In this document: piece by piece, positions 1-64,000 of the stretch
Layout: each line of letters opens with the position of its first letter
Position numbering within the stretch: position 1 is the stretch's first letter
DNA from: Trypanosoma brucei
Taxonomy: Eukaryota
Direction of reading: 5' to 3'
NCBI GenBank assembly: GCA_000002445.1
Contig: CP000071.1
Span: 1,504,001-1,568,000, forward strand
Length of the DNA: 64,000 nt
Made by a program: the position numbers and the translations under genes
Notes under the pieces: model-generated
What the model was told of the DNA's origin: nothing
Databases searched by the model: none
Seen by the model: the letters and a program-made list of their open reading frames with translations, nothing else

Positions 1-1
1 A

Positions 2-3000
2 TTGAGTGCTAATTCTACAAACGGGCGTAGTTTCATCACCGATGCGCAGAGGGCTGTGAATGAGTCGAACCTCCGCAACCTTCAACAAAAAGTGGATGAG
101 TTTTATGCAGAAATCATAAATAGCTTTGCGAAGAAGGAGGGTCTCTTCCGCATGAATATGATGGGAAAGCGTGTCAATCAGGCCTGCCGTTCGGTTATTT
201 CGCCTGATCCATTCGTTGAACCGAACGAAGTGCTTTTACCAAGACCACTAGCCCGTGCTTTGTCGTTTCCTGAGCAAGTTACTTGTTTCGCACCAGCTCG
301 CATGAATCTGTTGAAACACTGCGTTGTGAACGGGCCACGTAAATACCCCGGCGCCACACACATTGAGCTTCGTCATGCCAACGGTGAGATCCGTTCTGTT
401 GACCTTAATGTACCCGAGCAGACACGGCGGCAGCATGCTGCAAGGTTTTTTGCGATGGCCCAGAGTGGTGTGACGTTAATCGTTTATCGGCACATTCTTA
501 ATGGTGATCGCGTTATATTCAATCGCCAACCCACACTCCATAAACCGAGTATGATGGGGTATCGCGTGAAGGTACTTTCAGGGTCCAAAACTATTCGCTT
601 TCACTACGTGAATGGTAACTCCTTTAACGCAGACTTCGATGGTGATGAAATGAACGTTCACGTTCCGCAAAGCATTGAGACGCGGGCCGAGGTTGAAACG
701 CTGATGGACGCAAACATCAACTACCTTGTGCCGACGTCTGGCAGACCGATCCGTGGTCTTATACAGGATCATGTGGCGGCAGGCGTTTTGGTAACGTTGC
801 GCGACAAGTTCTTTGATCACTCCACCTTTGTGCAACTGGTGTACAATGGCGTCGGTCCATACATTCAGGAAAACGTTGGCATAACTCTTGCTGAACTTAT
901 TCCCATTCCAGCAATTCTCATGCCTCGGCCAATGTGGACTGGAAAACAGCTGATATCTGTGATGGTTCGGTTTTCTAGTGGATTGTCTGCCGCAAGCGAC
1001 TGTGGACGGGAGATAGAGGGCGGAATCACACTCAAAGGCACTTCACAAATCCAACCCAGCGCATTTGACAGAATACCGGCGGGTAGCTGCGACGCAGTGC
1101 GTGTGAAATCCGGGGCAGTGGTTGATTCTACTGTCATGTTTGCGAACAGTGAGCTAATTACCGGATTCATGTGTAAGAAGCAGCTTGGAGCCTCTAATAT
1201 GTCTGCCCCCCACCATGTCTATGAGCTTTACGGGCCACATAGGACGGGACAGTTGTTCGCTGCTTTTGGCCGTGTTCTCCTGCTGGCTCTACGAAAGGAG
1301 GGTCTTTCTCTTGCGATGGACGATATGTTCCTCGTTGATGAAGAGCGCCGATGCGACTTGCTTAGGAAGCTTGATGATATAGCGTTGGATGTTCCAGATG
1401 AAGAGGCCACTGCTGCACCGATGATTGCAGATTATGCAACAAAGATTCAGCAGGAGTTTGTTCCGCAGCGCATGCTGGTGCCCTTCCCAAAGAATCATCT
1501 TCTTCTGATGACTATTTCAGGTGCGAAAGGGAGCAACCTGAACGCCACACAAATGTCACTGCAGTTGGGCCAGCAGCTGTTCGATGGACTGCGCGTTAAG
1601 CGTATGAACTCTTCCAAGACGCTTCCGTCCTTCTTCACTAATGAAAAGCGTGCCCGGTCCTTTGGGTTTGCTATGGGTTCCTTCGCCTCAGGGATCAGAC
1701 CAGCCGAGTATACCATTCATGCAATGGCTGGTCGCGACGGCCTTATTGATACCGCTGTGAAAACCTCCCGTTCTGGTCACTTGCAACGCTGCCTCATCAA
1801 AGGTCTCGAAAGCCTTGTGGTCCATTGGGACCGTACGGTGCGTGACTCCAACGGCAGCGTTATCCAATTTATGTATGGGGGTGACGGACTTGACCCGTGC
1901 AAGGCTTCTACGCTTACGGCGTGGGAGATGATGAAGGATAACGTAGTTGATGTTTCCAAGCGATTCGGAGGAGATGCCTCAGAAAGTGTTGCCGGTGCCG
2001 AGGATGGCGCGGCGGCAGGGTTGGAGGAGATGCGAAACGAAGATGGAAAGCCCACGACTGAGGCCGTGCAAAATGCGCATATGGAGCAGCAACTATCCAC
2101 GTATCCTCTTCCGGCCTCACTCGACAAGAGTTTGTCTGAGTATCTGTGCAAAAAAGCAGATTTCCCGCTCTTCCGCAAGGTGTCGACGCTAGCCCGTTGG
2201 GATGCGAAACAGCAGCTAAAAGAGAGGTTACAGCAAAGGCGCCAGAAGTGGGTTGGTGCCTTCGAAAAAACGCTTGCAGACATTACTGCCCGCAGGCGTC
2301 TGTGGGCATTGTGCGAACCCGGTGAGCCCGTTGGCCTCCTTGCAGCGCAAGCAGCTGGTGAGCCGTCAACACAGATGACCCTCAACACATTCCACACTGC
2401 TGGTTCAACTGTCTCCCACGTGACGGAGGGTATTCCTCGACTCCGCGAGTTACTGATCTACGCCTCCGTTAATAAGGCGGCTGTTGTTGTACCCGTTACT
2501 AATGCTACAGAGGAAGACGAGAAAGTAATCGCCAAAATGCTTCGTGCAGGTGTCGCCGCAAAACTGACCGACTGTCTCGCGAAGGTCACAGATGGCGCTG
2601 GTGGCCAAAGCGCTTCCAGCTCGATGCAGCGGAACTTAAACACTGGCTTTGGTAAGGGCTACCACTATCACGTTGCGCGAGGCCGCACTGGTATGGTGAT
2701 TACGGTGTCTTTCCTGTTTTCGCGCTCGTGTTTGGAGGAGTTGCGTAAGCGCATGTGTATGTCACCATCTGAACATCGACAATCTTTTACTGAAGCACTA
2801 AAGAATGTTGTGCGGCTCATCATGAGGTCACTGAGCGCCGTTCCACGCGAGAAGGAAAGCGGTGACGGTTCAGGGAACACTGGAGGGATGAAAGGGGGAA
2901 GTGGGCGCGCCGACAGGAAGAGAAAGCGATCAGGCCCGGACGATGGCGGTGGTCCTCTTGGGGGTACTTTCGGAGACGAAATTATGCGCATTGAAGAGGG

Positions 3001-4078
3001 AACCGATTCTGATGATGGCATGAGCGAGAGGAGCAGTATAGGTGGGGGTCGGGCTGGCTCGGAGGTCTCATCTCTACACTCGGATGGAACCGATACCAGG
3101 GGCATAGCAGGAAGCGATACGGGCGGGCCGCAGCGACGGAGGGGCTCTGTTGAAAGTGGCCGCGGTGACGATGCTTCTGACAGTGAGGCAGCTGACCCCG
3201 ACTTATATGCCAGACGAAGTGGCTCTCCGGCGAGGGATGCGGAGGATGGAGATGAGATGCAGGATCGGGACGGCACGGATTGGGGAGGAACGTCGATGCA
3301 AGGTGTGGTGGGATATGACAACTTCCCAGAGATTCACATGAGTTTCACCAAGTCAAATTTCGGTGCTGTTATTGCTCCCCTTAGTACTGCTGCAGCGGCC
3401 CGAGATGGGGTTGTGCAACTACACGAAGACTTTTTCATAGTTAATGCTGTGCTGCGCACGCCCTCGGACGTCATTGCCGTCATTCCGGACGTTGTGGATA
3501 ATGCTTTGGAGGCGCAGAGAATGCCCTCGTGGTTACCTCAATTCGGGTCCCTCACTTTCACTCGACTGAAAGATAAAGGATCTGGCCAGCTTGTTTTCCA
3601 AGGACCTGGCTCGACAATGCGGAATGTGATGTCTTTCCTTTCCCTTTTCACCGTTGGCATAAAATCGATAAAACTTCACCAAGCTTGCTCCACTGATATT
3701 CGGGATATGGGAACATACTTCGGCATTGAGTCTGGATACGCTGCGCTTTACGATGAGCTCAATAAACTATTCAACCGCTACAATGTCGACCCGCGGCACT
3801 TGTCGCTCATCGCCGATACGTCTACCCACCGAGGGCGATGGGAGAACTTCAATTTCACTGGTGTCATATCAACGAGCGCGAGCCCACTGTTTCAGATGAC
3901 ATTTGCCTCGTCGAAGCGCTGGTTGCACAGAGCGGTGAGTCGGGGAATGAGTGACGACCTCGAGTCCTTTAGTTCTGCCATCATGGTGGGGGAACGCCCT
4001 CGTGTGGGAACGGCGTCCGTGCGGCTCTCGACTGATACGGCGATTTTGCGGGATGTGCTCGAGAGGAACTTTGCATAA
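2..4078 (+). CDS. RPA1: DNA-directed RNA polymerase I largest subunit (A190/RPA1 homologue), C-terminal 1358 aa; the 5' end lies upstream of the window
   Basis: Catalytic metal-binding loop FNADFDGDEMNVHVPQS. The downstream VPTSGRPIRGLIQDHVAAG block matches the Pol I (A190) pattern TPTSGxPVRGLIQDH rather than Pol II (GIVQDTL) or Pol III. The trigger-loop and cleft regions are conserved. There is a long Asp/Ser/Gly-rich insertion (nt ~2850-3310) of the kind found in Pol I largest subunits. The ORF is open from the window edge and stops with TAA at 4076-4078. Confidence 0.8.
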   Translation: MSANSTNGRSFITDAQRAVNESNLRNLQQKVDEFYAEIINSFAKKEGLFRMNMMGKRVNQACRSVISPDPFVEPNEVLLPRPLARALSFPEQVTCFAPARMNLLKHCVVNGPRKYPGATHIELRHANGEIRSVDLNVPEQTRRQHAARFFAMAQSGVTLIVYRHILNGDRVIFNRQPTLHKPSMMGYRVKVLSGSKTIRFHYVNGNSFNADFDGDEMNVHVPQSIETRAEVETLMDANINYLVPTSGRPIRGLIQDHVAAGVLVTLRDKFFDHSTFVQLVYNGVGPYIQENVGITLAELIPIPAILMPRPMWTGKQLISVMVRFSSGLSAASDCGREIEGGITLKGTSQIQPSAFDRIPAGSCDAVRVKSGAVVDSTVMFANSELITGFMCKKQLGASNMSAPHHVYELYGPHRTGQLFAAFGRVLLLALRKEGLSLAMDDMFLVDEERRCDLLRKLDDIALDVPDEEATAAPMIADYATKIQQEFVPQRMLVPFPKNHLLLMTISGAKGSNLNATQMSLQLGQQLFDGLRVKRMNSSKTLPSFFTNEKRARSFGFAMGSFASGIRPAEYTIHAMAGRDGLIDTAVKTSRSGHLQRCLIKGLESLVVHWDRTVRDSNGSVIQFMYGGDGLDPCKASTLTAWEMMKDNVVDVSKRFGGDASESVAGAEDGAAAGLEEMRNEDGKPTTEAVQNAHMEQQLSTYPLPASLDKSLSEYLCKKADFPLFRKVSTLARWDAKQQLKERLQQRRQKWVGAFEKTLADITARRRLWALCEPGEPVGLLAAQAAGEPSTQMTLNTFHTAGSTVSHVTEGIPRLRELLIYASVNKAAVVVPVTNATEEDEKVIAKMLRAGVAAKLTDCLAKVTDGAGGQSASSSMQRNLNTGFGKGYHYHVARGRTGMVITVSFLFSRSCLEELRKRMCMSPSEHRQSFTEALKNVVRLIMRSLSAVPREKESGDGSGNTGGMKGGSGRADRKRKRSGPDDGGGPLGGTFGDEIMRIEEGTDSDDGMSERSSIGGGRAGSEVSSLHSDGTDTRGIAGSDTGGPQRRRGSVESGRGDDASDSEAADPDLYARRSGSPARDAEDGDEMQDRDGTDWGGTSMQGVVGYDNFPEIHMSFTKSNFGAVIAPLSTAAAARDGVVQLHEDFFIVNAVLRTPSDVIAVIPDVVDNALEAQRMPSWLPQFGSLTFTRLKDKGSGQLVFQGPGSTMRNVMSFLSLFTVGIKSIKLHQACSTDIRDMGTYFGIESGYAALYDELNKLFNRYNVDPRHLSLIADTSTHRGRWENFNFTGVISTSASPLFQMTFASSKRWLHRAVSRGMSDDLESFSSAIMVGERPRVGTASVRLSTDTAILRDVLERNFA

Positions 4079-4894
4079 TCGCCTGAACCGCTATTTTAAG
4101 TATATATATATATGTATATTACCTTTTTTGTTTTTTCTTTGCGCTTTTACCTCCTCTTTTGTCTCAACTTTTTTTAATTTTATGAGAGGCACTTGTGTGA
4201 AATTGGACACCATAAAGGGCTGAGGAGGGAAGCAGAGAGCAAATGAAAATATGGGAGGGTGAAAAATACATACATATATATTTGTGTTTGTTCGTATTTG
4301 GAGGGATACAAATACGATATATGAAGATATCAACAGTTTTTCACCTGTGGGGGAAGCGTGATTATTATCAGTGAGTGGATGGACTGAAGAACGAATAAAT
4401 GTGTAACAATTTCGTCCTTCATTTTTTCTTCGGTGGCAGACGGGTTTAAATCTAATCGGATAAATAGCACTAAAGTAACGAATGTTAAAATAACCACCGC
4501 AAAGGCATACCTTTTCCTTTTTTGCCCTTTGTGGTGGGAAGTCAGTGGCAAAAGGAAGCGAGAGTAGCGACAGGGAAAGTCTCAGTGCCATGTGACCGTT
4601 TCAGAAAAGAAAATGAAAAAAAGAAGGAAGGGGGAGGGCTGAATGAAGAGAAGATATGCGGGTAAAGGAGGTGCATAACACGAGTGTCAATGCATCGTTT
4701 CAGTGGGTGGTGCACGTGCGCATGTGTTTGTGAGGGTGCGAATCTTTGCCACGTGCTACTTAATTAATGGTAATGGTGCGTGTAGGGGTCCATATACCTT
4801 CTCGTACACGCGGAACCCTCATTTCGGTGGGTGCGTTTGGCAGCGTAACTTTTGTAAACGCCCATCTCCGATGACATGTCTTTCTCTCTTTGAA

Positions 4895-4988
4895 TTGTCC
4901 TTGTTTCCTCAGTTTTCTTATGCTCGTTTCCTCTTTGTTTTTTTCTTTTATGTATTTTCTTACCTATTCTTATCACAACTTTGCTGAG
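4895..4988 (+). promoter_or_regulatory. Polypyrimidine tract plus AG trans-splice acceptor upstream of the giant ORF
   Basis: C/T-rich run (ttctttgtttttttcttttatgtattttcttacctattcttatcac) followed by AG at 4987-4988, about 150 nt before the first in-frame ATG. This is the typical kinetoplastid SL-addition signal. Confidence 0.5.
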
Positions 4989-5140
4989 ACGCGCGGCGCC
5001 TCTTTTTCTCTAGAGTGACAGCCCAGGTTTGTGCGCTCAATTAACTTCGTTGATTGTGGCGCTAGCTGACAACAGCGTGCGGTGGTGGTGGGAAAAGGGG
5101 TAAGGGAGGCACCGAAGCAAAGGTGTTTGTTTTGTTTATT

Positions 5141-8100
5141 ATGTTGGTGACACCAATCCTGCGACTTCCCACTAGGCGCAGCGTTGCCATTACCCACGGA
5201 ATAGGCAACTCCTTAGCCGCAATTGGGCTTAGGAAACTCAGCTCGGCTGCCAGTAACCGGAAGAGGGGTTCTAACAGCGATAGTGACGGCGCCACTGCGC
5301 GGCGGGACGGCGGTCTCTTGCTTCTCCAGCTAAAGTGGCGGGCTAAGGAGTTGCTACTCGCTGAGTATGATAAAAAGGAAAGTCAGAAGAAGCCTCAGAT
5401 TCTTCAGGTGCATGCAGATGGTACTTTTGATGTCGAATGGCGCAACCAACTTCCGCACAAGGCGTCATCTGCAGCCCGCCCAACGGAAGAGGAGAGAGTG
5501 ACACTTCTGTGTCAACTGCTTGCTGTTACGGTAAAGGAGCGCTGTGGTCGGGGTGCACAAGACTGCTTCTTCGCCTCATTCCCCACGGATGCCTCTGTCT
5601 TGTTACCAGCGAGGGCTGCAGAGGCGGTGGTAGCTCCTTTTGGTCGGCAAGCTAGGTTATGGGAAGAGCAGCATGAGTGGCAAGCCATTGTTTCATGTGC
5701 CGCAAAGGTGTTTGGATCATGGGGCATCAAACACACCAAGGATAGTAGAGATGCCCGCAGGAGGGGTAGTTACTCTAATCTCCAGCTCCGTACTGTGGTA
5801 CGCAACTTTGTGGACAAGGTTGAGTCGCTCTGTTCGCTGAGGTTGGGTGCATCGAGGGAAATGGCGGCGAAAGGGCGTCAGAAACGAACGAAGCGTCCAA
5901 AGATGTCGGAGGGTGGCGATGTAGCAGAAGATGGATTAACTCCTGACACGATGCTGAACACGTTATATCGACTAGCAGTGCTATTGCGTTTGCTAAGCTG
6001 CCTTTTTGAGAGATGTGAGGGTCAGGTGGGGTCGGTAGCGGACTGCGAGCACTTAAAGGAGGTTGTACACTGTATTTTAAGTGAAATAGAGAGCCGTCGT
6101 TTTATCGTAGTGGGTTTGGACGGCTCCTCGGAAGCGATGGAAGGATTGGCCGCGCTTGTCCTCGCAGCATTCGGCCGTAACTGTGGTGGTATTCGTGCTG
6201 GAGGTAGTCGTGTTGGTAGTGAAGTACACTGGCGCGCATATAAGGGTGAGTTCTCAGAAGCCCTGCTGTTACTCTGCTCAGCATATCTGAGGATTGTTCC
6301 CGCCCGTGCTGTAGGATTTGAACTGGAGTCTTCAGGAACGGGGAGTGAACCAACCAGTATTTCAAACTCTGAGACCATTTCTGTTGTTCGGGCGCTCCAC
6401 CAATGTTGGGATCGCTGGAAGGCTACAATCCACGTGCACGGTTCAGCTGCCGCGTTCTGGTGGTTGAGACTGGTTCCGCTCATCCTCGAGGCGCTGTTAG
6501 ACGCAACTGAAAAGATGAGTAACAGTAGAGGCCACAAAGGTGACGCTGACAGTAGAGAATCCCAGGTTAAGTTGTTGCAGTCGGAGTTGTTGGCGACGTT
6601 GTGTGGGATGCTTTACTTTGATGAAGAAAGATACAATGAGCGGATGACAATACTCTCAGCACGGCAGGCAGCAGAAGAAGCTAAGGTAGGACAAGTTGGT
6701 AACGGCGGCGACGGAGACAACCCCACCAACGCCACTCCCTCGGAGACCGAAGCTGACGATGCCCACGGCCTCACGCGGCCGCGTGCTGGCCGCTCTATGC
6801 TGAGGAAGGGCCAGGAGGGGGGTGTTTTGCTTCCAAGCTCTAGTGAGGCACTGCGGAAGTCGTCGCGATTTTTGTCTAGAAGGACCGTAGGCGACAGTGG
6901 CGGTGGTGTTGGCGCTAATACAAATGCCGGCACCGCGTTGATGGATGTGGGGGTCAACAGTCCTTTGTTTGACCTGCTAGCCACATCAGACGACGCTGTT
7001 TCAGAGCTGTCTTCTTTGTTCGCTATCGAAAAAATGGGCCGCAGTTGTACACTGGAGAATCTGTGGTTGATTTTATTGGCTGCGCATCGTCACTTGCGAC
7101 CTTACAGAACTTCCTCAGCAGTGTGTACCCACGAGGGTGATGGTGAACTTGGGAAGGAGGCAAATAATTTCTTTTCTGGTGACGAAGTTGTTGTGGAAGC
7201 GAATGCGTCCAATGGGAAATCCCCCATGACTCTTGCTGTCCCAGCCTTTGTGTTGGCTAGTATACAGCATCTTGCAACCACCCTCGCATGTGCTGTCGTG
7301 AATTTATACGATTTATCCGACCCCTCGTTCCTTCGAGATGATAATATTCGACGCGCAGTTAGCATCGCTATCGTAGCCGGGACACAAGAATTACTTTTAA
7401 GGAGCCGTTTTTATTCCGATGCGCTCCTAAGTAATTGGTGGCTTCGAAGTGGGGTGTCATCTGCGTTTGGGGAAGGACAAAAATCATTTGCTTCACTGGA
7501 AAACCATATGATGGCTCTAGTTGCACAGCGCACTCGTTACCGTGGACGGCTGGGGTGGGTAAAAGAGTCCACTAGGGTTGCGCTGCATTGTCTCTCTTCC
7601 ATGCCACTCTCTCCGCTGGCGAAGCAGTGGGCCGCTTCTCTCGTTGTGTGCAACTTGCGTGATGTCACCTTTTTATTACGCAACCAACGCGTTGGCATCT
7701 CATCATCCACCGCATTTGCTCTTGCCAAGGGCACGCTGACTGACAGTGCCGCTGCCGCGGACGTTGATGGTTCGGAGCGCCTCTCGTTGGATGGATGGGC
7801 ACGCGAAACATTCACTACTCTTCTTGCCACACTGACAGCTGATGTGGAGCTGGTGCTGTTGTGCGGGTATGCGGGCTTTATAGACACGTTGTTCGAGATG
7901 CATATGCGAATTGGCACAAATCAGGAGGAGATGATGCGTTTTGGAGATGATGTGCTTCTGAACGTGAATCTTGCGGCTGTCCTCGCGAGCCTGTCGAAGA
8001 GTGCCACCGATTCTGATGCCGAAACGCACGCAGCCACCTGTGAATCTGCGCTTTTTGTACTTGCTGAGTTTTCGCGTTTTGCTTCGTGGCCCAACTTAGA

Positions 8101-11100
8101 TAATTCATCGGTGCTCCGAACGGACGGAAACAGCCTGCTTATTCGCGTCGCAGTGTACTGTCTGCGGCATGCGCGCCGTGCTGGGGGCAAGCGACCCAGC
8201 GGTTACGGGCTGCCTGCACCACACCTTCCAGAAGCAGGTGAAATGGTTGAGAAGGTGCTTTCAACGTGTGGGCCAACGTTGTCTTTTCTTCTAGCGCGAG
8301 GTAACCGTTGCTCATACCTTCAAGTTCTTGACTTGAGCAACCGGTTGCTACCCTTTTCCCGTGTGCAACCGCTATACGGTGGGCGAGAGAGCAGCTGCGT
8401 TGCTGCACTTCAACACTATCTGCGGGGTTCGCACCATGCGTTGCTGTCGATGCCATCATCATCAACTCCTACTGGGCCTACAGTGGCTGCTAACATTAGT
8501 GGGAGTGGGGCTGCCAGCCAAAAGCAGTTGTTAGAGGAATCGTTGAAGCGGCTTAACTTTATGGCAAATACCACCATCAGCACTCATGTCCTTGGATATT
8601 TGGTTCGCTTCGTTGAGCACTACCTGCGCGAGCAAGAACGTTGTTCTCGTAGCACAATGGAAGATCTGCCCACTACTACCACTGGTTGCCACTCACCTTC
8701 TTTACACGGGGATGAGAATGTTGCGGCTGACAGAAGCAAGGAACAGAGGGAAAGTGCCATGGTAACACTAGCACGTGTGGAGGCAGCTCCGCTTGTGTTG
8801 CTGGACTACATGGGTTACCTCAGCTGTGCGGGTAGTTGGGCCATGGTCAACTGGACTTTCAACCTCGCCGAGACATCGCTAAAAATCCAAAGAAAACACC
8901 AAATAGCCACGACGACCTCGGTAGTGGACGTGGCCGTCGGGGCGATTCTCTCCCAACTGCGTGCTGTTGTTATGCCAGCGACCCCACAGATTCCTAGCAA
9001 TATGCCGAAAAGTTTGATTTGCCTGTGCGACATGATATCCGAGTCACCTGTGACACTGCTAGGTTTCGATCGTGGGTCGCCACTGCAAGGAATTCTGAAA
9101 CAAACATCTCGTGGGGATTACCGTGCAATGCTGTTTGCAATGAAGCAAGCTGTGTTATTGGTCCAGCGGGCCTCGGCAAAATACCGCACCTCCGCACCGC
9201 ATTCACCCAACGATGCGTCGGGAGGGGAGAAGAACGATGAAGCAAGCGTTGGAGGCGATGACCGTAGTGGGGCGGAGGTGAAGGCGTACTTTTCTATGCC
9301 CGTTGGTGAATGTTCACCCGACGACCAGAGGCAACTTCGTCTTTTTCTTGAATGCTTGCTTATGTGCTTTGATGATGTACTCGACGCCATACGTTGGTGT
9401 GCTTTGCAACAAGACGTTCTCGACGACGAGTTGCGTGACGTGCTTCTTCTAGAGCTGCAAACATTGATTCGCATCCTTCGGGGATGCTTAAGGACTGTTT
9501 TGCTTCTTTCTCCCGAGCAAAAGCGGCGCTTTCATGGTGAGTCTGCACAACTATTGTGGGTTAGCTTGTGTGTTGCTTCCGCTATTGGCAAGGTTGCGTC
9601 AGTAGATTACGGACGAATATGCTTTTCTGGGACTGTTATGCACTCTGTTGCAGCCCTTTTGGATGGTGTTGAGCGGTTGGTGAAGGAACATACTGTTTCC
9701 GGTGCGCACAAGAACAAACAGGCAAACAAGAAGGAACCTGCTGATGTGGACAGAAGAAGTGGTGGGGCACCTCTGATGGGGGCAATAGAGTTAAGTCTTA
9801 ACTTGTTTTTTTCAGATGCACTGATGTCACATCGACTTGCCCTGCGGCTGGGGCTTGGGTTGCGTGAGCGATCCGACTTTACAGCACTTGCCACAGCACT
9901 AAGGACTCTTGCATCCGCAGCCGCACGATATGAACCGGCGGGACGGATAGTACAGTTTGTCTGGCGGACGCTTTGTGAAGAGCTTGTGAATACTGTGAAA
10001 CCAGTTAAGCGGAAAGGAAGGGGCTCAAAGGCCACTAAGGAACCCTCGGCTGGTGTAAAGGTTCCATCAAAGGACGAACTCAAACTATTGTTAGATTCCT
10101 TTAACGACCTTCAGAATGAAGTTGCTGAGAGCGTTGCATCGCGACAATCGAAGGGGCGGGCCGCTGAATACGTGGTGGAGTGGGCGTGTCCTGATGCACA
10201 GGCTGTTCTCGATAGTGTGGTGGAAGATCCCAGTGTACTGCGTGGTGACCGTTGGCGGAAGAGGGAAACCAACAGCAGTGACCCAACCTCTCTTAGTGAC
10301 AGTTGTGAAAAGGAGGAAGAAGAGCAGTCTCTAGCGGATTGGAGTGCGACCATACCTACCACTGCCGTCCCAGGTGCTGTGGCCGCGTTCATGGAAATGG
10401 ACGCGGCCCTTTTACTGGAGGACGGTGGTAACGTAACTAATGAAGAGGCACTGGAGGCGTTCTTACGCCAGTGTAGTCGTTTGCATCTCTCATCGACGGT
10501 GGTGGCATCAAATGATTCAAACGTTGCGATTCCACAGACGAACAAAGTCATCCTAATACACTTTGGTTGCGTGATGGCTATTGTGGAGCGCTGCACATTG
10601 GCGGAGATCGCGTCCTTTCCGCGGGGAGAGTTAGTTTTTGGTAGCCTTCATCTCTTTTACCGCCCACAAACACCTGTACCACTGGAAAAACTTCATATGC
10701 TGTGGTTGAAACTTGGCGAACGGTGGAATGAGGAGTTCATTATTCCTGACTGTAAGATATTTGAAAGGCAGCAGCAAGAGTTTTTACAGCTCGTGCGACA
10801 GCGTCGCGCTTTGTTTCAGCCTTCTGAACGAGGGATGGAGGATACCGCGGGCTCGCACCCAAATGACCACGAGAAGGAGGGACTTCTCTTGCGAGATAGT
10901 GTGATAGCGCGGCTCGCACGGCAAAATGTTCCGCCTCTTCCGTACGATGTTGAAATGTTGCCTCATGATGGATTTAGCGCCCTCGACGGGGGCTTCACGG
11001 CGCTGTCTGGATCGAGTCAGCAATTTAAGGATCGGTTACCCTTTCGCATCCCGCTAGACGCACTCCTCACACTTCTACATGACTTTTCCCGTGCACCCCG

Positions 11101-13783
11101 TGGAGAAACGCCGCTGGAAGAGTTTGCGAAAGGTGTCATCACTTACGTTGCACGTCAGCACGTTCTGTTGAGGGAGCGCTGTGATGGCCACGCAGTGAAT
11201 GTCCTGCAGTTTATGCCTCAAGGGCAACAATTTTCATCACGTGTGTACCAGCGGAGGCGACTACCACTTGTGTGCGCTCACGCACCTTCAGTCACTGGCT
11301 GGTTCTTTGATGAGGCAGAAGGGGAGGCTATAAAAAGGTTGTTTGCGCAAGCTGCTGCTTCCGGCGGCTGCACAAGGGCCGACAAGACGGGTGCAGGGGG
11401 TGAAGACGCTGTGGGTAATCTTGTCCGCTCAGCGGAGCATGGAATGTTTGAATACTTGCGCGCTTTATGTCTTTACTTACATTTGTTGGCCCTCACAGCA
11501 AATGTGTGCCACCACTTCCGCATACTGGGAAGTAGCGGTGAGATGAGCGATGTCCACTCCGGAGTGGTGGTTGGAAGAAGTCACAACCGCTACGGTTTCG
11601 AGGAAGAAAACAAAGACAGTATGGGCTGGCGTACGACCCGTGGAAAGGGTACGGGAAATGAGCAGCAAGACGCGAATGTGCGCCTATCCGAGCGGCGAGT
11701 AAACGCTGATGCCCGTCAGGCAGATCCTGAGGGTGTCAATGCAAATCTTCTTGAAAACATTTTACTGCACTTTATGAACGTGTCATTGGCTGTCATAGGT
11801 CATGCGGACTCTGTAACCCACCGAGCTGCGAGTATCGCCGTAGCCCCCGGTTGTGATGAGGAGCGCGCTCGTCGCGCATTATTCTATGCAGATGAGTTGC
11901 GGTTGATGGTTGCTGTAGCCGTGCAGGACTCCCTTCGTGTGTTGCTGCGGGAAGCCCCGGTTAGTTTTTCCCTCGCACGGCGTGTTACCCACCGTATCAT
12001 TTCAAGCTTCTCCTGTGAAGAGATTCCGTTGACTCCACTTGATGGTGACACAACAGGCGAGGGTTCCACCGCCGTTACAGGTGGAGCCTCAAAGGACCAC
12101 AACAATAGTGGTTTTGGAAGGCATATTGGGGATGAAAAACAAGTGGGTGGTGCGCTATCCGAACTCCCCCAAATCGATAGGGCAGAACTAACGAAGCTGC
12201 GCCTGAAGCGACCGGAGCTTCTGCTGCGGTCGCCTACGCTGCTTTGTATATTGTCGCCTTCTTTTTTCAATGAGGTTCTCTCGCAACACGTACGCAACGC
12301 TATCAGCCTCACCGTGACGCAGGTGGTAGCTTCGTTGCGCTTCTACCTGCGCGGACCTGATGCACGTCTCGGGCCGTTGATGTCGGCAACTGCAAGCATA
12401 CTTGCGAGTACCTACGTGCGAAACGCGGCATTGCGTCTTTTCTGCGAAGAGCTTTGTGGCCAGATCGTCGACCGTGACGATTTCCGTGATGCACTCGCTC
12501 CGCAGACTGTGGCTTCTGGACAACAGGGCGTTGTTGCGCCCGTTCCAAACGAGGTGCTCATCCCCTTTCTTGCCGCCATAGCGCGTGAGGATGCGTGTGT
12601 GACAAAAAATGCGTTGGCGCTGGTGCTCCACCGAGCCATGAGCCTGCGCCCCGATGTCTTTGGCCAGCCGCCCACGGAGGACCGCTTCTCACGGCTCGCC
12701 ATTGCCAGGCGAGGAAGTGGGATTGCGACCCCATCGAAGGTAGCGGGAGTTGGGTCCGATGGGATGGCGAGGGATCGACTGAGTCTTGGAGTTTCTACGG
12801 CAGACGTTGTGTTGGAGAGGCCAGCTGGGGCAGGAACTTCTCCAACGAGAGCCGAATGTGGAGAGGACATCGCAGAGATCGATCTTCCCACGCCAGGCAC
12901 CGATGACGAGGAGTGGGATGAAGTGACTGCGCTGAATCGCTTCAAAGTTAATCAGGCTGAGCAGGAAATTACACGAACGCACAAACGCGCCCTTGCGTCA
13001 CTCAACCTTACGCTTGCCGAGGTGATGGAAACAGCAATGCACTTTTCCACGATGCGGCGCTTAACATCGGAAGAACATAAAAAGGCGACGGCAATGATAC
13101 GATCAGCGGATGACGCAAGACACGAACGCGTTGCTGCTTTCCGCAGCGCCACCCCACCCGCTACAACGGGGTCGATAACTGGGAAAAGTTCCAGTGCATC
13201 TGTCCTCAAGGGTGACGGTGGTGAAGAAAGGAACATTAAAAGCAGCGACGATTCCCTTACCATCGCGGGTCACCCTGATGCTGCGTTGAACATCGACGAA
13301 CCAACAAACTTTGGCGTTGCGATGCTCCACATCAGCTTTGCACTTCGTAAAATCATCCACGTCTCCATGCGCCGACTTGCCGCACAACAGGGACCGAAAA
13401 CTCTTTGCATGATGGTGGAGATGCTTCGGGAAGTGGATCCTAAATGGCACCATGGTCCAAATGATGAACATCGAAGGCAGCTGGATAGTATGCTCGTGGG
13501 CACGCTACGGGTACTTGTGGCCCGCGCACTTGTCTGCGCAGATGCTGTGGGAGGAGCGGATGACTTGATGGCTGGTGGTGCCAGCGGTGTGGCAATGAGC
13601 CTTGCGGGGTTACAGAGGACAGAACGGGCATTGTACCTCGTACAGCACCTCAAGAATGGCAACCGCGGGGGGAGCGCTGGGCCCAACGTGGCAAAGAGTA
13701 AATGCACCAGTAGGGGCGTGAGCAGAGGTGCAAGTAGGGATTTGAGGAGACAACGCCCGGGGTGCATGGCGCCTGTGAGGTAG
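5141..13783 (+). CDS. Very large hypothetical protein (2881 aa from the first ATG; the ORF track opens at a GTG at 5123), predicted mostly alpha-helical with low-complexity Ser/Gly/Ala segments and no recognisable catalytic motif
   Basis: Uninterrupted 8.6-kb ORF on the same strand as its neighbours, with coding-like composition throughout. The N-terminus MLVTPILRLPTRRSVAITHGIG is Arg- and hydroxyl-rich with no acidic residue for ~50 aa, which is presequence-like. Leu-rich helical repeats suggest an ARM/HEAT-like scaffold; that is inference only. Confidence 0.7.
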   Translation: MLVTPILRLPTRRSVAITHGIGNSLAAIGLRKLSSAASNRKRGSNSDSDGATARRDGGLLLLQLKWRAKELLLAEYDKKESQKKPQILQVHADGTFDVEWRNQLPHKASSAARPTEEERVTLLCQLLAVTVKERCGRGAQDCFFASFPTDASVLLPARAAEAVVAPFGRQARLWEEQHEWQAIVSCAAKVFGSWGIKHTKDSRDARRRGSYSNLQLRTVVRNFVDKVESLCSLRLGASREMAAKGRQKRTKRPKMSEGGDVAEDGLTPDTMLNTLYRLAVLLRLLSCLFERCEGQVGSVADCEHLKEVVHCILSEIESRRFIVVGLDGSSEAMEGLAALVLAAFGRNCGGIRAGGSRVGSEVHWRAYKGEFSEALLLLCSAYLRIVPARAVGFELESSGTGSEPTSISNSETISVVRALHQCWDRWKATIHVHGSAAAFWWLRLVPLILEALLDATEKMSNSRGHKGDADSRESQVKLLQSELLATLCGMLYFDEERYNERMTILSARQAAEEAKVGQVGNGGDGDNPTNATPSETEADDAHGLTRPRAGRSMLRKGQEGGVLLPSSSEALRKSSRFLSRRTVGDSGGGVGANTNAGTALMDVGVNSPLFDLLATSDDAVSELSSLFAIEKMGRSCTLENLWLILLAAHRHLRPYRTSSAVCTHEGDGELGKEANNFFSGDEVVVEANASNGKSPMTLAVPAFVLASIQHLATTLACAVVNLYDLSDPSFLRDDNIRRAVSIAIVAGTQELLLRSRFYSDALLSNWWLRSGVSSAFGEGQKSFASLENHMMALVAQRTRYRGRLGWVKESTRVALHCLSSMPLSPLAKQWAASLVVCNLRDVTFLLRNQRVGISSSTAFALAKGTLTDSAAAADVDGSERLSLDGWARETFTTLLATLTADVELVLLCGYAGFIDTLFEMHMRIGTNQEEMMRFGDDVLLNVNLAAVLASLSKSATDSDAETHAATCESALFVLAEFSRFASWPNLDNSSVLRTDGNSLLIRVAVYCLRHARRAGGKRPSGYGLPAPHLPEAGEMVEKVLSTCGPTLSFLLARGNRCSYLQVLDLSNRLLPFSRVQPLYGGRESSCVAALQHYLRGSHHALLSMPSSSTPTGPTVAANISGSGAASQKQLLEESLKRLNFMANTTISTHVLGYLVRFVEHYLREQERCSRSTMEDLPTTTTGCHSPSLHGDENVAADRSKEQRESAMVTLARVEAAPLVLLDYMGYLSCAGSWAMVNWTFNLAETSLKIQRKHQIATTTSVVDVAVGAILSQLRAVVMPATPQIPSNMPKSLICLCDMISESPVTLLGFDRGSPLQGILKQTSRGDYRAMLFAMKQAVLLVQRASAKYRTSAPHSPNDASGGEKNDEASVGGDDRSGAEVKAYFSMPVGECSPDDQRQLRLFLECLLMCFDDVLDAIRWCALQQDVLDDELRDVLLLELQTLIRILRGCLRTVLLLSPEQKRRFHGESAQLLWVSLCVASAIGKVASVDYGRICFSGTVMHSVAALLDGVERLVKEHTVSGAHKNKQANKKEPADVDRRSGGAPLMGAIELSLNLFFSDALMSHRLALRLGLGLRERSDFTALATALRTLASAAARYEPAGRIVQFVWRTLCEELVNTVKPVKRKGRGSKATKEPSAGVKVPSKDELKLLLDSFNDLQNEVAESVASRQSKGRAAEYVVEWACPDAQAVLDSVVEDPSVLRGDRWRKRETNSSDPTSLSDSCEKEEEEQSLADWSATIPTTAVPGAVAAFMEMDAALLLEDGGNVTNEEALEAFLRQCSRLHLSSTVVASNDSNVAIPQTNKVILIHFGCVMAIVERCTLAEIASFPRGELVFGSLHLFYRPQTPVPLEKLHMLWLKLGERWNEEFIIPDCKIFERQQQEFLQLVRQRRALFQPSERGMEDTAGSHPNDHEKEGLLLRDSVIARLARQNVPPLPYDVEMLPHDGFSALDGGFTALSGSSQQFKDRLPFRIPLDALLTLLHDFSRAPRGETPLEEFAKGVITYVARQHVLLRERCDGHAVNVLQFMPQGQQFSSRVYQRRRLPLVCAHAPSVTGWFFDEAEGEAIKRLFAQAAASGGCTRADKTGAGGEDAVGNLVRSAEHGMFEYLRALCLYLHLLALTANVCHHFRILGSSGEMSDVHSGVVVGRSHNRYGFEEENKDSMGWRTTRGKGTGNEQQDANVRLSERRVNADARQADPEGVNANLLENILLHFMNVSLAVIGHADSVTHRAASIAVAPGCDEERARRALFYADELRLMVAVAVQDSLRVLLREAPVSFSLARRVTHRIISSFSCEEIPLTPLDGDTTGEGSTAVTGGASKDHNNSGFGRHIGDEKQVGGALSELPQIDRAELTKLRLKRPELLLRSPTLLCILSPSFFNEVLSQHVRNAISLTVTQVVASLRFYLRGPDARLGPLMSATASILASTYVRNAALRLFCEELCGQIVDRDDFRDALAPQTVASGQQGVVAPVPNEVLIPFLAAIAREDACVTKNALALVLHRAMSLRPDVFGQPPTEDRFSRLAIARRGSGIATPSKVAGVGSDGMARDRLSLGVSTADVVLERPAGAGTSPTRAECGEDIAEIDLPTPGTDDEEWDEVTALNRFKVNQAEQEITRTHKRALASLNLTLAEVMETAMHFSTMRRLTSEEHKKATAMIRSADDARHERVAAFRSATPPATTGSITGKSSSASVLKGDGGEERNIKSSDDSLTIAGHPDAALNIDEPTNFGVAMLHISFALRKIIHVSMRRLAAQQGPKTLCMMVEMLREVDPKWHHGPNDEHRRQLDSMLVGTLRVLVARALVCADAVGGADDLMAGGASGVAMSLAGLQRTERALYLVQHLKNGNRGGSAGPNVAKSKCTSRGVSRGASRDLRRQRPGCMAPVR

Positions 13784-13982
13784 TGATCGACTGAATGTGG
13801 TGGCAGGCATGCTTGTGGGATGGCGCGAGCGTTATAATTGATCACATATACATTATCTTCACCTTCAACACATGCAACAGTGACTATTAAATTGTTCGTA
13901 CATAAGTAACGTTGTATCATCACCACAAAAAAAAAATAATAATAACACCTTTGATATTCATACAAACACTTACCTCCCCCTT

Positions 13983-14003
13983 CACACACACACACACACA
14001 CAC
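13983..14003. repeat. (CA)n microsatellite in the intergenic region
   Basis: cacacacacacacacacaga read directly, just downstream of the giant-ORF stop. Confidence 0.9.
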
Positions 14004-14110
14004 AGACAAACAGACGATCACACAAGCATATTCGTGGTAACGCCATGTATCTTAGTGTGGCCTGTTGCTGGAGAAGGGGAATACTCTGTTTGCATGATTC
14101 GAAGAAAGAT

Positions 14111-14170
14111 CTCCTTTTTGTATTGTTGTGCTTCTTTTTTTTGCTATTTTGTATCATTGTTTTTAAAAGA
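14111..14170 (+). promoter_or_regulatory. Polypyrimidine tract plus AG upstream of the LRR gene
   Basis: tctcctttttgtattgttgtgcttcttttttttgctattttgtatcattgtttttaaaAG. AG at 14169-14170; ATG at 14354. Confidence 0.5.
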
Positions 14171-14353
14171 GCACCTCTCTAATTAACGCGGAGACACCAC
14201 TGAGGATCACTCGGGACCTTACAACCAAGGCAACCCACCTTGACAGTATATAGGTAAAGGAGGGTTTGTTGTACAGAAGGTGAGGCCAAATTGAGTGCGA
14301 TTCAGAGGGAAGGAGGAAGAAGTGAAAAATAAAATAAAGCCTAGATAGCAACA

Positions 14354-17300
14354 ATGAGGGGGTTGCTGTCTCACAATATAGGGGCAATGAAACATCCTGA
14401 GTACCCCCGAACGGATAGCGATGCTTCCTACACGCGGCCGCTCACTATGGATAGTGCTCGCGCAGCTTCGGTATCTGGGAGCGCGCAAAGTGGTTTACCT
14501 GTAGTGTCTTCCATGCAGAGGACACACCCCGGTTCCCCACGCACTACGGTTGCGTGGGATCGGCGCGACGCCAACGCTGGAAAGGCTGAGCCACAAACGG
14601 CTATCGATATGCTGGCGACAGCGTTGTTGCAGCCCTCGCCAAAGGCGTTTGTGGAGTCCGCTCACATTAACCGCTCGTCCACCCCCAAAAAGGTGCGTAC
14701 GCCACCGGTGAAGCACGGTTCACCAAACAAGCAAGGTCCCCGGTGTCACGCTCGGTCGAGCAATGGAGGGACTGACGGTGCCCTACGGCTGAAAGCCACC
14801 ACTCGCTCAGAGAAGCCGGAAGAAGTGCCCCCGGTGGGTACCGGATGCTCTGCTACTGATGGTGCCAAACTGACAACTGACGAAAGGGTTCTAATAGGGA
14901 GGACTGCGTCGGATTTGTACCTCTTTTCAAAAACGAAGACAAAGGGAGGAAGGAGTGTGGGCCGGCAAAGGAAGCGTCTTGAGGGACAAGCGTCAGAGAT
15001 GACCATTGCGGGGAAGCGTGTTTGTGTACATGAGAAGACCCCAGCAACTTCTCGCAAGGATCAGCTGCTCGCACATCCCAACATGGTTATGACAACTAGT
15101 AATGGCAGTGACAGCCAGGATAGTTCTCAGACGACCGATTCAAGGGATGGGTGGTGGGAAGAGGGGAAGGGGCAGGTTGTAAACCCACTCAGCGTCACTA
15201 AGTTAAAGGTTCACCAAAGTGTTGACGATGGTGACACACCCTTGCCGATTTCCATTGACGTAATGTGTTCCACACCCGACAATTCTGAGGAGATCGCCGA
15301 TAGCGTTAGCTCAGTGGGGAGCTCACTGTGCAGTGGCACCGCGTCTCTGGTCAAGGGTCAAATGGACATTATTCCCAACCTCACGGAGGAAAATGGTTCT
15401 GATCAAGGTGTCTCCCATAGGGGAGAAGACCTAAGCGGCGAGGTTAAATCGAAGGAATCATCGCAGTTACTGGTTGGTGAAAATGGAGTCCTTGATGCGC
15501 AAAGGCGTCTTTCGTCAGTGAAGAAGGCATCTGATTTCAGGCTCCAGAGCGCCGGAGCAAAGCCGCCAGGAAAGTTGGTTGCAACCGGCGAAAGCCTGCG
15601 CGGTGCCGGTGATTCCTGCGAGAGTGCCGCACACAAAGTAGAGGAGATAAGCAAGAAAACTATGGAGGTGCTGGACCAAGTACGAAATAGTTGTTTGACA
15701 GTGGCTCCAGCACCTACCAACATCGCGACGGGGAGCCCCCCTGGTGTGTCCGTTGCAAGGAATCCATCCAATGTTAGTTCCATCAAGCCCATTTCGTGTG
15801 GCTCCGCCGGCTGTAGGAAGAACCAAGAAGCGGTAGTGAGTGAGAAGACTAGTAAAGATTTGGCCATAGAGGAGCAGCGTGTTCTCATGGGGTACCTTTC
15901 AGCGTCCGAGTTGGATCTCTCCATGTCAACCTTCAAGCAGATTGGATGCTCTCTCCGAGTCTCAAAAGCACTTCGTGTGCTGAACCTGAAGGGCTGCACG
16001 GCAAGTGAGAAGGGACTGTGTGGCCTGTCAGAGGTTGAAAGTTTAGAGGTTGTGTGTGTTTCACATATGCGAAACCTTACCTCCCTGACAGTACTGGCTA
16101 CGCGTCAGGATGGTCTCTCGTCAAATATCCGAGAGATCGACGCCCGGTGCAGTTCTGTTACCAGTGCTGGTCTTTCGGGGTTAGACAAGATGACGTGCCT
16201 CTCTAAACTCAACCTAAGCCTCACACCAGTGACGAGTGTGAGTCTGCTCGGGGGATCAACTTCCCTGATGGAGCTGAATCTTTCCGGCACTGCTGTGACG
16301 AGCGATGGGCTACTTGGGTTGGAGAAGATTCCCTCACTGACCACACTCAATCTCAGTCGCACTAAAGTAAAGTCACTCCAAAAGATTGCCGAATCGCAGA
16401 CGCTGGAAAATCTAAATCTGTACTCGTGCAGGGTTGATACCAGTGATGTGCGGGGAGTGGAGTGTATGCCTCGGTTGAAGTCCCTTGACTTCAGTACCAC
16501 AAAAGTGTCCGACCTTTCGTTTCTTTCCTCAAGCCCTTCACTGAAAACGTTGAGGGCACAGTGGCTTACTTTGAGGAATTGTGGTGGTATTACTGAGGGT
16601 CGGTACAGCAAGCGTAACATTTCTGGTGGGGATACAAAATTATTCGACTTTATTGGAAACATAAGGGGAAATAACTTTCCGTGCTGGGAAGACCCTGGAA
16701 AAGAGGACCAAGACGTCGAAGCCGGTGTTTGTGGGTTGGCCAAAATACCCACGCTAGAGTTTGTCGATTTATCGTATAGTTCGGTTAGCAGTGTTCGTTC
16801 GTTGTTTTCTAGCAAATCAATCGAGACGATTGTGTTGCGCCGCACCCCGATTGACGACAATGGTATCAAAGATATTGGGCAGCTTCAAACGCTGAAGACG
16901 CTTGTGATTAATAATTTGGGCGATCTCATCTCCGAAGGCGGTGACGAGAATTTATCTGAGACGAAGGGCGTTTTAGTTTCTGTCAAAGATATTACACTGG
17001 CTTTCGGCATGGTTATCCTCGACCTATCCTTTACGGACGTCTATGACCTTCGTATGATAACGTCTTTAAAATGTCTCAAGGAACTATATCTTGTGGAGAC
17101 CCTCATCACCGTCGACGGAATCCGTGGGGTGGAACAATTACCTTCTCTTCGGCTGCTCGATATTTCCCAGACAAGTGTACTTTCGTTGGATTTCCTCTCG
17201 GAGGGATGCAAGGCGCTGGAGCAGTTATTTGTCAAATCCAACCGTAATACAAGCGGCTTTTGTATCGGAAAAATATATCGCCTTCCCATGCTTAAGGAAC

Positions 17301-17920
17301 TCGACGTCAGTGACACTGTTGTAGAGGACATTTCGGCACTCCTGCATTCTTCATGCACACTTCAACGGTTTGTTTGCCGTTGGGGGGAGCGGAGGGTCGC
17401 AAATGGCCTAACGGAGCCGTTGACTCCTTGGTTGCGACCTGCGTTGCTAGATGGCATGGATGCGCTTCCCCATTTGGAAAGCATTGATTTCACAAACTCC
17501 ACCCTTCGATCCGTCACGTTCCTCGCCCGTTCACGTTCGCTTCGGCGTATTGTGTTGGGGCGGAGCAGTAATCTTTCGAACAACGGCATCGGTGGTCTCG
17601 CCCAGATCCCAACTTTGGAGGCGTTGGACCTTAGTTTTTGTGCTCGCATCAGTGACGTGCGGCCACTTGTATCATCGTCTTCTTTGCAGGAGTTAAGGTT
17701 AGTTGGAACCGGTGTGACGGCTGTCGGACTCCACGGCGCATTGCAAATGAAGGCGCTGAAACTTTTAGATGTCACGGGAACTCCCGCAGCAGACGAATTG
17801 AGTGGTATTAGTAATGAGGGAGGCCCGGTGCTTGTGGTTAAGGGCGGTGAGGCGTGCAGCACAAACTTTCCTTCATTATTCAGGCGGTGCCGAACAAGTC
17901 CTGTTGTGATACTACAGTAA
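14354..17920 (+). CDS. Leucine-rich repeat protein (1188 aa): Ser/Thr-rich disordered N-terminal half, then ~20 or more tandem LRRs in the C-terminal half
   Basis: Repeated LxxLxLSxTxVxxLxxL units run from about aa 520 to the C-terminus, e.g. LNLSGTAVTSDGLLGLEKIPSLTTLNLSRTKVKSLQ, LDLSFTDVYDLRMITSLKCLKELYL and LDLSFCARISDVRPLVSSSSLQELRL. This architecture resembles trypanosome LRRP/ESAG8-type LRRs. No RING or other catalytic domain was seen. Confidence 0.75.
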   Translation: MRGLLSHNIGAMKHPEYPRTDSDASYTRPLTMDSARAASVSGSAQSGLPVVSSMQRTHPGSPRTTVAWDRRDANAGKAEPQTAIDMLATALLQPSPKAFVESAHINRSSTPKKVRTPPVKHGSPNKQGPRCHARSSNGGTDGALRLKATTRSEKPEEVPPVGTGCSATDGAKLTTDERVLIGRTASDLYLFSKTKTKGGRSVGRQRKRLEGQASEMTIAGKRVCVHEKTPATSRKDQLLAHPNMVMTTSNGSDSQDSSQTTDSRDGWWEEGKGQVVNPLSVTKLKVHQSVDDGDTPLPISIDVMCSTPDNSEEIADSVSSVGSSLCSGTASLVKGQMDIIPNLTEENGSDQGVSHRGEDLSGEVKSKESSQLLVGENGVLDAQRRLSSVKKASDFRLQSAGAKPPGKLVATGESLRGAGDSCESAAHKVEEISKKTMEVLDQVRNSCLTVAPAPTNIATGSPPGVSVARNPSNVSSIKPISCGSAGCRKNQEAVVSEKTSKDLAIEEQRVLMGYLSASELDLSMSTFKQIGCSLRVSKALRVLNLKGCTASEKGLCGLSEVESLEVVCVSHMRNLTSLTVLATRQDGLSSNIREIDARCSSVTSAGLSGLDKMTCLSKLNLSLTPVTSVSLLGGSTSLMELNLSGTAVTSDGLLGLEKIPSLTTLNLSRTKVKSLQKIAESQTLENLNLYSCRVDTSDVRGVECMPRLKSLDFSTTKVSDLSFLSSSPSLKTLRAQWLTLRNCGGITEGRYSKRNISGGDTKLFDFIGNIRGNNFPCWEDPGKEDQDVEAGVCGLAKIPTLEFVDLSYSSVSSVRSLFSSKSIETIVLRRTPIDDNGIKDIGQLQTLKTLVINNLGDLISEGGDENLSETKGVLVSVKDITLAFGMVILDLSFTDVYDLRMITSLKCLKELYLVETLITVDGIRGVEQLPSLRLLDISQTSVLSLDFLSEGCKALEQLFVKSNRNTSGFCIGKIYRLPMLKELDVSDTVVEDISALLHSSCTLQRFVCRWGERRVANGLTEPLTPWLRPALLDGMDALPHLESIDFTNSTLRSVTFLARSRSLRRIVLGRSSNLSNNGIGGLAQIPTLEALDLSFCARISDVRPLVSSSSLQELRLVGTGVTAVGLHGALQMKALKLLDVTGTPAADELSGISNEGGPVLVVKGGEACSTNFPSLFRRCRTSPVVILQ

Positions 17921-18285
17921 CCCTACAGTGAGAAGAGATGCCTTGCGCTTCGTTTGTTCACATGACGCATGATCGGCGTGCTTTTACACTTATATCTGCG
18001 AAGCTCGTGTTTCTTCCTTTTTATTTTTTTAAAAAAAGCTTCAATGTTTTAATGGGGCGGCGATGTGAAACGTGGGGCTACGAGCGTGAGGTGAACTCGG
18101 CTAATTATTATGAGCAGGAGAAGAGAGAAGTGGTGAGGGCGGTACTGCGCGCCGTGAAGACATGTGTAATATTTGCACTGCGTGAAATTGAATCATGAAG
18201 AGGAATGGAGATGACACGGGTTGATGTAGAAGAGAGGAAAAAATTTCTAGTAGTAGCGGTTTCGTAGTGACGAGTATAGTTAATT

Positions 18286-18290
<5 letters not shown>

Positions 18291-18318
<28 letters not shown>

Positions 18319-18320
18319 GT
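18291..18320. repeat. (TA)n microsatellite
   Basis: tatatatatatatatatatatatat read directly. Confidence 0.9.
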
Positions 18321-19446
18321 TTGATAATACGGTTGTGAGGATATGCAGTGACCAGCAAAGTAATAGAGGTATAAAGTGAGGCATAAGGAGGGCAATGAAT
18401 GACTGTCCGATGGTGGCCAAACAACAACGACTGCAACAATAAAATGGAAGAGAGGATTTGGTGGGGAGTCTCACGTGTCATAATGACAATTGGGTACGTG
18501 ATTGTTTACTTGTGTTACATCACTTAAACCCACACACCCACTCTTTCTACCTTTCTGTCTGTTTTTCTAGTTCCCAAGGAACTAACTTACCCTTTTGTTC
18601 TTTTTTTTCTTTTCCTCCTTTTTTTTATTTTGGCCATGCATGTGGTTAAATGCACTGCTCCACATGCAAAAGGAGCCAATAGCCGCCGTTGTAACGTTGT
18701 AGTTACCATTCTTGTCGTTATCATTATTACCAAGGCTTCGACCGTCGGGTTTCTCTTTCTCTCTTTTTTTCTTTTTGATCTTGCCCTTGCTCTTGCTTTT
18801 GCCTTTGTTTCTGTTTCTGTCCTTTGTTTTATGTTTATCTGTTTGCATTCCTACGAACACAAATAAATTGCATGCACAAACGCATTATATATATTTATGC
18901 ACATATATATATGTATATATTTGCGTGCTTGTGTGTGAATTTTATTTCTATATTTATTCGTTTACCTTTTTTTATATTTATATTTCATGTGTTCACCGTG
19001 TGATTTTTACCTGTCGGAATATGCAACTGGATGAATGTTGTTACAATTATTATTGTTATCATTATCAATGCTATTATTAATAATATGACCACTACTTACT
19101 TTTCCACTTACTTATATTGCCACGAACTTTTTGTTTTTTTTTTTGGTACGCTTAACCGTGACTCTGCACCACGAATAAAATGAAGAGGTGAAGGAGGGAA
19201 GGAAGGAAGGAAAAAAAAAAAGAAAAAAGAAAATAAAACGAAAAGAAGGGGAGACGGCCGTGAGGTGTTTTTTTTTTTTGGGGAGAAAAAAAAACAATAA
19301 TAAAGAGGAAAGAGGAGAAAAGGCATTTCCTTTTTGCATTTGTGGTTTCGTTACAATGGCGTTCGTCCCTTCTTTTTCTTTTCTTTTCTTTTTTTTCTTA
19401 AATGTTCCTTTTGTTGTTACTTATTTTTGTATTTGTGTGTGTCAGT

Positions 19447-19448
<2 letters not shown>

Positions 19449-19477
<29 letters not shown>

Positions 19478-19478
19478 C
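19449..19478. repeat. (TA)n microsatellite
   Basis: aaatatatatatatatatatatatatatgcg. Confidence 0.9.
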
Positions 19479-19719
19479 GTGGGTGAAGGAAATGGGAACA
19501 ATTTTCACATGAAGCAAAAAAATAAAATAAAAAGGAAAAAAAAAGGAAAAAAAAAGAAGAAAATTGGATGAGGAATGAAGGGGAGGAAAGAAGAAGAAAA
19601 AGAAGAGGAGGTAAAATAATAATTAAAAAAAAAAAAGAGCACAAAAGACATAATGAAGCAAAAAAAAAAGGAAAAAGGAAAAAGGAAAGGAAAGGAAAAA
19701 GTGAAAATGAATATATGCA

Positions 19720-19724
<5 letters not shown>

Positions 19725-19763
<39 letters not shown>

Positions 19764-19860
19764 AATATATATATATATGTTTATACGCTGAGACATGTTA
19801 TCAAAACGAAACGAAACAAAACAAAACAAAAAACCAAAAAAAACAACAACAACAACAACA
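19725..19860. repeat. Compound microsatellite: (TG)n/(TA)n, then (AAAC)n and (CAA)n
   Basis: tgtgtgtatatatatatatatatatatatatatatatgtaaatatatatatatatg ... aaacgaaacgaaacaaaacaaaacaaaa ... caacaacaacaacaacaacg. Confidence 0.9.
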
Positions 19861-20888
19861 ACGAGTACACCTTATGGATAGCAAAAGGGGGTTATTATGA
19901 TCATATAAATATGTGGTCTTTACATACGTGTGATTATTATATACAATTATATTCAGAATTGTTCATTTATTCGCATCACACATTCATTCATTCATTCAAA
20001 AACATATACACATATGAATTTTGTATGAATAAGCACACTTATGTACTCATATAACTTTTCCTCTTTGATTTTGTTTTATTTTCTGTCTTATCATTTAGGT
20101 TGCTTCCGTTTGGTATTCTCTGTGTTATATTCCATTTATTTTTCTAAAAAAAAAGGAAATAATAATTTTTTTTGTTTGTCTCACTGGTCTCTATTACTTC
20201 CTTCCATTTTTATGCTTTCACAAATAAGGCGGCTCTGACTATTATTATTGTTATTATTATTTGGTGGAAAAAAAGGCAAAACAAAAAAAAAAAAAGAACA
20301 GGAGTAAACACCAAATGTAAGCTACCAGGTGCGAAGGCACAAAAAAACAAAAAAGGAAAAATAACAGAGGGAAGGAGACAAACAACCGGGGACACATACA
20401 AAAAGGAGAAAAGAAATGAAAAAAAAAGAAGAGAAATTATTACTTACACATGGCTTCACATGAAAACATGAGAATTGTATACATGATCATATATTTTTGA
20501 AAAAAAAAATGCATGAAAAACACTTACACTTATATGTTTACAAATTTATGCTAATGTGTTATTGCGGCCACTAAAAAGAAAACAAAAAAAACCTAACGGG
20601 TGCTCGGACAAAAAAAGAAAAAAAGTGGAAATGAAGGGATGAAGGGTTTAAACATTTCAAGATATTTATCAAATATAATTTAAATAAATATATATGCAAG
20701 TGAAAAAGGATATGTATGAATAGAGATGAAAGATAAAAAAAATGTAGGTTTATGTCTCAGGGTTGAAAGAAGGAAAAAAATAAAAAGAAAAAATAACAAC
20801 ACCACCACATCCATTTCTTTTTCTCTTTTTTTTTTTTTTACAAAATTTCCTTTTTCCCCCTTTTTTCCTTTTTTTTTTGTTTTAAATG

Positions 20889-20915
20889 TTTGTGCTTGTG
20901 CTTGTGCTTGTGCTT
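20889..20915. repeat. (TTGTGC)4 hexanucleotide repeat
   Basis: tgtgcttgtgcttgtgcttgtgctt. Confidence 0.9.
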
Positions 20916-22782
20916 TTTTTTTTCCTTCATTTTCTCATCCCTCTGATTTTCAGTAGTGTCAGCGGTGTAAAATTTGTAGAATGGATTCATCGGTTAATTT
21001 TTTTTTTATGTGTGTGTATGTTTGATTTTTTTTTCTTTTTTTCTTCCACCTTTGTTTAAATATGAACAATTTTTTTTTTCCAAATAAAAAATGTATAGTG
21101 GTGTTAAAACACATAACGGAGGTGATGAAGTGCATGCTTCTCTATTTTGTTCCCATTTGTTTGTTGTTTTCTTTTTTCTTCTGTTTTTTCTTTTCTCTTT
21201 TTTCTTTTTTTTTTAAATATATTTGGTTGTGTGTGATTATTTGACTATTTGAAATGGCGTGTGAGAGGCCTCATTTTTGAGAATGCGGGGGAAATTAAAA
21301 AAAAGAAAAAAGAACAGGAGTGATAAAATGATACAAATAAAAGTTTTTTTTTTTAAAAAAAATAAAAAAGAGGGAAGGTGAGTGAAGGAGAGGGGAAGTT
21401 TTTTCTTTTTCTTTTGTTTTTTTTAATTTATGTTCTTGGAATTAGTGAACTCAACTGTCCACCTGTTCATTTTACTTTTTTTTTTTTAGTTAATTCATTT
21501 CGGTTTTATTATTTTTCTTATTTCTACTTTTATGCAATAATTTCTCTGCTTTGTGATGATCTTTAGTGCTAAGAACGAAAAGTGAGAGGGAAAGGGGGGG
21601 GGGAAAATAAAAATATAAATATATATGTTTATAAAATAAAACAAGACAGAACAAAACAAAACAAAATTTAAAATAAAAACCCATACTTTTATGTTTTAAT
21701 TTAGCGTTCGCCAAGCTGCGACGGATGTTTTATCTGTCTTATGCGTGTATGTGTATGCATGTGAGTGTGTCCGTGTCTGTAAAAGTCAGCTCATAAATAA
21801 TTATATATATAAGTATTTATATATATATTTATTTATTTATAAATACAAATGCAAGTTTTCATTCTTCAAAAATGAAAACATTTCACCCATTCAAACACAT
21901 TCGCATGCACACAAAAAGAAAAAAAAAGAAGAGGATTATATTTAAAAAAAAATGGACAAAAAGCGTTCAGCCGAGGGAGGGAAGTGGAGAGAAACTGTGA
22001 AGGGTTTCACATATTAAGAGGGAAAATGCAAAATTAAAGGGGGAGGGGGAAAAAAGGAGTCAAGAATGTGTTAGCCTTATGATTATTTTAACAGTTGTTT
22101 TTATTTTTTTTATTTATTTATGTTTTTTTTTTTTCGCCTCCCAGTGTTTGCCTGCACCAGCGTCGATGTTCTGTTTTGTGTCTGTGTGATTTCCGATTCT
22201 TATTTTCCCGCTTCTGCTTTCGTCTTTAATCTTTTTTTAAAAAAAATGTTTCAAAGCGGTTTATTTATTTATTTATTGTGTTGTAGTTTTTTTTTGTGTG
22301 TGTTTACTCTCGTGTTCACCTTTTACTTGATCCACTCTTTTTGTTTTGTTTTCCTTTATTTTCCTTTTTTGTTTTTAAGTCTTATTTTTAGCGTCGTTTG
22401 GTTCCGCTATTTATCCGCTCCATTTGAGCCCGCGAATGAACATATCTGAAGAACCGTATTTGTCTTTTTTTTTTGTTTTTTTGTTTTGTTTTGGAGTATG
22501 TGGCTGTTTTTCCCCCCATCTTTTTTTCCCCTTTTCCTTTTTTTTTTCCCTTCCCTTCCCTTCCCCTTCCCTTTCTTTTTTTTCTTTTAAATTAAAAAAA
22601 AAAACAATTATTTTTACACTGCTTTCTAGTTTTTTTTTTTGAAGAAAAAAAGAAAAGAAAAACAATATTATTGATCTCTCACTCCCTCTTCATATTGACT
22701 CTCCCCCTCCCATAATATATATGAGTTTATACAAATATTCATTATCACAAGGAGACGCCACTAATAATAAATACTGTCGTTT

Positions 22783-22914
22783 ATTCTTTTGTTCTCTTTT
22801 TTTTTTTTGTTAAATATCTGCTTTATGCATTTATTACACATTTTTTTCTTGTTTATTCTCCCTATATTTATCTTAATGTTTCCTGCACTTACACATGTGG
22901 GTATCATTAAAGAG
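22783..22914 (+). promoter_or_regulatory. Long polypyrimidine tract plus AG upstream of cytochrome c, followed by an unusually A-rich 5' leader
   Basis: ttattcttttgttctcttttttttttttg...tttttttcttgtttattctccctatatttatcttaatgtttcctgcactt, then aaAGAG at ~22911-22914. About 145 nt of A-rich sequence lies between this site and the ATG at 23060. Confidence 0.45.
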
Positions 22915-23059
22915 TTTTTTTTTAAAAAGAAAAAACAAACCAACAACAGCATCAGCAATAATAATAATAACAACAATATATTAACAAAAAAGTAAAAAAA
23001 AAGAAGAAGAGAAAAGAAATAATTCAAAAAAAAAAAGAAAAATAAAAGAATAAAAGTAA

Positions 23060-23404
23060 ATGCCACCAAAGGAGCGTGCAGCACTTCCACCCGGTGACGC
23101 AGTGCGTGGGGAGAAACTTTTTAAGGGCCGGGCGGCGCAGTGCCACACGGGTACAAAAGGCGGTTCCAACGGTGTTGGGCCTAATTTATATGGAATTGTT
23201 GGCCGTAAATCCGGAACTGTTGAGGGTTTTACGTACAGCAAAGCCAATCAAGATTCCGGTGTTATGTGGACTCCGCAGGTACTTGACGTGTATTTGGAGA
23301 ATCCAAAGAAATTTATGCCCGGCACTAAAATGTCTTTTGCAGGTTTAAAGAAACCACAGGAACGCGCCGACCTCATCGCATACCTCGAGACATTAAAGGA
23401 CTAA
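23060..23404 (+). CDS. Mitochondrial cytochrome c (114 aa) with the kinetoplastid single-cysteine haem-binding motif AxxCH
   Basis: [31 protein letters not shown]...[13 protein letters not shown]...[31 protein letters not shown]. This is the canonical class I cytochrome c fold, including the Met ligand region (PGTKMSF), but the CxxCH motif is replaced by AAQCH. That replacement is the hallmark of euglenozoan cytochrome c. Confidence 0.95.
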
Positions 23405-23577
23405 AATGAGATAATAGAAAAATTTATAATATTTATAATATAACTACATTATTGAAAATTTATGTTATCATACATGTATTATTAAAGCAGAGGATGGAAG
23501 GAAGAAAGGAGGGGGGGGGTTATGTTATGATGGCAAGGATTCCATTATTATTATTATTATTTTACTTTGTGGCTATC

Positions 23578-23612
23578 GTTATCATTATCATTATCATTAT
23601 CATTATCATTAT
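23578..23612. repeat. (ATCATT)n hexanucleotide repeat, about 5 units
   Basis: atcattatcattatcattatcattatcatt, about 170 nt downstream of the cytochrome c stop. Confidence 0.9.
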
Positions 23613-24242
23613 TTATATTTGTTATTTGGGACTATGAGACGAGCAAGAAAACGAAGGAAAACATGACCAATAGTTAATGTTAATGTTAATGTTATTGTTT
23701 TTTTAATTTTTTTTTGTTTTTGATAAGAGGAAAAAGAAGAAGAGACGCCATGAAGGAAAAGAAAAGAAGAACATAAATGAATTACAAAACGAAAATGAAA
23801 AGAAACACAAATCAAAGTAGAATTAAGTGAAACTAAATTTAAAGATGTGTGTGGTGTTGTCACCGTAAATGTTCCTATGCCATGAGAGGTTTATTTTATT
23901 TTTTGAACCTATCAAGATTCTTCTTTTTTTTTTCCTTTTCGTTCCCTTCCGCTCCATTTGCCGGAAAACTACGGTGCGACTTCACATTAATTTAGTGTTT
24001 TGTCTCTTTTGTTTCCCCCCTCCTGACTTTTTGCCATGTCAGAAGAGCAAAATAAAAAACAAAATGAAAAGGAGGAAAAAAAATAAAAATAAAAAAGAAA
24101 AGAGCAAAAGAGGGATGTACGTTATGATGGGGATGGAGGGGGGGGGAGGGAATTTTAAACCGCAACAATACACATTTATATTTTTTATATTTATGAATGC
24201 AAACATGAAAAGGGTGAATAAAAAGAATAAACAGGAACAAAA

Positions 24243-24377
24243 ATATGTAAAAGGATGGAGATTGGGGAGGGGAGGAGGAGGAGGAGGAGGAACAGAGGAA
24301 TATTGCGGTGTGCAATTTTTTGTCTTTGTCTTTTTCTTTTTTTATTTTTATTTTTATTTTTCCCTCCCCTCCCCAAT
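24243..24377. repeat. Inverted repeat (stem ~24-25 bp, spacer ~85 nt) with G-rich and C-rich arms, overlapping a (GGA)n tract
   Basis: The left arm is ggatggagattggggaggggag at 24243-24267. The right arm is ctcccctccccaatctccatcc at 24353-24377, an exact reverse complement of the left arm, read by eye. A (GGA)7 run follows the left arm. Confidence 0.7.
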
Positions 24378-25369
24378 CTCCATCCTCCTCTTGCACTTTA
24401 ACGATACGTAAGGTGTTTTGTTATTGAAAAGAGGAGTGTTTGTGTGGCAGGCCAAGTATTACAAGGAGAATAAAACAAACAAATAAAAGAGCAAACAAAC
24501 AAAAGGAAAAGGAGGGATTCAAAAAAGAAAAAGAAAAGAGGAAAGGGAAGCGACCGCAACTCCCTGAGTTCTAAGAACTTTCTTAATCCATATACATGGG
24601 GTAAATACATTTATAAGGGATAATTGAAATAATAATAATAATAATTAAAAAAAATCAAGACAGAACGCAACAGGATATACATCTATATCTATATTATTGT
24701 TATTATTATCGGCCTAAAAAAAATTTCTCGCAATAGTTTTGTTTTTTTTGTCTATGTGCCCGTGTGCTTGTGTTTTTGTTTGTTCCCTTTGTTGTGGGCA
24801 TTTCCAGCGGCCGCATCTTTACAGCCATCACAATTAAGCCCATCAAATGACCGCTCCATGCATTACTCTTCTTCCTATTTCTACTCCATTTCGTCTTATT
24901 ATTATTACTGTTGTTGTTGTTGTTGTTTTTATTGTTATGAACTTTATTGTTGCATATACTCGGTTCTTCATGTATTTTGCCTCCGCATGTCACCTTTCGT
25001 TTTGCTTCATTTCTATTTTTCCCTTTCCCCCCTCCGCCCTCTGGTCTCCTCCTCATCCTTTTGCGTGTGAAGCAGAGGGAAAAAGAGGTGAGGTAGCGGT
25101 AAAAAATAAATTTCCTTTCATAAAGTTACAAATGTTTGTAGGCTTGCATATTTATTAGGGAAGTTGGGTATATAAACATGTAGGAAACAGGTTTGCCGTG
25201 TCGTTCCTTCCGTTCATGCTTAATATAAGCCGTGTGGATATTTGTGACATGTGTGATTATGTTGAGTTATGTCTTGTGACTTACCAGGGATAAGGCCTGA
25301 AAACGGAGTAGTGGAGGAAGCGGACGAGACTGAAACGGTAAGACAGTGTGAACCTCCGCACTGACCTCA

Positions 25370-25444
25370 GTTTTTTCGCCCTTTTTTTCCTGCTTTTTTT
25401 TATTTTCCATTTGATTGATTATCTTTTTTTTTTTCTTTCTGGAA
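25370..25444 (+). promoter_or_regulatory. Polypyrimidine tract plus AG upstream of the 578-aa ORF
   Basis: ttttttcgccctttttttcctgcttttttttattttccatttgattgattatctttttttttttctttctggAAG. AG at ~25443-25444. First ATG at 25691. Confidence 0.5.
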
Positions 25445-25690
25445 GTGACCTCTCTTTTGTAGTGGTAGTGTTGGTGGATAGCGTTGTGGTGCAAAATCTG
25501 CCCCGTTGAGCGTCCGTTAGACGAGGCGTCACGGCCTGCCAATAGAGGCGGAGTTGTCAAAAGTATAATAAATTAAACGGGCACTCACAACAACAACAAC
25601 AGTAACCAAACACCGCTTGTGCCGAAAGTGGAAGAAAAGGGAGAGTGAGGCAGCAGGTGAAGGAGAGGGGCAGTAGATATTCTTTTGGCA

Positions 25691-27424
25691 ATGCAGCATC
25701 ACTTCCACCTCAATCGCAGTTTCGATATGCAGTTGTCTCCCGTTGCAGCCTCTATTATCGACTGGGCTCCAGCTGGCCGCACCGGTACCGTTGGGAATTC
25801 CCACACTCCCGCATGTTCCCTTCCAACTGTAGGCGTAAACGGGTCACACACTCATGCGGTGGATTCGACGTCATTAAGCGGTGCGGCTAAACTTAAACCT
25901 GCTGAAAATCTCTCTGGCATGCGGGTGCTGCACCGGTGCACTCGGCAGTTGCTTGCCAATTCGTGCGTGTTGGTGCCGATCTTTTCACGGGGTACGTTTA
26001 ATGTGAATGCGGGGCTGCTCGCTTCTCTCGGTCTGACCGGCGGGTGGAACGATGCCTGCTCGCGGCCTTCCGGTTTCCACGCCAATGATGTGCTGCAATT
26101 GGAGGCGACGTGGGGCAAGAGGCAATGGGCGGGGATATTTAACTTGGTGTGTTTCTCTTGGATGTCTACCACTCTTCCCCTATTTGAGTTTATTACGGTG
26201 TCACCTCGGACAGATTCGTCGCTGCAGGTCGACCGACTGATGTTCAACTGGAGCGGTTTCTGGCGGGTGTTCGTTTCGGGTGACGGCAGTCGCCGAAATT
26301 CGCTCATATCGATGGATTCCCCCGCTGAAAGGTTTGTCGCTGACGTACCTGTTGCGCCCACTGGGAAACTACCTGACGAGAGTAAGTTGGGTGGTGTTAC
26401 CGGTGTTGATAAAAAACATGACGGGCTTTCCACTACGCCTCCGATTACCTCTAATGGTGATGATACAAGACGTGGAGGTGCCATCAGTACTGGAAAAAAA
26501 GTAAAGGTTGGTAATACCAGTGGCAATACCACTTCAATGAATGGCGATAGCGGTAGCGGCACGGCAGGGGTTTGCATGAAGAAAAGGGAAGAAGTTGCTG
26601 AGCCTGTCAGTGGCTCGAGTAGTGAGTTATGCGCCGAAACACAGAAGGTGGGTCGGTGGTGGAGGATTCGAGAGTTGCGCTGCGGTGTAGGTGTTGCTCT
26701 GAAAAATGACATCGTGAGTGCAGCAAACGCTTACTTTGGTTATAGCTTCCACCTGGGTCGAGCACTAACTTTCTCCTCGCATGTGGATGTTCTCCGTCGC
26801 GGCTGCTACTCCGTCACATGCAGCACCGATCGCTTCGACCTCGCCACGCGTCTGCGTGTCAACCACATCACATCGCATTTCACCGAGATGGATGCTGGAA
26901 TTGGTTGGCGGCCGCTACGGCACGTACCTGGCTTTACGTGCCGCCTCTCGTACTCGATGGGCCGCACATCGATGGGTTTTACTGCCCGTGATGTTACTAC
27001 TCACTGGGGTTTGGCGGCTCACAGAACTGAAACTCCGGTGCAGGCCACAGCGGTTCTACCACCACCGCTATCTTCCCTCCCTGTCCCCGTTGCTGTGGAG
27101 TCAAGGGGAGCTTTGTTACAGTTGTGGGACGCTAGCGTGGACTGGGGGCTGAGTGCAGCTCATTTAGTGCTTGGTACTCTTTTACCTTCATTAACTGGGA
27201 GCGCAGCAGCGGGGCGGCGGGTTGTAAAGGAGGGGGAGGAGGTGGAGGTTCCGGAGCATAAACCCAGGCAGTGGAATCGTCTCTCTCGAGCATTTCTTGC
27301 TGGTGTCAGCTACTGTAAAGCTTCGGTAACACAGGCGAAATTTGACCTCACGATGGGGGTGGCGACGCAGCAACCGAGACAATCGAGGCCTCTGAGGTTC
27401 TTTTTTGTTGTTTCAGCCTACTGA
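25691..27424 (+). CDS. Hypothetical protein (578 aa from the first ATG; the track opens at a TTG at 25685). The N-terminal half is Ser/Gly/Thr-rich and the C-terminal ~260 aa is beta-strand-rich, ending ...LRFFFVVSAY
   Basis: Long ORF on the same strand with coding-like composition. The C-terminal domain shows alternating hydrophobic/polar dyads (GVGVALKNDIVSAANAYFGYSFHLG, FDLATRLRVNHI, FTCRLSYSMG, AKFDLTMGVAT) and a terminal aromatic residue. No known motif was recognised. Confidence 0.6.
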   Translation: MQHHFHLNRSFDMQLSPVAASIIDWAPAGRTGTVGNSHTPACSLPTVGVNGSHTHAVDSTSLSGAAKLKPAENLSGMRVLHRCTRQLLANSCVLVPIFSRGTFNVNAGLLASLGLTGGWNDACSRPSGFHANDVLQLEATWGKRQWAGIFNLVCFSWMSTTLPLFEFITVSPRTDSSLQVDRLMFNWSGFWRVFVSGDGSRRNSLISMDSPAERFVADVPVAPTGKLPDESKLGGVTGVDKKHDGLSTTPPITSNGDDTRRGGAISTGKKVKVGNTSGNTTSMNGDSGSGTAGVCMKKREEVAEPVSGSSSELCAETQKVGRWWRIRELRCGVGVALKNDIVSAANAYFGYSFHLGRALTFSSHVDVLRRGCYSVTCSTDRFDLATRLRVNHITSHFTEMDAGIGWRPLRHVPGFTCRLSYSMGRTSMGFTARDVTTHWGLAAHRTETPVQATAVLPPPLSSLPVPVAVESRGALLQLWDASVDWGLSAAHLVLGTLLPSLTGSAAAGRRVVKEGEEVEVPEHKPRQWNRLSRAFLAGVSYCKASVTQAKFDLTMGVATQQPRQSRPLRFFFVVSAY

Positions 27425-28193
27425 GGGGGGGGGGAGGGGCGGGAGCTTCTTTTCACTTTTTTGTTGTATGTCCACATGAGGCAACTCGCTGCGTATGTGA
27501 CCATGCGGATTCGGGTGATGTGTCTCTGCCACACTGTGGAATAGTCGCATATTTGCTTCTGACAACATCGCCTCAACAGCGACGTCGAAACCATGTTGCT
27601 GCTGCTCGTCAGAAGGTGTGTGTTTGGCTTGGGAGCCTATGCCATCGGAATCGGAAGGGTTTCTCGGATTTATATCAAAATAAATATATGTAACTTCACT
27701 ATGATTGGGTTACTGACGTCGTTGCCGTCCGTATCCATCTTCCACTGATTTCGTCCGTTCAGTAAACTCAATTTCACATATATTTCCTCCTTCTTTCTTT
27801 TTGATTGTTTAAGGGCGCTTCTCCGTCGCAGTTTTGTTTCCACACCACCAAATAGACGTAAAATTCAACAAGCGAGGGGGAGTGGAGGGTTTTTTCTTTT
27901 CAAAAAGGGAAAGAGAAATATAAGAGATAGAAGGCGAAAGAGGAGCATAGGAAAGTCACTTGACCTGGTGCTAAATAACGTCGAGTTTCAAAAGGAAAAG
28001 AGGGGGGGGGAAAGAAATAAAATAAGGTAAAATATTTGTATATCTTCCTTGGTACTGTGTTGCTGCACCTCCGTAGTGTACCAGATTTCAGGTGCACAAC
28101 ATCTACATCGTTGTTCGCTTGCGTTTGACAGTTTGTTACTGTTCTCTGCAGTTTCAATAGGGGAGTTGTTGGGCTGCTGTACGCGTAAGGAAA

Positions 28194-29921
28194 ATGTCGT
28201 TATCTAACGTTGTTGCAAATAACACTATGATGGGAGTTCATAAGAACAACTCTGGCATTGGTAATGGGAATAAATCTCAAGATAATGATACTGGAAAAGG
28301 AGGGGGTGATACCGATAACAACGCTGAAACAACGGAGCAGAAGACTCACTATCAATACGTTCTTGCCATTGTCAATCCATTGGCTGGTGAAACCGGTACG
28401 TCGGGATACATTACTGAGAACCTAGTGTCGTTTTTTGGTGAGGAACGCGTGGTTCTGCTTAATAAAGACCTCTTCGCCGATCCCGCACCTTTACATGAGG
28501 CCATCCGCAAGTATGCTGTGCGATACATGTCGGACGAAGAGGAAGAAGAAGAGGAAACAAAAGGCACGGAGGTGGATGTTCGGTTGCCAACAGACGCTGT
28601 GGATGATCGTGGGACCGTCTTCGTTTCTGGTGGGGATGGAACAGTTTCTTACATTATGGATCAGATGGACGCGGTGCGGGAGATCGTAGAGAAGGAGGTG
28701 GGCAATAACGCGCGCGGTGAAGCCACCCCACGGGGGAAACCAATTTTTCCCGCTTTAGCGGTTCTTGCGTTTGGCACAGGCAATGACTTTTCAAACTGTG
28801 TAGGGTTCGGCCGTGGTTACAGTCGTGGAGGCAAATGTGGACCGCTGTGCAAAGAAGATTTGATTGAACATTATGTTCAAAAAGCCCTTACCGCTCGCAG
28901 TACACCGTTTGACCGCTGGGTGATGCAAGTAGTGCCCATGTCAGTGGCATGCAGGCAAAATGAGCGAGCCCAGCAGGGGGATGGGGGGGAGGAGGAGGAG
29001 CCACAGTCGCCGGACGGACAAAAGAGCAGTGTGACGCAAGGTGGACTTCATGATTTGTTTATTGATTGGGACGCACTAACTGATGACCCTGATTGCAAGA
29101 TTTACCGCTTCATTAACTATGTTAGTGTCGGGTTCGATGCATATGTGACACACAGGTTCAGCACATTTCGCAAAAACAACCCAAAATTCTGCAGTAAACG
29201 TTGGAGAAATAAGGCCGTATATTGTTGTTTTAGTTTTCGTGCGGCGGTAAGTTGTTCCCCACTGAAGGGGTGTGTTCCGAGTGTTTGGGTTAGTGAATCG
29301 ACGTGTGGAGAAGGGGGATACGTTTCCCCTGCCGGGAGTGGGTCCCACATGACGAATGTGCAACTTCCCAGTGGAAGTAAAACATTAATGCTTACCAACG
29401 TCACCTCATACGCAGCGGGGACAAAACCATGGAACGCGGGGAGCGGCAAACTGTACCGCAAAGGATCAAGTAAGAGCACAGCTTCAATCACACCGGTATG
29501 TGTGAATGACCGAAAGTTGGAGGTGCAAACTCACAGCGGCCTTATCCACATGGGAATGATGCAAATGAATGCGGGGAAAGGAGCAAACAAAATTTCTCAA
29601 ACCAACGACGTCATCTTCTTCGTTTCGTGCTGCCCAGAGGACATCTACAAGGGTAAGCATCAACAACCACCGGCGCGTGAGGGGGAAGGAAAGCAGTCGA
29701 AGATGAACCTGGAGGGCGCAGCAAACAACTTGAAGAAAGAAAGCAAGGAGTCAGTGTCTCTTTACGTACAGTTGGATGGGGAACCTATAATGATTATTAC
29801 CACCCCAAGTATAGTACGGATCAGGGAACTGCGCACACCCCGCGTATACGTGCGTTGTCTGAATGAAGATGTGCTTCTCGAGTCACCATCAGAAGAAGGA
29901 ACAGAAGGGGAAGGGGCGTGA
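28194..29921 (+). CDS. Diacylglycerol kinase-like lipid kinase (DAGK catalytic-domain family), 575 aa
   Basis: The DAGKc signatures are YVLAIVNPLAGETG (substrate/ATP loop), VFVSGGDGTVSYIMDQMD (GGDG motif) and LAFGTGNDFSNCVGFG (compare PLGTGNDLARCLGWG in DGKs). There is an acidic insertion SDEEEEEEETKG and Gly/Asn/Asp-rich N- and C-terminal tails. Confidence 0.7.
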   Translation: MSLSNVVANNTMMGVHKNNSGIGNGNKSQDNDTGKGGGDTDNNAETTEQKTHYQYVLAIVNPLAGETGTSGYITENLVSFFGEERVVLLNKDLFADPAPLHEAIRKYAVRYMSDEEEEEEETKGTEVDVRLPTDAVDDRGTVFVSGGDGTVSYIMDQMDAVREIVEKEVGNNARGEATPRGKPIFPALAVLAFGTGNDFSNCVGFGRGYSRGGKCGPLCKEDLIEHYVQKALTARSTPFDRWVMQVVPMSVACRQNERAQQGDGGEEEEPQSPDGQKSSVTQGGLHDLFIDWDALTDDPDCKIYRFINYVSVGFDAYVTHRFSTFRKNNPKFCSKRWRNKAVYCCFSFRAAVSCSPLKGCVPSVWVSESTCGEGGYVSPAGSGSHMTNVQLPSGSKTLMLTNVTSYAAGTKPWNAGSGKLYRKGSSKSTASITPVCVNDRKLEVQTHSGLIHMGMMQMNAGKGANKISQTNDVIFFVSCCPEDIYKGKHQQPPAREGEGKQSKMNLEGAANNLKKESKESVSLYVQLDGEPIMIITTPSIVRIRELRTPRVYVRCLNEDVLLESPSEEGTEGEGA

Positions 29922-30885
29922 TTTTGTTTTCTTGTTTTCTTGTTTTCTTGTGTTTTTTTTTAATGATGGCTTGCAGGTTCTACAAATGAGTTGTGGGTTT
30001 AGATGATGCTGTTACCCAAGGATGAAGAGGTGGAACAACCGCTGAAAAGGTGGGGGAGCTGTGGTGGGAGGTTTCTGTTGAAGCATATAAGATCCAGTTG
30101 TTCATGAATGTATGTGAGAATCCCGATTCCCCAAACCCAACCCTCCATGTGCCTTTGTGGCTTTATAAGCGGTAGAGCGCGTGCTCGGGATATATGTGCA
30201 CGTATGTAACTGTTTTTCTTTGTTTTCTTGGTTGATTGTTACATTTTTTGAGTTTAAAAAAAATTGTGTATTACCTTTTTGTGGGGCACTGCTCATTCGG
30301 GGCAGCGCTCATGGAAATGTCGTGCCTAATAACTTTCTTTTTCTTTCCTTTCCAAAATCTCGTTGCTCTGGAAGGCACGTATAGAGCTTTCCGCATTTCG
30401 GTTACCGCGGCTCCCTCCCCCTCTTTTTTTTTTTTGCGGGGGGGGGAGAAGGGGGTTGGATGCCCATTTACACAGACGTATGTGCTCGTAGTGCATAAAA
30501 AGTCGCACGGTTGGGTTCCCTTCTTTTTTTAAAAAAAAATCCCCCCATCTCAACAGTCCTTAGTGTACACAATAGAGCTTGTTGGTGGGTTACCGCTTTT
30601 GTGTTATACTAACAATGCAATGGTGAATCCTTCGTAATTGTGCGCCTTGCGTGCTCGGTGTGCGTACATTTCCATTTTCTTCTTTTCCCCTTTACTTCGT
30701 TGATGCTAAGAACGATGCCACCTTATAATAACTTTCTTTGGTGATTTTCGCTTGATATAGTATATATATATATAAACATGTATACTGTTTAGCCTGATTT
30801 ATTCTTGACCGTTCCTTTATCCCTTTTGCTTTCGGTTCCGCTATTCGTTTCTGCGGCATCCAGCGGTCGTGCCATATAAACGTAT

Positions 30886-30975
30886 GTCACATACTCCTTT
30901 TTTGATTCTATTTCTTTCTCTGCCCATTCGTTTCCTCCCAAAAATAAATAAATAAACAAAATTATTAAATAAAAG
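30886..30975 (+). promoter_or_regulatory. Polypyrimidine tract plus AG 17 nt upstream of the small-ORF ATG
   Basis: atactccttttttgattctatttctttctctgcccattcgtttcctccc ... aaaAGg (AG at 30974-30975), then gccATGg at 30992 in good initiation context. Confidence 0.55.
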
Positions 30976-30991
30976 GTTTAGTGGCCGCGCC

Positions 30992-31279
30992 ATGGCGTTT
31001 CAAACACCGTGGATTTTTATCGCTGTCATTGGTGTTCCACTCTTTATGGTCTACACGAAGGCGCGGCGCATGGACGCGAAGGAAATACACGAAATACAAA
31101 TGCGGGTGAAGTATCGTTCCGAGTTTTGGGAAAAGGGAAATGAGTTTGTGCGGAGCCACCGTGAAATCGTCCTGAAAGGACTGAAAGAAACGAATGATCC
31201 GATGGTTGGAAAGGAGTTCAGCGAGTTGGAGACCAATGGCGTAACAAAAACTCACCACTCGATTTGGAAACTGTGGTAA
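30992..31279 (+). CDS. Small single-pass membrane protein (95 aa): N-terminal transmembrane helix followed by a charged, helical soluble tail
   Basis: MAFQTPWIFIAVIGVPLFMVYTKARRMDAKE... The hydrophobic segment is immediately followed by a basic patch (signal-anchor-like), then a K/E-rich tail. It has a near-ideal upstream splice signal and ATG context. It is the only substantial ORF in a 2.4-kb gap between two same-strand genes. Confidence 0.5.
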   Translation: MAFQTPWIFIAVIGVPLFMVYTKARRMDAKEIHEIQMRVKYRSEFWEKGNEFVRSHREIVLKGLKETNDPMVGKEFSELETNGVTKTHHSIWKLW

Positions 31280-32361
31280 TTTGTGTTTATGTGTCAGGTG
31301 GCCCTGCAACAATATCGTGCCTTATCGCTTTCTCTTTGGTTTTATTTGGTTTCTACTTCATCCAGCTGTAGGTTCTATAGCGTATGTGTGTGTATGTGTG
31401 TGGGGAAAAAAGAAAAACTTGAGGGCTCATCTTATTTCTTATTTGTGTCATCAGTTTTGACATCTTGACGTATTTTCTGCTAATTGAGTTTGTTCCCGTT
31501 TCGCAATTTTTTTGGTCTCGCTCTAAGCAATTGTTGAGGCTGTTGGGTACACGACGGTGAACGTGCGCATAGGCACTGTTTCATCCATGTGTTGTGTGGT
31601 GTGGAATTGTAAAAAAATAAAAATAAAATAGTCTTTGTTGTTTTTGTTTTGATATTTTTGTTCTTCCAATTAACTGCACTGCACCGTGAGTCTTCCATTT
31701 TTTCTTTTTTAAGCGATACGTGTGTTCAATCATATGTTACGTTTCAACTTGACTACAGCTGCTCTGTGTCGAAAGCAGCGCTCATACATGATAGGTTGTT
31801 TTACTTCCATGCCATGTACAGATTGATTATGTTTGTTTATCAGCACCTCTCACCTTCACTTCACTTTACTTCACTCACACTAATACGTTTTTACTTCCCC
31901 CAAGGGCTTGAAACAGAAAGAAAAAAGTGAAAAGGAAAGAGCCCTGTGGAGCGGGTTGGAGTGTGTTCAGGGCAAAAGGCGGCGCCGTTGGTGTGCCATT
32001 GTTTTTCTTTCAGAGATTTTACGTATACACTCGCGTCGCGTAGATCTCCATTTGGCTTCCATCCTTCCACTGCCCACGAGATTCTACACACACACAAACA
32101 CGTGTGTGTGTCAAGAGAGAGAGAGAAGGAAAAAAAAAGGAATTTATCGTACCCCGGTCAAGTAAACCATATTCTGTTTATATACGGACGTTGAGCCGGT
32201 GGGGTCCTGGTTCCATTCCACGCGGAATAACAGATTTAAGGGGACCTTAACTGAGCAATAAAACGTCTGTGACTACTGCTTCTTAACGCAAACCTGCTGA
32301 CCAGCCTGTGGTAGGTTAACTGCCGTTACGTCCATATAACTTGAAGCTGAAATCGGAACTA

Positions 32362-35300
32362 ATGGGTGTGTGCCAGTCAAATCTTATTACATCGGAAGCC
32401 GTAAAAGATGGGGGAAGGGAAAACTGCAAATGCCGCTGGTTACAACTGGACTCGAACAAGTTAAACATGGAGGGTAAAACCAGCTGTCCCGAAGCGGCAA
32501 ATGAATTCACCGCCCGACTTGCCGAAAAGTCTGCACGACGGTTCCCGTCAAGTGGTTCGGCTGGGACCCAGACATGCAGCATCAGAACGTGTCCTACTCT
32601 ACTGAATGCAGATTTTGATGTTTCTCACCAGTCGCTGCTTGGTCGTTGGTGGAACCTTCCTGTTGTATCATCGGGAGATAAATTTTCATTTGGCACCACT
32701 CTGTCAATTCCGAGTGAGTCGTCAACTCCCTACACTGCGCTGTCGGTGCCTACCACCGAAGAGGCCGTTAAGAGCGGTTTGTCTCAAGAAAGTGGGCGTT
32801 TCCGTCCCTCGCGTTGGATATCGCTCGTTTGCCCCATACCGGCATCGAGTTCGCTCTCAGGCTCTGGTACGGGATTACACGAGGGTTGTTGTCGTGGAGG
32901 AGGATGTTATGGTGAATGCAACCGATATCTGTCGGCCAGAAGTAACTGTTCAGGTATTTCATCAGAGAATTCTACCCTCTTAGCCTGCTTCTTCGAAGCA
33001 AAAGGTGTCTTTGCATTTCGTATATCCAGTGAAGAGTCCACCGCAAAGGATGCAGCGTTCCTACGTAAACGCGGGTTGCACGCTTGTCGTGGCACCTACG
33101 TGCGACGCTGGGATCGAGTGGAGTGCTTTTCAGCGAGCAATCAGTCAAACGCGCTCACCATATTTCCCATGAAGCCATCTTCGTGTCCCTCCTCCCTCAG
33201 GGAGGGCAGTCCGGTGACTCCGTTCGGTCAGTTAAGCACAGATGACGCAAGAGCCCCGTCCACTGCCGATAGTGGACAAGAATCAAGCCGTTCCTCAGCT
33301 GACCGTAATTCCGTACACTCGTCGAGCGCGCATCCTTCGAGTCTATTGCCATCGTCAGAAACCTCAAATGGATCGGGTACGCCTATGTTTCCGAAGGAAT
33401 GTCTTCACTGCCACCACTTTGCAACCGTTAATGATCTCACCGAGTCTGTTTCATGCAACTGCATGAAGTCTCAAACACCGCTAGTTGACCAGGGCAGTTG
33501 GGCCCCAAATTTGGAAATGGCGTCGTATGACACCTGTGATTCCCCGTATGACCCTCTCGCCTCTTCACTGTTACCGAAACGAAGGGGAACTTGTGCTATG
33601 ATAGAGGAACCTTTAAATCCGAAGCCAAACAATGTGCACGAGCCAAAATCGCGTGGATCAGCAGTGCAGCCGGTACCTGCTGGCATCATCGTCAGCTGCT
33701 TTGACGTTTCGATTGACCCTTCAAAGTGGAAAGAGTGTGGATATCGACGCACAGCCCTTGATTGCCTTAATGAAGCCATATTGTCATCCGGTTGTAACTT
33801 TGGCGAGGGCGTCGTGACGAGCGTTATGTACGGTGGAATGTGTGTTGTGGAGTGCCCATCTGAGGCGGCCGTTGCTCGATTACAAGATTCCATGAGAGTA
33901 AACAAGTGGGATACCTCGGTGTCGAGCAAGTCACTTAAAGCAGCAGCCAAAAGAGCGGCGCGTAAAGGGCACAGCGGCAGTGCGGCGTCGGGTTCCGACT
34001 CTTTGCCACATGATTCGTATCGTGTTGTAATGTGTGTAGGTGGAAAATGGCCCTTTGATGAGTTGGACACCAGCAAGTGGAGAAAAGGCGACGTTAACAG
34101 TATTTCAGCAGACTGCCCCCATGCTGCTGCATCAATTACGCCGTGGATCGATGTTGACGCAGTGGCGCTGATTGTGCGTAACTGGGCTGTGCATCTACTT
34201 TCTCACATGGAGTATGCCAAGCCCCTTGCGGCTTACGTGCAGCGGTTTCGGGGCCTATTGCCGTTCCTGCGCCTCGCACCTGCAGAGGATATCCTTCATG
34301 ATTACGTGCATGTCAGCAGTGGCAGCAAATTCACTGAAAACGTGAAGGAAAACGAGGCCATTGCTTCATCTTGGGTGAACCACAGCTACCTTAGTACCGA
34401 AGGAGTGTGCGATACTACCGCTTGCTCCTCCGTTGATGGGGAGGGGCCCCCGACACGTGGAGAAAACGCTCCGGCACAACACGTGGATGCTGAGATTCCT
34501 CCCTTGGATCTGCGCTCGGTGAAGCGTCAAGGTGGGAGTAGAGGATTAAGATTCAGATCGAAAACGCTGTTTTGTAGTATGGTTCGTGGGAAGGAAGCTC
34601 TCAGCAGGGAGGAGGGTGGCAAGTCATGCACGACTGCATCACATACCAATTATGACCCTTTATCCGGCGGGGGCGGTTCATGTGTGGAGGGCAGGTCGGC
34701 TAAAAGCCCCTCCTCTTGGCCTTCAGTACTTCAGCCTCTTCCTTATGATGAGGAGCAGGTATTATGGGAGCGCGCCATGCTTGAGGTAAAGGCTGTGAAC
34801 ACCGAACTGAGGGAATTAATAGACGCCCGACATGCTACAGAGAAGGAGCTTGCGCAACTGAACTCCACCTTACAAATCATGAAGCGCTTGTTCTTACCTC
34901 ATTCGAGTATGGGCGAGGTGAATCCGCTGTGCATGTACCTCACTACAGCTCTGGAGGAGCCGACAGAACTTCCGGGGCGGCGTGCCTTCGTGGGTGGTCG
35001 TGACTGGTTTCCGTGTCTCGCCGCATTGTTGTCAAGCCCGAAAAACGCGCTCTGCAGTATTGAGATCGTTCAGCCCATGATCATATCATCTCTTCCCCAA
35101 CTTGGAATGGTTACTGGTTTACTTTATCATGATAGCGCCATGAAGAAGTTGCAGAGCCTTGTCATCCCATGCGATCAACTCTGTGGCTTCTCGACCCGTG
35201 CGAATGCACCCGCATCTGGAAGGAAAGGACACGGATTTCGAACGAAAACTACACTGCGAGGGGAAAGTAGTGGAAAAGCCAATTGCGGTCCGAGCGCGCA

Positions 35301-35991
35301 GCGCTTCCGCCGACTGAGAAATGGTGTTAGAAATTGCAAGTTCTTTCTGACACCTAAGCAGGTCAAGGATGTGTTTCTCGCCCTCACGACGTCAGTGTCA
35401 AACAACACTCGACATCCAAATTTCGTACTGTCGCTGAAGGGATTCCCTGTGGGTGGCACGAAGTCGGGCCAGTCGAAGATACGTCGATTCATTCACAGAT
35501 TTTTTCACGTGAAAAGTGGTTGGGAGAGCGCGACAACGCAGAAACCTCCTCGGGCTTCTAGTTTGTCGCCCGCGTTTGAGGAAACCTTGACGATCAATGG
35601 AAGAATGGACGAAATGGAGTTTATTTGTTGCGCTGAGGATGACGTATGCATCGCTTTGCGTGATGCGGAACGAAGACCCCATTGCATGCTGTTGCGCAGG
35701 CGTGAGAAACATCTATCGTTAGCCAATGATACACCCGGTTACTCACCCGTGTCAGGGGGGAAAGAAGGGGAAGGCGATGAGGAGTTGTCATCTACCGAGT
35801 CGTGTTGGGTGTATGGCCTACACTCCGAGAGGCTTTTAGCTGCAGTCATGGAGTGCGTTAACCTTCTTCTGCTTGATAGGGCACCGCAAATGTTCGAGAC
35901 ACTGAAAGTGGCGTGTGACCGACGGGGTTCCAAACGACTGGAAGGCACCGCCGCTACGAGGCACTGGGGCGGAGTTACGCTCACTTGCTGA
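32362..35991 (+). CDS. Hypothetical protein (1209 aa from the first ATG; the track opens at a TTG at 32341) with an N-terminal MGVCQS dual-acylation consensus
   Basis: Uninterrupted 3.6-kb ORF. The first ATG gives MGVCQSNLITSE..., with Gly2, Cys4 and Ser6, a fit to the N-myristoylation motif G-x-x-x-S/T with an adjacent palmitoylatable Cys. The rest is Ser/Cys-rich with no recognised catalytic motif. Confidence 0.65.
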   Translation: MGVCQSNLITSEAVKDGGRENCKCRWLQLDSNKLNMEGKTSCPEAANEFTARLAEKSARRFPSSGSAGTQTCSIRTCPTLLNADFDVSHQSLLGRWWNLPVVSSGDKFSFGTTLSIPSESSTPYTALSVPTTEEAVKSGLSQESGRFRPSRWISLVCPIPASSSLSGSGTGLHEGCCRGGGCYGECNRYLSARSNCSGISSENSTLLACFFEAKGVFAFRISSEESTAKDAAFLRKRGLHACRGTYVRRWDRVECFSASNQSNALTIFPMKPSSCPSSLREGSPVTPFGQLSTDDARAPSTADSGQESSRSSADRNSVHSSSAHPSSLLPSSETSNGSGTPMFPKECLHCHHFATVNDLTESVSCNCMKSQTPLVDQGSWAPNLEMASYDTCDSPYDPLASSLLPKRRGTCAMIEEPLNPKPNNVHEPKSRGSAVQPVPAGIIVSCFDVSIDPSKWKECGYRRTALDCLNEAILSSGCNFGEGVVTSVMYGGMCVVECPSEAAVARLQDSMRVNKWDTSVSSKSLKAAAKRAARKGHSGSAASGSDSLPHDSYRVVMCVGGKWPFDELDTSKWRKGDVNSISADCPHAAASITPWIDVDAVALIVRNWAVHLLSHMEYAKPLAAYVQRFRGLLPFLRLAPAEDILHDYVHVSSGSKFTENVKENEAIASSWVNHSYLSTEGVCDTTACSSVDGEGPPTRGENAPAQHVDAEIPPLDLRSVKRQGGSRGLRFRSKTLFCSMVRGKEALSREEGGKSCTTASHTNYDPLSGGGGSCVEGRSAKSPSSWPSVLQPLPYDEEQVLWERAMLEVKAVNTELRELIDARHATEKELAQLNSTLQIMKRLFLPHSSMGEVNPLCMYLTTALEEPTELPGRRAFVGGRDWFPCLAALLSSPKNALCSIEIVQPMIISSLPQLGMVTGLLYHDSAMKKLQSLVIPCDQLCGFSTRANAPASGRKGHGFRTKTTLRGESSGKANCGPSAQRFRRLRNGVRNCKFFLTPKQVKDVFLALTTSVSNNTRHPNFVLSLKGFPVGGTKSGQSKIRRFIHRFFHVKSGWESATTQKPPRASSLSPAFEETLTINGRMDEMEFICCAEDDVCIALRDAERRPHCMLLRRREKHLSLANDTPGYSPVSGGKEGEGDEELSSTESCWVYGLHSERLLAAVMECVNLLLLDRAPQMFETLKVACDRRGSKRLEGTAATRHWGGVTLTC

Positions 35992-36556
35992 TGGCATTTT
36001 TTCCGTTGTTGTTGGGCGCGCGAGGCAAATCTGAAGGGATCTACTCTAAAGAGTGTAGGCGATGAGGTTGTCTGTGATGAGGGAAGTTAAGTATTTACTT
36101 TGATTCGGGGATGGGAGAGCGCCCTAGCGTAAGGCTAACCGATACAAGAAACCCGTAATGTTGTCCGTTGCGCACGGCGTTACGCAGAGGAAGATGGCTT
36201 TCACGAAGGGTTACGAGTGCTTCCGGTGTTGTTTATACGTAACAGATGTGAGAAGGGAAAAGAAAATCTTAAAGTGGATGCGCTTGTTCGCAGAGAGTAG
36301 GGGAGGTTTCAGGTGTATGACTTTTTATGTTTTGCACCGATATGCACTATTTGGTAGTGTTTCGTTTCATCACCTACCTTTCCGATACCGTTTCACCGGT
36401 TGCATTATTTTCTTCTCTTTATTTTTTGTTGTATTTTTGGCCCTCCTGCGTATGTTTGTTCCCTTACTCCAAGGCCCTTGTCGTGCGCCTCCTTCTTGAG
36501 CGGTTACCGTAGCGAAGGAAGGGAAATAAAGGGAGTGGAGGGTGCTTTTTTTTTCT

Positions 36557-36584
36557 CATATATATATATATATATATATATATG
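36557..36584. repeat. (TA)n microsatellite
   Basis: catatatatatatatatatatatatatatg. Confidence 0.9.
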
Positions 36585-37889
36585 TCTTTTCTTCACTTCA
36601 ATAATGTTTTTTCTAATTCTCCTTTCTCAGACGAAAACATGTGCTTTCACGTTTCCTTTTTCTTTTTTCACTGTGAGAGAAGACGAGGCTCAGAACGACT
36701 GACAGCCCGACACTTTTCCACTGTTTCAATAATACAGACCCTAATGTGCGGTTCATACTCTTTTGCACTGCACCACTGGGACAGTTTTAATTTGTTCCTT
36801 CCCCCTTTCAAAGTTTTCCTACTCTGTTTTCGGTTATTATTTGATAATTCATATTATTACTATTATTCAACGCCAAGTTCGCAGCGTGTGCACGGACGTT
36901 GGCGGAGGCGTTCCCTTGTCACACGTTTGACTGCTTAATGTACTTAAGTTTTTTTTCTACTTTTAACTATCGAATCTCTCTCGAGTCAATTCCGTGGGCA
37001 CCGTTTCTCCTCATTGGGTGCGGAAAAGGTGTCGAGAGGAGAGAACGGGACACGAGCGTATGAGTGGACGGGAAAGAAGAAGTGGTAGAGAGGGTAATAA
37101 CAGAGAAATAAAAGAAGGGGGAATTATGGGGGAAATTTGGCGTTACGGCAGGTTTGTAGCCCTGCATAATTCCCATCTCAGGTTCCTTCTTTCATTGCTT
37201 CTGTAGCTCCTCCCTCTCTTTCCAAACACACACACACAAACACATTCCACGCATATGCGATCGCACTTGTGGTTGTGACAGGGTTTGTGCATGTGTATGT
37301 GTGCGCTGGGGCCAGCGAACAAAGTTCGTGTCCTCAACATGTTTTCAATGTACCATAGAATCATGTTTTTACTTTCCCCCCTTTTCGTCATATCAAAAGC
37401 GTGAAAGGAAGGCAGTTGAAGCTGTGGGTGAGAACGAATGATGCAGTTTACGAAGGAAGACGCTCGTTGCCTTTGTGGTTTATTATTTTTTTAATGTTTC
37501 ATTCCATTATTCTGTGGCTCCACGGGTCAGTACAGCAGTATTGTTACTACTGGCATCCATCCTCCCGTCTCCCCTCCCCATTACTTACTTGCTTGCACAT
37601 GACATTCCATTCTTCAGCAACGTGGCGCACATATTCCTTCGTTGTTTTTTCCTTCATAATTTACTCTCTACACCATCGTTGCATAGCCGATTACTTCTCC
37701 CTGAGCGCATTGCCGTTTGAGGGAGTGTTCCTTTCAAAGCTTGAAAGGAGCATTGTTGCAGGTAAAAGAAAGGAGAGCAAACGAGCCAATTCGTGGCGTG
37801 TGCTGGTGCACACCTTGTGTTGCTGAACTGGCCCGCACAGGTAGATATACACGTATACACATAAATAAAACTTAGATACTCAGCCGAAA

Positions 37890-40800
37890 ATGAAGGAAGC
37901 CGAACAACCACCAGTTGCTGGGCCGCTTCCAGGATTTGTATCGCACGCCCGGTCCACGATGTCTTCCATCGAAAGCCTTCATCGGACCAGTACTGTCAGT
38001 TCATCCGGCAACGTCCGCCTTCCTGCCATAAAACAGAGAAATCAAAGGGATGTCGCGAGCAACCAGAACCCTTATACAGCGAGCGAACAGAAGCGTCGGG
38101 AGACGAGAGTAATGATACAGCACAGGAAACGACTGCATATGTTCGGCAAGCCAATATTCGCGGAGAGCCACCAGCGGATGCTGGAGGCGAAGCGACTGTG
38201 TGCCGAGTGGGTGGCAGTTCACCAACGCGAGCGGGGGGAATCATTGGCCTTTGTGGATTACGCAAAGGAGCTGTTTTATAACGTGGTAGTTCGTAATCAC
38301 GTGCCTCTGGTGAGCAATGGAAATGATCAGTTGTGTATACTCGCTACACGGGCGGCCGTCAGTTGTTTTTTGTTAGAGGAAGCTGTGAAAGCACTACCGC
38401 GTCATGAAATCCTGGAGCGCTGCATAGGTATGCTGCTACGCCTTGTTTACGTGCCTAACACCGAGGAAATGCGCGAAGCACTCGGTGGTACTGTGCAGTA
38501 TCCCCTTCTCCTGCGACAACTACCGGACTATCAAGTTGACTCCCCCAATTGTATGCAACTGTCTCGCTTCGCACGCAAGCCTTACTTTGTTGCTCATCAC
38601 GAATTAACACAGCGCGTTATCATGTATGCGCACATGAATCTAACACGGCAGGAACGCTTCCGTCGTCTTCCCCGCATTTTCGACTTACTCAACGCTAACT
38701 GGATCAAGTCCTTCCTGCGGACTACTCTGAAGGCCTGGCAACGTGTTTGCTTGAGGAGACGGCAGGAGGAGCAAAAGCACCGGGCCCGGTGGGCACGGCG
38801 TTTTGCGGCGGAGCGCATTCGTTCCATTATACGGCAGTGGCGTGTCTACGCACAGGTTCGGGTTCACAGTGCCGTTGCAGCGGAGAGTATTATGGTACAA
38901 ATTAAAACATTGTCAATTAGCACGCGCAATCTCAGAGCTGAGATAGAGGCACTGACACAAGAAAGTGCTGAGCTTAGTGTGAGGTTGGAGGAAAAGGACA
39001 CGGAATATGGTGAGCTGGAAAAAAAAATAGCGGAGATAGAGGGGGAATACAAGAGGAAACTACAATTTGTGTGTGAAATCGATCGTGTTGGTAGCAAATT
39101 GCTGAGCTCGCTTGCACAGAAGGTGCCCTTTCCGGGTGGTACCGAAGCGATGTTGCCACTAGAGGTGTTGGTGCTGTGGGCGAATCAGACGCTCATTGAA
39201 GGATGGATGGGAAGTTTGTTTGTAGACACACCCGATGACCAGTTTGTTGAGCAGGCTGAGAGTTACGGTGCAGGTTTGGCAAGATCGGTGCGTCTGTCGG
39301 ATATCAGCTCGGCAGAGTTGCCCTTCACACCGCTGTTGAGAGAAACAACACTGGTGTTTTTACCGATGCACCGATTCCTAGCGCTCATCAGCGCCATGGA
39401 TCCAGCCACAGGACCGACTATGAAAGAAATCTCAGCTGTCTGCAAAATGGATGCCCAAGTGCGACCATTCCGAATGGAAATGGAGGACCGGGTAGAGGAA
39501 GATGCAGCGGCGGATGAAAAGAGGGATAACGTGATCAAGCTTGAGGACGAGGTCGGTCGTATTATTTTGGAAGCGTACACGAACCTCACCGGAGGTCCTT
39601 GTCTAATATCTGCTAAGCAGTTGATGACACGGAAGCGCGGCTTTCAGCTTGTGTTTCTTGCTGGTCTGCTGCGGTACTTCACCAACTGGGTTGACCGGAC
39701 GATGAAACCACGGCGGTCGCATGACGAGCGGCGGGAACGCAGTGACTCTATTCAAAACAGCGGTTCAGTGGAACGCGCGAGTCCTGTAGAGGTTATTGCA
39801 CCCTTGGTAGTTGCCGCCGCCGCCTCCGTGACGTCCTCAATTGGAAGTAACTCCACCATCGTTGCCGATGAGTACGCAGGGACGCGCCACAGGGAGTATC
39901 CGGAGTGGTTTCACCCGCCAGCGAGCCATTTGAACTGGATGCGAGTCGTGGAGAATCAGCAGCTGTGGATTGCAGCATCGTTCAATGCCCTACACAGCGC
40001 TCTGAACACTGCGACGGAGCAGCGACCCGTCTGTACTATGCAGGTGCAGGAGGAAACACCTGCATACATGGAAAATGTTACAATAAGGCGGTTATCGGAC
40101 CTTCTCTCACCGGAAGTGACTGCGGATAACTCATTTTTTTACAGTCTCGCGCGGTGTGTGGAAAATGCACTGCCTAAATTGCGTGATCTTTTCATGCAGT
40201 ACTCTTTGCTGGAAGGTGACCGAGACTACGACCGTCCGGGCACGAACAGTCTGATGATTTCTGACGAAAGCGATGTGAGTACAGGTGCTAATCTAACGGC
40301 CAGTTTTGGCAACACCCAAGCCTCCATACATGGTGCTGACGGGCAATACTTTGTCTCATCACTTGACTTTTGGAGGCTCCTGCGCGACTGCCGCGTTGTT
40401 GGCGGTCGCGGAAAGCTTCACCGCGCGGTGGTGCATAGAATTGTTGAAAAGGTTGCTCATGGTTCAGCCTCCAAGAGGAAAAGCGGTCGGGCAGGTGAGA
40501 AGAGCTCAAACATCCCTGGAACGAGGAAAACACGGTCGGGTAAAGAGCTGGCGGAAATAGACCTGAAAAACTCCTACTATAAGCTGCGTCTCTCGCCCCC
40601 CGAGTTTGTAGAAGCACTTCTCCGATGTGCACAAGTGTGGGACTATATGCAGAGCGTACAACATCGCGAGGAGCAGCAACTCTCCAGGAACATGACGGTG
40701 ACGAGCAGGACATCATCGGAGGAAGCAGAGAGTTCATTGAGCCAAAGCGCGTTGGTGTCTGAACGCCTTACGCCAAACCCCTCGCCACCAAGGAAACTTG

Positions 40801-41477
40801 GCCTCGCTGACAGGATGAACCGCAGAGATGCAAACCTGCAGGGGGCGGTGAGTTACCCTGCCCATGATCCGTCATGGCTGCTGCGTCCAGCAGCTGTGCA
40901 TCAGTTTCTTAACGAATACATCATTGTTCATGGGTTTCGTGGTCCTACACTAGACCCCTTCCAGCGCGCAAAACGCCATTTACTCTTGAGGCAGCAGTTT
41001 GCTGAACATGCAGAGGTTCTCTTTGCTATATTTTGCCACTACGCGAAACCACGAGAAGGCTACGGCATTCGTCCCCCCGATAATGAGACTTCGTCACGGG
41101 GCCAAAGTTCATCAAACGTTGCACCGTCAAGTCGTGATGGTGGTTCTCAGGCATGGAGAGGTGTAGGAGGGACCCCAAGGGACCGGGGAGAGGTGGGTAT
41201 TGTGCGCGTAATGACTCTTGGAAGTCTCCAGGCCATGACAGTAGGCTTCAGCTGGTACAGTATCCGTCGGGTTACGCCGGATATTATTGAGAGCTCCTTC
41301 CACGCTGTTGTCGCAGACCCTGAGAATGAGCCAGGTGTGCTGTTTTATCCGGAATGGCTTGACTTTCTTTGTGTACTAGCGTATTACTTCAAACCCAACC
41401 CCACCGAACCGTTACACGAGAAGATGGGCGAGTTTCTCCGAACTCACGTAATCAAACATCACAAAGATGTCTATTAA
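37890..41477 (+). CDS. Hypothetical protein (1195 aa) with basic IQ-like motifs followed by a ~100-aa coiled coil
   Basis: IQ-like segments LKAWQRVCLRRRQEEQKHRARWARRFAAERIRSIIRQWRVYAQVR. Heptad-rich coiled coil LRAEIEALTQESAELSVRLEEKDTEYGELEKKIAEIEGEYKRKLQ. Long same-strand ORF with coding-like composition. Confidence 0.65.
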   Translation: MKEAEQPPVAGPLPGFVSHARSTMSSIESLHRTSTVSSSGNVRLPAIKQRNQRDVASNQNPYTASEQKRRETRVMIQHRKRLHMFGKPIFAESHQRMLEAKRLCAEWVAVHQRERGESLAFVDYAKELFYNVVVRNHVPLVSNGNDQLCILATRAAVSCFLLEEAVKALPRHEILERCIGMLLRLVYVPNTEEMREALGGTVQYPLLLRQLPDYQVDSPNCMQLSRFARKPYFVAHHELTQRVIMYAHMNLTRQERFRRLPRIFDLLNANWIKSFLRTTLKAWQRVCLRRRQEEQKHRARWARRFAAERIRSIIRQWRVYAQVRVHSAVAAESIMVQIKTLSISTRNLRAEIEALTQESAELSVRLEEKDTEYGELEKKIAEIEGEYKRKLQFVCEIDRVGSKLLSSLAQKVPFPGGTEAMLPLEVLVLWANQTLIEGWMGSLFVDTPDDQFVEQAESYGAGLARSVRLSDISSAELPFTPLLRETTLVFLPMHRFLALISAMDPATGPTMKEISAVCKMDAQVRPFRMEMEDRVEEDAAADEKRDNVIKLEDEVGRIILEAYTNLTGGPCLISAKQLMTRKRGFQLVFLAGLLRYFTNWVDRTMKPRRSHDERRERSDSIQNSGSVERASPVEVIAPLVVAAAASVTSSIGSNSTIVADEYAGTRHREYPEWFHPPASHLNWMRVVENQQLWIAASFNALHSALNTATEQRPVCTMQVQEETPAYMENVTIRRLSDLLSPEVTADNSFFYSLARCVENALPKLRDLFMQYSLLEGDRDYDRPGTNSLMISDESDVSTGANLTASFGNTQASIHGADGQYFVSSLDFWRLLRDCRVVGGRGKLHRAVVHRIVEKVAHGSASKRKSGRAGEKSSNIPGTRKTRSGKELAEIDLKNSYYKLRLSPPEFVEALLRCAQVWDYMQSVQHREEQQLSRNMTVTSRTSSEEAESSLSQSALVSERLTPNPSPPRKLGLADRMNRRDANLQGAVSYPAHDPSWLLRPAAVHQFLNEYIIVHGFRGPTLDPFQRAKRHLLLRQQFAEHAEVLFAIFCHYAKPREGYGIRPPDNETSSRGQSSSNVAPSSRDGGSQAWRGVGGTPRDRGEVGIVRVMTLGSLQAMTVGFSWYSIRRVTPDIIESSFHAVVADPENEPGVLFYPEWLDFLCVLAYYFKPNPTEPLHEKMGEFLRTHVIKHHKDVY

Positions 41478-42350
41478 GTTTGGTGACACGGCACGGTGTC
41501 TGGGAGGGTTCCGCTATTCCCATATGTAGGAGGTGTTTCCCTTTGCGGATGCCGTTACCTTTTCAGTGTACTTTACGCCCCTATTATAAGCAGAATGAAG
41601 AAGAATTACCTCCTTAGTTGCGTCGGAAGTACGCCACGGCGGGGCGGGGAGTGCAAGTGCGCTTTTAACGCACACCGCTTTGACGCATTCTGGTGCGTAT
41701 GGGTGTTTGGTGCTTTGAATGTATCAGCGCAGCTCTAGATTGCGCATGCGTGCTTATATTTGTACATTCCTTTGTCTCTTATCAGGCTCGTGCTTTCCTG
41801 GTTTGGAGAATGCGCACGCACCATCTGGGGCCCCCTTCTTGTGGATAAATAAACATATGTTTATTTGTCCATTTATGTATACTTACGTATAAACAGCACC
41901 GTTCTTTGACCACCACACTGAGGCAGGGGTGAGTTTGTAGGACTTTTGCGTGACTTTCACCTATTCATCAGTGATGAATATTCTCTTTGCCTTTGTTGCC
42001 CTCCCCACGCCCTGGAAAATGTACAGCTGCCATTGTGAATGTGAGGAGTAAAGGTCTGATTGGGCGTCGTTACGTGATTGTTCTTTTGTGATTGTGAAAG
42101 ACATAGTATTATTCCGTTGTAAGAGAGTTTCTGTCATGCTTATATTGTGCTGATTCTGCATGTCATATCGGTTTGTCCACCTTTTGTTTATTTTTCGACT
42201 ACTTTCTGAATGTTACGTAGAGGTAGCGAGGCAAAAGAAAAAGAAGATATAGTTTAAGGGCGAATAAGTTGGGTTTCGTACGAAAGGTAAACTCATACCG
42301 CTCGTTCGGTGGGGAGCAGATTCCTTGTTTCCCACTCGAAACATTGAAGG

Positions 42351-42383
42351 CATCCTCTTATCTCTTTCTTCCTTCCTTCTCAG
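42351..42383 (+). promoter_or_regulatory. Polypyrimidine tract plus AG immediately upstream of the Sm-like gene
   Basis: catcctcttatctctttcttccttccttctcAG (AG at 42382-42383). ATG at 42393. Confidence 0.55.
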
Positions 42384-42392
42384 ATCCAACCG

Positions 42393-42770
42393 ATGGATGC
42401 GTTGACGACCAGCACCATACCTTCCGCGTTGGCGGCGGCGGGTTGCCTGCAGCATTCCATGGTGCGCGTGGGATTAACAAACGGCATGGTTTTGACGGGA
42501 CGCATTGTTGAGTTTGATGCTGTAACAATGAATATGAAACTTGATGCCATTACTGACATGGCGGTTTTACATCCTGCTGCGGGTGAGGGGTGTGGGGACT
42601 CCGCATATGAAACGAACCCGGCTGCGTTGCGGTGCTGCAATAGCGTTGTTGTGCGTGGTTGCCATCTGCGCTACATGGACTTTATTGATGAGGAGTCGGA
42701 CAATGGGCGAGGATTGCAGGAATTAATTACCGCAGTTCGTGTTGTAAAACCTTCCGTACCTCAGGATTGA
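42393..42770 (+). CDS. LSM2: Sm-like protein, most similar in pattern to LSm2, with a lineage-specific insertion between the Sm1 and Sm2 motifs (125 aa)
   Basis: Sm1-like segment SMVRVGLTNGMVLTGRIVEFDAVTMNMKLDAI and Sm2-like segment VVVRGCHLRYMDF (compare LSm2 IRGSVVRYVQL). A ~35-aa insertion (TDMAVLHPAAGEGCGDSAYETNPAALRCCNS) separates them. The gene symbol is my inference from this motif pattern and has not been verified. Confidence 0.6.
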   Translation: MDALTTSTIPSALAAAGCLQHSMVRVGLTNGMVLTGRIVEFDAVTMNMKLDAITDMAVLHPAAGEGCGDSAYETNPAALRCCNSVVVRGCHLRYMDFIDEESDNGRGLQELITAVRVVKPSVPQD

Positions 42771-43312
42771 AGTGGCTACAGGCGTGGGCCTTGTGTCTCT
42801 TCCCGGACTACTTTCCCCTCCTTATATTGTTAGTTTTGACGTACTTTTTGCCACGCATTGGGAGATGGTGTGTTGACTTGTGAGTGCCGTTTTCAAATGC
42901 TTCATCTCTGCGCATCGTGAGTAGCCTTTGGGCAACATGGGGATGGCCCCGCGGTGTTGTCATGATTTCTGGCGAAAACTCTTCACGTTTTGGCAGTGTG
43001 ATCAGGGAGTCGCCGCCGTCGCTGTATCGTGAGGACACTGGCTGTTCTGCACTTTTTTTTTTGTTCACTCCCTTCCCTCCTTCTTTCTCGACCTGCACAT
43101 GGAAAGTTGTGTATTTGTCTATTAAAGACTAACAACGCCACCTGCTCATCAAATAAAAAGCCTTTCAGCCACACTGTTGGATTTTACTTACCCTCTCCCC
43201 CAAGTAATAAATCACACATCAGTTATTGGTACCGCCTTCGTCTCAGAACCAAAGGAATATAACGCATCAAGAGAGACCATACAGTTATTTATACTTTTGA
43301 TAGATATTTATA

Positions 43313-44083
43313 ATGCCTGTCTGTGTTCTAGTGCCTCTCCACCAGGCCGATACTCCTGCCGTCACGGAGGAAATGCTTGGGAGCGCTGTGCGTGTCGCCT
43401 TCAATGAATTGCGTATGATTGGCCTGGGATGTATAACATGTTGTTCTGTGTCTTCCGCAAGGCTTCAGCAGGAGGTGCGGCGTCGTTACCCACTGGCTTA
43501 CGACCGTCATATCATGTGTGGGCAATGGGCCGGGAAGTGGCACCATTTTGTGGAGGGAGTGGCAGGGCTACGTTGCTTTTTGTATAGCACAACGGATTAC
43601 GCTGAGGCTGCTCATTTGGCGACACATATTGCCGTATCTGAGTTGCGTTGCTGTTTGCAGGAGGACATCTTTAGCCTCGTGAGGCTTTCAGATGAGGGAG
43701 TGGGTGCTCGACTTCTTTCCGATGTACTCGAACACACAACTCTGAACCACAACTGCTGGCAACTGGCTCTGGAAGCTGTCATCACTTCCCAATTGAATGG
43801 AAGACCCCGCTGGTTGTCCAAAGCAGTAGAGGCACCACACGTCGTGGAGCTCCTCCGACAAATTAATGAACCTCCCTTCCCGGGGCGGAGGCCGGGGAGT
43901 GAGCGACTGAGGCGCTGTGCTGCACACGAGTTGGTGAAACTTCTTTCCGCAAGGTACGAACTCGTACGCCATGTGAGCGGCTCGCAGCTCCGCCGACACG
44001 TAAGTCAATGCCTTTGTACGTGGGGCGCTATTCCTGCTACATTCAATAAGTGGGACGAGGAACGTATTGCGGTTAATGGCTAA
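43313..44083 (+). CDS. Hypothetical protein (256 aa), Cys/Arg-rich, no recognised motif
   Basis: ORF on the same strand as its neighbours, with an upstream pyrimidine tract (43030-43090) and coding-like composition. No similarity recognised by eye. Confidence 0.5.
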   Translation: MPVCVLVPLHQADTPAVTEEMLGSAVRVAFNELRMIGLGCITCCSVSSARLQQEVRRRYPLAYDRHIMCGQWAGKWHHFVEGVAGLRCFLYSTTDYAEAAHLATHIAVSELRCCLQEDIFSLVRLSDEGVGARLLSDVLEHTTLNHNCWQLALEAVITSQLNGRPRWLSKAVEAPHVVELLRQINEPPFPGRRPGSERLRRCAAHELVKLLSARYELVRHVSGSQLRRHVSQCLCTWGAIPATFNKWDEERIAVNG

Positions 44084-44362
44084 TAATAATAATAATTAAA
44101 AGAGGAATAATGTAGCGGTCGTAGTGTCCTGATTACCATGTGACATTAGAGTTGGTACCATAAGATATTTTTTTTCCTTACTTGACGTTGCTGTTTTGTA
44201 GAAGATCGTTGCAAGGGGTATTGTGGTTCTTAAGTTCCTACTCGAGCTTGTGCCTTGAGCTTGGCTTGTTTTCATTGCCTGTTCATAGCTCGTCCATTCA
44301 TGCATGTTCTACATATAAATATGTATCGGTACGCATATTTAAACTGATGATGCCGCCTTTCA

Positions 44363-44377
44363 CCCCCCCCCCCCCCC
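44363..44377. repeat. Poly(C) homopolymer (C15)
   Basis: cacccccccccccccccata read directly. Confidence 0.9.
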
Positions 44378-45690
44378 ATATATCAGCAACGACTTCTCGC
44401 TTGCTCTTGGTTTACTTTTTTAAAGCAGTTCATTCCCTTTCCAACTTCTTTTTTTTAGTTAATATTGTCATTGCTTCTGCCCACGCCCCCACGGGGGCTG
44501 AGCCTTACTGTGTTTCATTTATTTACTTTTTTACAGCCCGTTGCTGACGGGTGCCACAATTTTTGTATATATATATATATTTTTTTTTGAAATTACTCCT
44601 CTTCACTTGTTATATCATCACATCACTTATTGAGCACCAAGCCTTCTGGTGGTAGTGCTTTGTTTCTTTTTGCCTTTAATAAAAAGAAGGGTTTGATTTA
44701 AAAAAAAACAACAACAAAAGAATTAGTTTGATTTAACACGCGTTTTTATTGTTCTCGGGTATTTGTTTATTGTTTATTTTAAACAGGCTCTAGAAACACC
44801 TTGCTGATTAATTTGTTCGTATCACCCGTCTGTCCTTTACAGCCGCGGCTGTTAGCACAACAGGGATGCGTGAACACATACCCAAAACTGCAATTTTTTT
44901 AATAAAATATATTCATTCGTATCGACCTCAATCACCACCATCGATGCAACCGTAGCAACACTTTATTTTGTGCTGTTTTAAACGTGTGTTAGATGTGTGT
45001 GTGTGTGTTTATTATTATTCACTTGGCTTGTTTCCTCACTTTGTTTTAATACCGGAGAGAAAATAGATCACTTTACTTCCTCCGCGGTCTCTCAGGATCA
45101 CTTTACCCCTTTTTATTATCTTCTTTATTTACTTTTTTTTTTTTTTAAAAAAATATATTTTGTATTTAATATATGCGGGATGTCGTAGATTCGTGAATGG
45201 ACATTGAGTACAGCTGCTGATAAGAGCATTTGTTGTTGGTGCTGCTGAATTTCGGCAACCTCATTTCAGTACAACCCTCATAACTATCACTATTTTTGCT
45301 ACCCGTAGGTGTTTTGTCACATGTTTACCCACCACACACTCTACAGTTTTCTTCTGTTTTCTTTCTTTTTCTTTTATCTGTTCTACACCTCTTCAACTGA
45401 AACTTCGCGTACACATCTTCACACGCATGTTTCCACCCAGCGGGTGCCTCCCGGCGAAAGAAAAAAAAGGAAGGAAAAAAGAAAAGCTGCATCAAAAACA
45501 ACTCTCGAGAGTTATCGTTGTTTTCGCTATCGTTCGTCACAAAAAAGTAAATAAACGAAACGGCCTTTCCGGAAGGTTTTCACCTCAGTAGCGAGTGAAA
45601 GGAGGAGAGGAGGATACAATTAAAGAGAGATTAAAAAAAAAAACAGGGAAGGGAGACGAATTGAAGGAAAAGGCTCAAACGAGGGGAGCA

Positions 45691-48600
45691 ATGATGCGCC
45701 GAGTGGCTTCGACTGGAAGCAATGGGGGACATTGTTACGTTGGTTCGTCCTTGTGGGCAGACAGTGTGTATATGGAGGTTTCCTCCATAACTTTACAGAA
45801 GCGTTTCTCCTTCAAGTATGCAACAAAGCTTCAGCACGACGAAATGCGGCAGCCGTATTACATCCATGAAAAACGCTACGGCATCTTTAGTAACGAAAGA
45901 AACATAGCCAAAGCGAGGCGCGGTCTTCCCTTCATCACTCCCCTCTACACGAAGCATATGAATCTTTGGGATACCGACACAGACGCTAGCAACAATCGTT
46001 TCTTCAGAGGCTATTATTATGGCCAGCGGGAGCTGCACCAGTTACTTGGGCGACCCCACAGTCTCGAAGCAACGAACGCTGATGGCAGCAACGACTTGTC
46101 CACGTACGAGGCCAACACAAGCCAATTATACAAGGGCATACCGCGACCTGCTATAACGAATCTACACTATGAGCCCGCGTGGCGCTATACATTATACCAA
46201 GCAGGTGCGCACGGAGCGCAGCTCTCCAACCCACGTAGTCCCTTCACCGCCAAAGTGCTTGGTGACGAATTGATGCAAGTGCGCGACATCAAGAGCGTAG
46301 AGCATTGCAAAGCTTGGTTTGATCGTTTGCAGTACCTCATCAACTTACACTATGAGGCGGTAGGTGACATTGGAGAGTTCAAGTCTCGTCACACCCGACA
46401 CGTGCACGAGTTCTTCGTTGCCTTTCACGATGCACTGAGCAGCCTTGACTTTCGTGATACGTACCTATTCGACCAGTTCAAGGCGGTCCGCCCTCCGGAG
46501 TTATCGGATCTATTTGGCATCTTCCTTGAGATGGAAGCCAACTACGTTCATGAAGACTATTGCCCCCGGTGCAGTCTACCGTACAGCACTACCCGTTACT
46601 GTGGTGAAGGGGATGTGGATACGCCGTTCAGAAAGCACCGTGGGCGATGGGCCCCTCATCAAAAATGGGGACGTGAGTGGTATGACGTTGTGGCACGTCG
46701 TGCAGAGGCCTTATGGTACCGTGCAACGGAGGACCCATACTTTGGGACACCGCAGCATACCCAGCGACAGGCGGAGGCACTGCTGAAGGTGTATGTACAG
46801 GCGAAGCAACGGGGAAAGGCAATTGATTTTATGAATAAGCTACGGGGAAGTGTAGAGTACCTGACAGGGGACATAACCATCACAACAGTCATGCAAGAGT
46901 CCTATGACGCGCTGCTCGACACAACACCTCATCCACACCTTTTAACAAACGGCTTCACACTGGAGAGTGATGCGGCGAAGTACACTGGAGAAGTGAACAA
47001 GGCGCCGCTTTCTCCGTTGCAATTTCGTATCGACATGGAAATGAACAAGTACCGCAGACAGCAAAAAGAAGAAGGTGTTGTTCGTGTTCCACCCGCCTTG
47101 TGGCGTCTGGATACATCTGCAATTGTACCATACAAGGTTGATTCCAAGACAAGACGCATCGTTAACTGGCGTGAGGTAAAGGAGGGCATCGAAAAATCAT
47201 TCCTCTCCGTGGGGCTGCCGAAGGAGGCGTATACTGGCAACGAGTGGCGCGAGATGTTGTACTTGCATGATGTTATTGCTAACCGAGAGGCCAAGGCGGC
47301 GGTGTTGGAGCAGCAGCAGAAGCTTGACCGCGAGAAATTGAAAGCCCGAGAAAGAGCTTCATTGAAGGGTGAGAAAAGCAGCAACAGTGCCAGCAATGGC
47401 ATTGGCATTATATTCCCCGATAAAGATGGCTATCAGGTTTTCTTCGTAGACGAGGCATCCCTTCGACCTTTTGGTATTGGGGCCTCCGGAACACTGTTCA
47501 AAGCCGTTGCCCGCGTGTACCCCTCGCCCGCGGCGGTGCCGTACGACGATCCAGTCCATGGAAAGCAGTTTCTGATTGACACAACAGATGAAACATGCCA
47601 CCTTTTTGGCGGCTTTGAACATGGTGATCGATTACTACTACGTGCTAAGAGTAGTGGAGGTGATGTTGATGGTGGTAACAATAGCAATTGTAGGAATACC
47701 GGTAGCTTTACCGACGAGGAAGAGGAGGTAATAGTGATGGGTGTTAGCACAGAAGGCAGCGATGCGGAACGAATGTTGTGCGCCATGCACGTGGATACTG
47801 GGAAGCAGCGGGAGCGTGGGATTGTTTTCCTTGGAACCGACTGCATTGACATACGCGAGCGATGGGAGTCGGTTCGCTATGCCGCATCTGCGTATGTGAA
47901 GGGGCGTGTGACGTTGTTGGAATCGCAGCGAACAGCGCGAGAAGAATTTATGGGACAGGTGGTTGGTATTCGCGACGGTGTGTTGTTTGTGCAGTGGCGG
48001 CTTCTGAAAGGTGGCGGGAGCGTTCTTGATCGCAGTGTTGCGGTACCTATTGGGGACTCAACTCAAGTGCGTGAACTGTTTGTTGAGACAAAGGTGCTTG
48101 GTGTTGAACCGTTGCAGTCGCCACCCTCGTGGCGAACACCATTTCGGAATGACTTTGCGGAAGAGCGTCTTAAGGAGTTGCAGCGGGCGCCCTTCAAGAG
48201 GGAAAAATATGTCTCTCTAATTCAGGGTAAGTACACACCGAAGGTTAAGAAGTTTGGCTACACTCAGCACACAACTGTGGATGACTTCGAAACGAAGGAG
48301 TATAAAGACCGACTGCTCTCGAAGCAGTTCTTCCAAAACCCACAGGCTTTTGAGGTAGTCCCTGACCGGAACGAGCGCAGTGTGCAGTTTGGTGGTAAAT
48401 GGGAATATCAACGAACGCATGGCCTTCCAACTGTCGATCGAAACGAACTGGAAAACGGGTGGAGCGAGGTAGAACCAATTAGCGACGGCGAGATGAAAGT
48501 GATTGAGCAAGCGCTACGCGACATCAGTGGTCCCCGTCCTGGAAACTTTGTTAAACCGCCTAGCAAAACAAAATCACTTCAGTTGAGCGAAAGTTGGTGG

Positions 48601-51057
48601 GAACCACTTGGGTACGGTTGGGAACAACACAATGAGGAACAGAAAGCGTTGTGCGATGTAACTGAGCAGCGGCTTATTGACGGTTCAAATCTACCATTCG
48701 GGGGGAAATTGCCACCGTTTGGGACTTCATACGGTATGGGTGAACGTATGCGCGCAATCATTGAGGATTACTCGAAGGGATTCGGACTAGGGCCGCACGG
48801 ACACTCGCCGACTCACGACACAATACATTACAACACATTAAATGCTGAAGGTGAGCGTGTGCGTGATTTGGGTTACACTGATGCACTTGGACGTCTTTTC
48901 AGCGAGAAACTTGGGGACAGGGACGTGCACCAGTGGGCTGTGGAATCATGTGCCGATGGCGAAGCGGATGTGAGGCAGCTCCTACTCTCGTTGCACGAAT
49001 GGCGCGAGCGTGGTAGGCCGCCGTCGCTGTTACTGGCTAATGTACTGTCAAAGTATCTTGAGGAAGAGATTGCTGCGTTTAACAAGGGCATTCCTGAAAA
49101 TGCACCCAAGCTTCAACTTGAGACATCGGATGGTACGTTAGCCCACAGCGGAAGCGGTGGGTCGCGAAGTGGAACGATGTGGGCGGATGTTGATCCAACA
49201 ACTTTTGCTTTGCATCAGGCCAGTCAAAGCATCCGCAGCACTAGATGTGATGAACCCTTTATCCTTCACCTTGTGAAGCGTGCGAAGTTGGGCGAATGCG
49301 TCACGAACTTCACAGATACTGCGTACATCGCCCACCTCGAAAGTTCTGTTATCAATGAATTCCACTTGGCCCTGACGAAGCTAGTTGGGAAGGGCATATC
49401 CCCGACCTTGCTTGCGCAGAAAACTGGGCAGTTACACCGTGGTTCGGTGCGAGTGGGTGGAAATGTAGTCCCGTTTGTGAAAAGCCGGGAGTTGTCAAGA
49501 CTCCTGGAGCGTATGGGGCTCACATCGGAGAGCATTGCTGTTATCACGCGCGGGCTTGCCAATTGCCCGGAGCAAGAGTCTGTTGGCGATGACTTCGCAG
49601 TGCCCGTATCGCTGATCCTTTCATGGGACGGTCCCGGGAGCAGCGGTGGCAGTGGCAGTGGTGACCGCCGTCTCAACACCACCGCCGTCCGCAACGAACA
49701 GCAACGTAAGGGTTCTGCGGCTCTTTCTAGTGCCATACGGCAGCTCAGCCAACATCAGAAGCAGCGTGGTAGTGCTTCAGGCAGAGGCTGGCAAAACGAG
49801 GACAAAATGGTTGTTCACGTTCTGGAGGAACTGTCGTTACGAAATGATGGCCTAGTGATGGACATCCAATATGCAATTCGTGAAAACAAGAAAAATCGTC
49901 GCCTACGGTGGGAGTTCGTTACCACACTTCTTCCTGTTTTTGGTGGTAACGAAGCTAAAGTGGAGCAGCTGTACAGTGATTACTGCGACGGGAAGTATGT
50001 GCCCAACATTACGGTAGCTGTAGAAGCTTTCATTGCCTTTCTGCACAACGCTACGCAGCACCCGGAGACGTATTCAGCTTCAGACTACTTCGACATTGAT
50101 GACGGTAAGAGTTCAACTGCTAGCGGCACCGGTGACCAACCCTCTGCTGGACAGTACACCACCCTGAAGCTACTCGATCCGTTGGAGGGTCCATTCGTTT
50201 TTGACAACGTAAAGGTGGAATATATCCAGACTGTGGAGCGATTTAGGCGCCATGGGATTCGGGCTGGCCCAGTTATGGCACCCGCAACCGGATTTATTGC
50301 GGCCAACTGCAAGTCGTTGAACTACTTTACTCGGCGGCAGGAGGAGGTGGTATACGTCACAAATGATTCCGATCAGGGATTGCGGCGGTCGCTAGAAAAC
50401 AGTGCGTATCACAAGACGATAGCGGCCAACCCCGCGTTGCAGTATTTGCTCAAAGCTCGGCGCGGAGCAGCCTTGGTTGAGACGTTTAACCGATTCTTCT
50501 ACCGGACAATGCCTATGCTTAACTTTTACCAGAACGTGCTTAAACACTACTCAGAAACAATTCAACCGCTCCGACAGGCAGCGAAGAGCAGTACACGCGG
50601 TTTGGCGCGGGCACTGGAAAGTGAGCGGTCCGCTGCAATGGAGGAGTTTCGTCGGAACAGCGAGCGATACTGGAGGAATATTATTGAGGGTCGTAGTGTG
50701 GAGCAGGTCGTGCTGGCAAACGGTGAGTCAAATAGGCGGACCGTCGGTGGTGGTGCCGGTGAGCAACTGCAGAAACCGCAGGGCAACCATGATGCCGTAA
50801 GAACGAACTTTACTGGCGAAGCGACAGATGGAAGCAGGAAGGGGCAGAGACAACATCAGCAACCACCGTTGTCGCAACAACAGCAGCATTCCCGTGGCGA
50901 GGGGGAGCGAAGTGCCGTTCATACTTCTCCCCGACAAGGTGGGTCCCGGGGTATGGCGGATTTGCTGTCCAGACTGAATACACCCAAAACGGGATCAGGT
51001 GTAAAGGGGAGCACTGCAAAAAATACCGGTAACAATAGACGTGGACCAAAATCCTGA
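45691..51057 (+). CDS. Large hypothetical protein (1788 aa from the first ATG MMRRVAS...; the track opens at a GTG at 45595) with a Gln-rich C-terminal tail
   Basis: Uninterrupted 5.4-kb ORF with coding-like composition. The C-terminus is QQHQQPPLSQQQQHSRGEGERS. No catalytic motif recognised. The upstream polypyrimidine tract lies at 45330-45400. Confidence 0.7.
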   Translation: MMRRVASTGSNGGHCYVGSSLWADSVYMEVSSITLQKRFSFKYATKLQHDEMRQPYYIHEKRYGIFSNERNIAKARRGLPFITPLYTKHMNLWDTDTDASNNRFFRGYYYGQRELHQLLGRPHSLEATNADGSNDLSTYEANTSQLYKGIPRPAITNLHYEPAWRYTLYQAGAHGAQLSNPRSPFTAKVLGDELMQVRDIKSVEHCKAWFDRLQYLINLHYEAVGDIGEFKSRHTRHVHEFFVAFHDALSSLDFRDTYLFDQFKAVRPPELSDLFGIFLEMEANYVHEDYCPRCSLPYSTTRYCGEGDVDTPFRKHRGRWAPHQKWGREWYDVVARRAEALWYRATEDPYFGTPQHTQRQAEALLKVYVQAKQRGKAIDFMNKLRGSVEYLTGDITITTVMQESYDALLDTTPHPHLLTNGFTLESDAAKYTGEVNKAPLSPLQFRIDMEMNKYRRQQKEEGVVRVPPALWRLDTSAIVPYKVDSKTRRIVNWREVKEGIEKSFLSVGLPKEAYTGNEWREMLYLHDVIANREAKAAVLEQQQKLDREKLKARERASLKGEKSSNSASNGIGIIFPDKDGYQVFFVDEASLRPFGIGASGTLFKAVARVYPSPAAVPYDDPVHGKQFLIDTTDETCHLFGGFEHGDRLLLRAKSSGGDVDGGNNSNCRNTGSFTDEEEEVIVMGVSTEGSDAERMLCAMHVDTGKQRERGIVFLGTDCIDIRERWESVRYAASAYVKGRVTLLESQRTAREEFMGQVVGIRDGVLFVQWRLLKGGGSVLDRSVAVPIGDSTQVRELFVETKVLGVEPLQSPPSWRTPFRNDFAEERLKELQRAPFKREKYVSLIQGKYTPKVKKFGYTQHTTVDDFETKEYKDRLLSKQFFQNPQAFEVVPDRNERSVQFGGKWEYQRTHGLPTVDRNELENGWSEVEPISDGEMKVIEQALRDISGPRPGNFVKPPSKTKSLQLSESWWEPLGYGWEQHNEEQKALCDVTEQRLIDGSNLPFGGKLPPFGTSYGMGERMRAIIEDYSKGFGLGPHGHSPTHDTIHYNTLNAEGERVRDLGYTDALGRLFSEKLGDRDVHQWAVESCADGEADVRQLLLSLHEWRERGRPPSLLLANVLSKYLEEEIAAFNKGIPENAPKLQLETSDGTLAHSGSGGSRSGTMWADVDPTTFALHQASQSIRSTRCDEPFILHLVKRAKLGECVTNFTDTAYIAHLESSVINEFHLALTKLVGKGISPTLLAQKTGQLHRGSVRVGGNVVPFVKSRELSRLLERMGLTSESIAVITRGLANCPEQESVGDDFAVPVSLILSWDGPGSSGGSGSGDRRLNTTAVRNEQQRKGSAALSSAIRQLSQHQKQRGSASGRGWQNEDKMVVHVLEELSLRNDGLVMDIQYAIRENKKNRRLRWEFVTTLLPVFGGNEAKVEQLYSDYCDGKYVPNITVAVEAFIAFLHNATQHPETYSASDYFDIDDGKSSTASGTGDQPSAGQYTTLKLLDPLEGPFVFDNVKVEYIQTVERFRRHGIRAGPVMAPATGFIAANCKSLNYFTRRQEEVVYVTNDSDQGLRRSLENSAYHKTIAANPALQYLLKARRGAALVETFNRFFYRTMPMLNFYQNVLKHYSETIQPLRQAAKSSTRGLARALESERSAAMEEFRRNSERYWRNIIEGRSVEQVVLANGESNRRTVGGGAGEQLQKPQGNHDAVRTNFTGEATDGSRKGQRQHQQPPLSQQQQHSRGEGERSAVHTSPRQGGSRGMADLLSRLNTPKTGSGVKGSTAKNTGNNRRGPKS

Positions 51058-51688
51058 GGCGAGTGAGGATCCAATGGAATTTGAGTGTGTGGGGACTGGA
51101 AAGGTTTTCGGGGAGTGGAGTTAACGAGGTTGTTTTTGACGTGGCGATGCAATGGTCGTGGAAAGGGGGAAACGGAAAGTTCGCATCGACGGGTTGCTCG
51201 TAGTGATCGGCACTCATCTTGGGTTGGCGTGGTATTTTCCCCTACTGTGCCGAAGGTGGAAGGGCAAAGAGTTGGCAGGCGATACGGAAAGATATGGCGC
51301 ATCCACGTCTTTGTTGTTTTAACTCCCTGTTCCGACCTGCTGCTGCCGGGGTGTGGCATGCGCCTCTTTGTTTTCTGTTGGATTTGCACTACCGAGACTT
51401 AGAGGAATTACAGCAACCACGACGCACTTAGTGAGTCCTTCCCTCACATTTTTTTCCTTTTCCTTCATTCAGTTGTTGGGAAATGAGATTAAGTACATCC
51501 ACTCATGGAACACACTTCATCTGTTCTGTCCATACTCCGAAACTTTCTTTTTCATTTCTACACTTTTTTATCGGCAGGCCGTTGTTACTTTATTTTCTCC
51601 ATGGAAAGTTAGTTTTGGCCAGATATTTATTATTTTGTTTTGAAGAAAGCCCGATCTCCTCCGTACAACCTGAAGGTTTCTGTGCTTG

Positions 51689-54600
51689 ATGCCCTTGTCT
51701 GGGGGCTCCAACCAATGCAGCAACTACACTGACAGAAATAATGGTAGTGATGGTGTTAGTGGTGAGGGTGTTGGTATTGACGGAGGATCAGATGTGGGAA
51801 TAGAAGTGGACGTTTCCGCGTGGCTGGTGAACATGCCGCAGTTGGGTGATTTGTGGCCTCGGGTCGAAGAATATCTCACTCAGTCGGCAGCGAAAATTCG
51901 GAATAGTGGTGCTTACACGAAGGACCCACTAAAAGGTATCAGACATCGTATGAGCTGGTATGCTGTCATATACTACGCTTGTGCTGGTCATCCGCAGAGG
52001 TTCTGTGAAATCTATCAGTACTTGGCTTTGTTTCTACTCAACGATTTGGAGACGAATGCCCTCCCACCCGTTTTATCAGCGGTTGCCACATATGCGGACA
52101 CTAATCCTGAATTTGACGTGGTCGCGAGAAGGGAAGGTTTTGAACCCCCATTGCGTCCGAATAGGAGTTTGTTGCAGGAGTTTGTTCATCAGTTTAGGTT
52201 GTTTATGTTATTCCGTCGTGTCGTCCTGTCATGCTTCGGATACCTTGACCAGTGGTACACGGAGAAGTTCCATCTCGATCCTGTTTCTGATCTCTGCGTG
52301 AAAATGTTTTATGTTGTTGTTTATGAAAGGGTCAGAGACGAGCTGGCGAGTGAGATTGTACATTCAGCCAATCAAGCAAGGGGATTAAGCGACGGGCCAA
52401 GCGATGACGACCCGTCAAACGCGTGTTTAGATGTTCAAGTAGCTCTTGCAGTTGTGTCCGAGATCGTATCGACTGTGAGGGCGTCTTCTACCAACACCGA
52501 GGCAGGTGTGGTGCACTGCGGACCACTTGGCAAGGAGGGTTCAAACCCCAGTATTGATGGGGGAAGGAGTGATGACGTTGAAGTTGAAGCTGGTACTTCA
52601 GCACCCTGCCAAACGGGAACATCGCCATGGGAACTCGTGCCGGACCGTATCCCGTTGCTGCGTGAGAAACTTGAAAGTGGTTCCCTTATGGAATTCCTGA
52701 AGAGCTTGTCGTCGTCAACAGGGGGTAACCAGTGTGGCGGCGCGAAGGTTGATGGTCCGTCTGCAGCGAGGCCATCAGGTGCAGCTTGCGGAGCACTACT
52801 TGGAGGCGCGCATCCGGCACGTTCTTTTATAGTAAGTCTTGTCCAACCACTACATACGCTTCTTCTCGATCAATTCGGCACACGCTATGTGCGTGCTGCC
52901 GAAGCGTACTACCGGAAGGAGCGCAGTGTGCATCTCGCCACCAGGGAGGGCAGAAGTGGTTATGTGACGTGGGTGCGCTCCTGCTACAGATTGGAGCAGT
53001 TATTAGTGAAAGATATGCGTGCACCGTTCTTTCACGACCTGCTACGTGCGCGTCTACACCGTGTATTGTTGCTGGAAGTGCACAGCGAAATTATCCTCGA
53101 CGACGAGTTTGGTTTTCGGGCGCTGTTGGATGCATGGAGCGCACAAACAAGTCCGCATTTCGGTGCTCTACGAAAAGACTTCCTGAAACCGGTGGTAGTA
53201 TCGTCCCCGTCATCGTCACTCGAAGAGACCGTCCACGAAATTATGGATAGGTGTGATTGTGCTTCTTCATTGCAACACATTGGAAAGGCCGCTGGGTCGA
53301 TGCAACCGATGCGTGAAGGGCTTGCATCCGCTTTGGGACTGCTTGTCACAACCTTTGCCGACACACAGAGTGAAATATGCATTGCACTGCTGCGCCATGA
53401 ACTCGCCAATAAGGTGGTGATGGATTCTGTGCCCCTTTTGGCCACATACTTTGTGATGGAGGAGAAACACCATTTAGGACACATCCACCCAAAGGGGCGA
53501 CAAACTAATGACGTGGAACCCGCGTTTTTGCGAGATATGGCGAAACTAGTCGTGGGCGGCCTTGTTGACATGGTGGCACAGTACGGTAGCCTTGTACAGG
53601 TGCAGTTCCATTCCCTTTCATCAATGCTCGTCGCTGTGCGTGATGCACTTCGTGAAGTCCTCAATCCACATCGGTGGGAGCGGCATACCGTCGACACACG
53701 GTCGGGGGTAAACGTCAACAGTGGTAAATTTAGTGACATGCTCCTCTTAGACGCGGAGCGACAACAGCCTCCTCAGATCCACGGTTACGAACCCACGAGG
53801 GGTGCACGTGCAGCCCTCCGCAAACTGGCCGCTATGCGGGATGGGCGTTCGATACCGATGTCGCGGCTGGTTGCGGTTTACTGTGACGTTTTGGTTTCAC
53901 AAAGCGGAACCCGCGGTGTTGCTGTTACCGCGGACAAAGAAACTGAAATTGGGGGGAAATGCGTGTCGCTGCCGGAAGGGAGTGATAGTACGAGTGATAT
54001 AGATAGTGTAACAGCCCTTGCCGCACTCCTTGATGACAAAGACGTGTTTCTTGAGGAATACAAACAACTATTAGCGCGCCGTTTGATAATCTTGTCGTCT
54101 TCATTGTCACTTTCTCCCTCAGCACTTCCCACAGAGCTGTGTACGAAACCTAATGCAGAGTACGAACACGCTATGATTCGTGAACTGCGAAGAACCTTTG
54201 GGCGGACTTCAACCCTAACCCTGAAGATGATGTTGCACGACTACACCCTAAGCTGCGCCATGGGGAGTGCATTTCGTCAAACCCCTTCTGCACAGCAACT
54301 GAAATCCGGGATAAATGTTCAAGTGATCACCGGTGCGCGGTGGCCAACATACAGCACCGTGCCTCTCTTACCTTGCACTTCACTCGCAGCAGCCATATCA
54401 ACATTCAGCACATACTACGCTGCGGCACATCCATTACGAACGCTCTCCTGGATACACTCGCAGGGCACCGCTAACCTTGAGGCCTTGTTTCCAAATGGTT
54501 CGAAGGAAATTGTAGCAGATACGATACAGTCGAATATCCTTATTCTGTTGAGTGATGCATACAATACCGTGCGACGCAACCGTGACAGTGAGAGTCGGAG

Positions 54601-55174
54601 AGGAGTGGGTGAAGGTAAGTCGACAAAACGCTATTTAACTGGGCAAGAAATTGCTTCTGCCATGGGGATGAGTTTTGAGAACCTTTACGCCTACCTTAAC
54701 CAGCTTGTACACCATACGAGTTACAAGCTAATTACCCGGGTGCCATCCCCTAACCCTGATCCCGCTGTTGATCCAAATGAGGCATCGGTGCGTCCAGAAT
54801 ATGGCTACACTATTAACGTGGATTTTAAGCACAGTTCAAACAGTTTTAGGCTTCCAGTCCCTCATCCACGCTGGAATCAGAAGGCATCTGGGGGCCATCG
54901 TGTGGTTGGTGCGGATGCCATGGCTGCTTCACAGACATTCGCTCTGGTGACTGAAAGTACGCGACGCCTACAGGTTGACGCTGCTATTGTGCGGACCATG
55001 AAACGGCACCGTTCACTCCCTTATCATGAATTGATGAGCACGACGGTGCAGGAGCTCTCGCGGTTCTTCGTCCCCAGCACCCAATTCGTGAAGGTGCAGG
55101 TAGAAGGTCTCATAGCACGAGAGTTTTTGAAGCGAAACGAAGCAAATTCACAATTACTCGAGTACGTTGTGTGA
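51689..55174 (+). CDS. Cullin family protein (1161 aa from the first ATG) with an N-terminal extension and a conserved C-terminal neddylation segment
   Basis: The C-terminal cullin-homology/neddylation region VDAAIVRTMKRHRSLPYHELMSTTVQELSRFFVPSTQFVKVQVEGLIAREFLKRNEANSQLLEYVV matches the cullin consensus VDAAIVRIMKxRKxLxHxxLxxEVxxQLxxRFxPxxxxIKKxIExLIxREYLER. The N-terminal region LWPRVEEYL...YVRAAEAYYRKERS is also cullin-like. Confidence 0.75.
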   Translation: MPLSGGSNQCSNYTDRNNGSDGVSGEGVGIDGGSDVGIEVDVSAWLVNMPQLGDLWPRVEEYLTQSAAKIRNSGAYTKDPLKGIRHRMSWYAVIYYACAGHPQRFCEIYQYLALFLLNDLETNALPPVLSAVATYADTNPEFDVVARREGFEPPLRPNRSLLQEFVHQFRLFMLFRRVVLSCFGYLDQWYTEKFHLDPVSDLCVKMFYVVVYERVRDELASEIVHSANQARGLSDGPSDDDPSNACLDVQVALAVVSEIVSTVRASSTNTEAGVVHCGPLGKEGSNPSIDGGRSDDVEVEAGTSAPCQTGTSPWELVPDRIPLLREKLESGSLMEFLKSLSSSTGGNQCGGAKVDGPSAARPSGAACGALLGGAHPARSFIVSLVQPLHTLLLDQFGTRYVRAAEAYYRKERSVHLATREGRSGYVTWVRSCYRLEQLLVKDMRAPFFHDLLRARLHRVLLLEVHSEIILDDEFGFRALLDAWSAQTSPHFGALRKDFLKPVVVSSPSSSLEETVHEIMDRCDCASSLQHIGKAAGSMQPMREGLASALGLLVTTFADTQSEICIALLRHELANKVVMDSVPLLATYFVMEEKHHLGHIHPKGRQTNDVEPAFLRDMAKLVVGGLVDMVAQYGSLVQVQFHSLSSMLVAVRDALREVLNPHRWERHTVDTRSGVNVNSGKFSDMLLLDAERQQPPQIHGYEPTRGARAALRKLAAMRDGRSIPMSRLVAVYCDVLVSQSGTRGVAVTADKETEIGGKCVSLPEGSDSTSDIDSVTALAALLDDKDVFLEEYKQLLARRLIILSSSLSLSPSALPTELCTKPNAEYEHAMIRELRRTFGRTSTLTLKMMLHDYTLSCAMGSAFRQTPSAQQLKSGINVQVITGARWPTYSTVPLLPCTSLAAAISTFSTYYAAAHPLRTLSWIHSQGTANLEALFPNGSKEIVADTIQSNILILLSDAYNTVRRNRDSESRRGVGEGKSTKRYLTGQEIASAMGMSFENLYAYLNQLVHHTSYKLITRVPSPNPDPAVDPNEASVRPEYGYTINVDFKHSSNSFRLPVPHPRWNQKASGGHRVVGADAMAASQTFALVTESTRRLQVDAAIVRTMKRHRSLPYHELMSTTVQELSRFFVPSTQFVKVQVEGLIAREFLKRNEANSQLLEYVV

Positions 55175-55610
55175 GGGTCGTAACATCAACATGGTGGTTT
55201 CGGTTGTAGGGCACTGGCTGCGCAGCAAAATTCGTGGTTTGTTGAGGCGGAGTATTTTGTTTCGTTTCGTCTTCCTATGGGCGACTGCTTTGTATGTTAT
55301 GTGTACTGGCACGGCAGTATTATTGTGCACACCTGTATTTTTAATTTTTTACTTCCTGCGGTTGCAGCACTCATGGAGTTTTTGGAAACTACTTTCTTTC
55401 CCATTTGTTTCAATTTACTTTGCACCAAACGATTTTCTCACATTGCAAAAATATCATATTTTTAAAGAAAAAGGTTGCGCCCCACCGACACTATTATTTG
55501 CGTATAGTTGCTCTTGTCGGCGGTGTTTGTGGGGACGACGGCACCTAACCATCGAAAGGTAACGGGCAACGGGAGGTGCGACAGGGTTTAGTTGACACGT
55601 TTAGGGAGCC

Positions 55611-58600
55611 ATGCTCAGAACTCGCTTGTCACTTGTCAGATTCAGTTTCCCACAGAGCACATTACGCCGGTGCTTCACACGGGGAAGCGAGGCGAGGAGG
55701 CCCACTTGCAACGGTGCACTGCCGAATACATGCCACTGGTCATTGTTGCGACACAATAGCAATGGTAGCGATGCAAGTAAAGGTTCGGCGGCGATGGAGG
55801 AGATAGCACCAGAGATGGTGACAATAGAAATTCTACCAGTGGAGGGGGATTATCCCCTCCAAACTGACGGAGACTGTGACCGCAGCGGTGGGAGTTCGCA
55901 CAATAGTCGCGGCAGCGATGGCATGACTGGCGGTGTGGACGTTGCATCCAAACGCATGCAGCAACAGCAATATTGGGATGTAACGAGCATCGATCACTTT
56001 TCTAAGAGCCGGGTGCTAAACTACGTCCGCCGGACCGGTAATCAATCCGCTAATGTTTTTGACATCAGTGAGGAGCAGATGTTTGGGAAAACGGTCTACC
56101 GCGCGCGGTGCAAACTGCCGCTGCCTGCTCCGCATCATTTATACCTAGCTGAAGGCGTAGGTGAGGATGAGCGAGATGCGGTATTACTTGCTGCAATGCA
56201 CGCGGAACGTGTGTGTGATGCGTTGGGTGTTCCGCTTTTCCGTCTACCACTCATGCAGAAAAAGCATGCGGATAATGCACGGCGGCAGGGGCGTTATGCA
56301 CCCATACCTGGGGATCCCATCAAACCGGAGAATACAATTACACCACCACCTCTGCGGATGGTCTCGGTCCCTAACTGTCAGGCGAAGTCAGAAGTAAAAC
56401 AGGTCTTTTCTTCGTCGATTGCCGAAGCGGAAATTATCAGTGATGACGGCCCACCTGGTGTCCGTTCTTCTTATGCAGCTGGAAGGAAACTAGAGTCTGT
56501 AAGAACAGCAGCACCTGCATCTGGCAGTACTCTCCCAACTGCTGTTGCCGATAATAAGAAAAAAGAAGAGGAGATTGAGGAAGATATGGATGGAGGGAGC
56601 AGCGAAACTTTATACCACACGACAGTGCACTACCCATGGCTCACCCCCAGTGGACGAGAGGGTATTGGAGATGGAGTAACGGGGACGGTAGCGGGATCGA
56701 TGAGTATTCCCCCGGCATCTGCCGCCTTTGACCCGACAGAGGGTGGGCTGTGGCAGATGGTTAACACAACTTCTACTCGGTGCTCCCCTTCCCCAGATGC
56801 GCTGTTGTTGCCGTGTGTATACGAGGCGGCAGCACACGGGCGAATGAAGGATCACTTTCTTCAACAAGGAATGTCCCTCAAGGATCGCGTAACTTTCACC
56901 CATGTGGCCGTCGCCAATCACTCGACACGGATGTACGTAGCGGAACTCTTCCTCCATGACACTGTAGTGGCGCGTGGCAAGGCACAGACAAAGGAGTGTG
57001 CGGAGCATCTTGCGGCTATGCATGGGGAATTGCTTCTGGATGCTCTCGCTCGACCTCTTTTCCCTCAGGACCCTGAGCGTCAAGCGCGGCACGCTGAAGC
57101 CGTCGCACGGTTTGGTCGTTGGGCCCCAAACCCCAAGACGGGTGACTTGCAACACCCGCGTCTGCACGACGTATTGCCCTTACCCCTGAAGCAACAAGTG
57201 GGTGGTGATGATGTGTGGATGGACCCAATGGTCTTGCGGCGCTGCGGTTACCAACGCAGCATGAGTGAGCGAATGATATCTTCACACATTGAAATCAATA
57301 ACTACTGTGGGGATTACATTGAGGCAAACCCCGACCCCGCTCTGTTAGAGGAGGCACGGCGGGCGCTGGAAGTGTGGCAACGTGATGTTGCCCGCAATCC
57401 GCATCCCGATTTGTTTGTAATCACCCGTATGGGTGATCAATTCCGTGCGAGTACTCTACTTCCTGTCCCCAAGGAATTTGGCATTCGTGGGGGAAATGGA
57501 GTGGGAAAAACGATGGAGCAAGCGATGGATTTATGCGCCCTACATGCTGTGGATACACTCTGCGCACTTGGTGTTCCCCTCTTTACAAACCGCAAGAAAC
57601 AGGAGGCATTTGTTGAAGCAAGACGGAAAAGGGGGCTCGTAACCGCGGACGTCATGGGAGGTTTGAAGAAAAAAAACGGACTGGTCGCCATTATTGCCCC
57701 GTCACTACGATCAGAGGGTGATACAGCATCAGCGAACGCTTCGGTGGGGTGCGCTGTCGGCGCGGGTGGCAGCGATCGGGTGAAGAAGGAGAGACCCCCT
57801 TATTTGCCTGGTTACATGGTTGAGGGCAACCAGCCACGACCGCTGCCGCACATCTGCGATACGCTTCGTATATTACAGCTGCGCATCCCGGAAGACTTCA
57901 CGGTGTATGGGGAAGGGCTTACCGATGAGTCCATTATAGAGGTAGGCAATGAGGCGAAGGTATGCGTTCAGAATTACCTGAGACAGCATTTACCAAAGAA
58001 TGCCAATGTGAATGCGTCTGTTTACATAACGGGCTATGGCAGGCAGGTTAGCGTTCACAATATTGCCTACCTTCCACTTGTTTTGCCGCGACGGAGAGAA
58101 GGTGCAGTAGGAAGGGGCAAAGTTGTTGGTGAGGACACAAGCACCAAAAATTCCACGCCATCAGTAGCAAAAACAGCGGATGGTGAGTTAAAAGAAAGAA
58201 ATGAATCAAAGGGTGCGGAAGGCGCCGCTACAACGTCGCTTTGTGTGGCAGGCAAGACAGGAAGTGAAGAAGTTGAGTCGTCTCAGGTCCACAGCGGGGG
58301 GACGCAAGATGGGGTGGAGAACCCTAAAGAGCGTGGGGAACCAACAGAGCGTCTTCTGGCGATTGGAATTTCGCTTAAGAAGAAGGACGCGGAGAGAGTG
58401 TGTTATCTTCATGCTGTTGACATTCTCCGAAGGAATGGTGTGGATGTGCTCTCAACCTACCGTGCGGGGCTTCCACGCCGCAAGGGATTGCAATCACCAA
58501 CACAATCTCCCTCAACAGCGGGAGAGGAAACGAGGGGCGGTGGTGGTGGTGCGGTGGCAGACGTAGCGACTTCAACCAAGCCCATGGTGAAGTGCAACGA

Positions 58601-58757
58601 AGAGTGTAAGAAGCCTCAAACTGGCGGAGAGTCGGGGCAGCCACCAGCACTTCCCAAGCCGTACATGCATAAACTCATGAAAAACTTCATGGAAAGCGGA
58701 AAGCATTATACACCACCAAAGCGACGATCATCTCCCAGTCCTCACTCACCCTTTTGA
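55611..58757 (+). CDS. Predicted mitochondrial protein (1048 aa) with four degenerate double-stranded-RNA-binding-domain-like repeats
   Basis: The N-terminus MLRTRLSLVRFSFPQSTLRRCFTRGSEARR is a classic Arg-rich amphipathic presequence. Four repeats end in a dsRBD helix-3-like G-x-G-xxKxxAxxxAAxxALxxLG pattern: AEGVGEDERDAVLLAAMHAERVCDALGVPLF, ARGKAQTKECAEHLAAMHGELLLDALARPLF, GNGVGKTMEQAMDLCALHAVDTLCALGVPLF and SLKKKDAERVCYLHAVDILRRNGVDV. The first repeat also shows dsRBD-like helix 1 and beta strands (SRVLNYVRRTGNQSANVFDISEEQMFGKTVYRARCKL). Confidence 0.6.
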   Translation: MLRTRLSLVRFSFPQSTLRRCFTRGSEARRPTCNGALPNTCHWSLLRHNSNGSDASKGSAAMEEIAPEMVTIEILPVEGDYPLQTDGDCDRSGGSSHNSRGSDGMTGGVDVASKRMQQQQYWDVTSIDHFSKSRVLNYVRRTGNQSANVFDISEEQMFGKTVYRARCKLPLPAPHHLYLAEGVGEDERDAVLLAAMHAERVCDALGVPLFRLPLMQKKHADNARRQGRYAPIPGDPIKPENTITPPPLRMVSVPNCQAKSEVKQVFSSSIAEAEIISDDGPPGVRSSYAAGRKLESVRTAAPASGSTLPTAVADNKKKEEEIEEDMDGGSSETLYHTTVHYPWLTPSGREGIGDGVTGTVAGSMSIPPASAAFDPTEGGLWQMVNTTSTRCSPSPDALLLPCVYEAAAHGRMKDHFLQQGMSLKDRVTFTHVAVANHSTRMYVAELFLHDTVVARGKAQTKECAEHLAAMHGELLLDALARPLFPQDPERQARHAEAVARFGRWAPNPKTGDLQHPRLHDVLPLPLKQQVGGDDVWMDPMVLRRCGYQRSMSERMISSHIEINNYCGDYIEANPDPALLEEARRALEVWQRDVARNPHPDLFVITRMGDQFRASTLLPVPKEFGIRGGNGVGKTMEQAMDLCALHAVDTLCALGVPLFTNRKKQEAFVEARRKRGLVTADVMGGLKKKNGLVAIIAPSLRSEGDTASANASVGCAVGAGGSDRVKKERPPYLPGYMVEGNQPRPLPHICDTLRILQLRIPEDFTVYGEGLTDESIIEVGNEAKVCVQNYLRQHLPKNANVNASVYITGYGRQVSVHNIAYLPLVLPRRREGAVGRGKVVGEDTSTKNSTPSVAKTADGELKERNESKGAEGAATTSLCVAGKTGSEEVESSQVHSGGTQDGVENPKERGEPTERLLAIGISLKKKDAERVCYLHAVDILRRNGVDVLSTYRAGLPRRKGLQSPTQSPSTAGEETRGGGGGAVADVATSTKPMVKCNEECKKPQTGGESGQPPALPKPYMHKLMKNFMESGKHYTPPKRRSSPSPHSPF

Positions 58758-59399
58758 GGGGTGTGTTCACTCAGTGGGAGAGGAGGGTTTTGGTATTTAC
58801 ATGAGTTGTGGCAGGAGGAAGTGGTGAACATTATCGACGCCACAATCCAACGAGTTGTTGTTGACGGTGACGTGCGCATCTTCTCCTCTTTTCAATCACA
58901 TTATGATATATCATGAATGAGGATCAAAGCGACTCACAGACACGCACTTTTTTTTTCACAGAAAATTATGACGTGGGAATAGTGACGGCGAAATGTATGA
59001 AAAGGGACTAATGGTGAAGGAGAGGAGCCATTGGACGCGAGAAGGAATGTCCTCTTTGGTTTCCTCCAAGATACCCGTTACAGAAGTGGTGCAGGAGTTA
59101 AGGTCTGAAAATGCTCTTGCTGTTGGCGCGCATGCCCCAGCCACTTAAATTGGCTACCGTCTATGTGTCCTCATCGTTCCAACTAACGGTGTCTCGCCGC
59201 TGGCTGTTTTTGCTTTCCCGGTTTTTTTGCAATACATGTTTGGGTGTGAGTTCGTGATTGAACATATATATATATATTTATTTATTTATTTATTTTCTGT
59301 GCGTCCTTCTCTTTATTTCCTACGAGGGAAACAAATAGAAAGGTATTGAGTGTTCTCAGCGAGGGGGCCGAGTAGCACCAAAGCGCCCAGTGACCAATA

Positions 59400-60248
59400 A
59401 TGTCCTTGTCATCCACCACAATCAACTGTCTTGGTTGCACAACCACACAAGGTTCAACCGCCTCCGGTACGCAGTATGTTAGCCACAGACACCGACTGCA
59501 GCGGACCTCCTGCTGGATGGAGCTCGCATGTTTTAACGGTTTCCCAGAAACCCCATCCCTCTCCGGGTCTTTAGTTCAGCAACGTCATAATTTGCTGGAC
59601 TCTGTCAAATCCGCGGGGCCTCCGGGGCCTGTCTTTCGCGTGGAATTTGAACTTTTTGATGATGAATCGCCCAAGACTTGTGCGAACTTCAGGAATTTGT
59701 GCGCAGGGCGCACAACCAGCCGGAAGGGTGAGACATACTGGTTCCAGGGTGTCGTGCCTTCCTACCGCGGGACATACTTTCACAAGATTATTCCACAATT
59801 CTGCGCTCAAGGCGGGGACCTCACCATGCGGGTAGACAATGGCGCGAATCATTTGAGTAGCTTCGGTCGCGGTTGGTTCGCGGATGAGTATAAGCGACGG
59901 CGGATGAACGAAGTCGGGCTCTTGGCGATGGCCAACAACGGACCCAACAGCAACGGCTCGCAATTTTTCATAACCACGTCTGACTCAAATGAGAAGGCGC
60001 TCAACGGTCGTCACGTTTGCTTTGGCCGAGTGGTGCAGGGCCTGAAGGAGTTCATGCATGAGGTTGCTCCCTTTGGCGACAGTGCTGGCTATCCATCACG
60101 TTTTATTGTCGTTACGGACTGCGGGGAAGGGCCACTACCAGCTACGCTCGGCTCCACATTGCCGGATAAAACACCTGCAGCTGATATTAGCGAAGAAGGA
60201 GCTCGGGAATGCGGGAGGGTGTCGGTGAAGTCCCCTTCCGGCGGGTAG
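59400..60248 (+). CDS. Cyclophilin-type peptidyl-prolyl cis-trans isomerase, divergent, with a ~85-aa N-terminal extension (282 aa)
   Basis: Cyclophilin core motifs FELFDDESPKTCANFRNLC, FHKIIPQFCAQGGD, LAMANNGPNSNGSQFFITT, LNGRHVCFGRVVQG and VVTDCGE, with insertions relative to canonical CypA. Confidence 0.8.
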   Translation: MSLSSTTINCLGCTTTQGSTASGTQYVSHRHRLQRTSCWMELACFNGFPETPSLSGSLVQQRHNLLDSVKSAGPPGPVFRVEFELFDDESPKTCANFRNLCAGRTTSRKGETYWFQGVVPSYRGTYFHKIIPQFCAQGGDLTMRVDNGANHLSSFGRGWFADEYKRRRMNEVGLLAMANNGPNSNGSQFFITTSDSNEKALNGRHVCFGRVVQGLKEFMHEVAPFGDSAGYPSRFIVVTDCGEGPLPATLGSTLPDKTPAADISEEGARECGRVSVKSPSGG

Positions 60249-60713
60249 TTCGGTTGAAAGGGATGCTCTGATTTTTCCATAATTGCAGGATATCACTTCC
60301 GTGTCTCCCTTCGTCCTGACTGTGACACTGTGGCGCGTTGGCTTCACCGCTCAGGGTGCGGGGAAAATAGAATGTAACAAGCGGAAACATTGTGTATGTA
60401 CTGTCGGTGTTTATCCACCATGGCTTGATTTCTAATGTACAGAGGCCCCTGTGGGTGGGTTGCAAAAGCAATTAACTATAGGCAAAGCTTGAAAAAAAAA
60501 AATAATATTAATCAGGAGTAGCAGCCCGCCTTCGTTCTTACCCCCTTTATTCTCACGACCACGTGCATCTTCCATTCCTCTTTTTCGCTTTTTTTTTTTT
60601 GGTACAGCACAAGTAGGGCCTCGGTAGGAGGACAGATCGTAGCCAGGCGGTGTGCGGTCAAGCGAAACGCAGGCACCTACCAGATTTCAAAATACCCGTG
60701 AGGGTGTCTCGGC

Positions 60714-63700
60714 ATGGATCCGCACCCAACGCCACTGAATCCCGATGCCACATGGGATGACAATGGCTTACTATTTACGCTCCTGATGGGTGCTTTTGCA
60801 TTTATAGGACTCGGTGCCGTTAGTGCTTTCACAGTGTATGCACCATCGATGTGGTTGCGCCGTGTCTTTCGGTTAAATCATACTGCTGTTGTTCTTGTTG
60901 AGGAAGAGCCCCTTGGTGGTGATGTGGAGACACTCCAGGCTCCCGATGACAAGGAACCGCGATATCGGAGAGTTGGATGTGCTCTTCCTTATCCATGCTC
61001 ACTGTTCGTTTTACCCAGTTGGAAGTGCTGGCTGAGTGTAGAGGAAGAGGTGGAGGGTCTGGAAAATGTTTTTAAACCTTTAGTCGATTCAGAAAGTGGT
61101 AACCCCGCGGGTATCGGCGACAACGCAGACGACAGGGGAAGCGCAGTGGGTGATGATGATGAGACGGCTCCACTTACTCGGGACCACATTTCCAGTGAGT
61201 ACCCGGCCACAGTTGAGGTTGACATAGAGGGTGTTTCCTCTGGAAGTCCAGTAGGCAACGTGCCGTCCCGGACGAATGGCGCACCAAAAACACCATTGGA
61301 CCCGCATGTTGCAGTCTACCTGTACTTCCTGAAGTTGTTCTCGACCGTGTTTATCCTAGGTTCTTGCATCAATTTGTGGATCTGTGTCCTGGCGGGAACA
61401 GACGATTATCGGGAGAAGAGTATGGTAAGCATGGATGAGAAGCATTGTGGTGCGCAAGGGAGTAACAGAACTGGGTGCATGGAACTCATGCCGTACTGCC
61501 ACTACACGGATGCAGACACCTGCGTTCCTGTGCCCCTTCACGGTATTTATGATCTGACAGTGAGGAACATTACACCGAACAGCTGGCGTTTGTGGTTTGT
61601 AGCTCTCCTTGATATGGCGTTTTGTTTGTTTTTTATTGCGGCCATCGTCTATTACCTCCGGAAGGTGGATAAATATGTTGAAACAGTGATGCGACACCAG
61701 ATGGAGTGCGCAGTTGGCCATCGAGTAGCGATTGTTGGCGGGTTAAAAGGGAGGGTATTAACGGAGGCGGCGTTTCGGCGACGTTATCTTCAGGAGGACT
61801 CGTACTTTGGCCCAAACAGGCGTGGCGTGAATACCTTTCGCTATCCAGTCGCTGTCGCAAATGCGCTCATGGGTGGAACACTGAGCGTTGATGACGGTGA
61901 TACGTATCATCAGTATGATTGTGGCGGATTGAGTTGTATCTTTTCGTCTTGTTTTTTCACTCGGTACAAAACAACACGGTCAAACGCCGTTTTCCTGCAA
62001 GATGGGAGCGTTCGGCGCATGCTATTCCCACGTGACCCACCACCCGGTATGTACACCTATATGGACAAAACTGAGGAAGCGATGGAGGGCCTGCAGGAGG
62101 CCGTCGCCGATTACAAGGTTTTTCACAAGTTAGCGAATCACGTGAGTTACAAGAAGCGGCAGGAGTTGCACAAAAAACTGCTTCTCGTGCGTGCTTCTTT
62201 CCCGTTCTGTTTCAGCATGATATCCAAAGTTGACTACTGGAAAAAGGCCTTCATTGAGCGGGCAACAAAGCTGAATCGTTTTGTAGATGAGGTACCTGCT
62301 AGGAAACCTAAGGGGATTGCTTATGTTGTGTTTGACAATTCACTCGCAGCCTACGAGTTTGTAAACCTTTTTTACGCCCAGCACAGAGGAGCTTCAGGCA
62401 CATGGGCGGCCATTGCAGGCCCCTCTAATGGCATAATCGAAATGAACATCACAACGAACCGACAAGTGGGCTGGGTGCGGCGTATTGTGGTCGCTGTGAT
62501 ATATATTTTAATGTTGCTGTTTTGGTCTGTCCCTGTCGGTTTTCTGAGTTCCATTGACAATATTTCCAAAATCCCCGGAATGGGATGGCTCTCTCGAGAT
62601 TCTTCCAAGTTGCCTGAAAATGTCCGAAGTGCTATCGCAGCTCTTCTACCGGTTGGTGTGCTCGCGTTGTTTAACATAGCACTCCCTTATATTGTCCGCA
62701 TTCTTGCCATTGCCATGGGGGTAATAAACATGTACGAGCGTGAGGAGTGTGCATTACACCTACAGTACCTTTTCATGGTCCTTACTGGTGTCATATTTCA
62801 GGCTCCGCTTCAAAACGGCATGGAAGAGTTGAACCGCTTGATTACAGAAATATCGCGCGATAGCATTGCAAAGCTTTTCGTAACTTTTGTAACTCCGGAG
62901 GGAGGTTATTGGTACACGAAGGTTGTTATGGGCTTGTGTGTATCCACATGGGTTGCATTTCTCAACCCTGGGACGCTGACTCTGGTTGTGCTGCAGCACA
63001 AGCTGGCGAATGTGCAGCGTGTGTACAACGAACTCTTTGGTCCTTGTCTGTTCGAGTGGCCGCACCTGTACAGCTTCGATCTTTCCCTATTAGCCATGGG
63101 GCTTCTCTTCCACATGACTGTTCCGTTGCTTTCGTTTTTTGTTGGCATCTACTTCGTTGTGCGCTACTTTACGCAGCGTGGCATGCTGTACGACCGTTAC
63201 CGCCCTGAAAATCATCCGCGTCAGGACTGTACCCCATTCGGTGCGGCAGGAATGGTTATTCGTGCAGCTTGTTGGTTGTATTGCTTAGGCGCAGTTGGCG
63301 GGGTGTTGTTCATGAACGAATTGGATCATTTGGGTGGACTACTCATTTGTTCTGTTTCGTTTACCCTGAGTGTGATCCTGTTGGCCTACACACACATCAC
63401 AACTCGTCGATGGATCGCTACCTTACCTAATGCACGGAGACTCCTCAGGAACAGAGTACCTCGCTCAGTCCAAACGCAGTATGGCACCTCCCGCAGCGCC
63501 GACAATGTGGTGGCCCCTAAGTTACCTAACCCCAAACCACCAGCACGTGCAGAAGAAGAACGCAGGGAGGCTGATAGCGCCGTCACTTTCCAGGGAGCAA
63601 CATTGCCTGTTGTGCCAAGAAAACAGTATTCCATGGAAACGTTGGACTTGGGCTTCGACGGCGTCGCGGGTCCGACACATTGCGCGCCAACGACGTCACT

Positions 63701-64000
63701 CCTCTGGCAAAGCCGAGGGATGCAAAGCTCCCCGGTAGGTTCAGTTTGTAACCTCCAAGACCCTGACGGTACCGAAATGGAAGGTGTGGTTGAGTGGGAT
63801 GCCGCACCTGATGCGGAAGACGATATGCTTTATCACAGAATGTCCCTATTGCCACACAATCCTAATGTGGATTCCCGCTACAATCCCAGACACCAGCAGC
63901 TTCAGCGCATAAACATCACACGTGAGATTGAGCGGTTAGAGGAAACCATATTCCATGTGGAACGTTACTGGGACGCTCCGTACTCAGAAGTCAACCCGGA
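60714..64000 (+). CDS. OSCA/TMEM63/CSC1-like (DUF221) multi-pass membrane protein, 3'-truncated at the window edge (over 1095 aa). It is absent from the supplied ORF track because no stop codon is reached.
   Basis: Frame-0 ORF starting at ATG 60714 (MDPHPTPLNPDATWDDNGLLFTLLMGAFAFIGLG...). I read it codon by codon to the end of the window and found no stop. It has N-terminal TM helices, a cytosolic segment ARKPKGIAYVVFDNSLAAYEFVNLF resembling the OSCA RRM-like domain (compare TAFVTF), then a 7-TM block IAALLPVGVLALFNIALPYIVRILAIAMGVINMYEREECALHLQYLFMVLTGVIFQ resembling the RSN1_7TM signature. Confidence 0.6.
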   Translation, partial: MDPHPTPLNPDATWDDNGLLFTLLMGAFAFIGLGAVSAFTVYAPSMWLRRVFRLNHTAVVLVEEEPLGGDVETLQAPDDKEPRYRRVGCALPYPCSLFVLPSWKCWLSVEEEVEGLENVFKPLVDSESGNPAGIGDNADDRGSAVGDDDETAPLTRDHISSEYPATVEVDIEGVSSGSPVGNVPSRTNGAPKTPLDPHVAVYLYFLKLFSTVFILGSCINLWICVLAGTDDYREKSMVSMDEKHCGAQGSNRTGCMELMPYCHYTDADTCVPVPLHGIYDLTVRNITPNSWRLWFVALLDMAFCLFFIAAIVYYLRKVDKYVETVMRHQMECAVGHRVAIVGGLKGRVLTEAAFRRRYLQEDSYFGPNRRGVNTFRYPVAVANALMGGTLSVDDGDTYHQYDCGGLSCIFSSCFFTRYKTTRSNAVFLQDGSVRRMLFPRDPPPGMYTYMDKTEEAMEGLQEAVADYKVFHKLANHVSYKKRQELHKKLLLVRASFPFCFSMISKVDYWKKAFIERATKLNRFVDEVPARKPKGIAYVVFDNSLAAYEFVNLFYAQHRGASGTWAAIAGPSNGIIEMNITTNRQVGWVRRIVVAVIYILMLLFWSVPVGFLSSIDNISKIPGMGWLSRDSSKLPENVRSAIAALLPVGVLALFNIALPYIVRILAIAMGVINMYEREECALHLQYLFMVLTGVIFQAPLQNGMEELNRLITEISRDSIAKLFVTFVTPEGGYWYTKVVMGLCVSTWVAFLNPGTLTLVVLQHKLANVQRVYNELFGPCLFEWPHLYSFDLSLLAMGLLFHMTVPLLSFFVGIYFVVRYFTQRGMLYDRYRPENHPRQDCTPFGAAGMVIRAACWLYCLGAVGGVLFMNELDHLGGLLICSVSFTLSVILLAYTHITTRRWIATLPNARRLLRNRVPRSVQTQYGTSRSADNVVAPKLPNPKPPARAEEERREADSAVTFQGATLPVVPRKQYSMETLDLGFDGVAGPTHCAPTTSLLWQSRGMQSSPVGSVCNLQDPDGTEMEGVVEWDAAPDAEDDMLYHRMSLLPHNPNVDSRYNPRHQQLQRINITREIERLEETIFHVERYWDAPYSEVNP

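Follow-up and report, generated by a model that had tools for sequence, protein, structure and literature searches.

The long, AT-rich, repeat-dense DNA around the cytochrome c gene of Trypanosoma brucei

The cytochrome c locus and its spacers

The window, the whole 64,000-nucleotide stretch of DNA that was analysed, comes from chromosome 8 of T. brucei TREU927, and a window position is the chromosome position minus 1,504,000. This offset was confirmed by the cytochrome c coding sequence, which lies at 1527060-1527404 on Tb927_08_v4 and at 23060-23404 in the window; the printed 3'UTR sequence of Tb927.8.5110, matching from window 17921 onward, also fixed the identity of the locus. All genes in the window are on the + strand. 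The gene upstream of cytochrome c, Tb927.8.5110, is assigned to the leucine-rich-repeat (LRR) proteins from faint LRR Pfam matches on its T. b. gambiense ortholog, and its orthologs are syntenic in T. vivax, T. cruzi and Leishmania. Cytochrome c carries the haem motif AAQCH, the kinetoplastid single-cysteine type, and the protein shares 99% identity with that of T. b. gambiense and 100% with the one on a GCA_001457755.2 contig. The next gene 3' of cytochrome c, POMP41 (Tb927.8.5130, named from the T. cruzi ortholog), begins at 25691. The features of the interval and of the gene preceding it are as follows.

14354-17920, + strand: coding sequence of Tb927.8.5110, conserved LRR protein, 1,188 aa (open reading frame)
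17921-20579, + strand: proximal 3'UTR of Tb927.8.5110, 2,659 nt (TriTrypDB v5.1 annotation)
20580-22780, + strand: distal upstream flank, an extended Tb927.8.5110 3'UTR isoform or a 3'UTR-derived RNA (PMC2936537 Table S13)
22784-22929, + strand: trans-splicing signal of cytochrome c (pyrimidine tract 22784-22808, T-rich to about 22900, then candidate AG acceptors)
22930-23059, + strand: A-rich 5'UTR of cytochrome c, about 130-180 nt (sequence and PMC2936537 transcript start)
23060-23404, + strand: coding sequence of cytochrome c, Tb927.8.5120, 114 aa (open reading frame, PF00034)
23405-24918, + strand: 3'UTR of cytochrome c (PMC2936537 Tables S3 and S13)
24252-24386, + strand: hairpin in the cytochrome c 3'UTR, perfect 24-bp stem pairing 24252-24275 with 24363-24386
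24919-25690, + strand: processing spacer and predicted POMP41 5'UTR (pyrimidine tract 25371-25408, first AG 25444)
19177-19254 and 19511-19707: polypurine blocks
The repeats below were located by Tandem Repeats Finder and sequence reading.
18294, 19451 and 19728: (TA)n
19815-19862: (AAC)n
20890-20915: (TTGTGC)4
23574-23612: (TATCAT)6.5
23673-23699: (GTTAAT)4.5
24473-24503: (AAAC)n

The sequence-only reading held that the spacers around cytochrome c are the longest in the window, and this was borne out. The upstream flank (5,139 bp) and the downstream flank (2,286 bp) contain no credible open reading frame, compared with lengths of 436-2,419 bp for the ten other + strand intergenic spacers. Because a 1,099-codon open reading frame running off the edge fills the end of the window, no further spacer there competes in length. 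The open reading frames that the flanks do contain are of low complexity, and a Pfam search with them gave nothing over the curated cut-off; the longest, at 23869-24411, is broken by frame-disrupting indels in T. b. gambiense.

The flanks also differ from other spacers in composition. GC content is 0.306 upstream and 0.358 downstream, against 0.378-0.468 in other spacers and 0.525 in coding sequence. Perfect microsatellites make up 10.7% of the upstream and 8.4% of the downstream flank, with 0-5.6% in other spacers and none in coding sequence, and this 12% of the 64 kb window accounts for about 104 of its 139 Tandem Repeats Finder rows. Purine blocks and pyrimidine blocks 25 nt or longer each reach a density of 2.5-2.9 per kb in the flanks vs 0-1.65 per kb in other spacers, with 15 such pyrimidine tracts in the upstream flank. 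All of the repeats named in the sequence-only reading were found, in spacers with the highest repeat coverage of any, as were the polypurine runs that it placed on the coding strand. Long, AT-rich, repeat-dense DNA thus surrounds cytochrome c.

The interval includes the most AT-rich stretch of the window (28-30% GC), and its many mirror-like purine/pyrimidine blocks could form non-B DNA. These properties might suggest an element acting at the DNA level, such as a transcription unit boundary or internal start, a replication origin, an AT-rich region resembling a centromere, or a hotspot of R-loops or triplexes. We regard such an element as very improbable. Tb927.8.4900 to Tb927.8.5330 form one mapped RNA polymerase II unit without an internal start; the coding strand is unchanged and cumulative GC skew keeps rising across the interval; Tandem Repeats Finder found no long-period satellite, every period being at most 40 nt and every array under 80 bp; and ordinary mRNAs have their mapped poly(A) and splice sites within the interval.

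RNA ends across the interval

Published RNA ends divide the interval among neighbouring mRNAs. For the Tb927.8.5110 3'UTR, the S1 text of Mugo & Clayton (2017) gives a start of ACCCTACAGTGAGAAG (window 17921) and a length of 2,659, which takes in the (TA)n arrays, the (AAC)n repeat and the polypurine blocks at 19177-19707. Table S13 of Kolev et al. (2010; PMC2936537) gives 4,438 nt on average and 5,073 nt as the predominant length, with a dispersion of 640. The two sources therefore disagree on the 3' end, with TriTrypDB at 2,659 nt and Kolev at 4,438 and 5,073 nt. The averaged Kolev site falls near window 22360, and the predominant site, window 22993, lies 3' of the cytochrome c transcript start, where an A9 run ends. 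Because the Kolev abundances of the two mRNAs are nearly equal (18.4 RNAs per cell for Tb927.8.5110 and 18.8 for cytochrome c), we suspect that the distal Tb927.8.5110 sites may reflect contamination by cytochrome c reads or mispriming. On the basis of the published RNA-end mapping, the upstream 5.1 kb belongs to the 3'UTR of Tb927.8.5110 and not to cytochrome c.

Of the pyrimidine tracts of 25 nt or more, 11 lie in the distal flank, 20580-22780; among them are 20814-20944, with its first AG at 20952, and an 82-nt tract at 22507-22588. The annotated 3'UTR end at 20579 is 235 nt upstream of the 20814-20944 cluster, and end, tract cluster and AG are arranged as is normal where polyadenylation and trans-splicing are coupled. 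Segment 20950-22780 (approximately) might accordingly be a non-coding RNA in its own right, spliced-leader-capped and polyadenylated, or a stable fragment derived from the 3'UTR; fragments of this kind are known from other long 3'UTRs (PMC9380746), and the Kolev dispersion of 640 nt implies that poly(A) sites far upstream are used to a substantial extent. We consider a separate RNA doubtful, though a good deal less far-fetched than a DNA-level element. It is absent from the Kolev novel-transcript table, which has no entry on chromosome 8 at 1,522-1,526 or 1,528 kb, and from a nanopore lncRNA list, which has none between 1.16 and 2.0 Mb. Its + strand open reading frames are low-complexity and of 60-109 aa, the longest (22120-22446) having no Pfam match above cut-off, and no sequence conservation was found.

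The sequence-only reading also supposed that snoRNA clusters or other small RNAs might hide in the gap, and the searches did not bear this out. No Rfam family reached its gathering score, the tRNA search found none, and the sub-threshold Rfam matches were of hairpin type only. Previous work documented snoRNAs within 3'UTRs elsewhere (Kolev 2010, PMC2936537, in the caption of Figure S7), and snoRNA clusters lie in T. brucei polycistrons and 3'UTRs. The likeness to such clusters is one of location only, a long non-coding stretch inside a polycistron; unlike them, the flanks lack a repeated cluster unit and match no Rfam snoRNA model even at E <= 1.

The cytochrome c transcript runs from window 22879 to 24918 (Kolev et al. 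2010, PMC2936537, Tables S3 and S13). Sequence reading gave candidate AG acceptors at 22911-22914 and 22928-22929, and in Logan contigs L003-L005 colinearity with the genome breaks down at 22925-22933. The 5'UTR contains (AAT)7 at 22957-22978; a transcript of a related trypanosome (L012) has a spliced-leader suffix and a 54-nt leader containing (AAT)8. The 3'UTR has a mean length of 1,283 nt and a predominant form of 1,499 nt, which places the predominant poly(A) site at window 24903, with alternative 3' ends flagged (PMC2936537). Of the unusually long untranslated regions that had been proposed for cytochrome c, the 3'UTR stands at 1.3-1.5 kb, while the 5'UTR is only about 130-180 nt. The POMP41 splice site downstream is predicted from sequence.

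The cytochrome c 3'UTR includes the (TATCAT)n and (GTTAAT)n repeats, G-runs, a long hairpin and two UAUUUUUU motifs (23897 and 24179), a motif count that is not enriched, being reached in 32 of 200 dinucleotide shuffles. The hairpin stem is lengthened by pairing of (GGA)n with a U/C-rich strand, and its minimum free energy is -75.7 kcal/mol (z = -7.2). It drives sub-threshold matches to miRNA models, and T. b. gambiense has three non-compensatory changes in the stem. The view that the flanks are structured was not upheld; the apparent RNA structure arises mostly from (TA)n self-pairing and purine/pyrimidine complementarity.

Sequence divergence and stage regulation

In comparison with T. b. 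gambiense, flank substitutions are 1.7-4.3% vs 0.9-1.4% at third codon positions, and indel events are 8-18 per kb vs 3-4 per kb in other spacers, so that the flanks diverge at least as quickly as synonymous sites. Alignment had been expected to reveal whether blocks beyond simple repeats are conserved. The coding sequence alone aligns across T. vivax, T. cruzi, Leishmania and an 89%-identical trypanosome, and after low-complexity masking no conserved block was found outside it in any of these, an outcome that the sequence-only reading had itself named as speaking against its interpretation. Short protein-binding motifs may be compatible with near-neutral divergence between subspecies and no distant alignment. 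Cytochrome c spacers in T. vivax, T. cruzi and Leishmania are 2.0-2.4 kb upstream and 1.7-4.2 kb downstream, and the extreme length and AT-richness are specific to T. brucei.

The extra length might be the decayed relic of a second tandem cytochrome c, of an extra gene as in T. cruzi, or of a degenerate retroelement. In Leishmania orientalis two cytochrome c copies stand 2.06 kb apart, the second lying 4.85 kb from the LRR gene, which is similar to the 5.14 kb in T. brucei; in T. cruzi and T. theileri an additional gene separates cytochrome c from POMP41. A lenient tblastn search of the flanks with cytochrome c, however, gave a best E of 0.45, the flanks show no internal duplication between them and are dissimilar to the rest of the window, and the T. 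cruzi 528-aa protein is unmatched in the window. A relic is thus highly unlikely.

Cytochrome c mRNA is stage-regulated, at 539-564 RPM in procyclic vs 56-89 RPM in bloodstream forms, i.e., 6-10 times commoner in procyclic forms, and it is enriched on polysomes of stumpy forms. That cytochrome c is controlled post-transcriptionally, as the sequence-only reading had it, is right as to its developmentally regulated mRNA level, but part of the control is exerted on the stability of the protein (Torri et al. 1993, as cited in PMC4845500), and untranslated regions cannot account for that part. The claim that the long flanks host this control holds insofar as they are transcribed untranslated regions and the mRNA is regulated. 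It fails for the upstream flank: being part of the Tb927.8.5110 mRNA, that flank has no way to act in cis on the mature mRNA of cytochrome c. In its full form, with both flanks being cytochrome c-specific control regions and small RNA genes hidden within them, the proposal is improbable. Long spacers do lie beside cytochrome c in every species examined (T. vivax, T. cruzi, Leishmania). Nevertheless, trans-splicing near 22880-22930 removes the upstream 5 kb, which is assigned to Tb927.8.5110; snoRNA and tRNA genes were not found at gathering or relaxed thresholds; the coding sequence alone is conserved; and in T. vivax the upstream spacer measures 2.4 kb and has 46% GC.

The Tb927.8.5110 mRNA was enriched 3.09-fold and 3.17-fold in RBP10 pull-downs (Mugo & Clayton 2017), placing it in the list of mRNAs bound more than 3-fold in both replicates, and its co-purification makes the long 3'UTR plausibly regulatory, for Tb927.8.5110. 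Mugo & Clayton (2017) describe RBP10 targets as procyclic-specific mRNAs whose 3'UTR carries UA(U)6. Tb927.8.5110 has this motif at 18022 and 22102, although its density here is no greater than dinucleotide shuffles predict. Cytochrome c mRNA drops upon RBP10 expression in procyclic forms, but its pull-down, 1.4-1.6-fold, is under the binding threshold. The Tb927.8.5110 mRNA has a log2 procyclic/bloodstream ratio of 0.79 (padj 3e-9) and is translated more efficiently in procyclic forms.

A probable reading: long 3'UTRs in one polycistron

We favour, with a probability of about 0.75, the reading that the 7.8 kb is transcribed untranslated sequence within one RNA polymerase II polycistron. It would comprise the Tb927.8.5110 3'UTR, 2.66 kb or longer, with poly(A) sites mapped as far as 4.4-5.07 kb; the cytochrome c pyrimidine-tract/AG trans-splicing signal followed by an A-rich 5'UTR of about 130-180 nt; a cytochrome c 3'UTR of 1.3-1.5 kb with alternative poly(A) sites; and about 0.5 kb of processing spacer with the POMP41 5'UTR. 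This reading draws on the observed layout, composition, published RNA ends, RBP10 association and lack of sequence conservation. As in ordinary processing regions, a pyrimidine tract and AG precede the cytochrome c and POMP41 start codons, with poly(A) sites upstream of the tracts. The published median poly(A)-to-splice-site distance is 142 nt; unlike ordinary regions, the processing unit here sits in 5 kb plus 2 kb of untranslated sequence, with a pyrimidine-tract density 2-5 times that of neighbouring spacers.

The genome-wide median T. brucei 3'UTR is 388 nt, with a range to about 6,000 nt. Long regulatory 3'UTRs such as those of RBP10 (7.3-8.5 kb) and DRBD12 (mRNA about 8.4 kb) are likewise multi-kilobase, low-complexity and AT/U-rich, and have internal pyrimidine tracts and heterogeneous or alternative poly(A) sites, as do the Tb927.8.5110 and cytochrome c flanks. 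The Tb927.8.5110 mRNA resembles them further in being stage-biased and associated with an RNA-binding protein; unlike theirs, its bias is modest and its length is disputed, 2.66 kb vs 4.4-5.07 kb. The AT-rich, microsatellite and purine/pyrimidine-block texture would be that usual for trypanosome untranslated regions, here extreme, and the sequence probably changes via replication slippage at a roughly neutral rate. The many internal pyrimidine tracts could act as cryptic signals for splicing and polyadenylation, which would explain the dispersed and discordant 3' ends. Such tracts in other long 3'UTRs are masked by DRBD18, and their use leads to shortened mRNAs and spliced-leader-capped 3'UTR fragments (PMC9380746); a DRBD18-type factor would presumably be needed here as well.

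In sum, the cytochrome c locus is an ordinary, already mapped kind of feature. Its long 3'UTRs may serve as regulatory platforms, and any function would be post-transcriptional, with RNA-binding proteins acting on each mRNA's own 3'UTR.

The locus and the composition of its flanks

Tb927.8.5120 is listed in Table S3 of Kolev 2010 (PMC2936537) at Tb927_08_v4 1527060-1527404, which matches the cytochrome c ORF at 23060-23404; therefore window position equals chromosome 8 position minus 1,504,000. Further, the sequence from 17921 onward is identical to the Tb927.8.5110 3'UTR printed in Mugo & Clayton 2017, beginning ACCCTACAGTGAGAAGAG. The window is thus T. brucei TREU927 chromosome 8, and the genes around the interval are as follows.

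14354-17920, + strand, Tb927.8.5110, LRR protein
23060-23404, + strand, Tb927.8.5120, cytochrome c
25691-27424, + strand, POMP41
28194-29921, + strand, diacylglycerol kinase

The Tb927.8.5120 product is mitochondrial cytochrome c of the kinetoplastid type, with PF00034 on record and AAQCH (AxxCH, single cysteine) in the translation, a haem-binding motif of the euglenozoan type. POMP41 (CDS 25691-27424) diverges faster than the neighbouring genes, with 1.4% nucleotide difference and 97% protein identity between TREU927 and T. b. gambiense, compared to 0.25-0.7% and at least 99% for the neighbours. The short spacer that precedes the LRR gene contains a (CA)15 microsatellite at 13983-14012, and its substitutions versus T. 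b. gambiense amount to 3.3%.

The flanks of cytochrome c, 17921-23059 upstream and 23405-25690 downstream, are 5,139 bp and 2,286 bp long; the ten other spacers are 436-2,419 bp, and the tail of the window is coding. GC content is 0.306 and 0.358 in the two flanks versus 0.38-0.47 in other spacers, perfect microsatellites cover 10.7% and 8.4% versus 0-5.6%, and the density of purine or pyrimidine blocks of 25 nt or more is 2.5-2.9 per kb versus 0-1.65 per kb elsewhere. Tandem Repeats Finder gives 139 rows for the whole window, about 104 of them in this interval. The sequence-only reading had described the flanks as unusually long, low-complexity and microsatellite-dense, and the lengths, GC and repeat coverage confirm it; all of the repeats it named were found. 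The flank ORFs are low-complexity and none has a Pfam match above cut-off, and the longest is disrupted by indels in T. b. gambiense.

Transcript ends and ownership of the flanks

In the RNA-end tables the Tb927.8.5110 3'UTR averaged 4,438 nt with a 640-nt dispersion, and was predominantly 5,073 nt (Kolev 2010 Table S13, PMC2936537). The TriTrypDB v5.1 3'UTR of the same gene is 2,659 nt, ending at window 20579. Genome-wide, T. brucei 3'UTRs have a median of 388 nt and range up to about 6,000 nt. Given these published 3' ends, the LRR mRNA tail makes up most or all of the upstream flank, which lies outside the mature cytochrome c mRNA. The Tb927.8.5110 3'UTR is among the longest reported for T. 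brucei, with a 3' end that is annotated inconsistently (2.66 vs 4.4-5.07 kb). The proposal that the flanks are cytochrome c UTR or control sequence therefore stands in part: they are transcribed untranslated sequence, but the published RNA ends give the larger flank to Tb927.8.5110.

The proximal 2.66 kb of the upstream flank is secure as Tb927.8.5110 3'UTR, and for the poly(A) sites on which the distal 2.3 kb depends, contamination from the A-rich leader of cytochrome c is possible. The predominant Kolev poly(A) site for Tb927.8.5110 is window 22993, which is downstream of the cytochrome c transcript start, within the A-rich leader, and ends an A9 run. The Kolev abundances are estimated over 500 nt at the transcript's 3' end, and the value for Tb927.8.5110, 18.4 RNAs per cell, is nearly the same as the 18.8 for cytochrome c. 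Because of this site position, the 3'-end counting and the near-equal abundances, which suggest cross-assignment of reads, cytochrome c reads may inflate the distal Tb927.8.5110 sites.

The cytochrome c transcript itself was mapped in procyclic RNA to window 22879-24918, flagged for alternative 3' ends, with a 3'UTR that averaged 1,283 nt and was predominantly 1,499 nt (Kolev 2010, PMC2936537). Its splice signal consists of a pyrimidine tract starting at 22784 and AGs at 22911-22929, and the A-rich leader is about 130-180 nt. Past the poly(A) site, the sequence predicts a spacer of ~0.5 kb, then a pyrimidine tract (25371-25408) with its AG at 25444, and then POMP41. The Logan contigs L003-L006 were rejected as transcript ends, as they carry no spliced leader and stop at low-complexity runs.

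Between the annotated Tb927.8.5110 end at 20579 and a dense downstream cluster of pyrimidine tracts, 20814-20944 (AG 20952), lie 235 nt, a spacing that is normal geometry for coupled polyadenylation and trans-splicing. Because the geometry fits, a separate spliced-leader-capped RNA from ~20950-22780 is possible. The Kolev novel-transcript table has no entry for chromosome 8 1,522-1,526 kb, and the nanopore lncRNA list has none on chromosome 8 between 1.16 and 2.0 Mb. We consider it quite improbable that this distal 1.8 kb (~20950-22780) is released as a spliced-leader-capped, polyadenylated ncRNA, with stage-dependent use of the internal pyrimidine tracts and masking by a DRBD18-type factor. 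If it were, the choice of LRR mRNA 3' end would be tied to the efficiency of cytochrome c trans-splicing, and processing, not decay, would set part of the 6-10-fold difference between stages in cytochrome c mRNA. For the LRR mRNA with a long 3'UTR, the nearest documented parallel is the class of multi-kilobase, pyrimidine-tract-rich 3'UTRs exemplified by RBP10 and DRBD12, in which DRBD18 silences the internal tracts (PMC9380746).

Embedded genes, RNA structure and conservation

In keeping with a long 3'UTR, the interval contains neither a gene of its own nor a transcription start or known RNA gene: it has no credible ORF, Pfam domain, Rfam family, tRNA, listed novel transcript or nanopore lncRNA. 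Rfam at gathering score gave 0 matches over 64 kb, and ARAGORN gave none. At E <= 1 over 17700-25900 (8.2 kb), no snoRNA model matched. The matches obtained at this level were mainly to miRNA-type hairpin models, placed on (TA)n and on a hairpin at 24252-24386, all far below gathering scores; the others, to Plasmodium RNase P and two bacterial sRNAs, were chance-level and far below threshold. The suggestion that snoRNA clusters might hide in the gap was thus not borne out at either Rfam setting, and a snoRNA cluster was rejected for the lack of any C/D or H/ACA model match and of any repeated unit.

Several other identities were rejected. All genes of the window are on the + strand, and Kolev Table S14 places Tb927.8.4900 to Tb927.8.5330 in one Pol II unit containing the locus; with no strand switch and no mapped internal initiation site, a transcription-unit boundary or internal Pol II start was rejected. 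Within the region no Tandem Repeats Finder period exceeds 40 nt, dinucleotide copies reach at most 25.5 and the longest array is under 80 bp; in the absence of a long AT-rich tandem array, a centromeric or satellite repeat was rejected. Lenient tblastn was negative for a relic of a second cytochrome c copy, tblastn was negative for a relic of the additional T. cruzi gene, and self-blastn was negative for internal duplication; nor do the flanks resemble any other part of the window.

Sliding 150-nt folds gave a median z of about -0.6 in the flanks versus -0.3 in other spacers and CDS, and all windows with z < -3 sit on self-complementary (TA)n or neighbouring purine/pyrimidine blocks. A general excess of RNA structure was therefore rejected, the medians being close and the extremes explained by (TA)n and purine/pyrimidine complements. 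In the cytochrome c 3'UTR, folding predicts at 24252-24386 a hairpin with a perfect 24-bp stem (MFE -75.7 kcal/mol, z = -7.2), extended by (GGA)n paired with a U/C-rich strand, which is the sole discrete element. T. b. gambiense has three changes in the stem, and since these are non-compensatory the hairpin was rejected as a selected element.

T. b. gambiense DAL972 (L002) is colinear with the window; its spacer looks shorter owing to a 100-N assembly gap (L002 8036-8135) that replaces 1.36 kb, window 19853-21214. The GCA_001457755.2 contig (L001), with an identical cytochrome c, ends at window 22596 (L001 start), which leaves 465 bp of the upstream flank, and its (ATCATT)n repeat contains 18 N (L001 about 953-970). 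Because public assemblies break in the low-complexity DNA of the flanks, which disrupts short-read assemblies, the spacer-length differences seen between strains are assembly artefacts. Versus T. b. gambiense, flank substitutions are 1.7-4.3%, with third codon positions at 0.9-1.4%, and indel events number 8-18 per kb in the flanks and 3-4 per kb in other spacers. A 200-bp sliding comparison with T. b. gambiense found a few windows with 0-1 substitutions, within Poisson noise at ~2% divergence. On this divergence the flanks are under no overall constraint within T. brucei.

The spacers around cytochrome c are locally long in other species as well: 2.4 and 1.7 kb in T. vivax, 2.0 and 4.2 kb in T. 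cruzi, with an extra gene within the 4.2-kb one, and 2.4, 2.1 and 2.9 kb around two cytochrome c copies in L. orientalis. The 5 kb length and 31% GC are particular to T. brucei among the species compared. The search for conserved flank blocks came out negative: after low-complexity masking, the CDS alone matches T. vivax, T. cruzi, L. orientalis, T. theileri or contig L011, and the unmasked cross-species flank matches are microsatellites throughout. The RNA-derived Logan contig L012 (SRR19411497), from a trypanosome with an 89% identical cytochrome c, starts with the spliced-leader suffix GTTTCTGTACTATATTG and a 54-nt 5'UTR that includes (AAT)8 (L012 1-71); its 3'UTR, rich in (TA)n and (TG)n, is at least 500 nt long. 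In T. brucei, (AAT)7 lies in the leader at 22957-22978; the (AAT)n common to both leaders may reflect shared ancestry, or may be chance given how AT-rich the leaders are. Given the L012 UTRs, repeat-rich untranslated regions recur around cytochrome c as texture, not as conserved sequence.

Gene content at the locus also varies. L. orientalis has, at the syntenic position, two tandem cytochrome c copies 2.06 kb apart (L007 7601-7942 and 10001-10345), with 86% and 83% protein identity to T. brucei. The gene between cytochrome c and POMP41 in T. cruzi (L009 7097-8683) looks real; its 528-aa product has a hydrophobic segment at the N-terminus and matches no Pfam family above cut-off. Upstream of POMP41, T. 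theileri (L010 2458-9634) has several copies or fragments of this gene, with no cytochrome c within 10 kb, whereas T. brucei, T. vivax and Leishmania are without the gene at the locus. No T. congolense protein came out of the POMP41 search, and no syntenic T. congolense locus was retrieved.

Regulation of the two mRNAs

Cytochrome c had been proposed to be regulated post-transcriptionally through the life cycle, and published data show stage-dependent mRNA levels: its mRNA is at 539-564 RPM in procyclic versus 56-89 RPM in bloodstream forms, falls to 140-258 RPM upon RBP10 expression, and is enriched in stumpy-form polysomes. Protein stability is also part of cytochrome c control, according to Torri et al. 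1993 as cited in PMC4845500. Membership in the RBP10 regulon was judged by at least 3-fold enrichment in both pull-down replicates. Tb927.8.5110, at 3.09-fold and 3.17-fold, is listed on the sheet 'Both>3x reads>10' (Mugo & Clayton 2017), while cytochrome c, at 1.42 and 1.61, falls below that level. The Tb927.8.5110 mRNA thus belongs to the RBP10-bound set and the cytochrome c mRNA does not. In procyclic forms Tb927.8.5110 has modestly higher mRNA (log2 0.79, padj 3e-9) and is better translated.

The 4.9 kb on the Tb927.8.5110 side contains 2 copies of UAUUUUUU versus 2.5 expected from shuffles, and the cytochrome c 3'UTR contains 2 versus 0.7 expected, with 32 of 200 shuffles reaching 2. The motif, expected to be enriched in the RBP10 regulon, thus occurs without enrichment over composition. 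Among RBP10, PUF9, ARE and PUF motifs, none was enriched beyond composition, except for microsatellite-generated patterns. Support for a regulatory role of the long 3'UTRs is correlative, coming from the RBP10 pull-down and the procyclic/bloodstream ratios.

In sum, the whole interval consists of long, low-complexity untranslated sequence that is transcribed and belongs to a known kind, and published tables already give its ends. It is an ordinary feature, with little importance beyond annotation. For reporter tests of cytochrome c mRNA control, the right fragment is the cytochrome c 3'UTR, 1.5 kb long with alternative ends and a single strong hairpin. The lesson is that, when a large "empty" interval lies beside a regulated trypanosome gene, one should first establish which mRNA it belongs to, here that of the upstream gene, and only then give it a regulatory reading.

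What the first reader, a model, noticed from the sequence alone, without database searches (positions are those of the whole stretch)
24243..24377. Perfect ~24-bp inverted repeat (G-rich arm / C-rich arm, ~85-nt loop) about 0.85 kb downstream of the cytochrome c stop
The left arm ggatggagattggggaggggag at 24243-24267 is exactly reverse-complemented by ctcccctccccaatctccatcc at 24353-24377. A (GGA)7 run and a (TTTTTA)n run lie in between. As RNA this would form a very stable hairpin. As DNA the G-rich arm could adopt G-quadruplex structure. A 24-nt perfect palindromic pair is unlikely by chance even in low-complexity DNA, because the central ...agattgggg.../...ccccaatct... segment is not itself a simple repeat. 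It could be a 3'-UTR regulatory stem-loop, a processing or polyadenylation boundary, or a recombination-prone structure.
Basis: seen in the sequence. Interest (0 to 1): 0.5.

Follow-up and report, generated by a model that had tools for sequence, protein, structure and literature searches.

The report
Hairpin repeat in cytochrome c 3' UTR
A real, perfectly matched 24-base inverted repeat sits inside the long 3' untranslated region of the Trypanosoma brucei cytochrome c mRNA and overlaps a pyrimidine-rich processing signal, but it is confined to the T. brucei group and shows no sign of selection, so it is most likely an ordinary by-product of low-complexity spacer DNA.

Summary
The inverted repeat is real. 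The arms are 24252-24275 and 24363-24386, 9-10 nt right of the coordinates given. They match 24/24 across an 87-nt loop holding (GGA)7 and (TTTTTA)~4. It exceeds chance: the longest repeat in 1000 shuffles was 16-18 nt. It gives the most stable 180-nt RNA fold in the whole 64 kb.

The window is T. brucei TREU927 chromosome 8 (Tb927_08_v4 coordinate minus 1,504,000). Published poly(A) mapping puts the main cytochrome c (Tb927.8.5120) poly(A) site at window 24903, a 1499-nt 3' UTR. The hairpin (UTR nt 848-982) is therefore transcribed within the mature mRNA. The same study flags the gene as having an internal alternative processing site.

The C-rich arm is the 3' end of the purest long polypyrimidine tract in the UTR (24316-24399, next AG at 24411).

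Evolution argues against a selected structure. A second T. brucei haplotype carries 2-3 arm changes, all of which weaken pairing and none of which is compensated. That rate equals or exceeds the spacer average. T. vivax has no counterpart.

No known RNA family, small-RNA class, transposon or canonical G-quadruplex definition is met.

Verdict: a lineage-restricted local inverted duplication, probably neutral. It might at most mask an internal processing signal. Interest is low.

The parts
23060..23404 (+). Cytochrome c coding sequence (Tb927.8.5120), the gene whose 3' UTR carries the repeat
   Evidence: ORF of 114 aa. Pfam PF00034 on the identical protein in T. equiperdum. Kolev Table S3 gives ORF coordinates 1527060-1527404, which fixes the offset to the window at 1,504,000.
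23405..24903 (+). Predominant cytochrome c 3' UTR in procyclic forms (1499 nt)
   Evidence: Kolev et al. 2010 Table S13 gives predominant PAS 1528903, 3' UTR 1499 nt, averaged 3' UTR 1282.9 nt and dispersion 221. Table S3 lists the gene as 'alt 3UTR'.
24252..24275 (+). Left, G-rich arm AGGATGGAGATTGGGGAGGGGAGG
   Evidence: (I5).
24276..24362 (+). 87-nt loop. It holds the rest of (GGA)7, a small inner hairpin (UUGCGGUGUGCAA) and a T-rich tract with (TTTTTA)3.8 at 24339-24361.
   Evidence: The loop length varies among strains through microsatellite units.
24363..24386 (+). Right, C-rich arm CCTCCCCTCCCCAATCTCCATCCT
   Evidence: (I5).
24316..24399 (+). Polypyrimidine tract. 24316-24374 is 59 nt at 92% pyrimidine. 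After an AA break, 24377-24399 continues it. The tract contains the right arm.
   Evidence: using the tract definition of Kolev et al..
24411..24412 (+). First AG downstream of the tract, a candidate internal trans-splice acceptor (inferred, not mapped)
   Evidence: The first-AG rule is from Clayton 2019.
24129..24150 (+). Upstream G-box GGGGATGGAGGGGGGGGGAGGG. It shares GGATGGAG with the left arm, fits the canonical G4 motif, and is 82% complementary to 24353-24374, so it is an alternative pairing partner for the C-rich arm.
   Evidence: (I8).

Best explanation
The feature is a lineage-restricted local inverted duplication in the low-complexity 3' UTR of T. brucei cytochrome c.

Shown:
- A discrete 24-nt segment is present in both orientations with sharp boundaries.
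- One copy ends a G-rich purine tract. The other forms the C-rich 3' end of an ~84-nt polypyrimidine tract.
- Both copies are transcribed within the predominant 1.5-kb 3' UTR.
- The RNA is predicted to fold into a very stable hairpin.

Inferred:
- The duplication arose once, before the split of the two T. brucei haplotype groups, by a replication or repair template switch or a similar event.
- The (GGA)n and (TTTTTA)n microsatellites between the arms have drifted in length since then.
- The arms are decaying at the neutral rate.
- Any effect is a side-effect of pairing. The hairpin hides the C-rich half of an internal polypyrimidine tract and the G-tract from single-strand-binding factors. This would favour read-through to the distal poly(A) site at 24903.
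- I see no evidence that this effect is selected.
For: Reality and non-randomness.

Transcribed inside the UTR: Kolev 2010 Tables S3 and S13.

Sharp boundaries: similarity stops on both sides of the 24 nt. The left arm is flanked by ATATGTAAA and runs into AGGAGG. The reverse complement of the right arm is flanked by GTGCAAGAGG and runs into GAAAAAT.

Present in both haplotype groups, so older than their split.

Arm changes in the second haplotype:
- Against TREU927, the DAL972 and IVM-t1 haplotype has an inserted C (plus extra GGA units in IVM-t1) in the left arm and a C-to-A change in the right arm.
- DAL972 also has an A-to-G change that gives a G-U pair.
- No pair changed on both sides.
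- Using the partner arm as an internal outgroup, all the changes are derived losses of pairing.

Rates: the spacer shows 3.1-3.4 events per 100 nt, so 1.5-1.6 events are expected in the 48 arm nucleotides, and 2-3 were observed. The whole 135-nt element carries 7 events.

No counterpart in T. vivax: the syntenic cyt c to POMP41 spacer has no inverted repeat of 14 nt or more and is not alignable.

[quoted passage not shown] Weaker purine-tract/pyrimidine-tract pairings occur elsewhere in the window, for example 4101-4250.
Against: Only four sequences in two haplotype groups were available, so the covariation test has almost no power.

The hairpin remains strong in the degraded haplotype (-63 against -75 kcal/mol). 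That is also what weak purifying selection on stability would give.

A 24/24 match maintained in TREU927 and T. equiperdum OVI, in a spacer diverging at about 3 events per 100 nt, could reflect constraint or conversion between the arms.

The position is suggestive rather than random-looking. The repeat sits exactly on the purest long polypyrimidine tract of a gene already flagged for internal alternative processing and known to be strongly stage-regulated.
Confidence: 0.55

Rival explanations
1. The hairpin is a functional cis-acting switch on alternative 3'-end processing. By sequestering the internal polypyrimidine tract (24316-24399) and the AG at 24411, it suppresses internal polyadenylation and trans-splicing and favours the long 3' UTR. 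Opening it, by a helicase or by a G-tract or C-tract binding protein, gives the short isoform and a UTR-derived non-coding RNA. This would contribute to stage regulation of cytochrome c.
For: The right arm lies within the purest long polypyrimidine tract in the UTR, and the first AG follows 12 nt after the tract.

The gene is on Kolev's list of 394 genes with an internal 3'-UTR processing site. Its averaged 3' UTR (1283 nt) is 216 nt shorter than the predominant one.

A poly(A) cluster about 100 nt upstream of this tract (distance rule from Clayton 2019) would need about 30% of reads, which is plausible.

The stem pairs with probability 0.99 in a 1-kb context.

The mRNA is 6-10 times higher in procyclic than in bloodstream forms.

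The hairpin is retained in both haplotypes.
Against: The position of the internal site is unknown. The tract at 23918-24024 fits the published numbers equally well, needing about 20% of reads.

All polypyrimidine tracts in this UTR are predicted to be mostly paired (P unpaired 0.18-0.28), so masking is not specific to this one.

The arm changes are uncompensated and occur at the neutral rate.

There is no counterpart in T. vivax.
Confidence: 0.2
2. The feature is a DNA-level structure. When single-stranded during replication or transcription, the repeat together with the G-rich purine tract forms hairpin, G4 or triplex DNA. This makes the site prone to slippage, breakage or recombination.
For: The DNA hairpin folds at -30.4 kcal/mol with z = -4.8.

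The loop microsatellites differ in unit number among all four genomes.

The element carries more differences (7 in 135 nt) than the spacer average.

A canonical G4 motif lies 120 nt upstream.
Against: An 87-nt spacer is unfavourable for cruciform extrusion from duplex DNA (established knowledge).

The arm itself lacks a canonical G4 motif.

No rearrangement, deletion or inversion of the element is seen in any of the four genomes.

Microsatellite length change is expected with or without the arms.
Confidence: 0.1
3. The hairpin is a precursor of a small RNA (miRNA-like or hairpin siRNA) processed by the T. brucei Dicers.
For: A 24-bp perfect stem, extended by G-U pairs, is long enough for Dicer. 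Sub-threshold Rfam matches are all to miRNA-precursor models.
Against: Every Rfam hit is far below its gathering score (for example 37 against 64 bits), on both strands and to unrelated plant, animal and viral families. This is generic hairpin similarity.

AGO1-bound small-RNA sequencing found no miRNAs. The siRNA-producing inverted repeats were 422 bp to 10 kb long, and none is at this locus (Tschudi 2012, PMC3447711).
Confidence: 0.03
4. The feature is a relic of a miniature inverted-repeat transposable element, with the 24-nt arms as terminal inverted repeats.
For: The shape fits: a 135-bp unit bounded by perfect inverted termini.
Against: There is no target-site duplication. The flanks are GTAAA and CCTCT.

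There is no second copy in the 64 kb, even with 3 mismatches.

The interior is microsatellite sequence.

To my knowledge no DNA transposons or MITEs are known in T. brucei.
Confidence: 0.03

Closest known systems
Internal (alternative) polypyrimidine-tract processing signals in trypanosome 3' UTRs (Kolev et al. 2010 'alt 3UTR' class; Clayton 2019, figure 3c-f)
   Same: A long U/C-rich tract followed by an AG lies inside a long 3' UTR. The gene is on the published list of 394 genes with internal 3'-UTR processing. The long isoform retains the tract.
   Different: Use of this particular tract is not demonstrated. Such signals are not described as being paired to an upstream perfect complement, so the inverted arm is an addition.
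Structured 3'-UTR regulatory elements of T. brucei procyclic-specific mRNAs (e.g. the EP/GPEET procyclin 16-mer stem-loop and U-rich 26-mer). This comparison is from my own knowledge.
   Same: A stem-loop lies in the 3' UTR of an mRNA up-regulated in procyclic forms, with U-rich sequence nearby.
   Different: Those elements are short and were defined by reporter mutagenesis. This stem is 24 bp with an 87-nt microsatellite loop. It is not shared with other mRNAs in the window, is absent from T. vivax, and shows no compensatory change.
Long inverted repeats that yield siRNAs in T. brucei (Tschudi et al. 2012, IR1-IR7)
   Same: Near-perfect inverted repeats are transcribed by Pol II.
   Different: Those are 422 bp to 10 kb per arm, and this one is 24 nt. 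None maps to this locus. No small RNAs are known from here.
Quasi-palindromes and local inverted duplications generated by template switching (general mutational class). This comparison is from my own knowledge.
   Same: A short, discrete segment is present in both orientations within about 100 nt, with sharp boundaries, in repetitive DNA.
   Different: The generating event cannot be reconstructed here. The TREU927 state cannot be derived from the DAL972 state by a single arm-to-arm copying event, because each arm of DAL972 carries its own private change.

Membership tests
Trypanosomatid trans-splicing/polyadenylation signal | Polypyrimidine tract of tens of nucleotides, U-preferred in T. brucei | tested here: met
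   24316-24374 is 59 nt at 92% pyrimidine, and 24377-24399 continues it. Definition from Kolev 2010 and Clayton 2019.
Trypanosomatid trans-splicing/polyadenylation signal | AG acceptor downstream of the tract, with no G at position -3 | tested here: met
   The first AG is at 24411-24412, and position -3 is A.
Trypanosomatid trans-splicing/polyadenylation signal | Spliced-leader reads at the AG and poly(A) reads about 100 nt upstream of the tract | not testable with these tools
   Kolev Table S3 says an internal site exists somewhere in this UTR. The full SAS and PAS tables are truncated in the held copy and contain no chromosome 8 rows near 15281xx-15286xx. The Nilsson 2010 and Siegel 2010 supplements are not informative or not held.
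Conserved structured RNA element | Base pairs maintained by compensatory (two-sided) substitutions | tested here: not met
   0 of 24 pairs have a change on both sides. One pair is broken in 2 of 4 sequences, one is A-U to G-U, and haplotype B has a bulge. Power is low with 4 sequences.
Conserved structured RNA element | Presence in orthologous UTRs of other species | tested here: not met
   The syntenic spacer of T. vivax has no inverted repeat of 14 nt or more and no alignable sequence. T. congolense was not obtainable.
Rfam families (including miRNA precursors) | Score at or above the family gathering threshold | tested here: not met
   There are 0 hits at gathering over the 64 kb. The best sub-threshold hit is 37 bits against 64 required, among hits on both strands and to unrelated families.
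siRNA-producing inverted repeat of T. brucei | Long arms (422 bp to 10 kb) and AGO1-bound 22-25-nt reads | tested here: not met
   The arm is 24 nt. The locus is not among IR1-IR7. Read mapping could not be done here.
MITE / TIR transposon | Target-site duplication flanking the terminal inverted repeats | tested here: not met
   The flanks are ...GTAAA and CCTCT....
MITE / TIR transposon | Multiple dispersed copies | tested here: inconclusive
   There is no second copy in the 64-kb window. The whole genome was not searchable. A metagenome scan gave only chance 20-mer hits.
Canonical G-quadruplex motif | Four runs of three or more G separated by loops of 1-7 nt | tested here: not met
   The arm region has GGGG-A-GGGG followed only by GG runs. 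A canonical motif exists at 24129-24150, outside the repeat.
Cruciform-forming palindrome | Short or absent spacer between the arms | tested here: not met
   The spacer is 87 nt, and 81-93 nt in the other strains.

The most novel reading that the evidence does not exclude
The hairpin is a natural 'mask' that decides whether an internal polypyrimidine tract is used. A stage-specific factor would open the stem in one life-cycle stage. Candidates are a G-tract-binding hnRNP F/H-type protein, a C-rich-tract binder such as DRBD3/PTB1, or a helicase. Opening would switch cytochrome c between a short and a 1.5-kb 3' UTR and release a capped, polyadenylated UTR-derived RNA. This would be a worked example answering the open question of why some trypanosome polypyrimidine tracts are used and others ignored (posed in Clayton 2019).
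Probability: 0.1. Interest if true: 0.6.

Novelty: new member of a known kind. Interest (0 to 1): 0.22.

Why it matters
As it stands, it matters little. It is one unusually clean hairpin in a genome whose spacers are full of complementary purine and pyrimidine tracts. It shows none of the evolutionary signatures of a functional RNA structure.

Its one point of interest is positional. It pairs a strong internal polypyrimidine tract to an upstream complement. It does so in a highly expressed, stage-regulated gene that is already known to have internal 3'-UTR processing.

If pairing were shown to control use of that tract, the locus would be a convenient single-copy model for how trypanosomes choose among competing processing signals. 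Reviews list that question as unresolved.

Tried and rejected
1. More T. brucei strains. Exact-protein look-ups for the window's POMP41 protein, the TREU927 protein P0131 and a neutral downstream ORF returned nothing. Only T. equiperdum OVI, T. b. gambiense DAL972 and T. b. equiperdum IVM-t1 were obtained.

2. Logan contigs L003-L006 carrying cytochrome c. I hoped they would mark mRNA ends. They have no spliced leader and no poly(A), and they end in or shortly after the T-run at about 23918-23935, or at about 23993 for L003 and L004. None of them reaches the repeat.

3. L007-L009 (another trypanosomatid, 83% identical cytochrome c). The downstream spacer is not alignable.

4. A figure of '1892' next to Tb927.8.5120 in Mugo & Clayton 2017 Table S5. 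It equals 48 + 345 + 1499 and looked like an mRNA length. Reading the header showed it is a raw read count, so I discarded it.

5. Locating the internal alternative site. I searched the Kolev supplements for coordinates 15275xx-15286xx, and also the Nilsson 2010 and Antwi 2016 supplements. None was informative. The Siegel 2010 supplements are not held.

6. A metagenome scan with a 20-mer shared by all four arm variants gave four unrelated chance matches.

7. Rfam gave nothing at gathering thresholds and only generic hairpin matches below them.

8. The overlapping ORFs 23869-24411 (+) and 23992-24396 (-) were not pursued as genes. The one I translated, 23869-24411 (+), gives a low-complexity product.

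9. A single-step quasi-palindrome 'correction' as the origin of the perfect TREU927 arms was rejected. Neither DAL972 arm could have templated the TREU927 state.

10. A literature search for a described cytochrome c mRNA element found none.

Full report
**Identity of the window**

The 114-aa ORF at 23060-23404 is cytochrome c (PF00034).

The next gene, 25691-27424, is identical in protein sequence to XP_847343 of T. brucei brucei TREU927. Homologues of this gene are annotated POMP41.

Kolev et al. 2010 (PMC2936537) Table S3 gives the Tb927.8.5120 ORF as Tb927_08_v4:1527060-1527404. Window coordinates are therefore chromosome 8 coordinates minus 1,504,000.

The annotated genes identified around the repeat all lie on the + strand, as expected for a polycistronic unit.

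**The observation**

The inverted repeat exists, but 9-10 nt to the right of the stated coordinates.
- The maximal perfect arms are 24252-24275 (AGGATGGAGATTGGGGAGGGGAGG) and 24363-24386 (its exact reverse complement), with 87 nt between them.
- The loop holds (GGA)7 (24271-91, overlapping the inner end of the left arm), a small inner hairpin, and (TTTTTA)3.8 at 24339-61.
- Similarity ends abruptly at both ends of the 24 nt.

It is more than chance.
- The longest perfect inverted repeat was 16 nt in 1000 dinucleotide shuffles of the UTR.
- It was 18 nt in 1000 shuffles that preserve local purine-rich and pyrimidine-rich composition.
- It is the only non-microsatellite perfect inverted repeat of at least 16 nt in the 64 kb.

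The RNA fold is exceptional.
- The RNA folds at -75.7 kcal/mol with z = -6.7.
- The 180-nt window 24241-24420 is the most stable of 3192 windows in absolute terms despite 40% GC. It lies 6.8 SD below the GC trend.
- In a 1-kb context the arm pairs have a mean probability of 0.99.

**Is it transcribed, and where in the mRNA?**

Kolev et al. mapped poly(A) sites in procyclic forms.
- For Tb927.8.5120 the predominant site is 1528903, which is window 24903, giving a 3' UTR of 1499 nt.
- The averaged 3' UTR is 1282.9 nt and the dispersion is 221. Dispersion is the read-weighted mean distance to the main site.
- The repeat occupies UTR nucleotides 848-982, so it lies inside the predominant mature mRNA.

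The gene is also in Table S3, the list of 394 genes with an internal 3'-UTR processing site.
- Such genes give a full-length mRNA, a shorter coding mRNA and a putative non-coding UTR-derived RNA.
- The position of that internal site is not in the held text.
- The published numbers require that (fraction of reads) x (distance upstream of 24903) is about 219 nt.

**Relation to processing signals**

I applied Kolev's tract definition.
- 24316-24374 (59 nt, 92% pyrimidine) continued by 24377-24399 is the purest long polypyrimidine tract between the stop codon and the main poly(A) site.
- The right arm is its C-rich 3' end. The first AG follows at 24411, with A at position -3.
- Polyadenylation occurs about 100 nt upstream of an active tract in T. 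brucei (Clayton 2019). On that rule a cluster near 24200-24290 would need about 30% of reads.

The alternative tract at 23918-24024 would need about 20% of reads. Both are plausible, so the assignment remains an inference.

The idea that the hairpin specifically masks this tract is weakened by the partition-function result. All tracts in this UTR are predicted to be mostly paired, with P(unpaired) of 0.18-0.28. The UTR is full of complementary purine runs.

**Comparative evidence**

Four T. brucei-group sequences were obtained.
- T. equiperdum OVI shares the TREU927 haplotype. Its arms are identical and its loop has one extra TTTTTA unit.
- T. b. gambiense DAL972 and T. b. equiperdum IVM-t1 share a second haplotype.

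In that second haplotype:
- The left arm has an inserted C (GGAGG-C-GG), with extra GGA units in IVM-t1.
- The right arm has CCCC changed to CCAC, which creates a G.A mismatch.
- DAL972 additionally has an A-to-G change that gives a G-U pair.
- A pair count on the alignment shows 0 of 24 pairs changed on both sides.

Taking each arm as an internal outgroup for the other, all these changes are derived losses of pairing.

Across the 2.3-kb spacer the two haplotypes differ by 3.1-3.4 events per 100 nt. That predicts 1.5-1.6 events in the 48 arm nucleotides, and 2-3 are seen. The 135-nt element as a whole carries 7 events. The arms therefore evolve at or above the local neutral rate.

The hairpin is nevertheless still strong in the second haplotype (-63 kcal/mol).

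In T. vivax the gene order cytochrome c, POMP41, diacylglycerol kinase is conserved. The spacer is not alignable and contains no inverted repeat of 14 nt or more. T. congolense could not be retrieved.

The sample is small, so absence of covariation is weak evidence. What evidence exists points away from a selected structure.

**Known families**

- Rfam gives no hit at gathering thresholds in the whole window.
- With permissive thresholds the hairpin matches about twenty unrelated miRNA-precursor models on both strands, at roughly a fifth to just over half of the required score. This is generic hairpin resemblance.
- T. brucei AGO1-bound small RNAs include no miRNAs. They derive from inverted repeats of 422 bp to 10 kb, none at this locus (Tschudi 2012).
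- There is no target-site duplication and no second copy in the window, so a MITE is unlikely.
- The arm lacks the canonical four-run G4 motif. A canonical motif, GGGGATGGAGGGGGGGGGAGGG, lies at 24129-24150. It shares GGATGGAG with the left arm and is itself 82% complementary to the C-rich arm.
- The 87-nt spacer is unfavourable for cruciform extrusion. As single-stranded DNA the hairpin folds at -30 kcal/mol.

**Interpretation**

The most economical reading is a single local inverted duplication of a short G-rich segment.
- It occurred in low-complexity UTR DNA and predates the split of the two haplotypes.
- It is now decaying neutrally, while the intervening microsatellites change length.
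- It is transcribed and almost certainly folds. Its likeliest consequence is steric, because it hides the C-rich half of an internal tract and the G-tract from single-strand-binding proteins.

Whether that consequence is used by the cell is unproven. I put a real regulatory role in alternative processing at about 0.2, and a stage-specific switch at about 0.1.

The mRNA is strongly stage-regulated: 56-89 RPM in bloodstream forms against 539-564 in procyclic forms, falling after RBP10 induction. Two UAUUUUUU motifs of the type bound by RBP10 lie upstream of the hairpin at 23897 and 24179. Conventional elements can therefore already account for the regulation.

**Verdict**

The repeat is inside the 3' UTR, forms a stable hairpin and is possibly linked to processing. 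It is not a conserved or co-varying element and not a canonical G4.

It is a real but ordinary feature: a new instance of a known kind, a local hairpin-forming repeat in a trypanosome UTR. Interest is low.

Noticed in passing
window 17921-23059: A 5.1-kb low-complexity spacer of 28-30% GC lies between the LRR-protein gene (Tb927.8.5110, CDS 14354-17920) and cytochrome c. Kolev Table S13 gives Tb927.8.5110 a predominant 3' UTR of 5073 nt ending at window 22993. That position is in an A-rich genomic run just before the cytochrome c ATG and downstream of plausible cytochrome c splice acceptors, so the site may be an oligo-dT internal-priming artefact. The spacer is about 1.2 kb shorter in T. b. 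gambiense.
   Followed up: partly
window 22870-22915: Kolev Table S3 gives the cytochrome c transcript 5' end as 1526879, which is window 22879. That position is preceded by TG, not AG. The nearest AGs are at 22911 and 22913.
   Followed up: no
window 24129-24150, 23492 and 24253: Three G-rich boxes starting with GGATGGA occur on the + strand of the same 3' UTR. The one at 24129 fits a canonical G4 motif and is 82% complementary to the C-rich arm, which offers an alternative pairing partner.
   Followed up: partly
window 23897 and 24179: Two UAUUUUUU motifs, the sequence reported to be bound by RBP10, lie in the cytochrome c 3' UTR upstream of the hairpin. Cytochrome c mRNA falls after RBP10 induction in procyclic forms according to Mugo & Clayton 2017 Table S5.
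   Followed up: partly
window 23405-25690 against L001, L002 and L012: The cyt c to POMP41 spacer exists as two haplotype groups differing by 3.1-3.4 events per 100 nt. TREU927 groups with T. equiperdum OVI. T. b. gambiense DAL972 groups with T. b. equiperdum IVM-t1. The two 'equiperdum' genomes therefore fall in different groups.
   Followed up: partly
window 19451-19476 and 19728-19760: (TA)n arrays about 250 nt apart give self-complementary and mutually complementary runs of up to 26 nt. They account for the other 'inverted repeats' in the window.
   Followed up: no
window 22504-22588: An 85-nt tract of 98% pyrimidine lies about 470 nt upstream of the cytochrome c ATG. Its first downstream AG is only at 22628.
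   Followed up: no
window 27425-27443: The G-run GGGGGGGGGGAGGGGCGGG, which fits the canonical G4 motif, starts immediately after the POMP41 stop codon.
   Followed up: no
window 23110-23145: Cytochrome c has the single-cysteine haem-binding motif AAQCH, in place of CXXCH. To my knowledge this is the usual trypanosomatid form.
   Followed up: no

What the first reader, a model, noticed from the sequence alone, without database searches (positions are those of the whole stretch)
30992..31279. 95-aa single-pass membrane ORF with ideal trans-splice signals in an otherwise empty 2.4-kb gap
This ORF is easy to miss because of its size. It has a ~55-nt polypyrimidine tract, an AG 17 nt upstream and an ATG in strong context (gccATGg). 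It is on the same strand as the polycistron and encodes a coherent protein. That protein has one N-terminal TM helix (WIFIAVIGVPLFMVY) flanked by KARR, then a charged helical tail, with no low-complexity stretch. The signal-anchor topology is typical of small accessory subunits of organellar membrane complexes, such as respiratory or translocase subunits, or of tail/signal-anchored outer-membrane proteins.
Basis: seen in the sequence. Interest (0 to 1): 0.55.

Follow-up and report, generated by a model that had tools for sequence, protein, structure and literature searches.

The report
Known small trypanosome mitochondrial membrane protein
The 95-codon ORF is a real, expressed gene, but it is already annotated as Tb927.8.5150 in Trypanosoma brucei and already detected in published ribosome-profiling and mitochondrial proteomics data; its function is still unknown.

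Summary
The ORF is at 30992-31279(+). The strongest pyrimidine tract in the gap lies upstream, and the first AG after it is 17 nt before a gccATGg start.

It is a real gene. It is conserved and syntenic from Trypanosoma to Bodo saltans and in deeper kinetoplastid-like environmental contigs. dN/dS is about 0.1-0.2, and only the sense frame stays open in all nine orthologues.

It is not new. The protein is identical to Q57UI7 = Tb927.8.5150, "hypothetical protein, conserved". The annotated interval starts at the base after the predicted AG. Published ribosome profiling shows translation in both life stages, with 3.3-fold higher efficiency in procyclics. The ImportOmics study detected it in purified mitochondria (31.6% coverage), saw it fall to 0.29x after ATOM40 knockdown, and listed it among 331 new mitochondrial candidates.

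Which membrane, and which complex, remain unknown.

New here: the family has a sharp motif (TM-TK..RMDaR..HE..M..rY..FWeKGN.F) with no Pfam or PDB relative. In 9 of 9 lineages with context it lies directly downstream of a DAG-kinase-like gene that has no anchor of its own. That is a testable lead but weak evidence for a functional link.

The parts
30894..30938 (+). Polypyrimidine tract that directs trans-splicing of the small gene
   Evidence: 87% pyrimidine over 45 nt. It is the only 45-nt window in the 29922-32340 gap with at least 85% pyrimidine.
30974..30975 (+). AG spliced-leader acceptor (predicted; agrees with the annotated gene start)
   Evidence: First AG downstream of the pyrimidine tract. 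The published gene interval begins at window 30976, the next base.
30976..30991 (+). 16-nt 5'UTR
   Evidence: The annotated interval is 304 nt, the 288-nt CDS plus 16 nt. The offset of 1,504,000 (= 47 x 32,000) places the extra 16 nt at the 5' side. This is an inference from coordinates; I did not see spliced-leader reads.
30992..31279 (+). CDS of Tb927.8.5150 (Q57UI7), 95 aa, 11.354 kDa, pI 9.3
   Evidence: 100% identical to AAZ13279.1 / Q57UI7. dN/dS is about 0.1-0.2. Only the sense frame is open in all 9 orthologues. Ribosome footprints and MS/MS peptides are on record.
31010..31054 (+). N-terminal transmembrane signal-anchor segment (residues 7-21, WIFIAVIGVPLFMVY) with family-invariant Pro16
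   Evidence: KD 2.33 over 15 residues. The N-flank is uncharged and the C-flank TKARR has 3 K/R in 6 residues. P16, K23 and R26 are invariant across 29 core sequences of the family; K23 and R26 also across the 35 full-length sequences, where P16 is at least 90% conserved.
31055..31189 (+). Conserved helical core (residues 22-66) carrying the family motif TK..RMDaR..HE..M..rY.a.FWeKGN.F
   Evidence: The AlphaFold2 model is one helix over residues 6-66, with pLDDT 75-82 in this part. The motif is conserved in 35 sequences. Residues 45-68 are amphipathic, muH about 0.5.
31262..31276 (+). C-terminal aromatic tail (IWKLW)
   Evidence: Many family members end in a basic-plus-aromatic tail such as KKKGWW, KKSWW, KKKTWGLF or WWRVW. 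Its role is unknown.
28194..29921 (+). Upstream neighbour Tb927.8.5140, a DAG-kinase-like gene (candidate partner only)
   Evidence: Pfam DAGK_acc 3e-26 and DAGK_cat 1.4e-8. ID confirmed by literature and exact primer matches. It lies directly upstream of the small gene in 9 of 9 lineages with context. It has no TM segment or presequence-like N-terminus, and the catalytic motifs are intact.

Best explanation
This is Tb927.8.5150, an independently trans-spliced gene in a + strand polycistron of T. brucei TREU927 chromosome 8.

Shown:
- It encodes an 11.4-kDa protein found in Kinetoplastea (named members) and in kinetoplastid-like environmental contigs.
- It is translated in both life stages, more efficiently in procyclic forms.
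- The protein is present in purified mitochondria, and its level depends on the outer-membrane import pore ATOM40.

Inferred:
- It has no presequence. The N-terminal segment (6 uncharged residues, a moderately hydrophobic Pro-containing helix of about 15-18 residues, then TKARR) acts as an uncleaved signal anchor. It holds the protein in a mitochondrial membrane with the short N-terminus in the intermembrane space.
- The conserved, largely helical residues 22-66 sit on the other side, either cytosol (outer membrane) or matrix (inner membrane).
- That invariant helix is most likely a docking surface. The protein would then work as a small accessory or adaptor subunit of a mitochondrial membrane assembly, not as an enzyme.
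- The only partner candidate the data point to is the DAG-kinase-like protein encoded immediately upstream, which lacks any anchor of its own. I put that specific pairing at about 20-25%.
For: Identity and annotation: 100% match to Q57UI7 / AAZ13279.1. The gene ID and interval come from the Vasquez 2014 supplement. Six TREU927 primer arms match the window exactly.

Coding: pS 0.54-0.88 against pN 0.09-0.29, giving dN/dS 0.08-0.18. Only the sense frame is open in 9 of 9 orthologues.

Splice signals.

Translation: at least 5 reads in all four libraries; translational efficiency 0.99 in bloodstream forms (rank 4107) and 3.22 in procyclic forms (rank 782 of 7782). The direction matches the COX subunits highlighted in that paper.

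Mitochondrial: 11.354 kDa, 31.6% coverage, 4 peptides; ATOM40-RNAi ratio 0.29 (log2 -1.78, n=3, P=0.030) against thresholds of -0.62 and 0.05. It is listed in Supplementary Data 6 among the new mitochondrial candidates, with no mark in what appear to be the TargetP and MitoFates columns; I did not read that file's header.

Architecture.

DAGK linkage: adjacency in T. brucei, T. cruzi, T. vivax, T. melophagium, L015, Bodo saltans, L009, L013 and L016. The other flanks are lost in the deepest lineages. The DAGK-like proteins have no TM segment or presequence.
Against: - No direct localisation of this protein was reachable: the stored TrypTag table is truncated and hyperLOPIT has no entry.
- It is absent from the earlier outer-membrane, membrane and respiratome proteomes that make up the reference set. 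It has no relative among solved structures, including the T. brucei ATP synthase and mitoribosome. So no complex is identified.
- ATOM40 dependence does not separate outer from inner membrane, because 62% of detected OM proteins are also in the importome.
- The DAGK link rests on gene order alone. Kinetoplastid gene order is generally not functional, the pair sits inside a larger 5130-5160 synteny block that survives in Bodo, and evidence that the kinase is mitochondrial is weak: only a TriTrypDB term, while TrypTag N-terminal tagging gave endocytic/cytoplasm.
- The kinase orthologues carry a Cys cluster that could anchor them by acylation without a partner.
Confidence: 0.85

Rival explanations
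1. Inner-membrane accessory subunit or assembly factor of an OXPHOS complex. The N-terminus faces the intermembrane space and the basic helical domain faces the matrix (positive-inside rule). It would be needed mainly in procyclic forms, when the respiratory chain is built.
For: The ATOM40-dependent drop (log2 -1.78) is as strong as for the matrix enzymes listed next to it. It is absent from the outer-membrane proteome contained in the reference set. Its translational efficiency rank shifts by -3325 towards procyclics, the same direction as COXVI (-2010) and COXV (-644).
Against: It is not in the respiratome or mitochondrial membrane proteome columns of the reference set. It has no sequence relative in any solved structure, even with a 35-sequence profile. 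A 2026 complexome preprint on the T. brucei respiratory chain does not name it in its text. The stretch after the TM contains acidic residues, unlike a Bcs1-type internal presequence. There is no UAUUUUUU procyclic element in the gap.
Confidence: 0.35
2. Outer-membrane signal-anchored protein with its helical domain in the cytosol, inserted with the help of pATOM36. It would act as a receptor or tether, for example for the DAG-kinase-like enzyme.
For: It has the textbook signal-anchor layout: a short uncharged N-terminus, moderate TM hydrophobicity (KD19 1.3-1.9 across the family), 3 K/R within 6 residues after the TM, and no predicted presequence. The gene two upstream, Tb927.8.5130, is an outer-membrane proteome protein. 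The DAGK-like partner candidate has no import signal.
Against: It is not in the Niemann 2013 OM proteome, even though subunits such as ATOM11 are. Its strong ATOM40 dependence is more typical of internal proteins, although 62% of OM proteins share it.
Confidence: 0.35
3. The ORF is non-functional, lying by chance inside the 3'UTR of the upstream kinase gene.
For: ORFs of this size are common in the window, and a longer antisense ORF overlaps it.
Against: Purifying selection, frame-specific conservation across 9 lineages, its own splice signals, ribosome footprints and MS/MS peptides.
Confidence: 0.01

Closest known systems
Tb927.8.5150 / UniProt Q57UI7 (T. brucei 'hypothetical protein, conserved') and its annotated orthologues (T. 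cruzi Q4DVD7, T. congolense G0USB1, T. vivax G0U1A9, Bodo saltans CUG88946.1 'transmembrane protein, putative')
   Same: It is this gene: 100% identity, with the same coordinates once the window offset is applied.
   Different: Nothing differs. The existing records carry no function, domain or localisation.
Mitochondrial outer-membrane signal-anchored proteins (the Tom20 / Tom70 / OM45 type in yeast; pATOM36-dependent alpha-helically anchored proteins in trypanosomes)
   Same: A short N-terminus, a single moderately hydrophobic N-terminal helix, a positively charged C-flank, no cleavable presequence, and a mitochondrial location. The comparison with the yeast proteins is from my own knowledge.
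   Different: There is no sequence similarity to any of them. Outer-membrane location is not shown, and the protein is absent from the published OM proteome.
Small single-pass supernumerary subunits and assembly factors of OXPHOS complexes
   Same: Size, single TM segment, mitochondrial location and procyclic-biased translation.
   Different: No hit to any Pfam family or to any solved respiratory-complex or ATP-synthase chain. It is not in the T. brucei respiratome list.
Human AGK, a DAGK-family lipid kinase that is a TIM22-complex subunit (from my own knowledge; a lead only)
   Same: It is a precedent for a DAGK-fold protein working at a mitochondrial membrane together with small membrane partners.
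   Different: AGK carries its own N-terminal anchor and lacks the DAGK accessory domain. Tb927.8.5140 has DAGK_acc and no anchor. No homology to the small protein is implied.

Membership tests
Trans-spliced protein-coding gene of a kinetoplastid polycistron | Same strand as the polycistron, with a polypyrimidine tract followed by the first AG upstream of the ATG | tested here: met
   All ORFs of at least 250 aa that are likely genes are on the + strand. The tract is at 30894-30938 and the first AG at 30974/5. The annotated interval starts at 30976.
Trans-spliced protein-coding gene of a kinetoplastid polycistron | Purifying selection on the reading frame and syntenic orthologues | tested here: met
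   dN/dS 0.08-0.18. Only the sense frame is open in 9 of 9 orthologues. Synteny is shown.
Trans-spliced protein-coding gene of a kinetoplastid polycistron | Evidence of translation and of the protein itself | tested here: met
   Published ribosome footprints in bloodstream and procyclic forms. MS/MS: 4 peptides, 31.6% coverage.
T. brucei mitochondrial importome (Peikert et al. 2017 definition) | log2 ratio (ATOM40 RNAi +/-Tet) of -0.62 or lower with P<0.05 in gradient-purified mitochondria | tested here: met
   log2 -1.78, P=0.030, n=3. Listed in Supplementary Data 6.
Mitochondrial outer-membrane signal-anchored proteins | N-terminal TM of moderate hydrophobicity, positively charged C-flank, no presequence | tested here: met
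   No mark appears where other rows of Supplementary Data 6 carry the presequence-prediction marks; I did not read that file's header.
Mitochondrial outer-membrane signal-anchored proteins | Residence in the outer membrane with the C-domain in the cytosol | not testable with these tools
   It is absent from the OM proteome column of the reference set. The sub-mitochondrial map and the pATOM36 datasets are not held.
Subunits of structurally solved mitochondrial complexes (ATP synthase, respiratory complexes, mitoribosome, translocases) | Detectable sequence similarity to a chain in the PDB | tested here: not met
   Only two chance-level hits with the single sequence (E 1.3-1.4) and none with the 35-sequence profile at E up to 10.
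Any Pfam family | Score above the gathering threshold | tested here: not met
   The best hit is BatA at E=0.22, 12.4 bits against a cutoff of 25.9. No family is shared by more than 2 of the 35 members.
Membrane anchor or partner of the DAG-kinase-like protein Tb927.8.5140 (hypothesis, not an established family) | Conserved genomic linkage beyond general synteny | tested here: inconclusive
   Adjacency holds in 9 of 9 lineages and outlasts both flanking genes in L013 and L016. But it lies within a larger block that is conserved to Bodo.
Membrane anchor or partner of the DAG-kinase-like protein Tb927.8.5140 (hypothesis, not an established family) | Physical interaction or co-localisation | not testable with these tools
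Localisation data for the kinase are weak and conflicting.

The most novel reading that the evidence does not exclude
Tb927.8.5150 is the dedicated membrane anchor or regulatory subunit of the anchor-less DAG-kinase-like enzyme Tb927.8.5140. Together they would form a kinetoplastid-specific two-gene lipid-kinase module at a mitochondrial membrane. Selection for this pairing would explain why the two genes have stayed adjacent in every kinetoplastid lineage examined while the surrounding genes were reshuffled.
Probability: 0.2. Interest if true: 0.55.

Novelty: already known. Interest (0 to 1): 0.27.

Why it matters
As a gene call it adds nothing: the gene has been in the reference annotation since 2005, and two published genome-wide datasets already show that it is translated and mitochondrial.

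The modest value lies in three points.
1. This is a case where reading sequence alone correctly predicted the gene, its splice acceptor and its organellar membrane character.
2. It belongs to a sharply conserved small-protein family across kinetoplastids, with no Pfam model, no solved-structure relative and no assigned function.
3. Its unbroken adjacency to a DAG-kinase-like gene gives a cheap, concrete hypothesis for two otherwise uncharacterised trypanosome proteins.

The closest GC-rich trypanosomatid-like homologues appear only in raw SRA assemblies, so the gene may be missing from some Leishmaniinae annotations.

Tried and rejected
- Pfam scans of the protein and of all 35 family members gave only noise.
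- PDB sequence searches found nothing meaningful: two chance-level hits (E 1.3-1.4) with the single protein and none with the profile.
- The AlphaFold2 model is a single long helix (pLDDT 67), so I did not run fold searches; they would be meaningless.
- Word-indexed homology searches with the broad and the trimmed alignments added no named organisms. Cluster look-ups named only Bodo saltans and Cryptobia/Trypanoplasma borreli.
- Full-text literature searches for Q57UI7 and for Tb927.8.5150 and neighbouring IDs returned nothing.
- The stored TrypTag table is truncated and lacks the gene's row. The hyperLOPIT supplements have no entry. The 2026 complexome preprint has no held supplements and no mention in its text.
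- The pATOM36 (PNAS 2016) and sub-mitochondrial map (Cell Rep 2023) papers are not held.
- I looked for the UAUUUUUU procyclic regulatory element in the 3' region; there is no exact copy.
- The gap has no Rfam or tRNA hits.
- Rejected: the antisense 115-aa ORF (stops in 6 of 9 orthologues), and the idea that the family extends outside kinetoplastids (no named member supports it; all five unnamed loci that show flanking genes look kinetoplastid-like).
- My own error: the Tb927.8.5160 start was entered 2 nt out of frame. I took 5160 synteny from the tblastn results instead.

Full report
**1. The observation**

The start context is gccATGg.

Upstream, the best 45-nt window (30894-30938) is 87% pyrimidine; stretched to 55 nt it is 82%. 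It is the only place in the 2.4-kb gap that reaches 85% pyrimidine, and only 0.5% of all 45-nt windows in the 64-kb sequence do so. The AG at 30974/30975 is the first AG after that tract, with none between -130 and -18. This is the arrangement expected for a trypanosome spliced-leader acceptor.

The gap between the DAG-kinase-like gene (stop at 29921) and the next gene (first in-frame ATG at 32362) is about 2.4 kb and has no Rfam or tRNA hit.

ORF length alone means little. The gap contains + strand ORFs of up to 98 aa, and a 115-aa antisense ORF overlaps the candidate.

**2. It is a real gene**

Homologues exist in T. congolense, T. melophagium, T. cruzi, T. rangeli and T. vivax at 60-81% identity.

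Between species, synonymous sites are saturated (pS 0.54-0.88) while nonsynonymous differences stay low (pN 0.09-0.29). Where it can be estimated, dN/dS is 0.08-0.18.

Across nine orthologous loci, the sense frame is the only one of six that is always open. The antisense frame that gives the 115-aa ORF in T. brucei has stops in six of the nine.

Gene order is conserved: cytochrome c, Tb927.8.5130, the DAG-kinase-like gene, the small ORF, then a large gene. This holds in T. vivax and T. cruzi, in T. melophagium, and in a GC-rich trypanosomatid-like contig, L015.

**3. It is already annotated and already detected**

The protein is 100% identical to AAZ13279.1 / UniProt Q57UI7, "hypothetical protein, conserved". 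The same sequence is recorded for T. b. gambiense and T. equiperdum, and UniRef lists it for four Trypanozoon taxa.

The upstream gene is Tb927.8.5140. Six 80-nt TrypTag primer arms designed on TREU927 match the window exactly, so the window is TREU927 chromosome 8.

The ribosome-profiling supplement of Vasquez et al. 2014 (PMC3973304) lists Tb927.8.5150 at Tb927_08_v4:1534976-1535279(+), a 304-nt interval, which is the 288-nt CDS plus 16 nt. With an offset of 1,504,000 (47 x 32,000), this maps to window 30976-31279. The annotated gene therefore begins at the base after the predicted AG and ends with the stop codon. I read that as a 16-nt 5'UTR. It is an inference from coordinates, not from reads I saw.

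In the same table the gene passed the filter of at least 5 reads in all four libraries. Translational efficiency is 0.99 in bloodstream forms (rank 4107 of 7782) and 3.22 in procyclic forms (rank 782). The paper highlights cytochrome oxidase subunits as shifting in the same direction by smaller amounts: COXVI by -2010 ranks and COXV by -644, against -3325 here.

**4. It is mitochondrial**

The evidence comes from the ImportOmics study (Peikert et al. 2017, PMC5436138).

- Supplementary Data 1 lists Tb927.8.5150 / Q57UI7 at 11.354 kDa, identical to the mass I compute.
- Coverage is 31.6%, which is 30 of 95 residues, from 4 peptides.
- In gradient-purified mitochondria the ratio after ATOM40 knockdown is 0.29 (log2 -1.78, n=3, P=0.030).
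- The paper's thresholds are log2 of -0.62 or lower and P<0.05.
- The protein is listed in Supplementary Data 6 among 331 new mitochondrial candidates. It has no mark where other rows carry what I take to be TargetP and MitoFates marks; I did not read that file's header.
- It is absent from the reference set built from the earlier mitochondrial, membrane, outer-membrane and respiratome proteomes.
- 62% of detected outer-membrane proteins are also ATOM40-dependent, so this result says "mitochondrial" but not which membrane.

**5. Anatomy and family**

The protein has these parts:

- six uncharged N-terminal residues;
- a 15-18-residue hydrophobic helix, WIFIAVIGVPLFMVY (KD 2.33 over 15 residues);
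- the basic flank TKARR;
- a polar stretch that AlphaFold2 models as one continuous helix with the TM (residues 6-66, pLDDT 75-82);
- a poorly predicted linker, then an aromatic tail, IWKLW.

It has no Cys and a pI of 9.3.

A profile search of 1.84 billion representative proteins found 32 hits, nearly all small proteins. They share the motif TM-TK..RMDaR..HE..M..rY.a.FWeKGN.F. P16, K23 and R26 are invariant in the 29-sequence core alignment, and F45 and W46 are nearly so.

The named members are Bodo saltans CUG88946.1 and Cryptobia/Trypanoplasma borreli transcripts. The rest come from metagenomes and SRA assemblies. All five of these unnamed loci that show flanking genes have dense, one-strand gene arrays. 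I therefore treat the family as kinetoplastid-wide, with no evidence for it elsewhere.

There is no Pfam match for any member and no PDB relative, even with the profile. That rules out the solved T. brucei ATP synthase and mitoribosome chains.

**6. The DAG-kinase linkage**

In every lineage where flanking genes are visible, the small gene lies directly downstream of a DAGK_cat/DAGK_acc gene on the same strand. These are T. brucei, T. cruzi, T. vivax, T. melophagium, L015, Bodo saltans (L014), and three deep environmental lineages, L009, L013 and L016. In the deep lineages the small proteins are only 25-44% identical to the Trypanosoma ones.

- The 5130-like upstream gene is retained in 6 of the 8 loci tabulated (and also in T. 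melophagium).
- The 5160-like downstream gene is retained only in the trypanosomatid and Bodo loci.
- In L013 and L016 only the kinase/small-gene pair remains.

The kinase orthologues keep GGDGT and GTGND. They have no TM-like segment, and their N-termini are neutral or acidic, not presequence-like.

This makes an anchor or partner role for the small protein a reasonable hypothesis, but the evidence is thin:

- Kinetoplastid gene order is generally not functional.
- The pair sits in a larger block that survives in Bodo.
- The kinase's mitochondrial status rests only on a TriTrypDB term.
- Its TrypTag N-terminal tag gave "endocytic, cytoplasm[weak]". Neighbouring rows give the same label to N-terminal tags of proteins whose C-terminal tag is mitochondrial.
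- Most orthologues have a Cys cluster after GFGxGY that could anchor the kinase by acylation.

**7. Verdict**

Observation confirmed. Interpretation supported.

The thing is Tb927.8.5150, a known but uncharacterised kinetoplastid small mitochondrial membrane protein with a signal-anchor layout.

I am confident (about 0.85) in [quoted passage not shown]. I am split roughly evenly between outer- and inner-membrane residence. I give about 20% to the specific DAG-kinase-partner idea.

Novelty as a finding: already known. Interest is low to moderate, resting on the unnamed conserved family and the persistent kinase adjacency.

Noticed in passing
window 23060-31279: Four consecutive + strand genes have mitochondrial links: cytochrome c Tb927.8.5120 (23060-23404), Tb927.8.5130 (25685-27424; outer-membrane proteome and TrypTag 'mitochondrion'), the DAGK-like 5140, and 5150. 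My rough estimate is that a few such runs are expected genome-wide by chance.
   Followed up: partly
window 28194-29921 and orthologues in L001, L009, L013, L014, L016: The DAG-kinase-like orthologues carry a cysteine cluster right after the GFGxGY motif (CCMCVCC, CCVACRCC, CCCCC, CAFCCCCC, LSCLCCC). In T. brucei it is reduced to KCGPLC. It may be an S-acylation membrane-attachment site.
   Followed up: no
window 30965-31312 (-): A 115-aa antisense ORF overlaps the real gene and is longer than it, but it is interrupted by stops in 6 of 9 orthologues. It is a useful reminder that ORF length is not evidence of a gene here.
   Followed up: yes
window 32341-35991: In the next gene (Tb927.8.5160), the first in-frame ATG at 32362 gives MGVCQS..., an N-myristoylation/palmitoylation-type start. 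Called product lengths for the orthologue differ between strains (1209 vs 1138 aa in L006, L007 and L008).
   Followed up: no
P0002 (T. congolense G0USB1) and L004 8001-8243 (T. vivax): The T. congolense record has a 44-aa N-terminal extension shared by no orthologue, so its start is probably mis-called. The T. vivax orthologue stops at 80 aa and lacks the aromatic C-terminal tail.
   Followed up: no
L015 5861-6181; proteins P0011 and P0012: The closest non-Trypanosoma homologues, from GC-rich trypanosomatid-like contigs, exist only in SRA assemblies and not in NCBI or UniProt protein sets. The gene may therefore be unannotated in Leishmaniinae genomes.
   Followed up: no
family alignment A2 (C-termini): Many family members end in a basic-plus-aromatic or hydrophobic tail (KKKGWW, KKSWW, KKKTWGLF, HKIFGLF, WWRVW, IWKLW), separated from the conserved core by a variable linker. 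It could be a second membrane-contacting or partner-binding element.
   Followed up: no
window 17920-23060 and 30400-30540, 30760-30775: There is about 5 kb of low-complexity, repeat-rich sequence between the LRR-type gene and cytochrome c. The DAGK 3' region contains T/G homopolymer runs and a (TA)n microsatellite.
   Followed up: no
TrypTag supplementary table: In the plate V4286_20190109 rows I read, several N-terminal tags are labelled 'endocytic, cytoplasm[weak]'; for two of them (Tb927.10.3580 and Tb927.11.940) the C-terminal tag is mitochondrial. The same label on Tb927.8.5140 may therefore be a mis-targeting artefact.
   Followed up: no
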